This document shows positions 1-64,000 of a stretch of 64,000 bases of DNA, piece after piece (position 1 is the first letter of the stretch; each line of letters opens with the position of its first letter). The DNA is from Macrostomum lignano (taxonomy: Eukaryota). The notes beneath the pieces are model-generated. The model saw only the letters and a program-made list of their open reading frames with translations, did no database searches and was not told the DNA's origin. The stretch covers positions 1-64,000 of the forward strand of contig NIVC01002553.1 of the NCBI GenBank assembly GCA_002269645.1, in the 5' to 3' direction. A program made the translations under genes and the position numbers.

Positions 1-1411
1 TCTGTTGCAAAATCGCCGACAAAGCAATCCGTCATTTGGCACCGAGGCCTTCCGTATGCGCATCTGGTCATCAGTGGTCAGCTTGCTGGCTGCTGCTGCT
101 GTATCAGAGCGGGTGGCAGGCGGTCCAACTTGAACTTCAACGCGTCTCGCTGCAGCATTTACAGTTTCAGCGCTCCAGTCAGGCTTAGAGAGCGACTCCA
201 TTCGCTTGAGGGATTGAATGAATTTGCTATTGCCTCGTTGGTCTGAACAGTTTGAATACAAGGCGCCAGCCTTGCAAGAGCAGGTATAGTATATTATAAG
301 TTTTAGGAAAGCAAAAAATCGATGTTTGGAGCCTTGGCGATGCGCCTAGTATTTACTGCAAATACTACGGGGGGTGGCAACCAACCCGAGAGAGGCGTAT
401 CACCACTTGGCCTCATGGACTCGGATTCACCCCCAGTCTTCCTCTTCCTCCCTTTCTCTCTCCATTTACATGTACTATCGCTATTCAAATCTTTTAGGGG
501 ATTCTCCTGTATGCCAAAAATAACTTGCCTGTACAATGCGTTTGCTAGTCCTCGAAGCGGCGGCCTTTCGACTGAATAGGCACGCAGTTTACGCGTGATC
601 CACTCCGCCAACCTCACCCAGCAAGTCCTCTCTCTAACCGCCATTTCCTCTCCAGTTCCAGCCGAGAGAAATCTCTCTATTTTCTCTCTCTTTCTTCCTC
701 GTCGAAAACTTTTTTCTCTGGATCCGAGTAAAGTTTGAGTCCAAAAACGGGTCCACATAGGCATGCACAAGGGGTGGGGGCGATAGAAACGAATTTAGGT
801 GTATGAAGAGCGCGAAGGCCGCCGGTCAAAAACAAGACGCGGGCCCGGCCTAGCAACAGAAACAGGGGAAAGAGAATGAAGGGCGTAGCTATAGTCCGCT
901 CAAAACTGGCTGACTGCCCACTTATCCACTCCCCTTGACTGCATAATGTACACCAATGCCCTCATCAGTCCTATAGCTAGTTGTACACCACTAACGGGTG
1001 TGTCTATGCCAGGACGTTACCCAAGGGTCAACAGAGGGAGAGTCACTCAGCACAGGCGTGCGCAGCCAGCTGTGTTTTTCTCTGCAGCGGCATCGAGAGA
1101 GAGAGAAACAGGAAGATAAAAGTGCAGCCCCACCAAAGCCGTCGAATTCATGCAGCCCGCCACGACGCACAGCCGATGGGACCACTATATCCAACAAGCA
1201 AGCTCACTGTTTTCCTCCTCTCTGCAGCTGGTAAGCTTGATGAAGAGAAGGGGCAGCCAGCTGGTGATGGGTGGTTAGAGAAATCTTTCTAGGAAGTACG
1301 CGCGAACCTGCTACAGTCTCCTAAGCCTTGCTCGGCTTGGTTAGACCAAAACTGCTTCATTGTATACATGTACATATGCTCATAACATGCATGTAGACAC
1401 AGGTTACATGC

Positions 1412-2223
1412 TGTGAAATTTCGACCTTGTGAAAGCACCCCGCAACCAGGGGGTGCGCAACTCAAATATTAATTCGAATTCGCTGAAAAATTATCATCGA
1501 ATATCGACCCCGCTTATGGGGAATGTGCAAAGCTCAATATTCAAGCAATGCAAAGAATATGCAAAGCTACATCAAAGTGTAGCTGTATAGCTTGTGCTGA
1601 GATTTACTTGACGACTGTGATAATTAATAACACATACTTGCACAACTCAATTGGAAATATGTACTTGTACACTACATATGTACATGCAAATGTGAACGCT
1701 TGATCAACGGCTACTAATGTAATCAATTACATGCATATGAACATAAGTAGGAATATTTCGATATCTGACTTAGGGTCTCGTCAATCTAAGCAATTTTGCG
1801 TGCCATGCAGTAAGTGCAACCAGAAATAATTGTTTAAGGGGGCGGATTCTGGAGGGTAAAAGACCTAAAGGTGGGGGGACGGCGGAGGGGATGGGGCTCT
1901 GAATTTTGGCGAAATTCGCTTGGTCCCCCTTTAATTTTTTCTGTTCTGCGCCAAAGGGGGGGGGCGACCGCCCCCGCCCCCTGGTTGCGGGAGTGCTTTC
2001 ACAAGGTCGAAATTTCACAATTTCGACCTTATGAAGTCCCTTGCCAAAGTTTTCGATGCTGTGAAATTTCGACCTTGTGAAGTTTCGACCTTGTGAAGTG
2101 GTTGCTATTTGAGTTTTCGATGTTATGAAATTTCAACCTTGTGAAATTTCGATCATGTGAAAGAGGGTGCTTTCGACGTTGTGAAATTTCGAGTTTGTGA
2201 ACCCCCCCCCGGTTGCGGCACTG
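1412..2223. repeat. Degenerate inverted/direct repeat cluster (MITE-like) built on TGTGAAATTTCGACC
   Basis: 1412-1452 (tgtgaaatttcgaccttgtgaaagcaccccgcaaccagggg) is the near-perfect reverse complement of ~1978-2019. Further direct copies of the tgtgaaatttcga core lie at 2050-2200. No TSD was resolved. Confidence 0.6.
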
Positions 2224-4243
2224 CAGTGTGTGTGCCAGTAGTCGATCAGGGGATTTTCGTCGGCATCCATATAGGACTCTTGAAAATGATCGTTAATTCT
2301 ATTGGCATCAATTGCGCCACAAAAACCAGTCCAATGTAAATTTAGAAGTCGAAGTCGACTTAAAAAAGTATTATTATTTCCTGATCTCAATTGCTACAAA
2401 AAATAATATATTTGGTCTTAAAACCAACAGGTTTTTTTTTTGGGTATTTTTTAGAAATCTTAAAAAAATATATTTATTTTTTTAAGTTATTTTTATAATT
2501 TTTTTTATATATTTATTTTACGATAAATTTAAATAATATACTTAATAGCCATTTGAGGTATACCTACCCAGATTATAGTTAAAAAAGAAAAAAATTGTTA
2601 TGTTTGTTTCTAAGAACAAACTTCAGTGGCGAATTCAAACGTTTAAAGTGAATTCATCGTTTTCCTAGAAAGACAACCTTAACAATCATCATCGACATCA
2701 ACCAACCCATCTTGCCTAATTTACCAATTGGCAGTGTTTATTCCCATGGTCCATGCCACTAACGACAATATTATGCACACAGCGCCGTGTCAATAATGCT
2801 CTGCTTATTTGCACGGCAGCTAAATTATACATGTAGGAATGGGCCTAGCATGTCAGCATGTGCTTTAACTAAGGACTTTAATGAATGGTTTATATCAAGT
2901 GAAAATTTTATAAGCTGTTATGATGCATAGCTGTGGAGTCTACTGTATATATAGCTAGTATAGGTCCCTACACTGTATGACTGCAGATTGTAGTCATTTC
3001 TAAAATCCATTTTTTAATTTTTTCTAATCTAAAGCCAAAGTTTAACTAAAATTTCTAATTTTCCAATTAATAACTATAATGTCCTATTTAGAAATCTTAA
3101 CAATCAAAATTTCCAATTGGTTGCAGTTTTGGTTTTAAAGCCAATCTATACTAGATCTAGGGTCTAGACGACTAGATCATATCCGGATTCTGGAACAAGC
3201 AGCTTATCTTAGTTAAATGTATGCCAGTGCAACACCAAAAATAGAAAATTTCCCTTAAATGTATACTAAAATTTTCTCCTAAAAAGTAATTTAGAAGAAT
3301 CCCAAAAAAATTGCAAGATAAGACAAGTTTCTTAAGAAAGGTTTTTAGGTCTATACGAGGAAAGTGGTTTTAAAAAATAATAAAATTATTTATATTTTAA
3401 ACAAATAAAATTAATCCTCTAATCTATAATAATGATACATAATTAGAGTTTTTAGCAATAACTTTTAATAGTTTTATATAATTTTAATTAAAAAAACATT
3501 AATTCTATCATTAATTCTAGTCTAAAATGAAAATCTTTTATAATATTATTATTTTGTTTTTTATAATTTTATAAAAATATTAATATTTACATTAAAATTT
3601 ACATGCTTTCCAAAATCTGTTTAGCCTATTATTATACGTAGAAATTTGTATGCCAAAATGATATGATTTTGTATGCCGAAATATATAAGTACCAACTTCA
3701 AACGAGGTCATTTGTATATTAGAAATTTCTATCATATATGTAACCTTCCAGGGTCTAGCACTAGATGCTATCTACATAAATTATACATATATTTACATAT
3801 TGCTATTTATATAAATATATTTATTTTATATACTATTATGTCTTTTGTGTATATATACCTAGAAAAACTACTTATAAGAGCATATGTTTAGTTTTAAAGA
3901 TATAATAGAATCCTAAAATTATAAAGCAGTATCTTAAAAAATTCAGTTGCAATATTTTTATTGCTAGTTTTGGTTTTATGCTTGTCTGAAGCTTTTTAAT
4001 TTTATAGCTACAGAATGTGGATTTCAAGCTATAAATAACTTGCTTTCAAGTATCTAAAAGAATAAAAGTTCAATTTCTCTATACCACTTCTCTACTCTAC
4101 AATGCATTTCTATAGTACACTAGCAGCTCTATAGTATAGAAGGCTAAATCTCCTATGTACAGTCTGTGCTATAATAACTCTAAAGTAAGCTAGTATAGGC
4201 AAAAAAGCTTACCACCAATATAAGTAAAGCAATTTCCTATCTG

Positions 4244-4396
4244 ATGCCAATGAGCCATCAGAGCAACCTTGTCAGTTCAGGTCCAATGTCTGCCCCAACT
4301 GGCACTGGATCTCAGTTGGCACCTGTCACTGTTCACAATGTTTACATCTTTGATAAAAATGGTACCTGTCTGTATTTTTGCGAATGGCCTTCGCAA

Positions 4397-4428
<32 letters not shown>

Positions 4429-4786
4429 GCAAAAAGAAGCCTCTGAGCACGAAGATCGTACTCGTCTGATGTATGGTCTCATCTACAGCATTCGCACCCT
4501 GGCTGCCAAACTCTGTCCAGTCGGCGAAATCAAAGACGCCACCTATTTGGCATACGTGACTAGCCAATATAAATTCCACCTGTTGGACGTGCCCACTGGA
4601 CTGAAGATTGTGCTCAACACAGACAAATCTGCCGGCTCCATGCGCCACCAGCTGGAGACCATATATTCTAAAATATATGTTCCGTACGTGGTTCTCAATC
4701 CCGAGTGCAACCTCGGCGATCCTGTGAGCAGTCGGCTATTTGCTGATAGCCTTACCGAATATTTGCTGACGTTGCAGGCGAAGTGA
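4244..4786 (+). CDS. TRAPPC1: TRAPP complex subunit 1 (BET5, sybindin-like family), single exon, with a 13-Gln insert
   Basis: The ORF carries TVHNVYIFDKNGTCLYFCEW, RLMYGLIYSIRTLAAKL, YVTSQYKFHLLDVPTGLKIVLNTD and IYSKIYVPYVVLNP, which I recognise as BET5/TRAPPC1 motifs. The choice of start ATG is uncertain. Confidence 0.9.
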
Positions 4787-7700
4787 AAGTCTTGGATTCG
4801 AATGTAGATTTTTCTTATACTTTTCATTTCTATATATATACAGGGGTACATCCGTGAGCTATTAATTCATGCGTATATCATGTCGGCTTGTCCCCTAAAT
4901 CTGTTCATTAAGACTTACTAAGAATTGGGAGACAACGCAGACAAAATCTGCTGCTTGGCTAAATACGCTGTGCACAGGAAAAAAACATTGCGGGCAATTC
5001 GCTCGCGGGCAATTCTCATGAGCCCCAATCCGCGTATGCTACAATAGATTTGCTGCGTCAATTTCGCTTTCATCTAGCCAGTAATTTTTGTTTTGAGCAG
5101 GCAAATTCCACAAAGTTAATAAATAGTTCTAAATGTTGCTTTGCGAATCTAAAGCAAGATTCGTGTACAATTACTATTCTTTCGCAAAGGTTGGCTTATA
5201 ATTATCTGTGACGCAGCGTAGCGACTTTTTCAATTCACTTTTTATTCATGCGCTGTAATATTGTTGTAAAACTCATCAACGTTAGAAAATTAAACACTGA
5301 TTAATAATAGCGCGTGTCCGCGCTATGCTACTAGATGAGGCTTATTTAGTAGCGAATAATGCTTATAGCTACTGTTCTGCTGCATCCAGCTTTTGCTTAT
5401 ACACTACAATATTGATACTGAGTTTTTAAGCGTCTATATATATGGAGAATGTTACAAAAGCTTTCGCAAATTGTTAATATGTTTCATTTGAGCAAAAGAT
5501 ACATTAAATTTTCTTGCATTTATTTTTTTACCACCATTCACCATACTTAGCTTTTTATATAGCTTTTTGTAAGCCTAGGCGTGGAGCTTATGGATATGGA
5601 CAGTGTTAGGGCTTGTAGATAGGCTCGTTAGCTACTATCATTCGCCAGGATCATCTTTCTCACCAATTGAGTATAGCAAATTGAGTATAGCAACCATTCT
5701 TAATTGATCCATAGTGGCCATATAATTCGTGCAGATGTACTTTGGATTGGAACCTTTTCTTGCTTAACATGAGGTACTTCTCAAGTGCGCTTAATCGGTG
5801 CGGCCAAAGCATTTCCATTATATAAATTAACTTGTGTCCGAATTTCCTCTAGTGGCTTCCGAGTTTTCAGCCGTGGAATGATTTCTGAACCTGTGCATAA
5901 TTGCATAATATATAGGCGTGCTAATTGTGTATGTAACAAGCCCTCTGACTCCGCTTAATGGCAAAGTATGCATAGGCTGATGGCTCGGACTACTAGATTC
6001 TTGCTGTATTGTCACGCAGTCACCGCAAACCGGATGCCACATCTCGTTCACAATCGCGTGAGAGCAATACTTTTGATTATTTTATGGTTATGCTTTATGT
6101 GCTGCTCTATATTTAGCAGCGCGTCTACCATTGATGAGTTAGACCTCTATGCGCTTGCACTAATTCCCTTTTCCATTTCGCTTTTATCTGGCGACCAACT
6201 CGGGTTCTATTTAATCCAGAGGGATTTTTAGGTTAAACTAAGCTGCTAAGATTTTTTGGCCGGTCACGTACGTGAGCTTCGAGAAAAGATGTGAACTGTT
6301 TGCGTCCGCTCCGGACACCGGACCTATAAGCAGACAGCTTCTCAGGAAATTGCATCTGCCGATTTTGAATCCACTATTCTATAGAGGATTTCAAAGTTGA
6401 AATCTACGAGTACAGGGCTGTCCCAAAATTAGCTAGTGTTTTTTCATTATATCTCTCGTTCTGATGATCCAAATAACGCCCTTTCGTACAATTTTATAGC
6501 GGCAAGTCTCTATATTATGATCTCATAGTTCTAACATTCTTTATAACAGACAATCAAAACAAGTTATGAACAAAAGTTGTGACTTCGTAAGAGATATTAT
6601 ACTTCAAGTATTTGAGGTCGGGCTCGTGGCTGACTGCCGAACCAGAATTGCACTTATTCTTATAACGAAGAGGATATATTTAGAAAATTAAAATTCCTTT
6701 TGAGGGAGCTATTTATATAAATCAAGAGGGCCGAAACTATTGAATATCACCAATTCAACCACTTTAAAGCTCACTTTCAGGGAGGTTATTGACATAAGAT
6801 CCCCCAGAATGCAAATAATGTCCCGGAAAATCTATATCTATATCTATATCTAGGGCGTTATCCGATATTACTGAATAGTAGGACCATAGATAATTAAAAT
6901 ACTGCGCTCGCAGTCCCAAGACTCACAGCTACCACAAAAAATTACCAGTAACTCGACTATAAGACTTACAGCAAGTCAACAAGCTAGCGAGAAAGTACTC
7001 CGCGTACTTTTGATTGAATGTACTCAAACTTTGCTGTTAGACTGCTGTCTAAGAGACGTCTATAGTAAACCTAACGATGAAATCGTATCTTCAGTTAACG
7101 TTTTTAACATACGATACGATACACTATACAGGATAATGTTACAGTAAGGTTACAGTCTGCTGATACTGCATTTGCACTTTTATCATTTCCGTTTGCATAC
7201 AGATGGCTGTTTGGGAACTCTGGGAGGTTCTTTGACTGTTAATTCGACGCGTGCATTCAGATATTTCATTTTTCACTTTCAATTTCACTGAAACGCCGAA
7301 GAAAAAAGGAAGGCATCTACACGGTGAAAGTACCACAAACGCATGAAGAAAATGAAGTTAACTGCATCTGCATGCCTATATATTTGCAAAAAAGGTTGAG
7401 TTGTTTGATTTCTCATCGAGCGATCCGCACTCGATTGCTATTGCATATATACTGTCTCAATGATAGACCACGAGATTACATCCTGTTTCTCTCCTCAACC
7501 AGGCGGAAGGATGCCTATATTCTCAGCAAATACCCTGTTCTGAGCTCTCCCAGGGACCCCGCCTCTCATTCGATCTTTCCTGTATCCAGAGATGATTCCT
7601 ATGTATAGGAGCCTTACTTCCTTTTTTCTTACCAGTAATTACGAAATGCAATTTTGCATCGCGGGTATCTAAATAATTAGTGGTCTCATGAAAGCTAAAT

Positions 7701-9566
7701 TATGCATATTATCGCTAATGCGTGCATCATTATCAGGCGTGCAATGGCAATTGGAGTGCTTGTTAGAATAATCAATCACTTGCGGCCTGAATTTCGTCAG
7801 CAAAAGCACTTTCTTAGGTGCTAGCATGGATTGAGAATAGTTGAGACAAAGAGGGCAAACCGGAGCTAGGAGCCTAGTAAAGTATTAAAGGTAAAGCTTT
7901 CTGTACTTGAATGCATTTAGAGTCTATAGTTCTTGCTTCTCATGTACCAACGAGTGCGACCAGGGTGCGTATACAGTTGCACCTCGCATACTAGCCCAAG
8001 CCTCTTATTGTCTCAGCGTGGTTTGCGGAGGGAACTGTTGAGAGAATTCAATCTTGTTCATTAAAAGCTCTGCAAGTGTGTGAATAATAATTAGTCGTTA
8101 ATTAAGGGTGCCGACTGGTATATTTCATAAAAGCAAGTCCTGCTATAGGGAAGCTCAGAATACCCCACTTCGTTAAGTTTTTGAGACGCAACAGACTATA
8201 GTTCATGTACTAGTATATAGTGTAAACTGATCTAGAATTTCTAAAACAATATCGGGATGGCAGGCCCATGATCGTTTATAATTTTTTTCGCAGAGCCAGC
8301 TGGAGCAAAGATTATTGAGAAATTCGTGTGCCATCGGTACACCTCTAGGACTTACAGAGAAATTTTCGTGGCCTTCAGTTTTACTGGGAAAAACCTATGA
8401 AGAAGTGAGCCTGTGCAGTTTCAAATCATGTTTCTGTGTCCGTAATTGAGCATGTTTTCTCTTATTTCTTTTATACCTGCATGGAAAATCTGAGGTTACA
8501 TTTTCCGGAGACCCATTTCATCAGCTTCACAGTTCAGGGATCTTGCTTCTTGCGTCTTCGTATTGGATTTGGGTAAACTTTTGCAATTTTTCGGTATTAT
8601 TTCTGTCGGTCATAAATGGTATTTCCGTTTTTTTATTGTTGCCCGTCTTTAATTGCGGCATCTGCGAATGCGGGGCGATAACTAAGTTCTATGAGATGAA
8701 AAGTTCGTCTTCTGCGGTTTGGAATTCGGATTTTTGCAAAGAGAACAAGAGCGTAAATAATTAACGATGGTTTAAAACTTGGAAGCTGGGTGCCGTAGCA
8801 TTGCCTGCGCCTACCGCCGCCATCTATGTTTGAGTGCCACCTGTTCTAGTTTCGAATGCCATTAGCTAGCAGCAGGTTGTTTATAGAAGGGGCAAGAAAG
8901 CTGGTTCAAGCGATAATTTGCGAAATGGAATTCGCTCGTTCCATGGCTTCAATTCACCTTCACCGGAGAAGCAAGTAATGATAGAAATCTCGCGGCAGCT
9001 ACGCTCGTATATTTGTCCCGAGCTAAGTACAAGCCAAGGCAATCGTACTTAGACCATGGAAGATGCTCGTATTCAAGAACTCTAAATTGAACTAGGCAAC
9101 TGCAAGCTCTTGCTTATGATTAGATCTCTGAAAGTTACATATGTATACCTAATGCACAGTCTCATTATAACGCATCGAATCTCGGTACTATGAAGTATAC
9201 ATTCTCGATAATACCTAATGTAGCAACAAAATTGTGCGGACTACCGACAGAATTGATCACTCAATTGAAAATTTCATTTGTTGGTTTTTATCTTTTTTAA
9301 ACCTTAATTTAAGGTACATTTATGCTTCATACCACCATCCAATGAGCCATCAACTTACACTGAGGGTACAAAGACAACATTTTTAGTATATAGGACTAGC
9401 GATCAGCGCCCCCGTTGGGGAGACAACAGAAAAGAATAAAAATTTTGAATAAACTGCATGTATATTCTAACCTCTCAGTCTGGACATCTCAGCAATTCCC
9501 CCGTAAGGGTAGTATTATATGGAGTGGCTTCATTTGACGGCGGTGTGAAGCATGTATACGTACGCA

Positions 9567-9918
9567 CAGGGGCGTCGTCATGGATTTTGGGGGGGGGGAC
9601 AAGGCCAAGAATTCTACATTTAGCTCGTCGTACATTATTTTCAGAATCGGTGCTATCAGCGCTCATTTGGCGCTGCAGGCACTCATTTTAGCGCTGCAGG
9701 CACTCATTTTGGCGCCGCAAGCACTCATTTTGACGCCGCAGGCACTCATTTTGGCGCCGCAGGCACTATATTTTGTCACTTTGAAGCAAAATTATTGATT
9801 TTCATAACGGGTCATGAAGTTGGGTGGGGGGGGGGGAACAAAGCATTGGCATACCCCCCACAACTTTTACTGGGGGGAGGACATGTCCCCCCTGTCCCCC
9901 CCGGTGGCGACGCCCCTG
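9567..9918. mobile_element. Non-autonomous hAT-type MITE
   Basis: Perfect 11-bp TIRs CAGGGGCGTCG/CGACGCCCCTG are flanked by a perfect 8-bp TSD CGTACGCA (9559-9566 and 9919-9926). There is an internal 21-bp tandem (caggcactcattttggcgccg, ~5 copies). An 8-bp TSD with CAG termini is typical of hAT. Confidence 0.85.
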
Positions 9919-12511
9919 CGTACGCACGAGTACAAAGGAGTATACTAAGTATCAGACAGAATTGGATGCGGCACTAAAATATCAATGGAATTCACTTCAT
10001 TTTAGTCCTTGGGCAGACAATAATATTTACTCGCACTTTCTATTTTTCATTTAGAGAAAACAAAATGAGCCGAAGCAATCTGCAACCGCGGCTTTCAAAC
10101 ATGGGCTAGTGGCTGATTTGTAAAGAAAAAATTGAATGAATCTTTGATAGGAAAAATAGCGGAGCAAATTAACAAAGACGATATTCTTGGTAAATTCGTA
10201 CCCCTCCGGCATTTCTTTTTAAAGCTAAAGATGACAAAAGCACCAACAGCTGGTGCCTGACGAGTCCATTGTGCCGATTTTTGAATGCTTTGATTTGATG
10301 CGGGTAAAGTTTCGATAAACAAAGAAACCGATTGCGTGCCGAATAGAATAGCCATTTCATGCGCTTTGTTCGACAATGGCATCAGCAGAGCTTTAAAATC
10401 CTCCGAAAACCATAGGCCCAGTCGGTCTTCTATTGAAAACCCGAAAATTAACTACTCCTCGAAGGTCTGATCGAGCTGGCCTGGCGCTGATGAAAGCGAG
10501 CAGGTAGCAAGGTAACAAGCAGGTAGTCGCGCCAGCATCAGCCAGCACGCAGTCAGCAGCAGAACCTCCTGCACTGGCTGCGGGCAGTAGGACTCAGCTC
10601 GGATGATGTGGCTTGCCAGCTGCCTAAATTTAGAAGTATCATATGCGATTATAAGTATCAAAGGTGTAATTCGCTACAAAACGGATATTTCGGAAGCAGA
10701 CGGACACAGGCCAGTTGTTTTCAAAGATATCCGATTGTCTGCCTGTTGATCGGGCGGGCGCGTCTTCTGCCGATTAAAATAGCGACGTAATTTAAGATGT
10801 GTAGCGGATATGGGCTAGCTGTTGGAGCATTCTAATCTCCAATTGATTTACATCTCTTGTCATCTTCATCAGTTCAATTCCTTTCTCTCCTGTCCCATTT
10901 CTGTGGAAGATTCAGAGTCATGTCTTGTTCAATTCGAGTTGCCCGGCAGCCATCCGATAGAGCTATTGAGGGCCTTCTGATACAAGCAACAACGCGAAGC
11001 AGTTTATGATCAAAAGTAAAGCATGGGATGCTGGGATGGGAAGCAGTTTAAGCAGCCAATGCCACTGAAGCAATCGGGGCGTGTCACAGTAACAATTTTC
11101 CTTCTTGAATTTGAGCTGTGTACTCTTACTCTTCTGCTTCTCAAGGTCGCTCGCTCTCATTTTCTGTCCAAAAATCAAGCGAATAATATAAAACTTGCTC
11201 AAGAGTATCAAGAACTATGGTTTAGCTGCCTTCTGGCCAGGATCTTTCTGAATTATCGATTTTTATCAAGCTGGCACTTTGACTTGCGCCTTGGGGCCAC
11301 TTTAGGTACCCAATATGGGAACCTTCATCAAAGCTGAAAATGTAAATTCTCGACGTGAAACTGCGAGACTCCTAAAATAAAAGAATTAAAAGTTTACTGG
11401 CATAAGTGCGCACGAAAAATTTTTGATACTTTGATCTAATTAGCATACTAAAGTGGGTTAGATTTCAAAGACAGGAAAATAAATTAACATTTCCTTTAAT
11501 TAGGAATTCGACAAAAATCAATAACTCTTTGTGAATAAATCGCAATTTTGAAAAGTTTACAACAAGACTCGACTGCGCCAGAAACATTCCTACAAGCGAG
11601 TTGGTTCGAGTTAAGAATCCAATTTTTCCGGCTTACAAGTTTACCAAGAGCAATTCGTTGGGAAGCCATGCCAGTCTCAGAAGATGAAGTAAGGTAATAA
11701 GACGCCTGGGAACCCCCAACTGAAGCTTGTTGAAGTTCGCTGCTCATCAAATTTCCTGTGCGACTAAGCAATTAAGCAGCGGAATCGGTGTGCTTCCTAA
11801 TCCTGACATCGCCTGCAGGACAGCAAAGAGCCGGGGGGCGGGGCACGCCAAAGAGTCCACAGGCCAGGATTGTTAGCAAGCCCTGGTTAGAGCAGGCACA
11901 GGCATGGCTCACTGTGCTCTATCCTGCTTCCCTAGAGACCTGTGCGGATTGGCATTGGGTGGACAACCTTTATCCTTGGTCGACCTGTCGTTTGGTAGGC
12001 AGCCTTTTCTCTGCAGGCCGCGGTTTGGAGCTGTCTCGGTATGGGAAACTGTTACGAAGCGTGGAACTTTTCAAGAAATTCCTCATCCGCTTTTTGGCGC
12101 CTTCGCGTTTCCTGCAGCCAGCAGTCATCCCGTGCCGATCTGTCACGAGAAGCGAGAGAAGCAGCACTCCTGAAAAACTCCATTTGGAAGATTTTACACT
12201 TCGCATTGCGAGCAACAATAAGGTGCATTTGTGACTGCATGGGCCTAAGCCAAAGTATTGGGAAATCTGTCTGAGCAGAGCACGCATTGGCCTTGCCGGA
12301 TTGCAGGAACAATAAGGACTTCAAGCTGAAATGTGGACTGTAAATCTTCTATCCGAGGTGTAAAAATGACTGGAGCACTTTGGTATTCTCTGAATTTGCG
12401 CTCTGTAATCTCGATAGCATACCGAATCTCCTTAATAATGCATTTGTTGTAAGCTTTGGCTTTTTATGAAAGAAAGGACGGAAGTTTGCATTTGCTCATA
12501 CTCAAGATACA

Positions 12512-13940
12512 TACTCAAGTAGACTACTCAAGTAGACTGCTCAAGTAGACTACTCAAGTAGACTACTCAAGTATATAGACTACTCAAGTAGATTACTCAA
12601 GTAGTAGACTACTCAAGTAGACTACTCAAGTAGACTGCTCAAGTAGACTACTCAAGTAGACTACTCAAGTAGACTACTCAAGTAGACTGCTCAAGTAGAC
12701 TGCTCAAGTAGACTACTCAAGTAGACTACTCAAGTAGACTACTCAAGTAGACTGCTCAAGTAGACTACTCAAGTAGACTACTCAAGTAGACTACTCAAGT
12801 AGACTGCTCAAGTAGACTGCTCAAGTAGACTACTCAAGTAGACTACTCAAGTAGACTGCTCAAGTAGACTACTCAAGTAGACTACTCAAGTAGATTACTC
12901 AAGTAGTAGACTACTCAAGTAGACTACTCAAGTAGACTACTCAAGTAGACTACTCAAGTAGACTACTCAAGTAGACTACTCAAGTAGACTACTCAAGTAG
13001 ATTACTCAAGTAGTAGACTACTCAAGTAGTAGACTACTCAAGTAGACTACTCAAGTAGACTACTCAAGTAGACTACTCAAGTAGACTACTCAAGTAGATT
13101 ACTCAAGTAGTAGACTACTCAAGTAGTAGACTACTCAAGTAGGCTACTCAAGTAGACTACTCAAGTAGTAGACTACTCAAGTAGACTACTCAAGTAGACT
13201 ACTCAAGTAGACTACTCAAGTAGATTACTCAAGTAGTAGACTACTCAAGTAGTAGACTACTCAAGTAGTAGACTACTCAAGTAGACTACTCAGGTAGACT
13301 ACTCAAGTAGACTACTCAAGTAGACTACTCAAGTAGACTACTCAAGTAGACTTCTCAAGTAGACTACTCAAGTAGACTACTCAAGTATATAGACTACTCA
13401 AGTAGATTACTCAAGTAGTAGACTACTCAAGTAGACTACTCAAGTAGACTGCTCAAGTAGACTACTCAAGTAGACTACTCAAGTAGACTACTCAAGTAGA
13501 CTACTCAAGTAGACTGCTCAAGTAGACTACTCAAGTAGACTACTCAAGTAGACTACTCAAGTAGACTACTCAAGTAGACTACTCAAGTAGACTGCTCAAG
13601 TAGACTACTCAAGTAGACTACTCAAGTAGACTACTCAAGTAGACTACTCAAGTAGACTACTCAAGTAGACTACTCAAGTAGACTACTCAAGTAGTAGACT
13701 ACTCAAGTAGTAGACTACTCAAGTAGACTACTCAAGTAGACTACTCAAGTAGACTACTCAAGTAGACTACTCAAGTAGATTACTCAAGTAGTAGACTACT
13801 CAAGTAGTAGACTACTCAAGTAGACTACTCAAGTAGACTACTCAAGTATACTACTCAAGTAGACTGCTCAAGTAGACTACTCAAGTATACTACTCAAGTA
13901 GACTGCTCAAGTAGACTACTCAAGTAGACTACTCAAGTAG
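12512..13940. repeat. 13-bp minisatellite (TACTCAAGTAGAC)n, ~110 units
   Basis: Read directly. Variants include G for A (tgctc) and gtagtag 16-bp units. Confidence 0.97.
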
Positions 13941-14936
13941 AAGGACGAGAAACTACGTTTCTTGTAAAATTTAAGGAGGCAGCAGTTTTACCGAAAATTA
14001 ATACATTACGGAAATATGTGGTTTACAGTTTTTCAGCGCATTTTTAGCAGGCAGGCCCAGTTATGTTCATCTTTTGATATGTCTCGCCTTATAGCTCTAT
14101 TGATATTTATAAAGCCTTTTAAAAAATGATCATTTTATGTTCATTTTATATCCTACGCGCAATCGTACATAGTGATATACAGTGCCTAAAAATAATAAAA
14201 TGGCACAGCTCGACTCATAGGCTTTACGAATCCATTTTATCATTTTAGCTTTATGTGTAACTTGTAACTAATGTAACTAAAACACAAAACACTGCTGTTC
14301 GAGCGATTTCGTCAGCGTCCAGGTCTCGGCATTGTACAACAGTACGGTCTCAATCACCGCCTGGAACTTCTGGCGGTCAGGCAGGGCCTCGGACTGCAGG
14401 ACAGTCCTCACGGAACGGAAGGCAGCCCAGGCAAGTCTACGGCGACGTCGCAGATCCTCGCGAGCGTCCGGCACCAGACCGCCGAGGTAGAAAAACTGCT
14501 GACAGCGTTGAAGCCTCGTCACCTGTCCATCAGCGCCTGGGTAGAAAATCGCAGCCTCGATGTCGTCCGGCACGCAGAGCACGACGGTCTTCTGCGTGTT
14601 GACCACCAGGCCGACACTCGCCGCAACGCTTACCACCCGGCAACTGGCGATGGGTGTCCTCGAAGACTCTCCGGTTGGCGTCGACCCACGCCTCGAACCA
14701 ACGTTGCCGGCCTCGCCGGTTTCGCTCACGCCGACGTACAAACTCGCCGGCGCTCGCTTCGCTGCCCTCGCTTGGTAGAAAGACAATGCATATCAAAATA
14801 TGAAGCTTGGGTCTGCCTCCTATCAAAAGCAATACCAGTTTTTGTACTTAAAAATAAAAACCTCAAATTTCATAATTTCTTTTTTCGGTAAAACCTGTCT
14901 TCTAAAATTTTCCAAGATACTTCTACTTGAGTAGTC
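13927..14936. mobile_element. Degenerate foldback/MITE-like element with ~150-bp inverted arms
   Basis: 13927-13943 GACTACTCAAGTAGAAG is the exact reverse complement of 14920-14936. Similarity continues inward (tcttg.aaaatttta, ttttaccgaaaa, ggcag.ccca, ttcat.ttttgatatg) to ~14085 and ~14787. Part of the left arm recurs at ~35095-35150. Confidence 0.65.
14285..14640 (-). mobile_element. Truncated non-LTR retrotransposon fragment (RTE-like, C-terminal part of RT)
   Basis: The translation SVGLVVNTQKTVV...FFYLGG...RRRLAWAAF...VIETVLLYNAETWTLTKSLEQ matches the GL.IN..KT / F.YLG / LLYG.ETW.LT pattern of RTE-clade RT. No YADD motif is visible. Confidence 0.8.
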
Positions 14937-15334
14937 CTTGAGTCACCCCCGCGTGAGAAGCCTCAATGCGCAACTTCGACCTCCCCTGGTTTGTTTAGCC
15001 ATTTCTCACTTCAGCTCTTCACTGAACAGTGACAAATGACGCTGCTTGACCCTGCTGTGCAAATCTCTCATCGACTCGGCTGTGCCAGTTAATCGTGTTC
15101 GTGAATTTGCAATGCCGAATCAGGGTGATATTTATTAAGTTCAGCTGAGGTATTGATTCAATTTCTAGCTCCTTTTTTCGGTCCACTAACATTTTTTTCG
15201 AAATTGCAGGGAAACTGAAGTCGATTAATTTTATTGGATACCCGCTATAGACCCCCCAAACTAACCACTTGCTGTGTTCATAACTTCCCTCGTAGATTAG
15301 GTAAATCCTACTCTACTCTACTCTCTGATGAGCA

Positions 15335-16347
15335 CAAAGCGTAATCTCTGATTTACACTAGGGTGAGGTGAAGCAGAAAGCCTACTCTCTGATGTACACT
15401 GGGTGAGGTGAAGCAGAAAGCCTACTCTCTGATGTACACTGGGTGAGGTGAAGCAGAAAGCCTACTCTCTGATGTACACTGGGTGAGGTGAAGCACAAAG
15501 CCTTCTCTCTGATGTACACTGGGGGTGAGGTGAAGCACAAAGCAAACTCTCTGATGTACACTGGGGTGAGGTGAAGCAGAAAGCCTACTCTCTGATGTAC
15601 ACTGGGTGAGGTGAAGCAGAAAGCCTACTCTCTGATGTACACTGGGGTGAGGTGAAGCAGAAAGCCTACTCTCTGATGTACACTGGGTGAGGTGAAGCAG
15701 AAAGCCTACTCTCTGATGTACACTGGGTGAGGTGAAGCAGAAAGCCTACTCTCTGATGTACACTGGGTGAGGTGAAGCAGAAAGCCTACTCTCTGATGTA
15801 CACTGGGTGAGGTGGAGCACAAAGCCTACTCTCTGATGTACACTGGGTGAGGTGAAGCAGAAAGCCTACTCTCTGATGTACACCGGGGTGAGTTGAAGCA
15901 CAAAGCCTACTCTCTGATGTACACTGGGTGAGGTGAAGCACAAAGCCTACTCTCTGATGTACACTGGGTGAGGCGAAGCACGAAGCGTATTCTCTGATGT
16001 ACACTAGGGTGAGGTGAAGCACAAAGCCTACTCTCTGATGTACACTGGGTGAGGCGAAGCACGAAGCGTATTCTCTGATGTACACTAGGGTGAGGTGAAG
16101 CACAAAGCCTACTCTCTGATGTACACTGGGTGAGGTGAAGCACAAAGCCTACTCTCTGATGTACACCGGGGTGAGGTGAAGCACAAAGCGTATTCTTTGA
16201 TGTACACCGGGGTGAGGTGGAGCACAAAGCCTACTCTCTGATGTACACCGGGGTGAGGTGAAGCACAAAGCGTACTCTCTGATGTACACCGGGGTGAGGT
16301 AAAGCACAAAGCGTACTCTCTGATGTACACTGGGGTGAGGTGAAGCC
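15335..16347. repeat. 40-42-bp minisatellite, ~25 units (ctctctgatgtacactgggtgaggtgaagcagaaagccta)
   Basis: Contiguous tandem units with no unique spacers. Confidence 0.95.
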
Positions 16348-17782
16348 TGATCAGGTTTTGTGTGCCAGAGCAAATAACAAGTACGAGCGCCCGTAAATGA
16401 TGTTTTGAAGTTGAAATTCGTATTGAATTAAATGATGAGCCGTCTGAGGATTAGTCAAAAATAAAAATAAAAGTCCGCGCTTATTTGAAAAACTATCGCC
16501 CTTGAAAACCAATGTCCCGTTCCGGCAAAACATGGCGCGCCATACAGCATTTCTGTCCAGAAGCTAGCGAAGCGTTCTAGCAATTTTCGCTAGCTTTTTT
16601 GTTGGGTCTTCTCGGAATTCGCTCTCGAAATTTTAGCTTTTTCTCCAACCCCACCTCCGCCGCTCAGGTTTGCATGGCCTGCTATTGCTTTTGTTGTCAC
16701 TGGGGAGAAAAGCAGGTTGCTAGTCTGTCCGCATCCCTTTCCCTGTTCTATTTGCTCTTGGACCGTCCTGCCCTGGCACCCCCCCCCACTCACCAAATCG
16801 CCTGCCTCTCCCTCAGTCACGTTCTGAAAGCAAGGAGCACGGACTGGGCGAGCTAGCTGTGTCCGCATCCAACTCCCCACCCTGACTCTCTCGCCTATAT
16901 CCCAACTAGCTCTTTCGGCCCCATCCATTCAGACTGTTTCATTTTGTCTCTCGCCCCGTCCTTCCGTTTCCCAGCTCTTTTCTGACGCGCCACAATTGCG
17001 CGCGCCGTCGAATCGGAAGGGGAAGCAGTCAGACTGGGAGAGAAGGGTGGAGGGAAGTCCAAAATTGCCTATCTGTGTTTGGTAGTCGCAGGCTCGATTC
17101 AAACAAACAGCCACCGCGCCAGCAGCTGGCACCCCGGCTCAGTTGGATAGCTGCGACTCGGTCTCATTTCAGCTGGCTGTCCGTCAAAAATATAAATCCC
17201 AGTGGCTGTGGTCCGGCCGGGATTGGTTTGGACTTGGATTTGATTAAACCGACTCTCTGCTAGCTATGCAGACTCACACGCTTCGTTGAGCGAGAGATGG
17301 CGCGGTTAAGGGGAACAACAAGAGAATAAAAAAATTATTGGAAAAACCTCTTCATCATGGATTTCAATGCGTTTGATTGAACGCAAATTTAGTGTTATAG
17401 TCAATTTTAATGATTTTTTAAATCAGATTTCAAGCCAGAACTAGAGTTCTGCACCCCTCCGGCTGTACCCGTACCGGCAGAATTGCCTCAACCCCCTTTG
17501 CTGTACCTCTGGTACTATCCATTGTGAAAGCTTCTGTACCGGAATTTTTAGTACAGGTTCGTCATTCTCCCCTTTCTCTATCTTCCCCTCTCGTACTCAG
17601 TTTTTATACTGGTATGGACGTTTTTAAAGCTGAAAATTGAATGCAAGCCTGGACTCTCTACTCAGGTGTCTCCAGCTGGGGTGAATAAATGTCGATAAAG
17701 TAACACTGACAATGAGGCAGTGCCTTTGTTTGGCGCAATATAATTAATAATTATTATTGTTGGTTACACCTGAACTAATCTG

Positions 17783-17950
17783 CAGATGTGCAACCGACAG
17801 CTCAGCCGCAGCTATATTGCGCGGCGCATCTGAAAGCTGCGTACGGCTGTTCAGTCTATAAGGACTGGGGGGTCGCCACACACACACCTTCAATTGCCCC
17901 AGCTAATGCTGGCACCCATTTTAAATCTGGGTGAACTGAAGCAATAATAA
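17783..17950 (+). repeat. Interspersed repeat (SINE/LINE-tail-like), copy 1
   Basis: About 100 bp (cagatgtgcaaccgacagctcagccgcagc...aaggactggggg) is roughly 90% identical by eye to the reverse complement of 33458-33556. Confidence 0.7.
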
Positions 17951-19028
17951 GTAGCCGATGCACAATTAAATGTTATTGATTCGCGAATGAGTTTTTAAAA
18001 CATTTATTGATGTAACATACGGACACGCAGCTATATAGCGGACAGGGGTTACAGGGTCAATTATTCAATTATTTCTATTATCAGTTTGGGGACTGAACAA
18101 CGTTGATTAAAATCGAGATAGAAATTAGATGGGACAAAAGAGTGGCAAGAAAAATTTGCTTCAAAAATCTACAAAAATTGCGTTGCTAATGCATCAAACT
18201 CTGGTGGTGTGCTCGACCGTGAGCAGGAGTCACAACATTACGAGACTGACAATCAATCAATAGGAGCATAATGCAACAACAAAGCAAATAAAATAACAAT
18301 TTCCTGCAAAAGCTGACTACTTCTATCACGCAATTGGGTTATTGTACTTGTATACAGGTATCTATATTAATCTAGTCATTAATTTGAAGCAATAATTTAT
18401 TTGTCTAATTGAGAAGTCCCTTCTGCTTCTGCACTTCTTTATTGCACACCACAAAAGCTATTGTTTTCCCCAACACAATTGCCTCCTGTCTGATAGCAGG
18501 CCCTGCATGCGATAGGATGCTGTCACAGTTGTAAATAACAAAGAGCGGCAGAAAACGGCATTAAAACCCATGCAGCCTAACAACTATAGGTACTTCAGTA
18601 TAAGCGGGGACTGTGGGTGCAGTAGTCCCCCCTTAATTGTCAGAATCCACGGATAGCCGCGGGTTCGTACACAGGGGATTATACTGCTGTATTTCTTGTG
18701 CTGTCAGGTATGCCTGTACACTTTTACTATTTTAATAGGTTTCAAATCAGCCCCAAGCTGAGGACTCAATGAGAGTCACTAACTTTTTTGTGAATACACA
18801 GTTGGAGACGAGCCCGGGTCTTTGTAGGGATCCAAGATATAGTAAAAATATATCTAAATTTTGCTAAAAAAGCGCCAACAACATTTTATGAGCGCAACAA
18901 TAGTTCCAAGGATAATCCAACATTTACAGCTCTAACGAATTACAGGAGTCATATAAGCTTGCGGCGCGTTTTACATGGGCTCAGAAGACAGACGTTGCCG
19001 AAGGTTTCTCAGCCATTCGGGAACATTT

Positions 19029-20363
19029 TCAGCTCTCATCATTTTGCGATCGACGATCTCCGCTCACAATCAGTGCCTGGGTCACCTCGCTGCAAGGCTG
19101 CACCGCCTCCACGGGCGCGGCCCCTGCTTCGGGCTTTGTTGTCACTGACGCCTGTCGGCCGCTTGGGGCCGCGAGCTCGAGTTTCTCACCCCCATTCTTC
19201 ATTACCGCCGCTCCCGTCACGGATTTGCGACCACCAGCGCCTCCGCCATGACTGCCGCCTCTGCAGTAGCGCAGAACTCGCGACCGGAAGACAGTCGACG
19301 AGATGAAATACGCGACAAAGTTGGTGGCGTTGTTAGCAAACATCAGCGTCTTCAATGCGTTCAGAGTCACGCGGCGCATTGCAGCGTCGTCTGGAAACTT
19401 GTAACCGTAGACATTTAACACCTGAGTGATGGAAGCCGGCAGTGTGGTGATGATGTGGATGACGGTAAGAACTGCCAATATCTTCATCACGCTCTCCGGC
19501 TTGCGACGACCTCCGCCGCCTCCGTCTTGTTTATTCCGATTATTGCTCGTCTTCTTGCTCTTGTGCTGCTTCACGGCGGCGGCTTGTCGCCGAATGGCGG
19601 CGTAGATGTAGATATTGCAAAACAGGAGGATGGTGTAGGGAATGAACAGATAGGTGACCAAGTCCAGTTTAGCAAACCACTGGCCAAACGCTTTGTCGTA
19701 GCTGCATCGATGCGGCAGCACCGTATAGTCGGTGTCATCAAGATCGTTGACCAGCTGCTCCCAGCTGACTTGATTATTGACCCTGGTGAGGTTCTTCGCC
19801 GGACTGCTCAATAGCCGAACGCATTCAACGACATGGCGATAGAACACAATGGGCGCATTCTTGGCCACCATAATCGCAACTAGGGAGCCGTAGGCTATTC
19901 CCAGATTGCGACCCGTCAGCAGCTGTTGCACCCGGTAGGGGAAAGCGACAGCGATGAAGCGCTCTACTCCGATGCCGCAGAGCGTGTACACTGCCACGTC
20001 GCTGACGGTGGCTACGACCGCCTGGTGCCAGAAGCACACCACCGGGTGCAGGTCGCGGATGTCGACTTGCAGTGTCTCCGTCAGCCAGTAGCGCACAACA
20101 GCCAGTAGCAAAACGGCGCAATCAGTGAGCGCCAGGCTGACCATCAGGAAGCGAGTGGTGCCACGATTAGACCGCTCGGTGCCCTGAATGTAAGCCGTGG
20201 CCAAGTTGCCGGCAGCGCCGCCGACAATAATGATGGCGCCAAATACTCGGATGCACCATTCGGCGGCGACCAGTCTGGTGCTTTTGTCGCCGGAGTGCCC
20301 TGCGCTGGGGCAGACGTTCACGTAGCCGCTTGAGTTGTTTACGGCGAAGTTGGCGATCGACAT
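19029..20363 (-). CDS. Orphan class A (rhodopsin-like) GPCR, single exon, 444 aa
   Basis: Seven hydrophobic segments. Motifs: GN in TM1, LALTD in TM2, Cys at the top of TM3, ERFIAVAFP after TM3, Pro in TM5 and TM6, NFVAY in TM7 followed by SSTVFR. N-terminal NNS sequon. Confidence 0.9.
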   Translation of the reverse strand: MSIANFAVNNSSGYVNVCPSAGHSGDKSTRLVAAEWCIRVFGAIIIVGGAAGNLATAYIQGTERSNRGTTRFLMVSLALTDCAVLLLAVVRYWLTETLQVDIRDLHPVVCFWHQAVVATVSDVAVYTLCGIGVERFIAVAFPYRVQQLLTGRNLGIAYGSLVAIMVAKNAPIVFYRHVVECVRLLSSPAKNLTRVNNQVSWEQLVNDLDDTDYTVLPHRCSYDKAFGQWFAKLDLVTYLFIPYTILLFCNIYIYAAIRRQAAAVKQHKSKKTSNNRNKQDGGGGGRRKPESVMKILAVLTVIHIITTLPASITQVLNVYGYKFPDDAAMRRVTLNALKTLMFANNATNFVAYFISSTVFRSRVLRYCRGGSHGGGAGGRKSVTGAAVMKNGGEKLELAAPSGRQASVTTKPEAGAAPVEAVQPCSEVTQALIVSGDRRSQNDES

Positions 20364-21027
20364 CCAGCCGTTGTTCCTCTGTCTGACGACAATGAAAGAG
20401 CCGCGTAAGCGTGTTGAATCGGGAGGCGATGGCTACACGCGCGAACGCAAGCCTTCTTGACTTTGTCGCGGCCTTTATTTGCCTGCTGTAGGGCCAATGG
20501 AATCGGTTGAGCTGGGGTGGGCTAACGAGGAAGGAACGAGGAAGGCCACTGGGCGCCAATCTCTTTCAAGCATTGTTGAGTTTCACATGCCCATTATACG
20601 AGCTCGTATCTGCCTATCGGTCCATTTTTGTCCAAGAGAACCGATTGTCTATTATGGCTGCTCTACGTGCTCTGCATCCATTGTGCATATCTCACTGTCA
20701 GATTTTCTCAGCCATGCTATCTACTTTTCAATCTAGCATATATAGAACTTCCTAGTCTTGCAGATACGAGTATTTTAAACGGTTAAATCAATGGAAAAGG
20801 CGATATAGAGCCTATGCTCGTATCAAAGCAGCTCTCGCGTCAGCCCTTATCCTATGCAAACACGAATCTATAATTTTCATCGATTTCGCATCTTTCGCTT
20901 CGCTTCAAATCCGCTTTTCAAAGCTGGACTCTGGGCCTCGCTTGCTCAATTATTCTTTTTTAGTCTGCGCCTGTTCATGGATCAGGGGAACGGCCTAGCT
21001 GTTTGAATCCGCGCTTGCTGTGAGTCC

Positions 21028-21462
<435 letters not shown>

Positions 21463-22369
21463 CAGAAATGCGAGAGATTATTGTACAGCCGCTGCATTTC
21501 TAGACAATTTCTTGCCTCAAGTTATCCGTCACGATCGGGATTAGAAGAATATGAAGCAGGGTTAAGCGCCTTCTCACTAGTATTATTTATTCTCTGAAAT
21601 CCCCCCAACCCAGTGCCTCCTACAGTCTGAGGAGGCAGTTTCAGTGAAGCGGAACCTCAGCCCTTCAGCTAATTACATTGGAAGTTAAGCAATTTAGCGA
21701 GATATGAGATGATAATTCCGCCGCCATAGTTTTCAATCAGCCCTCAATCATCTCGTCCGCAGTCTCGTAACTTCCTCTTTGCTATTATTATGCCTCAACT
21801 TTGCAATTGACGCTGACTGACTGTAATTTCCGCGGTTGGGAAAATCCTTCCAAGAAATATGCGGCAGCCATTGTAGTTGAGTAGTGCGAAATGGCACAGG
21901 CGACAGCGGTAAGGCCTCACGCACACGAGAGGAAACAATAAACTGCTCTAAGGGAGCCGGTTATGGCTTCGGTGTAGTCAGCCTTTTTCTGGTCATTTTC
22001 TTCTCACTCTGCGGTGATCCGCGTGCGTGCAAAGTATTTTTTCCGATAAAAATAACAATTAGCACTTCAATCAAGTTGCCACCTGATCAACCGACCGCTA
22101 CTTTGTGCTGCTTTGATATTCTAAGGCTTCAGTGTAAACAACAGATGCCATGCAGCTTTCTTTTTGCTGCAAACTTTGTGAATTCAGGGAAACTCTCACG
22201 CTAGTAAGACCCGATTAGCAAACGACAAAGAGGAAGGGCGAAGGTTGGAAAAATCAAAGGTAGAGAGGCACATAAATACAGAGGAAAAGTTAATAAAATG
22301 GACAGGCAACAAGGGAAAGGGCGGGAGTGCATGAGAGGTAGACAGTGTGTGTGGGAGCTTGGAGGAATT

Positions 22370-23080
22370 TGGAGAGGGAGAGAGTGGGAGAGGTGAGAAT
22401 GAGAGAGGGCAGAGTTGGAGAGGGAGAGTGGGAGAGGTGAGAATGAGAGAGGGCAGAGTTGGAGAGGGAGAGTGGGAGAGGTGAGAATGAGAGAGGGCAG
22501 AGTTGGAGAGGGAGAGAGTCGGAGAGATGAGAATGAGAGAGGGCAGAGTTGGAGAGCGAGAGTGGGAGAGGTGAGAATGAGAGAGGGCAGAGTTGGAGAG
22601 GGAGAGTGGGAGAGGTGAGAATGAGAGAGGGCAGAGTTGTAGGGAGAGTGGGAGAGGTGAGAATGAGAGAGGGCAGAGTTGGAGAGCGAGAGTGGGAGAG
22701 ATGAGAATGAGAGAGGGCAGAGTTGGAGAGGGAGAGTGGGAGAGGGGAGAATGAGAGAGGACAGAGTTGGAGAGGGAGAGTGGGAGAGGTGAGAATGAGA
22801 GAGGGCAGAGTTGGAGAGGGAGAGTGGGAGAGTGGGAGACGTGAGAGTGAGAGAGGGAGAGTTCCAGAGGGAGAAGTGGGATTGGAAAGAGAGAGAGGGA
22901 GAGCGCAGAGAGATTGGGAGAGTGGGATAGGAAAAAGTGGGAGAGGGAGAGTGGAGAGGCAGACAGACATTGTTTGGACCTTAGAAACGCTTTCTGTAAA
23001 CAGAGTGGGAGAGGGAGAGTAGAGAGGGAGTGGAGAGGGAAAGTGGGACAGTGGGAGAGGGAGAGTGGAGACTAGGAGAT
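22370..23080. repeat. Purine-rich ~44-bp minisatellite and flanking GA-rich low-complexity DNA
   Basis: Unit gggagagtgggagaggtgagaatgagagagggcagagttggaga repeated ~10 times, decaying distally. Confidence 0.9.
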
Positions 23081-23769
23081 GTGGAGGGAAACAAAGCAGG
23101 AGAGTGTGGGACGCAGCAGTTGCGAAGGCATCAGCTCCAGTTAGGCGGCATTATCCAGTAGGACAGTCGAACTTTATTGGCGGCAATAAAGATTGGTAAA
23201 AAAAGGCCGAGACAGCCGACGGAATTCCACTGAGCCGGCCGCTATCTCCTAATCCCCAGGCGGAACGCGCGGCAGGCGGAAGTCCAATATGTTTTTGCAA
23301 ATGAGAATTGCAGGGACAGGACTCCCAGCTGAAGGGGTGGTGGGGGAGGTCTGTAGTGCCCAGACAAGGGTAAGAATCGCAGTCAAAGTTCATAGCTCCC
23401 TTCTACTTTTATCTCATCCTCTTATATCGTAGTATATCTGAGGCGTGCTTCAGTTAAACCGGATTTTATAGTCATTCTGTTTCTGTGCAGGAAATGCCGA
23501 TAAGCCTATAATTAGTTTATCGAATGAGATTTGGTGCAAGTACCGTCCTATTGCAGACCCTCAACCTCATCTCTCTCCAATTTCTATCAAGCATTGTAGA
23601 GTTGATCCGCACGAATAAGTTTATCAGGCCGGAATGCCAGTCTATGAGTGTCTTCATTGCGTCGAAATTGAGTACCATGTCATCCCGCCTGTACTGGGGC
23701 AGTGGACAGTGTGTTCTGATTAATCGATCCGCTTTGTTGAAGCCAGGATACACCGGTAGCGGAGTATTT

Positions 23770-24128
23770 CAGGGTAGATGGTGTTAGGGATAGCATGGGA
23801 TGTCAGGGTAGATGGTGCTGTGGATAGCATGGAATGTCAGGGTAGATGGTGCTATGGATAGCATGGGATGTCAGGGTAGATGGTGCTGTGGATAGCATGG
23901 GATGTCAGGGTAGATGGTGCTGTGGATAGCATGGGATGTCAGGGTAGATGGTGCTATGGATAGCATGGGATGTCAGGGTAGATGGTGGTGCTGGAGTTAG
24001 CATGGGGTGTCAGGGTAGATGGTGGTGCTAGGGTTAGCATGGGATGTCAGGGTAGATGATGGTGCTGTGGATAGCATGGGATGTCGGGGTAGATGATGGT
24101 GCTGTGGATAGCATGGAATGTCAGGTAG
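23770..24128. repeat. 34-bp minisatellite (gggtagatggtgctgtggatagcatgggatgtca), ~10 units
   Basis: Read directly. Confidence 0.92.
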
Positions 24129-25560
24129 CATTATGGAGCAATAATTAGAGGAATTTTATGGGTAAATGGAAAAACAGATGTGGCAAGGGAATTTAGGGAG
24201 AAACCCCAAGGTAGTCTTGAGGCTGGCATGTGGAGTTCTCTATTCAGATCTTTCGTAGAGCTTAGCAAAAGGTGGAGAGAGTTGAAGATTTCCCCTGAGA
24301 AGGATATCTGGTTGCAATCAGTGCTCAAGTTTGCACAGATCAAGCAGAGCATTTTAGGACTTGACAAACACCTAATTAGTTGGATTTTGTTAGAGATTCA
24401 CCTGCCTACGCAGAAGGCTAATTGAACTCGTCTCCGTGTATTCCTTTGTCAAATAAAACAGGGAGTGTACGAGTGCTGGTGTTTAGCGCGGGTCGGAACT
24501 ACGAGCTAAAAACTCAGAGGGTCACAGGAGGCAGTGAGCAGTAAATCAACTTATACCGAATCCGTATTTTAATTGCCATCTATGATGGGGCAACTTTAGT
24601 AGAGGTTTCGTGTCTCATAAATCTCATAAATTTAATAAACTGAAATTCTGAATTCTATTAATTTGAGAAAGATGGAGCAATTCTCTGGTGGAATTACTCT
24701 GCTGCCAATTGAGATTCAGCTTGACTCCTAAAAGGAATTGTCAGGGAACCTAAGATCCTATTGATAGAAGGCGTCCTGAGTATGATCCGTGACGTACAAC
24801 TGTCAACAGCTGGATAATCTGCTGTTGTGGAGACTCAACCTGATGATTCAGGGTTCTGCGTGCTGGACGACATCGAAGCTGCTATTTTGTGCCAAGGAGG
24901 TGCGCTATATTAGCAGTTCGTCTAGGAGGATGGATCTGTATGCAGCATTGCCGTGGGCTTCTCAGTAGCCCAAGGCCCTACCTGACCGCTAGAGGGTGGC
25001 GTTGTTCCAGGCTTAGAGAGACTATTATAGACTATTTAGACTATTTAGACTATTTAGAGAGACTAGACTGTTATTTCGTTGACCGCCTACCCGGGTTGAC
25101 GGCACAGCCTACGTTTGCGCCCAGGCACTGAGGCGAGCCCTGTGTGACGCTGATGCTCTGTGGACTAACCTGACAGCGTACTTTGTTGATGCTCTAATAG
25201 AAATTGGCGGTTAACCTTACTGGAAATCTGCTTGGAAGGAAGGAAGATAGGAACCTGGATTAACGTACCAACTTCGACCTCTTTCTGTACTGCAGTGCAA
25301 TATATTCTCGTTCTCATTCTACTCGTACTTCATAGCTTAGTAAAATTACTTTTAAATTTAATCCCCGCTTTGGCCCGGCCAGCTGCCTATCTCCTCCGTG
25401 TATTTTCATTTCTTGGACTCCAAGAAATAATTGTCTATGGCTAAAAAACATTCTTTCAAATGAGTTGAGACTCCCATCAGGCGTTTCTTGGAGGCCAAGA
25501 AATAATTGTCTATGGTAGTCTCATTTCCTCCCGCTGGCTGCGGCAATTAAATATTACAAC

Positions 25561-25687
25561 CCCCACTTGATTTGGTTGTCTATGGCCTAGAACGACTTCG
25601 GACTGCGCTTCTCGGCCTCGGCTTCGCCTCGGCCTAGAAACCCAGTCCTCAGCCGTTCCTAGGCCAAAGAAACAAAATCAAGTGGGG
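25561..25687. mobile_element. Small palindromic MITE-like hairpin
   Basis: Arms 25561-25594 and 25654-25687 are imperfect reverse complements (ccccacttgattt...ggcctag.aacg), with an internal ctcggcttcgcctcgg motif. Confidence 0.65.
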
Positions 25688-26699
25688 ATTCTCTTATACT
25701 TCATTTAGCCGAAGTGCTCGCACCTGAATCATTTAAAGCGGCGCAGTTAGCCGTTCATTAGCTGGAGCAGTTGCCCTTGCTGAACTCTCACTAGCTACCT
25801 GACAGGCTGTTTTTGCGTTGACAAACCTTCATTCAGGATATTGGATGGTGAAGTTTGTTTTTCTGGTCTTAAAAAAAATTCCGAGTCGAATGATTAGTGC
25901 TTTCGATTAATTAAAATATAATTAAAGTCAATTTTGCTTCTCCAAATTGCGCGCTGCACTGAACTGCCCCCCTCAACTAGACTTTCAAACGTGACTTTGA
26001 ACAAGATTTTTTCTATCAAATTCATTCCTCATTTGACCGTCGATGTTCGACCGCCTAGACCATGGTTAGAAAAGCCGATTCGCTTCCTTAACTTATATTC
26101 CTCGTCTTCTTCTTCAGAGAAAGAAGCGCCGGCTGTCTGGTTGCAGACGACAGCGAGTGGATCAGGCGTACAGCAACGGCCTGCGCCGCCCAGACATCCA
26201 TTTTGTCAATTTTTTCTTAAGAAAAAACACGTCGTACTCCTGCCTAGGGGAAGGCAGGGAGGGCAAATCCACTTTGTCAGCCGTGTCAGTTTGACAAAGG
26301 GGGCAAAGCAAAACACAACGAACGGCGGACGAGCGCCGGGTTTGGGCTGAAGCCGTCCGCTGGTGGCTTCTTTGGGCTTGGGCCGGTCATTGATTGATTG
26401 CATCGGGCAAGAATGCAGAACATTTTTTTCTCTACAGAGCGACTGCTCCGTTCAAGTACGCAAAATACGATTGATTGTTTGCACTGGGGCCAAGAAATAT
26501 GGGCTTTTATTCCTAAATATTCCGAGGTCATTCCATTGTTTTCCATAAAATACTTGTTAAATTGAAGGCTAGATACACTTTTTTAAATTGGCTATGGCTA
26601 GTGGTTCAGTTTCAATGAACTTCAAAGTATCTCGGTCCTTTTGATTGTCTACTCTACAGTTGTCATAGAGCCTTTCAAACAATTTCAATGGCCACTGTC

Positions 26700-26895
26700 A
26701 ACCACTGTCTACGATCATCTTGCACTCCTTCAACCACTGTCAACAACCATCATGCAACCCTTCAACCACTGTCTACAACCATCATGCAACCCTTCAACCA
26801 CTGTCTACAACAATCATGCAACCCTTCAACCACTGTCTACAACCATCATGCAACCCTTCAACCACTGTCTACAACCATCATGGAACCCCTCAACC
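26700..26895. repeat. 32-bp minisatellite (ccttcaaccactgtctacaaccatcatgcaac), ~6 units
   Basis: Read directly. It explains the three overlapping repetitive ORFs here. Confidence 0.9.
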
Positions 26896-29800
26896 ACGTC
26901 TATTTTTCCGTGGAACACCTCTAACCCTCAGTCAATGGACACATCTAAAAAGTGTCCAATGTATCTAAAAATAAATCAGTAAGTATTATATTCAAATTTC
27001 CCGTCCCTAGTTTTTTTATTTCTATTTTTATTTAACGACACGAAAGCTGTAAGTTCTTGCTCGGATGTGGACACTTTTTGCTATTTGGGCTGAATTTTAA
27101 CTCTCAGAGGATGCTACAGAAAACACATGGGTTGAAAAAGACAGAGATCGGCTGAAATGAGGACAATGACAGTTGCAGTGTTCACGTCAGGCTAAAATGC
27201 GACGTGAATAGAAAGTGTAAAAATGTTTGCTTTGTATTTCTTACGCCAGCAAAATTAGTCGATGAAGCAAAAGAGGGGCCAGGCGCGGTGCTCGGCTTTA
27301 CTTTATCGGTTTTCGTTCCAACCCAACACCATCCATTGTTTAATCTCCGGTAGTTCGAGTTTAAACGTAGATGGGATTAGTATTTTATTAATCTGTTCCC
27401 TGGTCGCGTCTTCTATTCTCGTGTACTTTTTGCGTTGCATTGCTGTAACTGAACTGTTGCATTTCTTGCACTATAACAGCAGAAGCCGGCCGCATCAATT
27501 TGATGCATTTTTAGCCAACTGAAAACTTCAACCGATGGCAAAGATTTCTGCAAAAATAAGGCGCATGGCTTCTTTTTTCTTGTACTTTTCTCTATTTAGC
27601 GCATTGTGACTGGGGTGACGCAAGTCTCCCCATCTGGTTATTGGAATTTCTATGTCTGCGTATATTGGACTGCAAATCGCCGTGACTGAATCAAAGGGGA
27701 AGAGAAATTAATACGGCACGAAGAATTATGAGAGGGGTCGGAATTAATGGATGCATGCAGACTGTTCAATCAGATGCCGATGCGTGAGCCAAGCTGGTTC
27801 CAATATTGGGCTGGGGCCAAGGAGACCCGGACCTAGACCACCCAGAGATGAGATCCAGACTTCAGGCATCACTTGGCTAACTGAAGTTATCAGAGCATGT
27901 TAGTTTAGTTGGACCAAATTTTGTTCATGATCTCATTTTAAAGCTGAATAAACGGTTCAACGTCTCCCTGGCCTTAGCTGGGCTAAGATCCGGGATGTGA
28001 ATATCATAGCTTAAGATTGCAACTGCGAGCCCCACCCCCCAGTGGGACGCAATAAAAAGTGACCCGCGATGATGGTAGAGAATATTTGGCTTCCTTACTG
28101 GTTCTCGCGTTCGAGACTTGCACAGATAAATAATTCATTTCGCTTAGACTGCTCAGACAGGATTTTCTTAGCCAAATTTACATCTCAAAGAGAAATACAT
28201 GCAGCGATCTCTGAGAAGATGCCTCTGACAAGCAAGGAGCCGGACAGCGAAAATTAATATTCCGCGGAATGACCCTGGAAACCAAAACAGCAGCCCACTA
28301 TTCTCAGCGCTACTCTTTGCCTGCCCTGTACAGTGTTACAGCGCGTAATTCATATTTGAAAGCTGTGAATTCACGCCCTTATAGTCAATACAACAGCTGC
28401 AAACCGGTAGTGGCTGAGGGCAGTCATTATTGAGAATAATGGGTGGGGGGAACTGAAATTTTGTTACTTATCGATTTTCATCGCCAGCCGCTCTGTAGTC
28501 AGAAAGTCATGCAGCTGCGCGGCGGGCTGTCAGTAAGCTGTCAGCCATGTCAGCACTATACTATTCAGAAGCTTGTCACGCCCCGCAGGCTCGCTTCTCA
28601 ACGCCCGACATGCCACAGCTTACTGACTCACTGCCGGCTTTAATAGTCAACGGCCCACATGAGGATGCAAGCTCTCCAGTACTCTCTCCCACTGAGTCGG
28701 TATTTTTTAATAAGTTTTTTGTGCTGTATTTATTAACTTTTTTATTTATACTTATAGCTAGCTATTTTTGTTCCCCCCCACCAAGAAAATTGCAATATTC
28801 CGAGAGTTGCAAGCATGCCTGACAGGTTTTAGTAGTCCTTGACCAGCTTTTGATGCAAACCAGCTTTTGCTTCAACCCGCGAACAATAATGCAATTGGAT
28901 CTAGAAAAAATCTACACACGAACGATTAGAAACGAATGTGAAGCATAAAATGCGGGCTACTTATTCGTTAGTAGCATTTGCTTCTAATAACTAATAACTG
29001 TGGTATTCAGAAGACCCGATCGTGGCCGTTAATTGAAAGAAAATAAGTGCAGGTAAAGAATAAATAGTATCTTAGTTCAAGCATATTCCTAAGCTGACAG
29101 CTTTTGAGCTAGCAATACTTTTGAAGCCTAGTGCTCTTGATCCACAACGGGAATAATAGGATCAATACTTAGTTATATTCCTTCATCATTTGCCCCATCG
29201 ATATTCTGTTGTTTCTCGTATACGAGTTCAACATGTCCCCACAGGTGTGCCGATTGGCATGGCAACTGAAATTAATTGCAATGATTTTTCTTACTCCAAT
29301 TGAATATGAAGATTGTTTCTATTGATTGGGTTGCTGTGTTCTAAAAGGTCATGGAATTATCTAGGCTTCTTTTTTTCTATTCTCAGCTAGGCGGCATTGT
29401 AAAGAGACAGCAGCCGTCCTATCCAGCCCTGAGCCCATGCAGTTAAATTTAACTCTTCATCACTTTATATTGCCAAGCATTAATTCGAATTGTACTTTTA
29501 CCTTTTAGAGCGTGTAGGATGACAAAACCTAGAGATGCATGGAGCTTGAGGCTTTTTAACGCGATGCTCTTGTAATAATGCTCCGAATTGTAAGTTTAGC
29601 AAACACCTGAATAATGAATGCATCGCGCATGAGTTTAAGAGGCGGTATAAGAAAATTCTCAACACCAATTCTTCGGGCCACTTGTTCACATTAATTTTTC
29701 TTGGCGCCAATGCTATTCTTGGCGACGCGCACACGGTAAGCTTTCAAGCTTATACAATGAAATCAGTGAGAATAAAAGGGGTAATCGAGAAGCGCGAACA

Positions 29801-30004
29801 GACTGGAAACTGGAACTTGTTACGAAATAACTAACAAAGCTGACCAGAACTATTGCTCTATGCACTGCGCCCCGCGGCAATTCCATGCTTCAAAATAACT
29901 TCTACCGACCTTACCAGAAGATTGTTAAAAAGACAGAAAAATGCTAGACTGTAAAGTTTGAAACTAGTGCCAGCACGAATCAGCGCATACTCTCGACAAT
30001 AGCT

Positions 30005-31826
30005 ATGTCTCAGCAGCAGCAGGAGGAGGACAAGTACGTGAAAATGTCCGAGGAAGGCGAGGAACATGAAGTTCCAACGCTGACTAGAGGCGAATACATC
30101 TTTGTGAAGTTTGTCCGGCCGGGTCTGGCCAAATTTTTCGGCATGCTACTGTTCGTATTCGTGGACATCATGGCTGTGTATTCCACGCAGAAGATCACTG
30201 GAATAGCGATTGCTCACGGCTTCGGCTTGTTTGTATTGGTGACCGTCATGGCACCCATCAGGTAAATGCTACCGAATTGGCACTTTGGAACTCGTTTCTG
30301 GGTTTTTAGTGAGACTTAGTGGGCGTCACTTTCTGTAGGCAGGAGTCAGGGAGGCGCATGGTCAAAGAATATTTGTTCAATATTTCATTTCAGCGGCGGC
30401 CACCTGAATCCGGCTGTGTCGCTGCGCGTCTTCGTCGCTGGAAAGAGGACATGGCCGTTGCTGATTTTGTATCCGATTGCCCAGTTGCTCGGTGCTCTGG
30501 TTGGCTCCCTGCTAGCCATGGTGGGTGCATGGCTTCCGAGTCCACGATTTTGCCTGCCGGCAGGCATTCCAAATTTCTCCCGTTGACAATCGCATTCGTT
30601 TGCCTATCTCGCAGGTCTTCAGGATCGGAGTGCCGGAGAGCAAGAGTCCGATGAGCCTGTCAACAGAAACCACCGGGAGCACGAGAATTTCCCGCAGGAA
30701 GTTTTCCCGCCGGGGTTTTCCCGCAGGGTTTTTACAGTCGGAATTTCAAGTCAAATCCAGTCTATAGACAATGCTGGACTAGATTAGAACTAGCCTAGAC
30801 TAGACTAGTCATTAACTAGACTAGATTAAAAACTAGACTAGATTAGAACTAGACTAGATTAAAAACTAGACTAGATTAAAAACTAGACTAGATTAGAACT
30901 GGACTAGATTAAAAACTAGACTAGATTAAAAACTAGACTAGATTAAAACTAGACTAGATTAGAACTAGACTAAACTAGATTTCAAATCCGATTACATTTG
31001 ATTTGAAATTCCGACAGGAAAAGCCCTGCGGGCAAACCTCGGCACGAAAACTTCCTGTGGGAAATTCTCATAGACCCAAACCACCCGCTTGGCTGAGCAC
31101 TTCCCCATCGAAGGTCTGGATGCCGGACGGGCCATACTGGGAGAAGCAACCATCACTTTCATGCTCTTTCTATAGTGGTTCTGATGACCACGGATCAGAA
31201 GAACAAGACCGGATTCGCTCCGCTGGCCATTGGCATTGCCGTGCTCTGTGGAGTTCTCTGCAGGTCAGGGTCGCTGAGTGTTAACTTTTTTGAGAAGCTC
31301 TGTGTTTATTTAGGCAATCGTGGGATGTCAACTACTCTACTTTTCCAAGTGACTTTTTAAGTCTATCAAGGGTATTAACTCTATGGTTCTAAACAGATGG
31401 AGCCAACCTCCCTCAACGGTGGTTCAGAAACCTATCGAGTCACTCTTAAATCGTTGCCAACCCGTCCCGTGCAATCACACAGTGGCCACGTGACTGGCGG
31501 CGGCTCAATCAACCCGGTTCGCTCGTTTGGCCCGGTCATTTCAGCTCTGATGATCGGGAACTTCAAGCCAGCCGAGAATCTCTACATTTACTTTTTTGGC
31601 CCCCTGGTTGGCGGGGCCCTGGCCGGCGTTGTATACAAGTAAGTCACGCGTCAATTGGCAATGGCGCAACCAGCACTCATCTACTTACTATAAGTAGCCA
31701 CAAAGTACATTTAACAATCAAAAAGAAAACAAAAAATACTGAATTAAAAAGCCGACAATTATCCTTTTCAGAATACTAGCGCCGATTCTCGTTGGGTACA
31801 AGGACTACTTAAGTTTAACGAAGTGA
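30005..31826 (+). pseudogene. Aquaporin (MIP family, AQP8/TIP-like), disrupted as written
   Basis: Exons: 30005-30261; 30394-30520 (GGHLNPAVS); 30615-30679 plus ~31074-31263 (split by an insertion, and frameshifted at ~31173); 31483-31638 (GGSINPVRSFGP); 31772-31826. The flanking introns are GT-AG with consistent phases. It could be a functional gene with an assembly error plus rescue by splicing. Confidence 0.75.
30680..31072. mobile_element. MITE with ~75-bp TIRs inserted in aquaporin coding sequence
   Basis: 30683-30757 is the imperfect reverse complement of ~31000-31069. The core is a tandem of actagactagattaaaa. Left terminus CACGAGAA; possible 3-bp TSD GAG/GAC. Confidence 0.8.
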
Positions 31827-32796
31827 CTTCAGTGGTCTTTGGTTGGGTAATGAAGAAAACGGATTGAGACCGATCGACGAGTGAAGAAGTCTGTTTTTGG
31901 GACTTTGTTTGCAACCATTCACTCGCTAACAGCTATTATTATGGTGTTAAAGCTACACAGCCATTAAGTAGCGTTGAAAAAGTTCTTATTTTTATTACGA
32001 GCTAGAGTGATTTGAATTTTAACTTGAAAACTTCTAGCTCACATTATATTTAACAGACGTGTTAGTGAGCTGAAGAAAGTATAACATTTTAATTCTTGTG
32101 ACACTCTTGTGCTCTGATCTCTAGCGTGATTGAATAGTTTTTTGTTAGGCTCTGTGCACTCTTTGAACATTTTGCTTATGATGAAAGTAGCAGGAAACCG
32201 TGTAATGAAATAGGGGACAGCGGTTGGTGATCTGGTGTAGCGGTAGCACTCCGTGAGTGTCCTCTGTTGAGAGTAGGACCTCGGGATTAGACCAGTATTA
32301 GGTCAACTTCTCCGTTAGTCGACCTATCTACTCATTTTCAATCTTCTATTCATCTACCGCGAGTCCGTCTTATTCATTGCTGAGATTTGCTTGCCAAATT
32401 GCGTTGAATCACTCGTATTAAGCGTTTAATTTACAAGTCAATTATCTGAATCCTGTGTATCGAGAATCAAGTAAACGAATTCAAGACCTATTATTAGTTA
32501 GCCCCCGTTATTATCAAAATCAAATGATCACTCAATCTAAATCAATCTGGACTTGTCTTATCCGTGTCATTCATTTACTTGTACCGTACCTGCGACTATT
32601 GGAGAAAGTTTGGTAGGACTCAATAATTTTAAACTCTCCGATTGCTCCAGTAGGTTTGTCTAGGTCCTAAACTATTTGCCGTATCGTAAATATTACAGGG
32701 ACAATGTAGCAAAAGATCAAGCCGTCTTTTCCGTAGATGAGGACGTCTATGGCCAAGAGACCATTGATTTATTGCAAAGTCAGCGAGGGGCAAAAA

Positions 32797-33444
32797 CTGA
32801 CTGACTGACTGACTGACTGACTGACTGACTGACTGACTGACTGACTGACTGACTGACTGACTGACTGACTGACTGACTGACTGACTGACTGACTGACTGA
32901 CTGACTGACTGACTGACTGACTGACTGACTGACTGACTGACTGACTGACTGACTGACTGACTGACTGACTGACTGACTGACTGACTGACTGACTGACTGA
33001 CTGACTGACTGACTGACTGACTGACTGACTGACTGACTGACTGACTGACTGACTGACTGACTGACTGACTGACTGACTGACTGACTGACTGACTGACTGA
33101 CTGACTGACTGACTGACTGACTGACTGACTGACTGACTGACTGACTGACTGACTGACTGACTGACTGACTGACTGACTGACTGACTGACTGACTGACTGA
33201 CTGACTGACTGACTGACTGACTGACTGACTGACTGACTGACTGACTGACTGACTGACTGACTGACTGACTGACTGACTGACTGACTGACTGACTGACTGA
33301 CTGACTGACTGACTGACTGACTGACTGACTGACTGACTGACTGACTGACTGACTGACTGACTGACTGACTGACTGACTGACTGACTGACTGACTGACTGA
33401 CTGACTGACTGACTGACTGACTGACTGACTGACTGACTGACTGA
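32797..33444. repeat. (CTGA)n microsatellite, ~160 units
   Basis: Read directly. Confidence 0.99.
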
Positions 33445-33457
33445 CCTCCGAAAAAAG

Positions 33458-33556
33458 GGTGTGCGTGGTGACCCCCAGTCCTTGGACTGAACAGCCGTAC
33501 GCAGCCTTCAGATGCGCCGCGCAGTAGCTGCGGCTGAGCTGTCGGTTGCACATCTG
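33458..33556 (-). repeat. Interspersed repeat, copy 2, abutting the (TCAG)n tract
   Basis: Reverse-complement match to 17783-17888. Confidence 0.7.
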
Positions 33557-36132
33557 CTTATCTGCTATGCATTCATACGTAGCATAATCACTAGGTTCAG
33601 CGCTCTTCTCTGCCAATTAAGTCAGTGACGACTTTGAAGTCCAGACTCCGAAAAGAGGTTTGCTGGTCATAATTGTTTGCTGCTACTACGGCCCGTATTA
33701 ACAATATTTTTTTCCATTTTTGTTTTTGCCACAATCGTGGTAGCAAGTTACCGCGGGACTCAGTTTGCCCAACAGTTCCTAAAAAATGGAGCTACCATAG
33801 ACAACATAGGGAATACAAAATTCAGAGTTTTGCTAATCCCGGGATTTTCCTTCCGGATCGGGGTATCTTTGTTCTAATCATTGTTGGTACAATTTAGGTT
33901 TACGAAGCCATCTAACCTGATTTAAAAGGGCTTTCAATGATGAATGCAGAACAGAATAAAAGATTTTGCAAACAAGAAACTGACAGTTTGCTTTTAACTG
34001 GGTGTACGGGCTGGCGAAATAGGTGTGCCTTTTTACATGCCAGTATCAGCTCAGGAAGATCACACTTCACTGGGGGATGACAGCTTACGAGCTATGGCCC
34101 GAGGTACTGATACCAGGGTAGAGGGGATCAGACCTCACTCTCCCAGGGGCGACCGCCCTAGATGGAGAATTGGTAGCTTGGGTTGTGGTCCGATTAGCAA
34201 GGTCCCACTGTTCTAATCCCAACCACGATCAATCGATCAAGGAGTTTTGAAGCTAAGGGACTGCATTATTACACCTTAAATCTCCTAATGATCTGCTAAC
34301 AGCATCTGTTTTGCATCCCTGCAGCCCTAGCCTTCTCACTAGCCTGCATGATTAAAAGATTAATAAATCAAACCAGGACAACTAAGTTATGATTTTCACC
34401 TGACAAGTATCTCAGCTACAGATACTGCATGCTACTCAAGAATGAATTATTGAATTATTGCAAAGCGGAACCGGGATCGGGATCCCGATGGTCGATCCCA
34501 GGATTCGAAATTCCGGACAATTGTGATCTTGGGATTTAGAATCCCGGGATTTGGGCCCGGGATTGCATTCCCTATGGACAACCATCCGCGCGGTGAGCGC
34601 GTTACTCGTTTCACTTATCTCCCTCCAGTGTCTTAAACTGTCTGTGAGAAGCTCAATCGGTCTCCGTAAGAATTCATCTGACATATTAGCTCCAAATGTT
34701 GCGGAATTAAATAGATGATGTCAGCACGATTGAGAAATACTCGTGGTGATTGTGAAGGTCTCCACTGGTGCAGCACTCCAGCACTACAGGGTCGAAATCT
34801 GTCAATTAATCAAGCAGATAGAAAAGCTCGGATCTGAGTTGACCTCAGAGAAATCTCTGACTAGCCTTCTTGCTTTTCTTTTCTTGTAAGCACGATTTAC
34901 ATGAAAACATTGTGCTACCCATGTAAACTTACACAAACACACGCTTTACCAGTGGCGCAGAGTTCTTTTACTGAGATTAGTCGTGTTATACGTTGTCAAG
35001 CAGCAGACAAGCAAACTGCGCTCAAAACAACAAAAAACAAAACAAACAGCTTTCAGCACAAAAATTGTTATTGCTTCCGATGGGATGCATGGGATGTTCA
35101 TCTTTTGATATGTGCCTTTCTCATAGCTCTATTGATATTCATAAAGCTTTTTGTTCCAAAAATTAGGATTCTGTATCAACAGTCAACAGTATCAACTGTC
35201 CGCTACCACAACCAGTCCGCTACCTTGCCATCAATACGCGGCCAGGCTCGGTTAAAGTCTTCTCGAAGCAACGTCTTGTAGAAGAAAAGGGTCCGGAAGA
35301 GTGACAACAAAAATAGTGTTAAATTCATGGGTTTTCCGGGCAAAACTACTCAGAAATTCCATAATGTAAAGCGATATTTAAAGCAAGTGCTTGTAACAAT
35401 CGTTCGTGGTGGTGAAACATGCTAAAAAAGTCTGGAAGTAAATTGTTATATGTATGTGCCCTCAAGATCGACATGGAAGGAGCATAATATCGATAGACCT
35501 ATCGATAGAGCCATAAAAATATCTATTAAAATGTACGCTGTGAAAGGTTTGAGAATTTTCTAACGATTAGACAGTCAAATTTCTTCAAAGAGAAAGAGAA
35601 AGGATCAAAGAGAATTAATTCCCTCAAATTTACGAATAAGTGGGGCAGGACTGCCAGCTAAATAGTGACGAGCTTTTTTGACCGGCAGGACTGCCGGCTA
35701 GTGACGAGCTTATTTGATCGGCAGGAGTGCCGGCTAAATAGTGGCGAGCTTATTTTACCGGTGCCAGCTGAATACTCGTAGTACAAACTTACGTCCGGTG
35801 ACCGCCGCGCCGGCCAAGCACTGCTTTATTTTAAACCGAGTTAGGCTTTATCTAAAGAGTAAAACAAAGATTATAAAATATATTATCAGAAAAAATTATT
35901 TATGCTATCAATAGGAACATCCTAGTAATTTTTTGCTATTTTTTTTCTAAATTTAGCTTTTTAAACAGTTTAAGTTAGTGGCGCTACAAGGTCAGTAAAG
36001 TTTTGTCTGAGATATTATTTACATAAGTAATTTTCAAAGTTCATCACGATCTTCTTGCTGCCGAAGTTTGTTTGGATCGAGCTCTGCTACCTTCGTTTGT
36101 TAACTCTCTTCTTGACTTAATCAAAATCTATC

Positions 36133-39100
36133 ATGGCTCAGGTATGTAGTTTTTGCGTCTCTTGTTGACACGATATGATTTTAGATGAATAAACTTAGAG
36201 AGCCTTTTCATATTGCTTGCTCTGGTTCCAGAACCAGAACCAATTTGTGAAGTATAACTTTTTGTCTCCATAACTAGAGGGAGATACGTGCTATAAAGTT
36301 TTTATTATTGAATGACAATCGCCAAGAAGAAAGTGAAAAATTGTGCTAAGTTAGGTTGTTAAGGCAGTCAAATATTAACAGAGTTTAATAGTTATACTGC
36401 TGTTTTTCTTGGAATTCCGAACCGATTCTGGTTCTGGAATTGGTAATATGAAAAGGCCCAGAGTAGGTCCTATGACTAGGCCTGCCCTAAATTTTATCTT
36501 AGTTAGGCCTAACTATCTTTAAAGCTAAGCTAATCAATGTTTATTGACTTGTTTCATTTTTTGTCAGCTATACAGTTTGTCAACACATTAGCTTTCTATA
36601 AAAATCCACATATTTGTGGGACATTTCATTACCTCTACAGAAATGAGTCATTTCGAAGGTGCCCGCGCCCTCCTTTATCTCTTTTATTTAAATTATTTCC
36701 TTTATTCTCCTTTATCTCCTTTATCTCTTTTATTTAGAAGATTTTTGGGACTCTCTCCTTTATTTTAGCCACTTTAGCTCCTAGCACTTGTACTTAATGT
36801 GTTGTTACTTTAGGGTCCTTTTAAATAATCATTTTTAAGACTATTTTCCTAGGCAAAGTTATGTAGAAAAATAGTTTATAAGTCTCAACAAAGGTTTGTA
36901 TATATTATTAGTTAATATTTGAACAAACTTTAAAGCAGCAACCCTAGATTAGCCACAATATTAGATATGTGGAACTGTGGAGCTAGAAATATACAATTTC
37001 TTCTTAGGACTGCAAATTAGCTAGAAAGATGATATGATCAAAGTAGTCAACAAATAGGCCACAGAATAAAACAACCATAAGAGTATTATGTCCCTTGAGA
37101 GTACAACTGGGAGAGTACATGAGTACAACTGGCTTTTAAAGCAAGGATTGGTAGATTTTTACCTTAAAGGCCAGATAAAGAATCCAGCTAATTGCTGCAA
37201 GGGCAGATAAAAATGGAAAGAAGAATGAATAGACAATAAGAGAAAAAAGAAGTAAGAGAAGGGATAGGAGAATAGATAAAAATATAAGAAGAGACAGGAG
37301 GGTAAGGAGAGAGAGTAGAGAAGAGGGAGGAAGGAAAAGGAGTGCAAGGACAATGGAAGGGAAAAGAGGCAAATAAAAAAGACAAGAAGAGAGAGGAGAG
37401 ATGATATGAGAGAGAGAAGATATAAAAGAAAAAAGAGAAGAGAGGAGAAAGATGAGAGAAAAGAGATTAAAAAGGAGAGATAATAGGGAAGAGAAGAGAG
37501 GAGATAGAAGGGATAGCAAAGGAAAGAGAAAAGAAGAGGGGAGAGATGAGAGAAAAGATAAGAGATCCTAGAGAGGATACAGGAAATAGTAGAAAAAAGA
37601 ATAGAGATAAGCAAGATGAGAGAGAAGAGAAAAGAATAAAGAATAGAGATAAGCAAGATGAGAGAGAAGAGAAAAGAATAAAGAATAGAGATAAGCAAGA
37701 TAAGAGAGAAGAGAAAAGAATAAAGAGGATAAGAGAATTGGAAAAATAGAAAAGAGATGAAAGGAAAGATAGAAGAGAGGAGACAAAAAAGATAGAAGTT
37801 TCAGAGGAGCCAAAAGACATAGAGATGCAGAGGCAAAAGGCCAGAGTTTGCCTATACAGGCCTTAGACAGACATTGCCTGTCATTGTTACATTACCAAAT
37901 TAAATCTCACTTTATTTTGGGGTCAGTCAAACAGTTTCCTTTATTTTACTTTCTCAAAATGTGCCAGCACCCTGCATTTTGTCTATATATTTCTTTATTA
38001 CATTGACATAGATTCCTACTTTTCTGGGCCTATAATCCTATATGTAGTAGGTGGTTGGCCTATATAAAGGAATTTTAGCAAGAGTTATTATAATTTATAG
38101 CATTGAGATAGAAGGCCTTTATGTTTAATAGATGTAATAGCAGCAAAAATTTGCTGCTTTGCACATTATGCATAGGCCTATTGGTGCATGACTAAGACCG
38201 CCACATACCAAGATTGCCATAATACTATTATTGGCTCCTAGTATTGAGGGGAGCTACTAATCTTCTAGCATTGCTATTCCTCTTATAAATTCCTCTCTTG
38301 CAGGCTTGTCCTGTTAGCTATCCAGTCCTATCCATTTATCTCTTCTTTAGCACCATTCAATAATACATTGAGCCAAATTCCTCTCTCAGCTCCTCAAGTG
38401 TGGCAGTCTTGGTCCTACACCAGCCTATTTATATTTAAAAAGCAGCACAAGATTGAGGGGCCTATGGAGGTGCAAAAAGGTAGTGTGACCATACTTAGGA
38501 TCATGTCATGTATGCTGGAAATTTCTGGCGCACATTTGGGACAGCTGGCATACACTTGGTGTACAAAATTTTTGAAAGGGTCTTCTGGCATACACCTTGG
38601 CATATATACAATTGACGCACCCTGCATCATGCTTGGGTGCAACCTAGGGATTCACTCGGCCGTTTCTATTGGCAACACACACATGTAGGTCGCTATTGGA
38701 CGGAATAGTAGTCACGTGACTGCTCTCAGCCAATAGCGACTTACATGTGTGTGTTGCTAATAGAGACGGCCGGGTGATTCCCAAAGTTGCGCATGTATGC
38801 CCTGCATGGCGCACACACATGGTACGCACTGCATGGCGCACATGCATGGCGCACACTGGCTAGAAGAGACTGCGCCACGGCTACTACGAAAGACAAATCA
38901 AAGAATGTAAAGTATGTGAAGCGTGAAATTTTGCACAAAAATTAACAATGATTGTGCAAATATATTGTAATGACAATATACAACTGTTGCTTTATTTTAA
39001 ATATTCTCTAAATCGTGTTTTATTTCTCCTTTTTATAATTTATTTTTGAAATTAAAATATAAATCTTCAAATCCTCAATTTATAATTTTTACTTGCAATT

Positions 39101-42100
39101 ACACAAACATTACAACTTACAATATATTGTGATTAGGATTTAAGACTGGCACACCTGGCGCACTTGTGCATTTTGCCTGGCATACCTGGCTTCTGGTGCA
39201 CACAGCATGATCCTGACTATGGGTGTAATAAACTTTGCCAACCCACTGGCTTAGTGAGCTGGCTAGCTTGGTGCACCCATCCCACCTTAGCTAGACAGAG
39301 ATTGGGGGGTTTCAAGTATGGCTATATTGGTGCTTGCCAGTTGCATATAGGCCTATTCTGGCAAATTTCTTGAAATAATTCAACAAGTGCTCTAAGAAAT
39401 CTAGGAATGGTTTTAGTGAACAAGTTTCTATAGTTCAAAAACAAGCTGCAATCAAGTTGAAAAAAGTTGCTCTCTCCTTATAATGTGCTTCTATTTATAC
39501 TAAAAAATTACATATTGCCAAATACTTATAACAAATTTTACAACTTGAAAATATTTTGCATATTGTAACAAAAGGAATATTTATTTAATGCTAATTTGAA
39601 AGCAACATTTCCTAGAAACATAATTAATAATCTAAAATGACTTTAAGTGATACTATTAATTAGGTATCATAAAATATTGTCTATAGATTCTAAAAACAAG
39701 TGGTTACATCTTTAAAATCTAAAATTCAGATTTCATGACTGAATGTCCACTTCTTGTGGAATTTCCCATATGTTTAATTATTATAATGTTAAATTGCTAT
39801 TTGGCATTCACTATACATGACTATCAACAATCAAATGGTTTGTAATTTCAATTGGCACCTCCTAGACCTAGTTATTTTTGCATCACAGTTTTAGGCATAT
39901 AATGCCAAATGACATGACGATTTCGACAAAAAAGTCCAATTGATGGAGCGACAGAAAAATATAATTAAATGTTTTTTGCACCCTCCCAATTTGCTTTGCC
40001 ACTCAAGCCACTGCGAGTTCTTGTCACCGGTGCCGCCGGCCAGATTGCCTACTCCCTGCTGTTCCCCATCGCCAATGGCGACGTGTTCGGCAAGGAGCAG
40101 CCTATTGTCCTGGTCATGCTCGACATCCCCCAGATGGTTGGCATCCTTGAGGGCGTCTGCATGGAGCTGCAGGATTGCGCTCTGCCTCTCCTCAAGGAGG
40201 TGATCGCCACCGACAAGGAGGAAGTGGCCTTCAAGGATCTGGATTACGCCCTGCTGGTTGGCGCCATGCCCCGCCGCGAGGGCATGGAGCGCAAAGATCT
40301 GCTCAAGGCCAACGTCAAGATCTTTCAATCGCAGGGTCGTGCGCTGGACCAGTATGCTAAGAAGACCTGCAAGGTGAGCGGGATTCTTTTACCCTAGCAA
40401 CTAATTTTTACTATGCCATTTTCTGCACTGTGAACTATCCAGGTTGTGAAGAGAAACCCTACAGTGGAATTTCGTTTCTTAGAAAACACCCCATCTCCAT
40501 AGTGTATTTTTCGCGCACACCCAAGCGTCCGAAGGTTTTCTAAGAAACAAGATTACGGATCTGTCTACGTAAGTAATTTTCGATTAAATCACGGCTAATT
40601 AAATTACTTGGGAACAAAATATAGAGCCCATATAACGCCGCAGACTATAATTTAGCGCCACAGGCTAGATTTTAGCGCCACAGGCTAGATTTTAGCGCCG
40701 CAGACTATAATTTAGCGCCACAGGCTAGATTTTAGCGCCACAGACTAGATTTTAGCGCCACACGCTAGATTTTAGCGCCACAGGCTTGATTTTAGCGCCA
40801 CACGCTAGATTTTAGCGTACATGCTAGATTTTAGCGCTACAGGCTAGATTTTAGCGCCACAGGCTAGATTTTAGCGCTACAGTCTAGATTTTAGCGTCAC
40901 AGACTAGACAAGCGCCACAGGCTAGATTTTTAGCGCCAATTTAGCGCCACAGAAAGATTGAAAATTTTAATGGTCAGATCTCTTTTGGAGGGGTCATGAC
41001 CCTCTCCGGGCTACGCCAATGTATGTTACCATTCCAAAATCTCGCAGGTGGTGGTTGTTGGCAACCCGGCCAACACCAACGCCCTGATCTGCAGCAAATT
41101 CGCGCCCAGCATCCCGGCTAAGAATTTCTCGGCCCTGACTAGGCTGGATCAGAACCGCGCCCGCGCCCAGATCGCCGCCTATTTGGGCCTGCCCTGCAAC
41201 AGCGTCAGCCGCACTGTCATCTGGGGCAACCATTCCAACACGCAGTTCCCCGACGCTAGCAACGGCGTTGTTCGCGGCCTCGACGGCGTCGAGAAGTCTG
41301 TCTATGACGCTGTGGCTAATGAGGAATGGCTGAAGGGCAAGTTTCTAACTACCGTGCAGCAGCGCGGCGCCGCCGTTATCAAGGTAAATCTATTATTTTA
41401 TTGCATAGCAACTGCCTGTGTTGGGCGTATACTAAATACTATACCTCAACTACATACATAGACTCCGTTACTCAATAGCGTGTCTATATAATACTTTCAG
41501 TAGCTCTCTAAAGTTTCAGAAGCTAGCTGTCATTGCTAAGTCGAAAAGAAACGTGCATAGAGTAGATAAAAACGGAGCATCTCAATTCATGCGAGTTTTT
41601 TCGTAGTTTAGCATCAAACTGTGAATAGTTGATCGACTTTTCAGAGATTCAGTTTGCAAAATTTATAGGTTACGCTAAGACCATGTACCCTGTTTTATCT
41701 TTAAGACTAGTTTACAGAAAACTCTAGTAATATTCAGCTTTTAGTTTCCCCTAAGAAATTAGGCTGACGTTATCTTTTTTCTTGTCTGCTTTGTTTCTCT
41801 TAAGATAACTGTTTTAGTGGTAACACCGCTTCTTCGGTTTAATCTTTGATAGTGTATGTGTGTGTGTGTGCATTGCATGTTTCAGTATGATTTCGCATGT
41901 CCTAGCTCTGACGGTCAACTTTTAAACTCTTAAATAAGCCTTGAAAAGACCGATTGTTGTAGCTTTCCAGCCAAGAGGGAAGCCTTTTGTCTATACGAAG
42001 GCTTTGACTGTACAATACATTGTTACTTATGTTGCATATGATTGATCAGCTGGTTGCTCACCATACTACTCTGGGAAAGGCTCTGGAAGAACACAAGCTT

Positions 42101-42667
42101 GTCTCGCGCTCAGTAACTAAGGCGTTTTTGTTTAGGCTGTGTGCGCCCTGGCGGCATTACTGCCCATTCCGCCGACTCCCCTGAACAGGCACACACGTAT
42201 GCAGTCATACGCATAGCCTCAGGAGTGTACAGCTGCTTCCTAACTTTATTTATCGGAAAATTTATTTGGCTGCACTGGGAATCGAGCCTTGACCGCTGGC
42301 ACATCAGAGCGCCGCGCCAGACTACTGGGCTACGGCCCCCTAATTAATAAATTACTATATTGTTATTTCTCAGGCCCGCAAGCTCAGCAGTGCCATGTCG
42401 GCCGCCAAAGCTATCTGCGACCACGCCCGCGACTGGCATTTCGGCACGCCGGCCGGCGACTTCGTTAGCATGGCCGTCATCTCCGACGGAAACGGCTACG
42501 GTGTGCAGAATAACCTGATGTACAGCTTCCCGCTGACTATTAGCAACGGCGAGTGGCGCATCGTTGAGGGCTTGAATCTCAACGACTGGGCTAAGGAGAA
42601 GCTGAAGGCTACGGAGGCTGAGCTGATCGAGGAGCGTGACACCGCGCTCAGCGTGTGTGAGGCTTGA
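36133..42667 (+). CDS. MDH1: Cytosolic malate dehydrogenase, 334 aa
   Basis: Exons: 36133-36141 (ATGGCTCAG|gtatgt), 40008-40373, 41048-41383, 42374-42667; all phase 0, summing to 334 codons plus stop. Motifs: [75 protein letters not shown] at 42796. Confidence 0.96.
36200..36460. repeat. Short degenerate inverted-repeat element in MDH1 intron 1
   Basis: gccttttcatattgc...ccagaaccagaa near 36200-36240 is mirrored by ttctggttctgg...gtaatatgaaaaggc near 36428-36458. Confidence 0.55.
36950..37885 (+). repeat. GA-rich element with conserved flanks, copy A
   Basis: Left motif gtggagctagaaatatacaatttcttcttaggactgcaaatt and right motif aggccagagtttgcctatac...agacagacattgcctg enclose a purine-rich tract. 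Both motifs recur around the tract at ~51145-52515. Confidence 0.65.
38647..38782 (+). other. 53-bp-stem hairpin (MITE-like or structured intronic RNA)
   Basis: Arms 38647-38699 and 38730-38782 differ at 5 of 53 positions. The loop contains the palindrome agtcacgtgact. Confidence 0.8.
40636..40955. repeat. 20-bp minisatellite (ctagattttagcgccacagg) in MDH1 intron 2
   Basis: Read directly, ~15 units. Confidence 0.92.
42134..42339 (-). mobile_element. tRNA-derived SINE-like repeat, family 1, copy in MDH1 intron 3
   Basis: The minus strand begins ...GTAGCCCAGTAG (A-box-like)...GGCTCGATTCC (B-box-like). The head and parts of the body are shared with 58808-59052. Confidence 0.65.
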
Positions 42668-44050
42668 ACTATCTTCTAGCTGTTGTTGGCTGAATTTCAA
42701 CTAGGATTGAGACTAAGACAATGCCCCTCCCCTAGTAAACTGTTCTGTCGTGTGTCCTTAGTTGTCTCCCCTCTAGGTACATGCATTATACTCGTAATAA
42801 ATAGGAAATTGGTGTTCCGAAATTCTCTTAAGTGTATTTCAATTTGGCTGCAACTGAAGCTCTCTTTGTCGCGTCGGTCGGAACAGCCGGTTCCTCCCAT
42901 TGCCCAGCGGCAGTAGTGGGTTAGCTTTTAATTAGCTCTTGGTTGTCGCGATTGTTCAGATTGCTTCAACACAGTTTAAATTTAACTTGGTAGTGTGGCA
43001 TCGTTTAGTTTAGACTGACTGCACATGTATTGATTATATTTAACTCCCCAGAATTGCCTAGTAGATAGACTGTGTTTCCATCCTTTGTTACTCGCTTAAT
43101 AACAGTTGAAGCAAATCGTTATCTGAAGATCTGCTTCTATCCACCACAATAATATAATATTCTTTTTCAATAGTTAATGCACTATAATGCTATTATTTCT
43201 TAATTCAAGAATAACCCCGTGACACTGGTAGTTTCCCTAATGTGTTTTTAGTTTCTACCAGTTTAATAGCCTATGAAATTAGCACTATAGAATCTTTGTT
43301 CTGCAACTCCAAGTCCCAGACTAAAATTGTGCATCTAATGAGCTATTGCTATAGGAAAAATAAATCTTGAAAGTTAGAAAAAACGTAGTGTTTCGTTCGA
43401 GTCTTATTAGTTGCCCCTAAATGTGATTAATAACCGTTCATTGTTACAATTTTCTTTTCCGCGTGCGGAATAAAAACATGCTGATGCTGAGCGCATTCGT
43501 CCTTCGCATCGCGTAAGTCCGGATCACATCTAGATGCTACAATACTAAGTAATCAAGTATCGCGACTTATTGCACCTGCAGTTTAATATAATGGTCCTAA
43601 AGTTATTGGGGTGATATAGCCTGTTATATCATCTATCGTTAGTCACATAGCCAGCCAGACGGTTGATTCTTGATAGGGCCAGCCCAGGGCGCCAGCATCA
43701 AAGAGCGTTACAGCTGCTCATTGATCATTAAGATCTATGATTTCTTTTAAAAGCAGTATTGTTTGAACAATTGCAACTACTCTTTCGTTTGAATACATCG
43801 TTACTTGCATTAAGAAAATCTAGAACCGGAACTGAATTCGTTACACACTTGCTTGTACGTGTGGTCAATAAAATATTAAACCCGAAAATACAAAGCAATG
43901 CCGTTTAATTAATCAGAAATATGTTTATAATTTGTTTAATATTATAATTTTATTATAACCGTTTTTGTTTTTAAAAGGCCGTAACGAGTTTTTAAATAAC
44001 GTTAAGTCTTAAATTTCAAGTCGCGCGGCGGTGAGGTCCCACAAACGCAT

Positions 44051-45165
44051 ACGTATCTGTTTCCCCATAGATATTCGTATTGATATTCAATTTCTAACAA
44101 ATGCAACAAAATAAACCTACTTGTACAGCTCGGATTTGCTTGAAAATTTACAGAAAAATTATTACACACAAAACAAACACCTCTGTGAAACTTCAAGTCC
44201 ATCAGACCACGCAAAGCGGAATGGCAAGGGTTTTAAAGGTGCTCGTATTTATAATGCATTGTATATGCGCACAGTGTATAACATGTATGCTCATTTGCAA
44301 CACTTGTACAGCTCGGATTTGCATGAAAATTTACAGAAAAATTATTACACACAAAACAAACACCTCTGTGAAACTTCAAGTCCATCAGACCACGCAAAGC
44401 GGAATGGCAAGAGTTTTAAAGGTGCTCGTATTTATAATGCATTGTATATGCGCACAGTGTATAACATGTATGCTCATTTGCAACACTTGTACAGCTCGGA
44501 TTTGCATGAAAATTTACAGAAAAATTATTACACACAAAACAAACATCTTTGTGAAACTTCAAGTCCATCAGACCACGCAAAGCGGAATGGCAAGAGTTTT
44601 AAAGGTGCTCGTATTTATAATGCATTGTATATGCGCACAGTGTATAACATGTATGCCCATTTGCAACACTTGTACAGCTCGGATTTGCTTGAAAATTTAC
44701 AGAAAAATTATTACACACAAAACAAACATCTTTGTGAAACTTCAAGTCCATCAGACCACGCAAAGCGGAATGGCAAGAGTTTTAAAGGTGCTCGTATTTA
44801 TAATGCATTGTATATGCGCACAGTGTATAACATGTATGCCCATTTGCAACACTTGTACAGCTCGGATTTGCATGAAAATTTACAGAAAAATTATTACACA
44901 CAAAACAAACACCTCTGTGAAACTTCAAGTCCATCAGACCACGCAAAGCGGAATGGCAAGAGTTTTAAAGGTGCTCGTATTTATAATGCATTGTATATGC
45001 GCACAGTGTATAACATGTATGCCCATTTGCAACACTTGTACAGCTCGGATTTGCTTGAAAATTTACAGAAAAATTATTGCACACAAAACAAACACCTCTG
45101 TGAAACTTCAAGTCCATCAGACCACGCAAAGCGGAATGGCAAGAGTTTTTTTAAGGTGCTCGTAT
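44051..45165 (+). repeat. Left TIR: 70-bp unique tip plus ~5.7 tandem 183-bp units
   Basis: Units start at 44121, 44304, 44487, 44670, 44853 and 45036. Confidence 0.95.
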
Positions 45166-46844
45166 ATCGTATATTTATATGATGCACATATAGCTTGCTA
45201 GCTCGTAAGCGCGATGCAACGCGAAGTGCAATACCTGCATATAGGCCCGTATATTATACATGTTACATGTACCCAGCTCATGCATGCGTGACTGCGAATT
45301 ATGTCGGCACTGTTTTGGTGAGTATTCCACTCACGTTGCAAATGTAAAATTCAATTAGCAGAATGTAATTTTCATTGCTATTAATGCAAATAGCTATTGT
45401 CCACAAACATTTCTGTTGTTAACCCTATACCAATTCAGTCTCTGATCGTAGCTGCGTAATAAGTCATAAGTCTGAATTACTAACGCGAGCCAAATATTGC
45501 ATGTACATGTATAAGCCAGCCCTGTGAAGCGCAGGTGCCAATTGTAGACTCCTCTTGGCTTGGCACGCAAGCCTAGCACAAAAATAACGCAACATTTGGC
45601 CTAATTTCTACACCACTCTATGCAACCGTTGGGATATGCAGCTTGGGTTAAAAATACAAACTTGTTTCGAAATTTTCAAAGTGACAGTCGCTGAGAACTT
45701 TTGATGTATTTAGTATTACATGTTACGTACATGTGCATATATGTATATGCACGCGTGGTACTTCTAATAACATCAATAAAGCGTGGACAGTTTTGATGAA
45801 ATGCATGTAACCAATAAAAAGGTTATAACAGGAATTTAAATTACAACAAAGATGAATACTTAAATAGATTTACATACAAAATGTACTGAACAGTTCGGCT
45901 CATAATCGCTCTATACCAACCATTAGATCGAGCATGTGTTCCCTAATAATATTACTCTTAGTAGTCATCACGCTGTTGTCAAGCTCTCGATTAAATCGGA
46001 GCCACAAAGATCCACTGTGGCGAGAGGTCCTACTTTTAGTGTAGAAGAGGCCCGATTGAAAACCCTGAGAAGTCCCATGAAAGTTGCAAACTGAACTATT
46101 TAAATGAGCGCTGCTCCACTCTCTGAAAGAATATCGAACACCTGCATGGGCCGCGGTTAGAGCCCCCTGTTTTGTTCGAGTGGGAATGGTTGTTCGCCTG
46201 TTCATGTCCATGTCGGTCGATCCCCAATTCGAGTGGTCCTTAGCATAAATTGATTATATTGCATTCCATGGCTCGTAATCGAACATCTGCATAGGGGGAT
46301 GAAAAAAGCGGGCGAACAAACAAAAACAACGGGATGGGAGGGCGGCCATACATATTTTTCTAGTCAGAAAATTAGCAGCAAAAAGCAGCAGCCTCACGAC
46401 CCTTCTGTACATGGAAGATTGGCCGTCGCGACTGCCACAGGTGCACTCAGAACCAGATCTAGAGAACCTCTTGCTCCAAAAATAAGGAACTGGAGAGATC
46501 CATTTACGAGTAATGGCGACATTCACGTACATGTACAGTTGTGTAAAAATCAAGTAACTAATGCGAAAACATGTCTTTGCACGTTGCGCAACAAAAACCT
46601 GGATCGGTCGACCCTTCGACGCATTCTGTGTGATACCAACGAAGACAGGAGGGACATTCAATCTAGAAATGAAGGGGTGAGCGAAAATTAACCGCATTAT
46701 GCTGTAAGCACAACTCGACTGCATATTCGATCGACTGCATCTTAAGCTGGAGTTCAATCTGTATGACTGCTTTAAGCAATCTGCTTGGCAAAAGTGAAAT
46801 TCGTAGTTAAAAAAATAAAAAAAGGAAAATTACTCGTATTTTAC

Positions 46845-47854
46845 CCAATTTATGCGACGACTAACGCCCGAAGCGTCAGGTTCTGTGTTGCTACAGGCTG
46901 AGCACTCTTCCTGCGTTCCTCCATAGCTGTAGGCCTGGATCACATTCCAGATATACTGTCTGTATCTTCCGAGAGCCGTCGGATTGTTCTTGAACCGGAG
47001 ACCAGAACCAAGAGCTAATGCCCTAGCGTACAGGCATACAAACACTCCGCAACTATGACCATCAGATTGCATTGTTCTCGACATTGTGGCCAGCTCATAT
47101 GGCTTCGATGTGCTGCTGGTGAATACCGGAGCGCTTTGGTCAACAAATGCCATTATTCCATCGGAAGCCAATATGCGGCTAGAAAGTTAACAGAAATTTT
47201 ACAGATTTGCCACATCAGTACTTAAGTTCACTTTTATTTATTCTCTGGACATGTACACAAACTATTGTACTCACTTCCATTTGCGAATTAGAACATGAAA
47301 CTCTTGCTTCTCTTGCGCATTACGCCGAATCGAATCCAGCACAAAGACCTTTCGTTCAACGCCGCAAATAACGATCAAGTAAAAATGCCCGCTGTTTAAA
47401 ATAGGCACGATTATTTGATTCAGGCCCTGCAACATCAAGAGAGCAAATAATTTTATACCTCAAATTGGTGCATGCGTAAGATTTTCATTGAGAATTCACT
47501 ACAAGTGTACAAATTTATTTTGCATCAAAAACGACATTATTGTTTCATTAACAGAACTTGCCTTCCATCCGAGAGTTCTTCTCAGCAAGTTCTGGACTCC
47601 ATCGTTGAACTCATCTCCTGATAGATTCAATATGTAGTAAAAGTCGCCCTCACTTATTACAATCCTTTGGGCGTTGTTCGATGTGATAGCAGTGCAATAG
47701 GCCAATAAAATCTATCGCGAGTAATGCAAGAGGGACAGGAAAAGATAATGGTGAAAATAGGTCATAAGTCAACTGAATTTTCTATTGTAAGTATTTACGT
47801 ATACTTACTTAAGTATTTATTGTAAGTAAGTAAGTATTTATGAAAATACTTACC
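46845..47854 (-). CDS. Spliced C-terminal exons of the transposase gene: Ulp1/peptidase C48-like domain
   Basis: Donor after 47854 (ACG|gtaagt), then exons 47711-47511, 47426-47275 and 47178-~46845, joined by GT-AG introns with matching phases (0, 0, 2). Motifs: IIVPILNSGHFYLIVI, VFVLDSI, QSDGHSCGVFVCLYA. The last exon is not resolved. Confidence 0.85.
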
Positions 47855-50455
47855 GTGTAGTCTAACAGGTTGCTTCCCAACAAACTTTGACGATGCTCTT
47901 GCGTTACGGGAATATCCGTTCCAGAGCCAGGAAGGGTGAAGAGAATCTGGCTATTATCGCTTTGCACCGTTCTTCCTTTCTGCCGCGTGCTCCTCTTGCT
48001 TTGCCACCTGCTTCTACTGTTATCTGCGGTTCCATTTTGACTGGAATTTTTATTGGGTCTGTTCCTACCAGCTGTGCATCCCGGAAGTTTTGATTTTGGG
48101 TTGCTCTGTTGGGACTGACTGCTACTCTTTTCCGTTTCGTCAGGATCGGCGACATTAGCAAAATACTGATTGCTACTAGTATCTGAGTATCTTGAACGCT
48201 TGCTATTTCTCGACCTTTTTGCCAACCTTCAGTTGCAGCTTCTTCTGAGATTGATGACTTCCTTTTTCTGCAAAAACTTGGAGCAGGTACTTTGCTCGAG
48301 ATGGTGCACTCTGAAACTCTACGAAGTACAAAGGGTACATAATTCTCTACGAAGGTACTCAGCCTGGACTTGGTGTTAAATCGACTTTTCACAGAAGAAA
48401 ACCAACTCTCCACATGAGCATTTGAGTAAAAAGACTTTGAATTTTTAGCAATCAAATGATTCCATGTAAATATAGCCCATAGAGGGAGGATGGACAGGTA
48501 TCTAAGCAAGAAAAAGTTTATCAATCGAGGGTTGTAGAATTCATTATCTGTCAGATGCGAATGACCGGTTTTATGCGCGAGAGTATTTTGAATTGTGGTA
48601 AATTCCTTTTTAAAGTATTCGTAGTATGGAGAATTTTTCAGTATCGCGTCACCTTCCGCGTTCATACTTGCATGATCCTTGTCTTGAAGTATAAATGAGT
48701 CTTTGTTGATTGATTCGGAATACTCTGGAACATGGCCATCTCTCAGAAAATTTGCTACCCTAGTTCTAGCAGCAACGGTTTGCTCGGCATACGGAGATCC
48801 AAATATAATAAGCGTGTCCATGATGAAGTTGACGGATAGTTTTTGCGTACTGGAATACTGAATTAAAGAAAATAACTTCAAAAATAGCTGACGGCTTCGC
48901 TGGTTCAAGGAGTGTTTTTTGCAGTGGTCCGAAATTGACTTTATAATATGATTGCTACACAGAAAAACGCCATATTGAATCTCGCTAGGGGTGTCCGTAA
49001 TAAAGTAATTGTAATGCATTTGGATGTACGTTGTCACGTCCGTGTGGTGGAAGTCTAAGCATGAATGAATTTGCGCCCATGAAAAGTCGGAAATAAAAAG
49101 AATATTTAGGTCAACAGAAAAAGGTGAGTTTACACAGTGCAGAATTCTATGGCGGAGGAGTTTTAGAAAGTGAGAAATGGATGCAACGTTATGGGAGTCT
49201 GTAATCATATTCCCAACTGGCGACGATGGAACAGAATCAGTAGCAGTTGTGATGACAGAATAGAGTAGAACAGGATGAGGTGAACAGTTTTTTTCTATTA
49301 ACGAGCCAGTAGCGTCGATATGCAGCACTGTTGGAGTACGAGCTGACATAATTGCTCTAAGAAGCTGTATTTCAAGGTTGGACAATAATACAACACGTAG
49401 TGGATCTAAACTACGCTCCATTATGACTCCAGGAAAATCGGATGCGGATATCGAAGTTTAAAAATGTCTTGTAGACCTCCAAGCTCAACAAAAAGAACAG
49501 AGTGTAACCTCTCGTCTTTCTCCATTTTACTTTTTAAATTATACATCACAGTTTTGGTTTTGCACGCATCAAAGTTGCACGACAGAATGAATGGTAAATT
49601 TTCGATCGCAAGAAAGCGTCTTCTGAATGCTTCAACGGCACCGGCCTCTTTTATATCGTCGTAAATTTCACGTTTTTCTGATTCGGTCGTTCTACGAAAA
49701 CAACTAGCCGTAGCATCTTGATGGTTTAACCTTCCCGTGATAATAACCTCCCAAGACCATGTTGTTCCGTCAACACGTGGTGGTCTTCTCATTATTAAAG
49801 CGTAATTTCTTCTGCATCCTTCAATTTTGCATTCCGCTCTAATTGTCCAAAAATTCTGCTTACTTTTTCTTGAATTCTGCTTTCGAATGTGATTATAGCC
49901 CGTCATCCTCAAACAGCACGTAGCGACTTGTCGCATAGCACGGCAAACTGCTTCATTAAGAAAACTTTTTGAAAACGTATACTTTGGTCCAGATTGACTA
50001 TCTTCCACCGATAGGTTAATTTTGCAGATATCACTCTCCGATAGTTCGATCCGATTCTCCCCAGTTTCATCAGAACTTTCCTCAACTTCTGGTGGTTGTT
50101 CGTTTGACGTCGATTGTGATGAGCTTGTAGCATTCAAATCTACTTGTACACGCGTTGTTCTCTCTTCTCTATTCTCTGCGTTGCAAAAATCTTCGCTTTT
50201 CTGTCCATCGTCGTTTTCTACTATAGGGTCGCTGGGTTCATAAATCGTTTTATCAGCCTGACGTCTCCCGTTTAACGTTGAATGTTTTTGGCCAGCTGTA
50301 TTATATGCACGTCTATTTTTCGATCTCTGAGCTTTCTTTCCTTGGACTTTTCCAGTCGGTTTATTTTTCTTGCTCTTCTGGCTACATGCACTGTTGGAAC
50401 GTCCTGCAGCATCAGTCGTCTCAGTTGACTGGGGTACATGTAGCGACCTATTCAT
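47854..50455 (-). CDS. MULE-type DDE transposase (N-terminal zinc-finger region plus catalytic core), broken into three frames
   Basis: ORF 49421-50521 has ECKIEGC...GRLNH (WRKY/GCM-like fold, inferred). ORF 47904-49421 has LHIDATG (D1), FISDFSWAQ (D2), CSNH (CxxH) and SNAHVESWFSSVK (E). Frame breaks lie near 49440 and 48215. First in-frame ATG at 50455. Confidence 0.85.
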
Positions 50456-51144
50456 TAGACCCCAAAGATATACCCGCGATCGCAGTCGGTTTCGAATTTT
50501 GAGTGCCCGACATAAGAACACATAAAGTGGTGTAGAGTGACGAAAGCCAGTTGGAGGAGGATAAATTCTACTGGCTTCTACCAGGACAGATTGAGCCTAA
50601 AATAGGAATAACCCATTTAAAATTACGGATAAAGATCCAGTTTCGACATTGCATGCATTCAGAAAGTTATGAAACTGCAAATACCTGCTCTTTTGATGGC
50701 AGTCCAAAACAGAAAGTTACTAGAATTGTGGTCAGTACTACGAAGAAAAATACGAGTCCACGAGTCCACATATTTGAAAAATTCAATGGTCAGTTAAGTT
50801 ATTGCTTATATAGAATCTAGTATTCGTTCAAGAGAAAATGAGAAAATTTACTTAGAATTGAAATTAAAGAAGCAACTAGTAAGTGGGACGCAGGGACCAA
50901 GCGTGCAGGTCTACATTTATCAGAGATTAAACTAAAAGAGAGGGGTGGGGAGTGTGCTGATAGAAAAATAGGGGTGGGTGCGCGACTAAAGAAAGAGACG
51001 ATAATAAATAGCCAATCAGAATGCAGCAAGGGAGAGAGATAGCTGGACAGAGAGGCAAAAAACAGTAAACAGGACGAGTGCACATGAACTGAAGATAGAT
51101 ATAAGAAAGTAGCTACGCAATATAGGTTGTTAGACTGCTGGAGT

Positions 51145-51270
51145 GCAGTGGAGCTGGAGATACACAAATTCCTCTCAGGGCTGCAAATTGGAGGAGAAAG
51201 AAGAGAGATGAAATGAGGAGAAGAGAGAGTAGAAAGTAGAGATGAGAGAGATGAGATGAGACAGAGAGAG

Positions 51271-51333
<63 letters not shown>

Positions 51334-52515
51334 AGGAGATAGATGAGATGGGAGAGAGAGGGAAGAGGAGAAAGTAGAGATGAGAGAGAAGAGAGTAGAG
51401 ATTAGAGAGTGGAGAGAGAGAGGAGAGAGGAGAAAGTAGAGATGAGAGAGAAGAGATTAGAGATTAGAGAGTGGAGAGAGAGGAGAGAAGAGATTGGAAG
51501 AGAGGAGTCATAAGAGGGGAAAGAAAATAGTACAGAGGAGAGATTTGAGAACATATAAGAGTAAAGATAACAGAATAGAGAGTAGAGATGATCGAGAGAG
51601 CAGATACGAGAGTGAACAGACGACAGATGGTAGAATAGAGAACAGCGGAGATAGAAGTGATAAGAGAGAATCTATTACAGACACGAAAGCAGAGAGGAGA
51701 GACAAAGGGAGAGAGAGAAGTGGAGTGAGGAAAGAGGAGAAAAGATGGGAGAGAATCGAGAGCAAAAGGGAGAGAGGGGAAAGGGAGAGACAGGGGAGAG
51801 GAGAGGAAAGAGAAGAACGGAGAGGGGAGAGAATATAGTAAGGAGATGAGAGATGGGAGAGCAGAGAACAGAGAGATGAGTGGAGAGATAAGAGCGAGGG
51901 AGAGAGAGATGGAGAGGAGAGGTGAGAGTAGTGGAGGAAGTTGAGAGAGGAGAGATGATAAAAGGAGACTACAGATCAGATAATGAGAGAGAGTATGAGG
52001 CAGGAAAGATATATTACAGAGGATTGAGACGAGAGAGGAGAGAGTAAAGAGATGATAGAAGAGATGAGAGACGAGAGCAGATCGGGGGAGAGTAGAGAGA
52101 AGAGATCGGAGAGAGGAGAGAAGTGGGAAGTGTCAAGAAAGAGGGGAGAGTGAGGAGTGAGAATTTATACAGAGGGGAGAGAGAATAGAGAGTAGAGAGC
52201 AGAGATAAATAAGAAGAGATAAGAGAGCAGAAAATAAGAAGAGAAAGGAGAGATGATAAAGCAATGAGAGAGAAGAGAGTAGAAAAACCAAAGAAAGATA
52301 AGGAGAGACAAGAAAAGATCGGGGAGAGGAAGAAATAAAGGAGAGAGGAAAAAAGAGATGAGATGAGATGGGAGGGAAAGGATGAGAGACGATAGAGAAG
52401 AGAGGAAACAGTAGAGAATTGACTGAAGTTTCAAAGGAATCTAGGGACGTAGGGAGGCGCAGGGACAGAGGCCGGAGTTTGCCAATACTTGTTTTAAGAC
52501 AGACATTGCCTGACA
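51145..52515 (+). repeat. GA-rich element with conserved flanks, copy B, nested in the MULE
   Basis: gtggagctggagatacacaaattcctctcagggctgcaaatt ... ~1.3-kb purine tract ... aggccggagtttgccaatac...agacagacattgcctg. Confidence 0.65.
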
Positions 52516-52694
52516 TTCTTGGGCAACACCACAAGCCAACATGTGATTAATGCTTGCCTCAAATTCTAATTTTATACGAACTTATACTCCACTTTTATTT
52601 TTAACTCTATCCTATAATTATTAACAAGTTCTGTGTTTGAGTATAACTTCATATTCTGGAACACAAGCAAAAGTAGTTCCGGCTGGGATTGGAA

Positions 52695-53462
52695 TTCATA
52701 TACAATGCATTATAAATACGAGCACCTTTAAAACCCTTGCCATTCCGCTTTGCGTGGTCTGATGGACTTGAAGTTTCACAAAGATGTTTGTTTTGTGTGT
52801 AATAATTTTTCTGTAAATTTTCATGCAAATCCGAGCTGTACAAGTGTTGCAAATGGGCATACATGTTATACACTGTGCGCATATACAATGCATTATAAAT
52901 ACGAGCACCTTTAAAACCCTTGCCATTCCGCTTTGCGTGGTCTGATGGACTTGAAGTTTCACATAGGTGTTTGTTTTGTGTGTAATAATTTTTCTGTAAA
53001 TTTTCATGCAAATCCGAGCTGTACAAGTGTTGCAAATGGGCATACATGTTATACACTGTGCGCATATACAATGCATTATAAATACGAGCACCTTTAAAAC
53101 TCTTGCCATTCCGCTTTGCGTGGTCTGATGGACTTGAAGTTTCACAGAGGTGTTTGTTTTGTGTGTAATAATTTTTCTGTAAATTTTCATGCAAATCCGA
53201 GCTGTACAAGTGTTGCAAATGGGCATACATGTTATACACTGTGCGCATATACAATGCATTATAAATACGAGCACCTTTAAAACTCTTGCCATTCCGCTTT
53301 GCGTGGTCTGATGGACTTGAAGTTTCACAGAGGTGTTTGTTTTGTGTGTAATAATTTTTCTGTAAATTTTCATGCAAATCCGAGCTGTACAAGTAGGTTT
53401 ATTTTGTTGCATTTGTTAGAAATTGAATATCAATACGAATATCTATGGGGAAACAGATACGT
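52695..53462 (-). repeat. Right TIR: 70-bp unique tip plus ~3.8 tandem 183-bp units
   Basis: Reverse complement of the left arm, with fewer units. Confidence 0.95.
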
Positions 53463-53550
53463 CAAACGCATTGTGTAGTTTTTTTTGTGTTTTAGTATAT
53501 TTTTTTAATTGTTGCTCAAGACATATCTTATTTTTAGTGAAATTTTTGGA

Positions 53551-56500
53551 ATGTCTTGGATTTTTGGTGGTGGATCTAAACCGCCACAGGGGAGCAACAA
53601 TGCACCTCAACAACAAAATGCACAGAACCAAGGCCAAGGCCAAGGAGCAAAGTCGTCCAAAACAACAATACCAACTGATAGTGGTTACAGTTTTGATTCT
53701 GAGGCTTTGGAAAGAGCGGCTAAGGCAGCTAAAGAATTGGAACACTCTAGTAAGTTTTTAGCTTTTGATTTGTTTGACAATGTAATGTAACTTTGTAAAA
53801 GACACTAGGCCTATTGCCATTGGTCCTTAGGGTGTCTAGCTCTAGCTTACTAAACTCTACTAAACTCTTGAATTTTATATGCATTCTAATTTCTATACTT
53901 AGAGGCAAGCTATCTATTTTCCATTTATTCTTATAATTTTGTTAGTTGTGGCTTCAAAAAGTTTTTATTTGTATATTGTTATTGTCCTAAATTAATTTTA
54001 TCTTATATAATTTAGGCCCTATGCTTTTCATTAGATGTTATAATTGAACTTATGGAAGTGCTTATCCCAATGATCCCGTGCCAATAATTCCAATTTTATC
54101 CACATGGAACTGTGTCAATAATTTTCAGCTTATCCCTATAGCTAAGATTGTGCAGTTGTTTGTGTTTAGTTTTGTGTATTGATGTTAAATGAATATTGTC
54201 ATTATTATTAGCAATATTATCATTATTACTATATAAAGTTATTTTGCAAGTTGAATTTTGCAAGTCTCATTTGCCTCGATCTTTAGGTCGTTCAGGGGTG
54301 GACTGAGGGGGGAGGGCAAGGGAGCCATGGGATGGCCCCTCCTCAGCTCTGCCACAAAATCCTCAGATGTATTGGTATCATGCTGTATTGGTATCATGGT
54401 ACCCTAATTGCAGCTTTGGCCTAACTAGACATGAGGCTTGCCCCTCAATAAAATCCTGGGTCCATCCCTAAGGTCATTTAGTCGTTCTAAGTAAAATTGG
54501 TAGCTAAGCAAATATAAAATTAACCCTTTTAATGATGAAAAGTTTTAACAAAGTACTCAATACTATTCAGTATTCAATACATGTAGTTTACTTAAAAGAT
54601 TTGTAAAATAGTGAAAACAAAAAGACAATTTTTGAACAGATTCATTTTAAGGTTCTTTATTCTAATAAGCTATTGTAGGGATAAGCTAGAAATTATCAAC
54701 ATAGATCTGTGTGGATAAGATTGGAATTATTGGCATGGGGCCATAGATCTTGGGATTTTCAGACTGGGATTAGGATCTTATGTTACATCTGCATTTTATT
54801 TATTCAGTAGGCTTTTAATCTAATTTTTAGTATTGCTAACCTTGATCTTCACTATTAGATTTATTTAATGGAATATTTATAGGCACAACAGCCATGTCAA
54901 TAAATATAGAGCTTATAGGCATGGCGACCATGTCTATAATATTTGAGCTTATAGGTATGCTATAATCATTGATATACAACTCTGGATCTAGATTGTGTAA
55001 TAGTATAGGCTGGAACAAGAATCCTATCTCAGCTAAATATATGCCAATATATGCTAAAACAAAAAAATCCCTAAAATGTAAGCCAAAAATTTCTCTTGAA
55101 AAGGTCATTTGGTTTTCACAAATGGAAGTTTCCTAAGAAAGGCTTTTGTACAAAAAGTCTTTAAAATATTACAAATATTTTCATTTTAAACAAATTTAAA
55201 TTAAACCTATAGAAATGGTAATGCAAAATTTATGTTTTAGCAATCATTTATACAATTCCATACTCTCTTGGCTGTGGCTAGTGTCAGTGTCGGTTCTGTC
55301 TTTAGTTTTTTATTTTCAATCTTTACAAAGCAAAAAGTTTATTACTGACTTTCTAGACCATACAAATTTTCCTTTATTTTATGTAAAAACATTAATTTAC
55401 CTTATAATTTTCATGCATGACATAAATTTATTCACCAAAATTAGTACCACAAAAAATTGGCATGAAATTGTGCGCCAAAATTTGTTTACAAATTTTTAAA
55501 AGGGTCATTTGTATACTGGAATTTTCCGGCGTAATTTAACCTTCCAGAGTCTGGTATACAACTTGTGTTCTATAGGGCTCTCTCATAAGTAAATGATGGC
55601 TTAGAGGATATATCAATTGCCTTATGGTTGTATATAACAAGATTCAAATCTTAGATGGTTGCAGTTTTTTTAATTTGAATTTTTTTAATGAATAGAATTT
55701 TTTGCATCTTGAACTTTTTAAGTTTTTTAATTAAAATACTAAATAATAAATTAAATTACATTTTATTTTTTATTAGAGTAATAATAAATCTTAAAGTGTG
55801 GCCATAATTATATATATAGCAACTAAAAAAAAATAATTTTTTCAATATGTATTGGCCACACTTTGTTATGAGTTAAACATTATATAGCCTTACTAAAGCT
55901 AGGGGTATAGGGGTGGCAAGCCCCCTCCCCTCCACTAGCCTTACTAAAGCCAATGATATTTGTAGTGACATTCTCTACCTAAGAAGGCAACAACTAAACT
56001 AAATATAGTCCAATAAGCTTCTTAGTTATTAATATTTAGGCTAAATACATAAACAATAAAAACACAATACCCATCATCCCACCTTGAAGACAACAAAAAG
56101 GGGTTTATCCTCAATTCGCTGAATCCCAATTTGCCGATTCTTAGCTTGCCGAACCCCAATTTGCCGATACCTGGTTTGCCAAAATTCCCAAGTTGCCAAT
56201 TCCCAATTTGCCAAAATTCTTGATTTGCCAAAATTATTTATTTGCCAAAATTCCTCATTTGCTGAATCCCAACTTGCCAATTTCCTGATTTGCCAAATTT
56301 CCAAATTTTGCCAAATTTGCCAATTCCTGGTTTGCCAGAATTCCTGATTTGCTGAAATTCCTGATTTGCCAAATTCACTATTCTTAACTATTAGTAGAGA
56401 TAGTATTAGTATTAGTAAGTCACTTTAGAAATAGTAGAGTAAATGATAACAAGCAAAAATATACAAAAAGTTTGAACAAAGAATGGCCTATCTATTATCT

Positions 56501-59500
56501 AGCACAGGCCATAGGCATTACCAAAGATTTGACATAATATAAATTGGCTAAATAGTGAATTCAGGCAAATCAGGAAATTGGCAAGTCAGGATTTGGCAAA
56601 TGAGGAATTTTGGCAAATGAGGAATTTTGGCAAATTAGGAATTTTGGCAAATTAGGAATTTTGGCAAATTAGGAATTTTGGCAAATTAGGAATTGGTGAC
56701 TTGGGAATTTCAGTGAACCAGGAATTGGCTAATTGGGGGTTAACCAAAATAGGCTAGTAGGGGGGCTAGCCACATCCTACATCCCTGGCTTTAGTAAGGC
56801 TAGTGGGGGGGACTTGCTGTCCCAATACCCCTGGCTTTGTAAGGCTATATAATGTTTAACTTATGGCAAAGTGTGGCTGATATGTATTAAAAATTCAAGT
56901 AACAAATAAAAAAATGTTTAAAAATTCTTGTTTAAAAATTCTTGTTTAAAATGTTTAAAAATGTTTTAAACATGGCAGCTATGCCTATAAGCTCCAATAT
57001 CATATATGCCCAACACCTGTCCAACCCATCCAAACTGGACAGATGAAATGGCTGCCAGCCAAGGTAAGTCTCAAAATTGAAAAAGCAAAGAATGAAAATT
57101 TGGGATAGAAAGAAAGAAAAAAAGAGAAAGGGAAAGAAAAGAAGGAGAAGAGAAAGAAGAAAAGAGAAAAAGACAAGAAAAGTCATATACAAAGTAAAAA
57201 TTAAGTTGCAAACAGGGGAACTAAGTCACAATCGGGAGGAACTAAGTTGCAATTGCACATAGGTAAGTTGCAAATTTGGACAAAACTAAGTTGCACTGGA
57301 TGGGTGAAATTTTGAGGTTGGGCATATATATCCAATATTATAGACACAGCCACCTACCATGTTTCTAAGTATAAATCCATTCAATATTAACAACACAGCC
57401 ACCCACCATGTCTCTAAGTGTGAACCCATTCAATATTAATGACACAGCCGCTGTGCAAGCTTCATTGACACAATGGCCATCTATAAGTTTCTGCATTATA
57501 GACACAGCCACCGTGTCTCTAAGTGTGGTATTTATTTTAACATTTTGATAATCATTAATATTTAAGCCTACATGAACAAACATTAGAAAAACTTGGCTAT
57601 ATTATTATAAAATCTTTTGTTAAAAAATTGCTGGAATTTGAATTCTTTTTGTTTTTCAAGTCTAAAAATATGATTCAAGTGAATGAATTAATAGTTAAGT
57701 ATATACTAGCAGCTAAATTATTTATTATAGTTAATCCCTATTGATATAAGTGGACAAAAAGTGTCCAACTGTCCATCGCAATTTTGGAATTTTGTGGTGT
57801 TGCATTGTGGCTTAAGTCAACGCAGGTAGTGTTGCAGGGCAATGTGGTTTTAGATAAATGGCAAGAGTAACTTTGACTGTCTTATTAAGGCTAAATTAAG
57901 GTGAAAGTAGGCGAAATTTGTGTTTTAGCAGTTGTGAAGTTTAGCTAATGTGAAGTTTAGCGCTTGTGAAAGTAGGTGACAAATTCGTAGCTAATGTGAA
58001 GTTTAGCGCTTGTGAAGTTTAGCACTTGTGAAATTTAGCGTTTGTGAAAGTAGCTGGCGAATTTGTAGCTATTATGAAGTTTAGCGCTTGTGAAAGTAAG
58101 TGAGTTAGCGGTTATGAAGTTTAGCGCTTGTGAAGTTTAGCGCTTGTGAAGCCTCCCCCTTTAAATATTGTATATTTGCATTTTTGGATATTAATCTACA
58201 TTACATAAAACCTTCAACCAATTATAGAATATGCTAAGGAAGCATTTGAGCTTACCAAACAGCAGGAGGTTACTAATCAGCTCTCCAATCAGGCCAACAT
58301 CAAGGTAAGACTTTGTTGCATAAATAATCATGTAGCTCTGACCAAATGCTTGCTGCAAGTGTTGTTAAATACTTAAATGCTACCCTCACTACTACCATCA
58401 CTATCGCAGCAATATGAGCTACAAATCGAACAGATGAAAGGCGAACAAATTCGAGTTCAAGAAGATGAGAGAAGGAAAACTCTTCTAGAAGAGGCTCGAA
58501 TGAAGAAGGCCCGCGAAGAATACCAGGACCAGTTGGCCAGGCAGCGCCACCAGGATCAGCTGGCTACGAAGGCTCGAGCCGAAGAAGACAGCCTCCGTCG
58601 TCAGGAAGAGTCCATCCAGCGGCAGGAGGCACTGCGCCGGCAAACAGTCGAGTATGAGCAGGACCTGCGCTACAAGAACGATATGAAACTGTTGGAGGCC
58701 AGGCTGCGCGGCGAGGCGCAGGTTGAGCGCGAGAATCGCGACGTCCGATTGGAACAGGTTAGCTAAGCTTGCTTTGTGGGTTCGCAATTCTTTTATTAGA
58801 GACAGGGAGCTGTGTGCACCCTGGCGCACTTTAAGCGACATTGTCACACAACCGGCGAGAGGTATTACTGCCAATTCCGTACGCAGTCATACGCACAGGC
58901 ACACTGTGCCTTGGGGGGTTGGTCACCAAGACCGCTAATTGCACGAGCAGAGCCAAGCCGAGATTCCAATTTAGCCCCAAATTAATGTGACTGCACTTGG
59001 AATCGAGCCTGGGCCGCTGGCACATCAGAGCGCCGCGCTAGACCACTATAGGCTCCTTTGGCTTTTGGAAGCTTTTAGAAAAGTTAAGCAAAGTTGGTTC
59101 CGGTTAGTACCCAACTGAATGGGCTATTGGCATTACCTTTCAAAAGCAGTCTTAAAATTGAAATGAAGTTGAGCTCCAGTTCAGAGTAACAGCCTTAAGC
59201 TGTGCCTGTGGTAGAATTAATTCAGGGTGGAATCGAACCCGGCTATTTTGACGCGTTTACCGCTGAGCTGCTCTGCCCCCCCCCCCCGAGCGCATTTTAG
59301 CGCTGCTGTAGAAATACTCCTCGTGCATCAGCAAGGGCATAAAACAGGGGTGGGCTAACTCCGGCCCGCAAAGCCTCTCTATCCGGCCCTCGGGTCCTTG
59401 GACACTTTAGAATGGCAATCCGGCCCGGCCCGCTCAAGGTTTGTCTCTTCTCAGTTATCTCTCGTGCTCTCCTCTCATCTCCTCTCCCTCTCCTCTCTTC

Positions 59501-62500
59501 TCTCCTCTCAGCTCCTCTACTCTACTCTCTCATCTCCTCTCATCTCCTCTTATCTCCTTTCGTTTCACTCACCTTAGATTAGAAAGACAGGGCCGTGAGG
59601 AATGGGCTGAATCGCCTCAGCGCCGGTTGTGGGACGATGTCGCCGAAGGTGCCCACTGCCTTTCTGCGATTATTATTGCTAATATTATTATAATATTTCT
59701 ATTATCCCACAATAACCATTCCCAGGTCAAGGCCAAAGCCGTAGAAGATCGGGCCACCTGGCAGGAGTCGCTGCGCACAAGCGGCGACCTGGTTGCTAAG
59801 GCCTACCACGCCCTATTTGCTGATTGGACTCGAACTGTACGAACGGTAGCCCAGGTGGGCCTGCTAGCCGGCAGCATCTACGGCGTCAAATACGGCCTCG
59901 GGGTTGGATTTCGCGCGGCCGAAGCTCGAATTGGCAAGCCGTCGCTGGTGCGCCAGACCTCCAGGTTGAACGCCGTAGACTTGGTGAAATCTCCCGTGCT
60001 AACTGCGCGCCGGTTTGTTTCTAAACCGTCCGACGCTCTGAAGGGCATTATACTCAAGCCCGAGCTGGAGGCCAGACTGCGCGAGGTTGCCATAGCAACT
60101 AGGCACACTAAGAAGAATAACGGATATTATAGGAATCTGTTGATGTGCGGACCGCCTGGCACCGGAAAGACTATGTTTGTTAAGGTGAGATTTATACCAT
60201 TATTAATATACTATTATTAATTGCTTCTTCTAGGAGCAGAAACTGTACCAATTGCCTTAGAAAACTACTAGTGATAGTCTACTGGGCACGCCCGTTGAAA
60301 AGAAGTTGCAATATATTTGATTAATCTATTTGGCAGAGCTTGGCGCTGCACTCTGGCATGGACTATGCTATCATGACTGGAGGCGATGTGGCTCCCATGG
60401 GCAAGGAGGGCGTCACCGCTGTGCACAAAGTGTTCGACTGGGCTAGCACTAGCCGGAGAGGGTGAGCTGAGTCTACTACTACTGTCAGTAGCTTGTGGCA
60501 TGTCTTGCAGTTTTATTGTCCATTATATAAGATTCAGCTTATAGTCAAAGGTGTATAGAATCGCTGAAACAAGTAGGATAAAATCCCTGCCACAAGTAGA
60601 ATAGAATGGCTGACACAAGTAGGATAGAATGGCTGACACAAGTAGGATAGAATCCCTGCCACAAGTAGAATAGAATGGCTGACACAAGTAGGATAGAATG
60701 GCTGCCACATGTATGATAGAATGACTGACACAAGTAGGATAGAATCCCTGCCACAAGTAGGATAGGATCGCTGACACAAGTAGGATAGAATGACTGACAC
60801 AAGTAGGATAGAATCGCTGACACAAGTAGGATAGAATCGCTGACACAAGTAGGATAGAATCCCTGCCACAAGTAGGATAGACTGACTGACACAAGTAGGA
60901 TAGAATGACTGACACAAGTAGGATAGAATGACTGACACAAGTAGGATAGAATGACTGACACAAGTAGGATAGAATGACTGACACAAGTAGGATAAAATGA
61001 CTGACACAAGTAGGATAAAATGACTGACACAAGTAGGATAGACTGACTGACACAAGTAGGATAGAATGACTGCCACAAGTAGGATAGAATGGCTGACACA
61101 AGTAGGATAGAATGGCTGCCACAAGTATGATAGAATGGCTGACACAAGTAGGATAGAATCGCTGACACAAGTAGGATAGAATCGCTGACACAAGTAGGAT
61201 AGGATCGCTGACACAAGTAGGATAGAATGACTGACACAAGTAGGATAGAATCGCTGACACAAGTAGGATAGAATCGCTGACACAAGTAGGATAGAATCCC
61301 TGCCACAAGTAGGATAGAATGACTGACACAAGTAGGATAGACTGACTGACACAAGTAGGATAGAATGACTGACACAAGTAGGATAGAATGACTGACACAA
61401 GTAGGATAGAATGAGTGACACAAGTAAGATAGAATCGCTGACACAAGTAAGATAGAATCGCTGACACAAATAAGATAGAATCGCCAATTAGATAGAATAT
61501 AGAATATAATAGACTACAGAACAATTTAGATTTTAGCCTGCGGCCTCTCACTCCCGTCTTTCAAGCGTTCTTCTATTCGTTGACGAGGCCGACGCATTCC
61601 TGCGCAAGCGCAGTCAGGAGCGCATCAGCGAAGACATGCGCGCAACGCTGAACGCTTTTCTCTATCGGACTGGCGAACAGTCGCAGAAGTTCATGCTAGT
61701 GTTGGCGTCCAATCAGCCTGAGCAGCTGGACTGGGCCATCAATGACCGGGTGGACGAGATTGTGGAATTCGACCTGCCTGATCTAGCCGAGCGAGAGAGG
61801 CTGGTTGCTCATTATTATGAAAAGTACGTTTGACTCGGGCCTGATCTCTGGGGCACGGATTGTGACAGGAGATTGTTTAGTGTGGTTCTCCTTCGCCTAA
61901 AAACTGAGGATCGGGTTTGATATTTCAACTGAAAAATGAGGTTCCACCTAAATATTGGACATGGGACCGAATTCATTTTCGTAGGCCTTGGGGATGGGAC
62001 TGAGAGCCCCACCTAAATATCGGGGTGGGACTGAGAGCCCCACCTAAATATCGGAATGGGACTGGGAGTCCACCTAAATATCGGGAGTGGGACTCGGAGT
62101 CCACCTAAATATCGGGATGGGACTGGGAGTCCACCTAAATATCGAGATGGGACTCGGAGTCCACCTAAATATCGGGGGGAGACTGAGAGCCCACCTAAAT
62201 ATCGAGATGGGACTCGGAGTCCACCTAAATATCGGGGGAGACTGAGAGCCCACCTAAATATCGGGAGTGGGACTCGGGAGTCCACCTAAATATCGGGATG
62301 GGACTAGGAGCCCACCTAAATATATGGGACTGGAATCTACCTAAATATGAGGATAGAACTGGGAGTCCACCTAAATTTGAGGATGGGACTGGAATCCACC
62401 TAAATATTAGGATGGGACTGGGAGTCCACCTAAATATGGGTGGTGGGACTGGAATCCACCTAAATATGAGTGGTGGGACTGGAATCCACCTAAATATGAG

Positions 62501-63649
62501 GATGGGACTGGAATCCCCCTAAATATTAGGATGGGACTGGGAGTCCACCTAAATATGGGTGGTGGGACTGGAATCCACCTAAATATGAGGATGGGACTGG
62601 GAGTCCACCTAAATATCGGGATGGGACTGAGAGCCCACCTAAATATCGGGATGGGACTGGGAGTCCACCTAAATATCGGGAGTGGGACTCGGAGTCCACC
62701 TAAATATGGGGATGGGACTGGGAGCCCACCTAAATATCGGGATGGGACTGGGAGTCCACCTAAATATCGGGATGGGACTGGGAGCCCACCTAAATATCGG
62801 GATGGGACTGGGAGTCCACCTAAATATCGGGAGTGGGACTCGGAGTCCACCTAAATATCGGGATGGGACTGGGAGTCCACCTAAATATGGGGATGGGACT
62901 GGGAGCCCACCTAAATATCCGGATGGGACTGGGAGTCCACCTAAATATGGGGATGGGCTGGGAGTCCACCTAAATATCTGGATGGGACTGGGAGTCCACC
63001 TAAATATCCGGATGGGACTGGGAGTCCACCTAAATATCCGGATGGGACTGGGAGTCCACCTAAATATGGGGATGGGACTGGGAGCCCACCTAAATATCCG
63101 GATGGGACTGGGAGTCCACCTAAATATCGGGATGGGACTGGGAGCCCATCTAAATATCGGGATGGGACTGGGAGTCCACCTAAATATCGGGGTGAGACTG
63201 GGGCTCACCTATTGTAGATATTGGAGATGGGATTCAGTGGTCCGCCTGAAAATGGTTCGTGGTTCAGTGGTTCGTCACAACACAGCAGTATAATAATCCT
63301 CGCTCCCTCATTTAGGTACGTACTGCAGCCGTCCATGGACAAGCGCAACAAAATCACCGTGGACCCCAGCATCGATCACACGGCCAAGTGTCGCGAAATT
63401 GCCGCCAAAACTGCCGGCTTATCTGGCCGAGAGATCTCCAAGATTGCCGTGGCCTGGCAGGCGGCCGCCTACGCTTCAGAGACTGGCGTGATCGATGCCA
63501 ACCTGCTAGACGAGAAGGTCGCCCTGTCCGTGGCCGCCCACGCCAAGAAGGTGCAGTGGGCGATGCACACTCTGCCATTGGAGTCGGCTCCAGATGCTAC
63601 TGCCGGCTCTAAGCGAGACTATCTGTCGCCGAGTGTGCCGACATCTTGA
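53551..63649 (+). CDS. ATAD3: ATPase family AAA domain-containing protein 3 (mitochondrial), 599 aa
   Basis: Exons: 53551-53749, 58228-58304, 58410-58757, 59726-60184, 60337-60461, 61566-61823, 63316-63649 = 1800 nt with consistent phases. Motifs: [30 protein letters not shown], Walker [18 protein letters not shown], Walker [20 protein letters not shown]. Confidence 0.96.
54076..54739. mobile_element. Degenerate foldback element in ATAD3 intron 1
   Basis: 54076-54142 is ~80% identical by eye to the reverse complement of 54668-54739. Confidence 0.65.
54293..54470. mobile_element. Small hAT-type MITE nested in the preceding element
   Basis: Termini CAGGGGTGGAC/GTCCATCCCTA. 8-bp TSD AGGTCGTT/AGGTCATT with one mismatch. 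Confidence 0.7.
55853..56879. mobile_element. hAT-type non-autonomous element with ~100-bp TIRs and inverted subterminal arrays
   Basis: 8-bp TSD ATATGTAT (55845-55852 and 56880-56887). TIR ggccacactttg...ttaaacattatatagccttac... is mirrored at the right end. Arrays tttgccaaaattcct (56150-56370) versus aggaattttggcaaa (56565-56700). Confidence 0.75.
57930..58150. repeat. ~18-bp degenerate tandem (gtgaagtttagcgcttgt) in ATAD3 intron 1
   Basis: Read directly. Confidence 0.8.
58808..59052 (-). mobile_element. tRNA-derived SINE-like repeat, family 1, copy in ATAD3 intron 3
   Basis: Shares ggaatcgagcc...cgctggcacatcagagcgccgcgc.agac.act and gcagtcatacgca with 42134-42339. Confidence 0.65.
59085..59283 (-). 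mobile_element. tRNA-derived SINE-like repeat, second family
   Basis: Minus strand GCAGCTCAGCGGT (A-box-like) and GGGTTCGATTCC (B box), closely spaced with no anticodon arm. The downstream boundary is uncertain. Confidence 0.55.
60560..61490. repeat. 23-bp minisatellite (acacaagtaggatagaatgactg), ~40 units, ATAD3 intron 5
   Basis: Read directly. Confidence 0.96.
61944..63200. repeat. 30-bp minisatellite (ccacctaaatatcgggatgggactgggagt), ~40 units, ATAD3 intron 6
   Basis: Read directly. Confidence 0.96.
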
Positions 63650-64000
63650 ATGCAATCGTTAGAACTATCTCCGATGGTTTGTGTCTTTTATATACAATTT
63701 ATAAACTGTTTGCTAGGTACAATTTTCCAACTTTATGAATCATTTATTAGCAGTCTGTCGTATTGCTTGAATACACTTTTTAATAGCTAAAAATAATGTT
63801 AGTGCAAGTTGTGAGTTAATTTTTTATAAACTTGCATTTTCAATTACTGGCGCATTCTGAGACAGTCCAACCAGCTTATTGACTCCTCACTGACGCCTGT
63901 TGTCATTGACAACCGTCTCCAATGCCCACAAACCTTACTTAATCTATAGCACCATCTTGTTCAACCCTGAGTCGAGTAGAGGCAAATAATTATTGTTTCT

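Follow-up and report, generated by a model that had tools for sequence, protein, structure and literature searches.

The first 64 kb of contig NIVC01002553.1 of Macrostomum lignano (assembly GCA_002269645.1), which are the window analysed here, most probably (probability roughly 0.9) contain a cut-and-paste DNA transposon that inserted recently and belongs to the Rehavkus group, a member of the Mutator superfamily. The Rehavkus kind, with its 9-bp target site duplication (TSD) and PHD finger (PMC6446971, Table 1 and Rehavkus section therein) and with terminal inverted repeats (TIRs) built of repeats, is already described, and the element is a fresh example of it. It is 9,412 bp long and, in this one insertion, bounded by the perfect 9-bp direct duplication CAAACGCAT, the two copies of which directly adjoin the inverted repeat ends, as the first-pass annotation had claimed (Table 1). 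The 9-mer occurs only five times in the 64 kb when both strands are counted, and the probability that two given 9-mers match is 4^-9. The insertion had also been called young, and it indeed looks young, with identical tips and a perfect TSD. No further copy of the element was found elsewhere in the 64-kb window, and an Rfam scan of the window gave no matches. An ATAD3-like start codon lies 79 bp downstream of the insertion. The empty-site sequence, which is the target without the element, is ggtcccaCAAACGCATtgtgtag.

Both ends of the element consist of a unique tip followed by a subterminal array of 183-bp units. The tips match as had been noticed before, being 100% complementary to each other, with the correction that their length is 68 bp and not 70 bp. 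A 38-nt probe from the tip detects only two locations in the 64-kb window, which are both ends of the element. The near-identity of the 183-bp units was confirmed for both arms, with a 98% match in the left arm (44051-45165, 1,115 bp, 5.7 units) and a 99% match in the right arm (52697-53462, 766 bp, 3.8 units). The unequal length of the arms is a point that is absent from the first-pass annotation. When the arms are compared in register from the tips, 9 of 766 positions differ, and all nine fall on the few sites that are already variable between the 183-bp units. The idea that the 68-bp tip is a diverged piece of the 183-bp unit was rejected, as the similarity is at chance level. The GA-rich block that lies between gene and right arm belongs to a separate dispersed repeat, of which another copy is found at 36977-37888; the block is the sole internal simple repeat and is located 5' of the gene. 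The stretch from the stop codon to the 3' arm contains no array besides the 183-bp units of the arm itself. As the M. lignano genome is known to be repeat-rich and difficult to assemble (PMC5730564) and copy-number errors are common in tandem arrays, the whole structure might be taken for an assembly artefact, either a chimeric palindrome of long reads or a collapsed satellite, and the copy number of the 183-bp unit as assembled may indeed be wrong. However, 7.5 kb of unique and coherent coding sequence are situated between the arms, the identical tips at the arm ends abut flanking DNA that is directly repeated over 9 bp without a mismatch, and missed-adapter palindromes yield neither TSDs nor unequal arms, so that we regard an artefact as very improbable. 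The proposed insertion of a transposon, with a TSD of 9 bp and with foldback-like TIRs built of repeats, is supported.

Table 1. Features of the Rehavkus-group element; positions refer to the 64-kb window.
Feature	Position	Strand	Remarks
Left TSD copy, CAAACGCAT	44042..44050		abuts inverted repeat end directly
Left 68-bp unique tip (ACGTATCTGTTTCCCC...)	44051..44118	+	identical to right tip
Left subterminal array	44119..45165	+	5.7 copies of 183-bp unit
Transposase gene	46558..50455	-	stop TAG; product 1,114 aa, conceptual, after two 1-nt corrections
Transposase exons	50455-47854, 47711-47562, 47426-47275, 47178-46845, 46662-46558	-	
C-terminal PHD-type finger, C4HC3	46573..46904	-	last intron splits domain
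Ulp1/SENP-like cysteine protease domain (Peptidase_C48)	47040..47946	-	four exons spliced
Frameshift 2, 1-nt deficit, A5 run (gaaggttggcaaaaaggtcg)	48211..48230	-	A5 run 48220-48216
DDE catalytic domain, Rehavkus type	48387..49325	-	D381, D457, W460, C500-x2-H503, E683
Frameshift 1, 1-nt deficit in ccgcatccgattttcctgg	49428..49446	-	C2 run 49441-49440 or T4 run 49437-49434
Cys/His-rich N-terminal region (SRK...C-x4-C...H...FRRTT)	49685..49876	-	conserved across homologues
GA-rich low-complexity block	51145..52522		between gene 5' end and right arm
Right subterminal array, inverted	52697..53394	-	3.8 copies of 183-bp unit
Right 68-bp terminal tip	53395..53462	-	100% complementary to left tip
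Right TSD copy, CAAACGCAT	53463..53471		abuts inverted repeat end directly

The DDE/CxxH transposase gene that had been proposed inside the element is present on the minus strand, and its motifs were found as HIDATGS (D381), SDFSW (D457, W460), C-S-N-H (C500/H503), and NAHVESW (E683), with family-wide conservation of these residues. The gene has four introns of 142, 135 (GC-AG), 96, and 182 nt, respectively, all of them within the Ulp1/PHD part, and the residues at the splice junctions (DYT/IL, GWK/GL, KWN/RI, and INW/IE, the slash marking the junction) align with conserved residues of the intronless homologues P0002, P0004, and P0005. An apparent third frameshift within the Ulp1 domain vanished with the acceptor 47712/47711. 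The suggested Ulp1 fusion is borne out by a match to PF02902 (E 2e-8), and the domain retains His (GHF), Asp (LDS), as well as Gln and Cys (QSDGHSCG). In addition, the protein carries a PHD finger with a C4HC3 pattern at residues 1061-1108. Its Pfam score of 14.4 bits is under the cut-off of 24; the region aligns with the PHD of the homologues, and 9 of 51 homologues have significant PHD matches. The Cys/His-rich N-terminal region gave no match in Pfam and is presumed to be a zinc-finger DNA-binding domain. A FLYWCH domain was not matched by Pfam in the window protein either. A search of annotated genes for ORF2 of the element found none, which fits with the fact that the M. lignano genome annotation left out transcripts overlapping repeats (PMC5730564).

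Membership in the Rehavkus group, to which the first-pass annotation had pointed, is supported by profile tests in both directions. An HMM made from six Repbase Rehavkus DDE domains scored 116 bits against the window protein (E 6e-37, HMM positions 1-305, residues 378-690), compared with at most 19 bits for four canonical MULE domains; among the profile similarities, that to MuDR-3_TV is weak with 19 bits. Vice versa, an HMM of 50 homologues, built without the window sequence, gave 95-300 bits for the six Repbase Rehavkus domains and at most 13 bits for the four canonical MULEs. BLASTP detected Rehavkus-1_HR, -1_TC, -3_TC, and -1_DY with E values from 1e-17 to 4e-10, and the matches extend over the whole DDE domain (residues 378-690) except in the case of -1_DY, where they span residues 378-600. 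The Pfam MULE domain PF10551 matched neither the window protein nor any of the 50 homologues, and this model evidently leaves the Rehavkus branch uncovered. The AlphaFold2 model is confident for residues 8-392. The best PDB neighbours of the predicted fold are the IS256-family transposase ISCth4 (probability 0.99-1.0) followed by Hermes, the P element and RAG1, with low TM-scores of 0.2-0.3 and an identity of only 11-13% for ISCth4; the best viral fold match is the uncharacterised bracovirus protein O92526. The protein shows what characterises Mutator/MULE transposases in the broad sense, namely an RNase H-like DDE domain, the (C/D)x2H motif, the conserved W, and ISCth4 as top PDB fold match. 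The hAT, P, and Transib superfamilies were considered as well, but they are weaker fold matches and the profile tests put the protein in Rehavkus.

The first-pass annotation had described the element as complete, which holds for its ends and its domain set and fails for the reading frame, as this is, in the assembly, disrupted by two 1-nt frameshifts. The DDE core is cut off on both sides, by frameshift 1 from the N-terminal region and by frameshift 2 from the linker, Ulp1, and PHD. Homologue P0001 is continuous in one frame across frameshift 1 (...DPLLPGVIRERCIEPL vs ...HP(D/IF)FPGVIMERSLDPL). At frameshift 2, a near-invariant E-x-W precedes the A5 run in frame 0, and a conserved Y, 10 residues past the K, is present only in the shifted frame. 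A gene model that replaces the frame breaks with two small introns was rejected: P0001 reads straight across the site of the 71-nt intron at frameshift 1, and instead of a 44-nt intron at frameshift 2 only a 1-nt correction retains the E-x-W...Y motif of the family. The former suggestion that the element may still be active is not supported by the copy as assembled, and due to the two 1-nt deficits in homopolymer runs of the assembled gene continued activity is unproven.

The two frame disruptions may either be errors of the PacBio assembly or reflect real mutations. In the first case, they would be residual homopolymer deletion errors of PacBio/Canu that Pilon was unable to fix in repeats, and the copy would be autonomous and potentially active. 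The assembly is based on PacBio data and Canu with Pilon polishing (PMC5730564), both disruptions are one missing base in or beside homopolymer runs (CC/TTTT and AAAAA), and after correction no stop interrupts the 1,114 codons and the catalytic residues of DDE and Ulp1 are intact, which together with the identical tips and the perfect TSD speaks for such errors. However, real indel mutations likewise favour homopolymers, and Illumina reads were used to polish the assembly, so that we give this explanation a little less than even odds. In the second case, the frameshifts are real and the copy is young yet defective, and it has been mobilised, or can be mobilised, in trans by an intact relative located at another genomic site. 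The frameshifts do exist in the sequence as given, and DNA transposon copies usually have broken genes between intact ends; two frameshifts without any stop codon or other damage in a CDS of 3.3 kb would nevertheless be an odd decay pattern, and we consider true decay to be possible with a chance just under one half. A full-length transposase can be made from the assembled copy only if both frameshifts are assembly errors; otherwise, the element is young but non-autonomous and needs transposase in trans. That the breaks are assembly errors and that the element is moreover intact, currently mobile, and the first Rehavkus reported from a flatworm is, taken together, rather unlikely. It is also conceivable that the breaks are regulatory and that programmed -1 frameshifting or transcriptional slippage fuses the frames, as in the bacterial IS3 and IS1. 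The direction is -1 at both sites, and the first one precisely separates the putative DNA-binding region from the catalytic core, but a canonical slippery heptamer (X XXY YYZ) in the zero frame is missing from both sites, the A5 and T4 runs lack the length that efficient transcriptional slippage requires, and the homologues P0001, P0002, P0004, and P0005 are in a single frame throughout. To our knowledge, there is no precedent for programmed frameshifting among eukaryotic DNA transposons, and we find it most improbable here.

Relatives of the protein were only found by an exhaustive protein search, which yielded 670 of them, since homologue searches gave nothing, neither with the 1,075-aa model nor afterwards with the 51-sequence alignment. 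In relatives elsewhere, 174-209-bp arrays adjoin the gene. Inverted arms were not present within the homologue contigs L003-L008; L003 and L008 represent one locus, and hence gave no boundaries. The examined relatives contain various proteases for ubiquitin-like modifiers (C48, OTU, UCH) and PHD fingers, which suggests that fusions of such proteases and PHD fingers recur in the Rehavkus-type clade.

Movement of the element might proceed as in Muta1, for which the mechanism and the role of subterminal repeats have been described (PMC5499845). By analogy, the transposase would bind to sites repeated across the subterminal units and the tips, and it would pair both ends. DDE catalysis would then excise the element, with hairpins forming on the flanking DNA, and the invariant W460 and the C-x2-H motif would be the residues linked to this hairpin/excision chemistry. 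The free 3'-OH ends would finally join a target cut with a 9-bp stagger, which would give rise to the TSD. Of the accessory domains, the PHD finger probably recognises chromatin of the promoter type, which would fit with the position of the element 79 bp ahead of the ATAD3-like start codon, and Ulp1 probably strips SUMO from a host or transposase substrate. For the PHD finger and Ulp1 as well as for the 183-bp units, these roles are hypothetical. The ends of the copy are fit for mobilisation, with mobility itself being unproven.

The Rehavkus branch of the Mutator superfamily has been described only sparsely and is known mainly from Repbase entries. The young copy with full architecture in M. 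lignano widens the host range of Rehavkus to Platyhelminthes, and the flatworm lineage assigned earlier is correct, as it is that of the host. With its tips, 183-bp units, gene model, and domain set the element is a well-delimited reference that is useful to annotate a very repeat-rich genome, and the apparently recurring protease/PHD fusions in the Rehavkus-type clade would be worth a proper survey. Transgenesis by zygote injection works in M. lignano. If the copy were intact, its mobility could be tested and a transposon tool would be possible in a transgenesis-capable flatworm; it would also be a test system for the role of Ulp1 and PHD in a transposase, e.g., in promoter-proximal targeting. 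The understanding of such elements is changed neither by the M. lignano copy nor by its possible uses.

IS256 is the accepted prokaryotic relative of Mutator, and among known systems the bacterial transposases of this family, with ISCth4, are the best structural neighbour of the predicted catalytic domain, whereas their elements are built in an unrelated way. Inverted arms built of tandem repeats are also found in Drosophila Foldback (FB/FB-NOF) and Tetris, and for FB a 9-bp TSD is reported, but most of the FB element consists of its arms. Muta1 of Aedes aegypti and Tm1 of Meloidogyne, which are MULEs of the Phantom clade with foldback TIRs, share a TSD of 8-9 bp (PMC5499845, PMC3169594), TIRs consisting of a terminal motif and subterminal tandem repeats, and the DDE, W, and (C/D)x2H residues. 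However, their repeat units comprise 12-15 bp in contrast to 183 bp here, their transposases of ~500 aa have a FLYWCH domain and neither Ulp1 nor PHD, and by description they are set apart as another clade. The plant Ulp1-carrying MULEs (KI-MULE/CUMULE) are similar by description in having a C48 Ulp1 protease in a Mutator-superfamily element, but there Ulp1 is usually captured or a separate gene, and the DDE matches the Pfam MULE model. Ulp1 and PHD are present in Mutator transposases of hydra and lancelet (PMC2836005), and the Hydra/Branchiostoma MuDR-type transposons (Bao and Jurka, Repbase Reports), so far as they are described where cited in PMC2836005, resemble the M. lignano element in the C48 Ulp1 and the PHD finger. 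The closest comparison is with the Repbase Rehavkus elements (-1_TC, -3_TC, -1_HR, -1_DY, -2_NVi, and Rehavkus1_AP), which agree in the 9-bp TSD and the size range of 5-18 kb as well as in long TIRs with subterminal tandem repeats and a DDE domain that is homologous end to end (PMC6446971 Table S1; bioRxiv 10.1101/2024.12.02.626372). Rehavkus elements are described as having a minisatellite before the 3' TIR (PMC6446971), which was not recognised in the M. lignano element; the DDE identity is only 24-25%. The M. lignano element furthermore differs in joining its 183-bp units to a unique 68-bp tip, and whereas the Rehavkus hosts in the 2019 survey were arthropods and one annelid only, the host here is a flatworm.

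The 9-bp target site duplication (TSD) claimed in the first-pass annotation is present as CAAACGCAT at both inverted repeat ends, and this 9-mer has only five occurrences on both strands of the 64-kb window (table). The matching 70-bp tips that had been proposed are indeed perfectly complementary, but they are 68 bp long. A 38-nt tip probe matches the tips alone in the window, and no further fragments of the element were found elsewhere in the 64 kb. Both arms are built, as had likewise been noticed, of near-identical 183-bp units (5.7 on the left and 3.8 on the right, 98-99% self-similarity per array), to which the 68-bp tip has no relation detectable by sequence comparison. The arms are unequal in length (1,115 vs. 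766 bp), and when they are compared in register from the tips, 9 of 766 positions are mismatched, each at one of the five sites that are variable between the 183-bp units, too.

Features of the element, its surroundings and the contigs encoding relatives (window positions unless a contig is named)
Feature	Position	Strand	Remark
TSD, left	44042-44050		CAAACGCAT; abuts inverted repeat end directly
TSD, right	53463-53471		CAAACGCAT; abuts inverted repeat end directly
Left tip	44051-44118		68 bp
Right tip	53395-53462		68 bp
Left array	44119-45165		5.7 head-to-tail 183-bp units
Right array	52697-53394		3.8 head-to-tail 183-bp units
N-terminal ORF	50455-49424	-	
DDE-motif open frame	49457-47907	-	517 codons; after N-terminal ORF
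Frame break 1	49441-49434		position of CC/TTTT; break in or beside it
Frame break 2	48220-48216		position of AAAAA; break in or beside it
GA-rich block	51145-52522		inside element
Second locus, collinear with GA-rich block	36977-37888		
ATAD3-like ATG	53551-53553		
Region with first ATAD3-like exon (ATAD3_N match)	53472-53790		model positions 4-44
Later ATAD3-like exon	59441-60220		ATAD3_N positions 186-265 and AAA start
Second foldback-like structure	55839-56893		
Sybindin/TRAPPC-like ORF	4244-4786		single exon; E 4e-30
Rhodopsin-type GPCR	19029-20363		single exon
ORF resembling reverse transcriptase C-terminal part	14277-14786		by eye; no Pfam match
Long simple-repeat/minisatellite tracts	21020-21544, 22290-22970, 32769-33616, 37159-37698, 60523-61551, 62669-63293		
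Tandem array beside relative's gene, L003	14208-17143		
Tandem array beside relative's gene, L008	8599-11476		
Tandem array beside relative's gene, L004	14943-17043		
Tandem array beside relative's gene, L005	1-5582		

The coding capacity of the element lies on the minus strand only. Behind the N-terminal ORF and the DDE-motif frame, a third frame encodes a basic linker, then the beginning of an Ulp1 domain, and is followed by three more exons. Four introns (142, 135, 96, and 182 nt; three GT-AG, one GC-AG) restore a continuous Ulp1-PHD reading, and at each of the four splice junctions the residues brought together (DYT|IL, GWK|GL, KWN|RI, and INW|IE) fall on positions conserved in homologs that lack introns. 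In Pfam, the Peptidase_C48 match reaches 34.7 bits (E 2e-8), whereas a PHD match to a clean C4HC3 pattern stays below threshold at 14.4 bits. Among solved sequences, SENP2 and yeast Ulp1 come closest, and they align with the window protein at its His, Asp, Gln, and Cys. D381, D457, W460, C500-x2-H503, and E683 of the conceptual window protein are invariant or nearly so across the family. The DDE/CxxH transposase gene that had been recognized earlier is thus present, and the Peptidase_C48 match supports its Ulp1 domain.

A word-indexed protein search with the transposase found no relatives, and the Pfam MULE model matched none of the window protein and 50 homologs. An exhaustive protein search returned 670 relatives (E ≤ 0.001), the closest of which, P0001 from the Logan assembly of run SRR31628403, is 51% identical to the query, with the others at 19-34%. 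The homologs P0002, P0004, and P0005 (995-1,212 aa) show the part order of the window protein, i.e., Cys/His region, DDE, Ulp1, and PHD. Among the 51 proteins scanned (50 homologs and the window ORF), Peptidase_C48 was found in six, OTU in four, UCH in two, and PHD in nine; the type of ubiquitin-like-modifier protease varies among the relatives P0002-P0089 (homolog alignment A4). In P0002 and P0004, Asn replaces the first catalytic Asp (LNATGS).

Hypothetical introns of 71 and 44 nt bridging the two frame changes of the window gene were rejected after the exhaustive search. P0001 is continuous through the first break (...LGILQSLYESEIKDPLLPGVIRERCIEPL), where the window reads ...LGGLQDIFKLRYPHP / DFPGVIMERSLDPL in two frames. 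At the second break, the near-invariant E-x-W motif immediately precedes the A5 run, and a conserved Tyr, ten residues past the Lys, is recovered only after a 1-nt shift. Therefore, both breaks are single missing bases, and restoring one base at each yields a stop-free protein of 1,114 aa. Programmed frameshifting joining the frames is unlikely, since slippery heptamers are absent at both breaks and the relatives are continuous in one frame. NIVC is the accession of the Macrostomum lignano Mlig_3_7 genome, a Canu assembly of PacBio reads with Pilon polishing (PMC5730564). It is plausible that the breaks are residual homopolymer deletions of this assembly in repeated DNA; however, real mutations in the gene would leave an identical signature.

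Reference DDE domains for the classification, six from Rehavkus elements in Repbase and others from canonical MULEs, came from supplementary data of Dupeyron et al. 2019 (PMC6446971). In BLASTP, residues 378-690 of the window protein cover the whole reference domain of Rehavkus-1_HR, -1_TC, and -3_TC, and residues 378-600 align with Rehavkus-1_DY (E 1e-17 to 4e-10 over the four). A family HMM of 50 homologs, window sequence excluded, scores the six Rehavkus domains with 95-300 bits and MULE1_EI, MuDR1_TP, MuDR1_SM, and MuDR-3_TV with ≤13 bits each. Conversely, with an HMM made from the six Rehavkus domains, the match to the window protein runs end-to-end (116 bits, E 6e-37), while the four canonical MULEs reach ≤19 bits. 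BLASTP and both HMM tests thus uphold the earlier assignment to the Rehavkus group. An AlphaFold2 core model is confident over its residues 8-392, and its best PDB neighbor is the IS256-family ISCth4 transposase (probability 0.99-1.0), followed by Hermes, P element transposase, and RAG1, which fits the accepted relationship between IS256 and Mutator. The single strong viral fold match is an uncharacterized bracovirus protein.

Tandem arrays also lie beside the relatives' genes, with periods of 186-187, 209, and 174 bp, so that units of about nucleosome size seem widespread in this clade. These contigs come from metagenomes and public runs and the arrays often reach the contig end; an inverted partner array was not seen inside L003, L004, L005, and L008. 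The GA-rich block within the element is not a simple expansion but a copy of a dispersed repeat: a second locus is collinear with it (67-78% identity) and has the same non-simple ends (…GGAGCTGGAGATACACAAATTCC… and …GAGTTTGCC.ATAC…AGACAGACATTGCCTG). The block probably represents a nested or a separate, independent repeat family. The many repeat tracts of the window, which yield spurious long ORFs, fit the reported simple-repeat richness of the Macrostomum lignano genome. A Sybindin/TRAPPC-like ORF, a GPCR, and an ORF resembling reverse transcriptase are also present. The GPCR ORF is encoded on GenBank contig NIVC01002553.1 (assembly GCA_002269645.1), and by its coordinates the window makes up the initial 64 kb of this contig.

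The exon opened by an ATG 79 bp downstream of the right TSD end matches the ATAD3 N-terminus (Pfam ATAD3_N, E 8e-8), and a later exon has matches to the last part of ATAD3_N and the first part of the AAA domain, with the Walker A motif GPPGTGKT. The element therefore lies within the promoter or 5' leader of this ATAD3-like gene and may alter either; MULEs are described as habitually inserting near genes (PMC6446971). A second foldback-like structure, smaller and older, lies probably within the first intron of the same gene. Within its outer inverted repeats (58 nt, 84% identity), TTTGCCAAA-type repeats of roughly 17-19 bp form inverted arrays around a unique center of ~200 bp, and a clear TSD was not seen.

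By analogy with Muta1, for which binding and cleavage rose with more subterminal repeats (PMC5499845), repeated sites within the arms would serve as binding sites of the transposase, cleavage would leave hairpins on the flanking DNA, and integration would follow with a 9-bp stagger. Possible targets of the Ulp1 domain are chromatin or repair factors modified by SUMO. A putative role of the PHD finger is to steer insertion toward active promoters; its Trp residues would correspond to the methyl-lysine cage positions of other PHD fingers.

Rehavkus elements are described as having 26-412-bp TIRs, a TSD of 9 bp, a single ORF, a minisatellite, and a PHD finger (PMC6446971), and those of Tribolium as having long inverted termini and satellite-like repeats in varying number (bioRxiv 10.1101/2024.12.02.626372). 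As early as 2010, hydra and lancelet Mutator transposases were noted to carry Ulp1 and PHD domains (PMC2836005). The Rehavkus assignment is thus correct, and this architecture was known before. The first-pass view of a young, complete, possibly undescribed and active element was thus largely right, but overstated activity, given the two frame breaks, and novelty, given the known architecture. Two points go beyond the sources cited here: the host phylum, which is new, and the nucleosome-sized units, which seem to be widespread across the clade.
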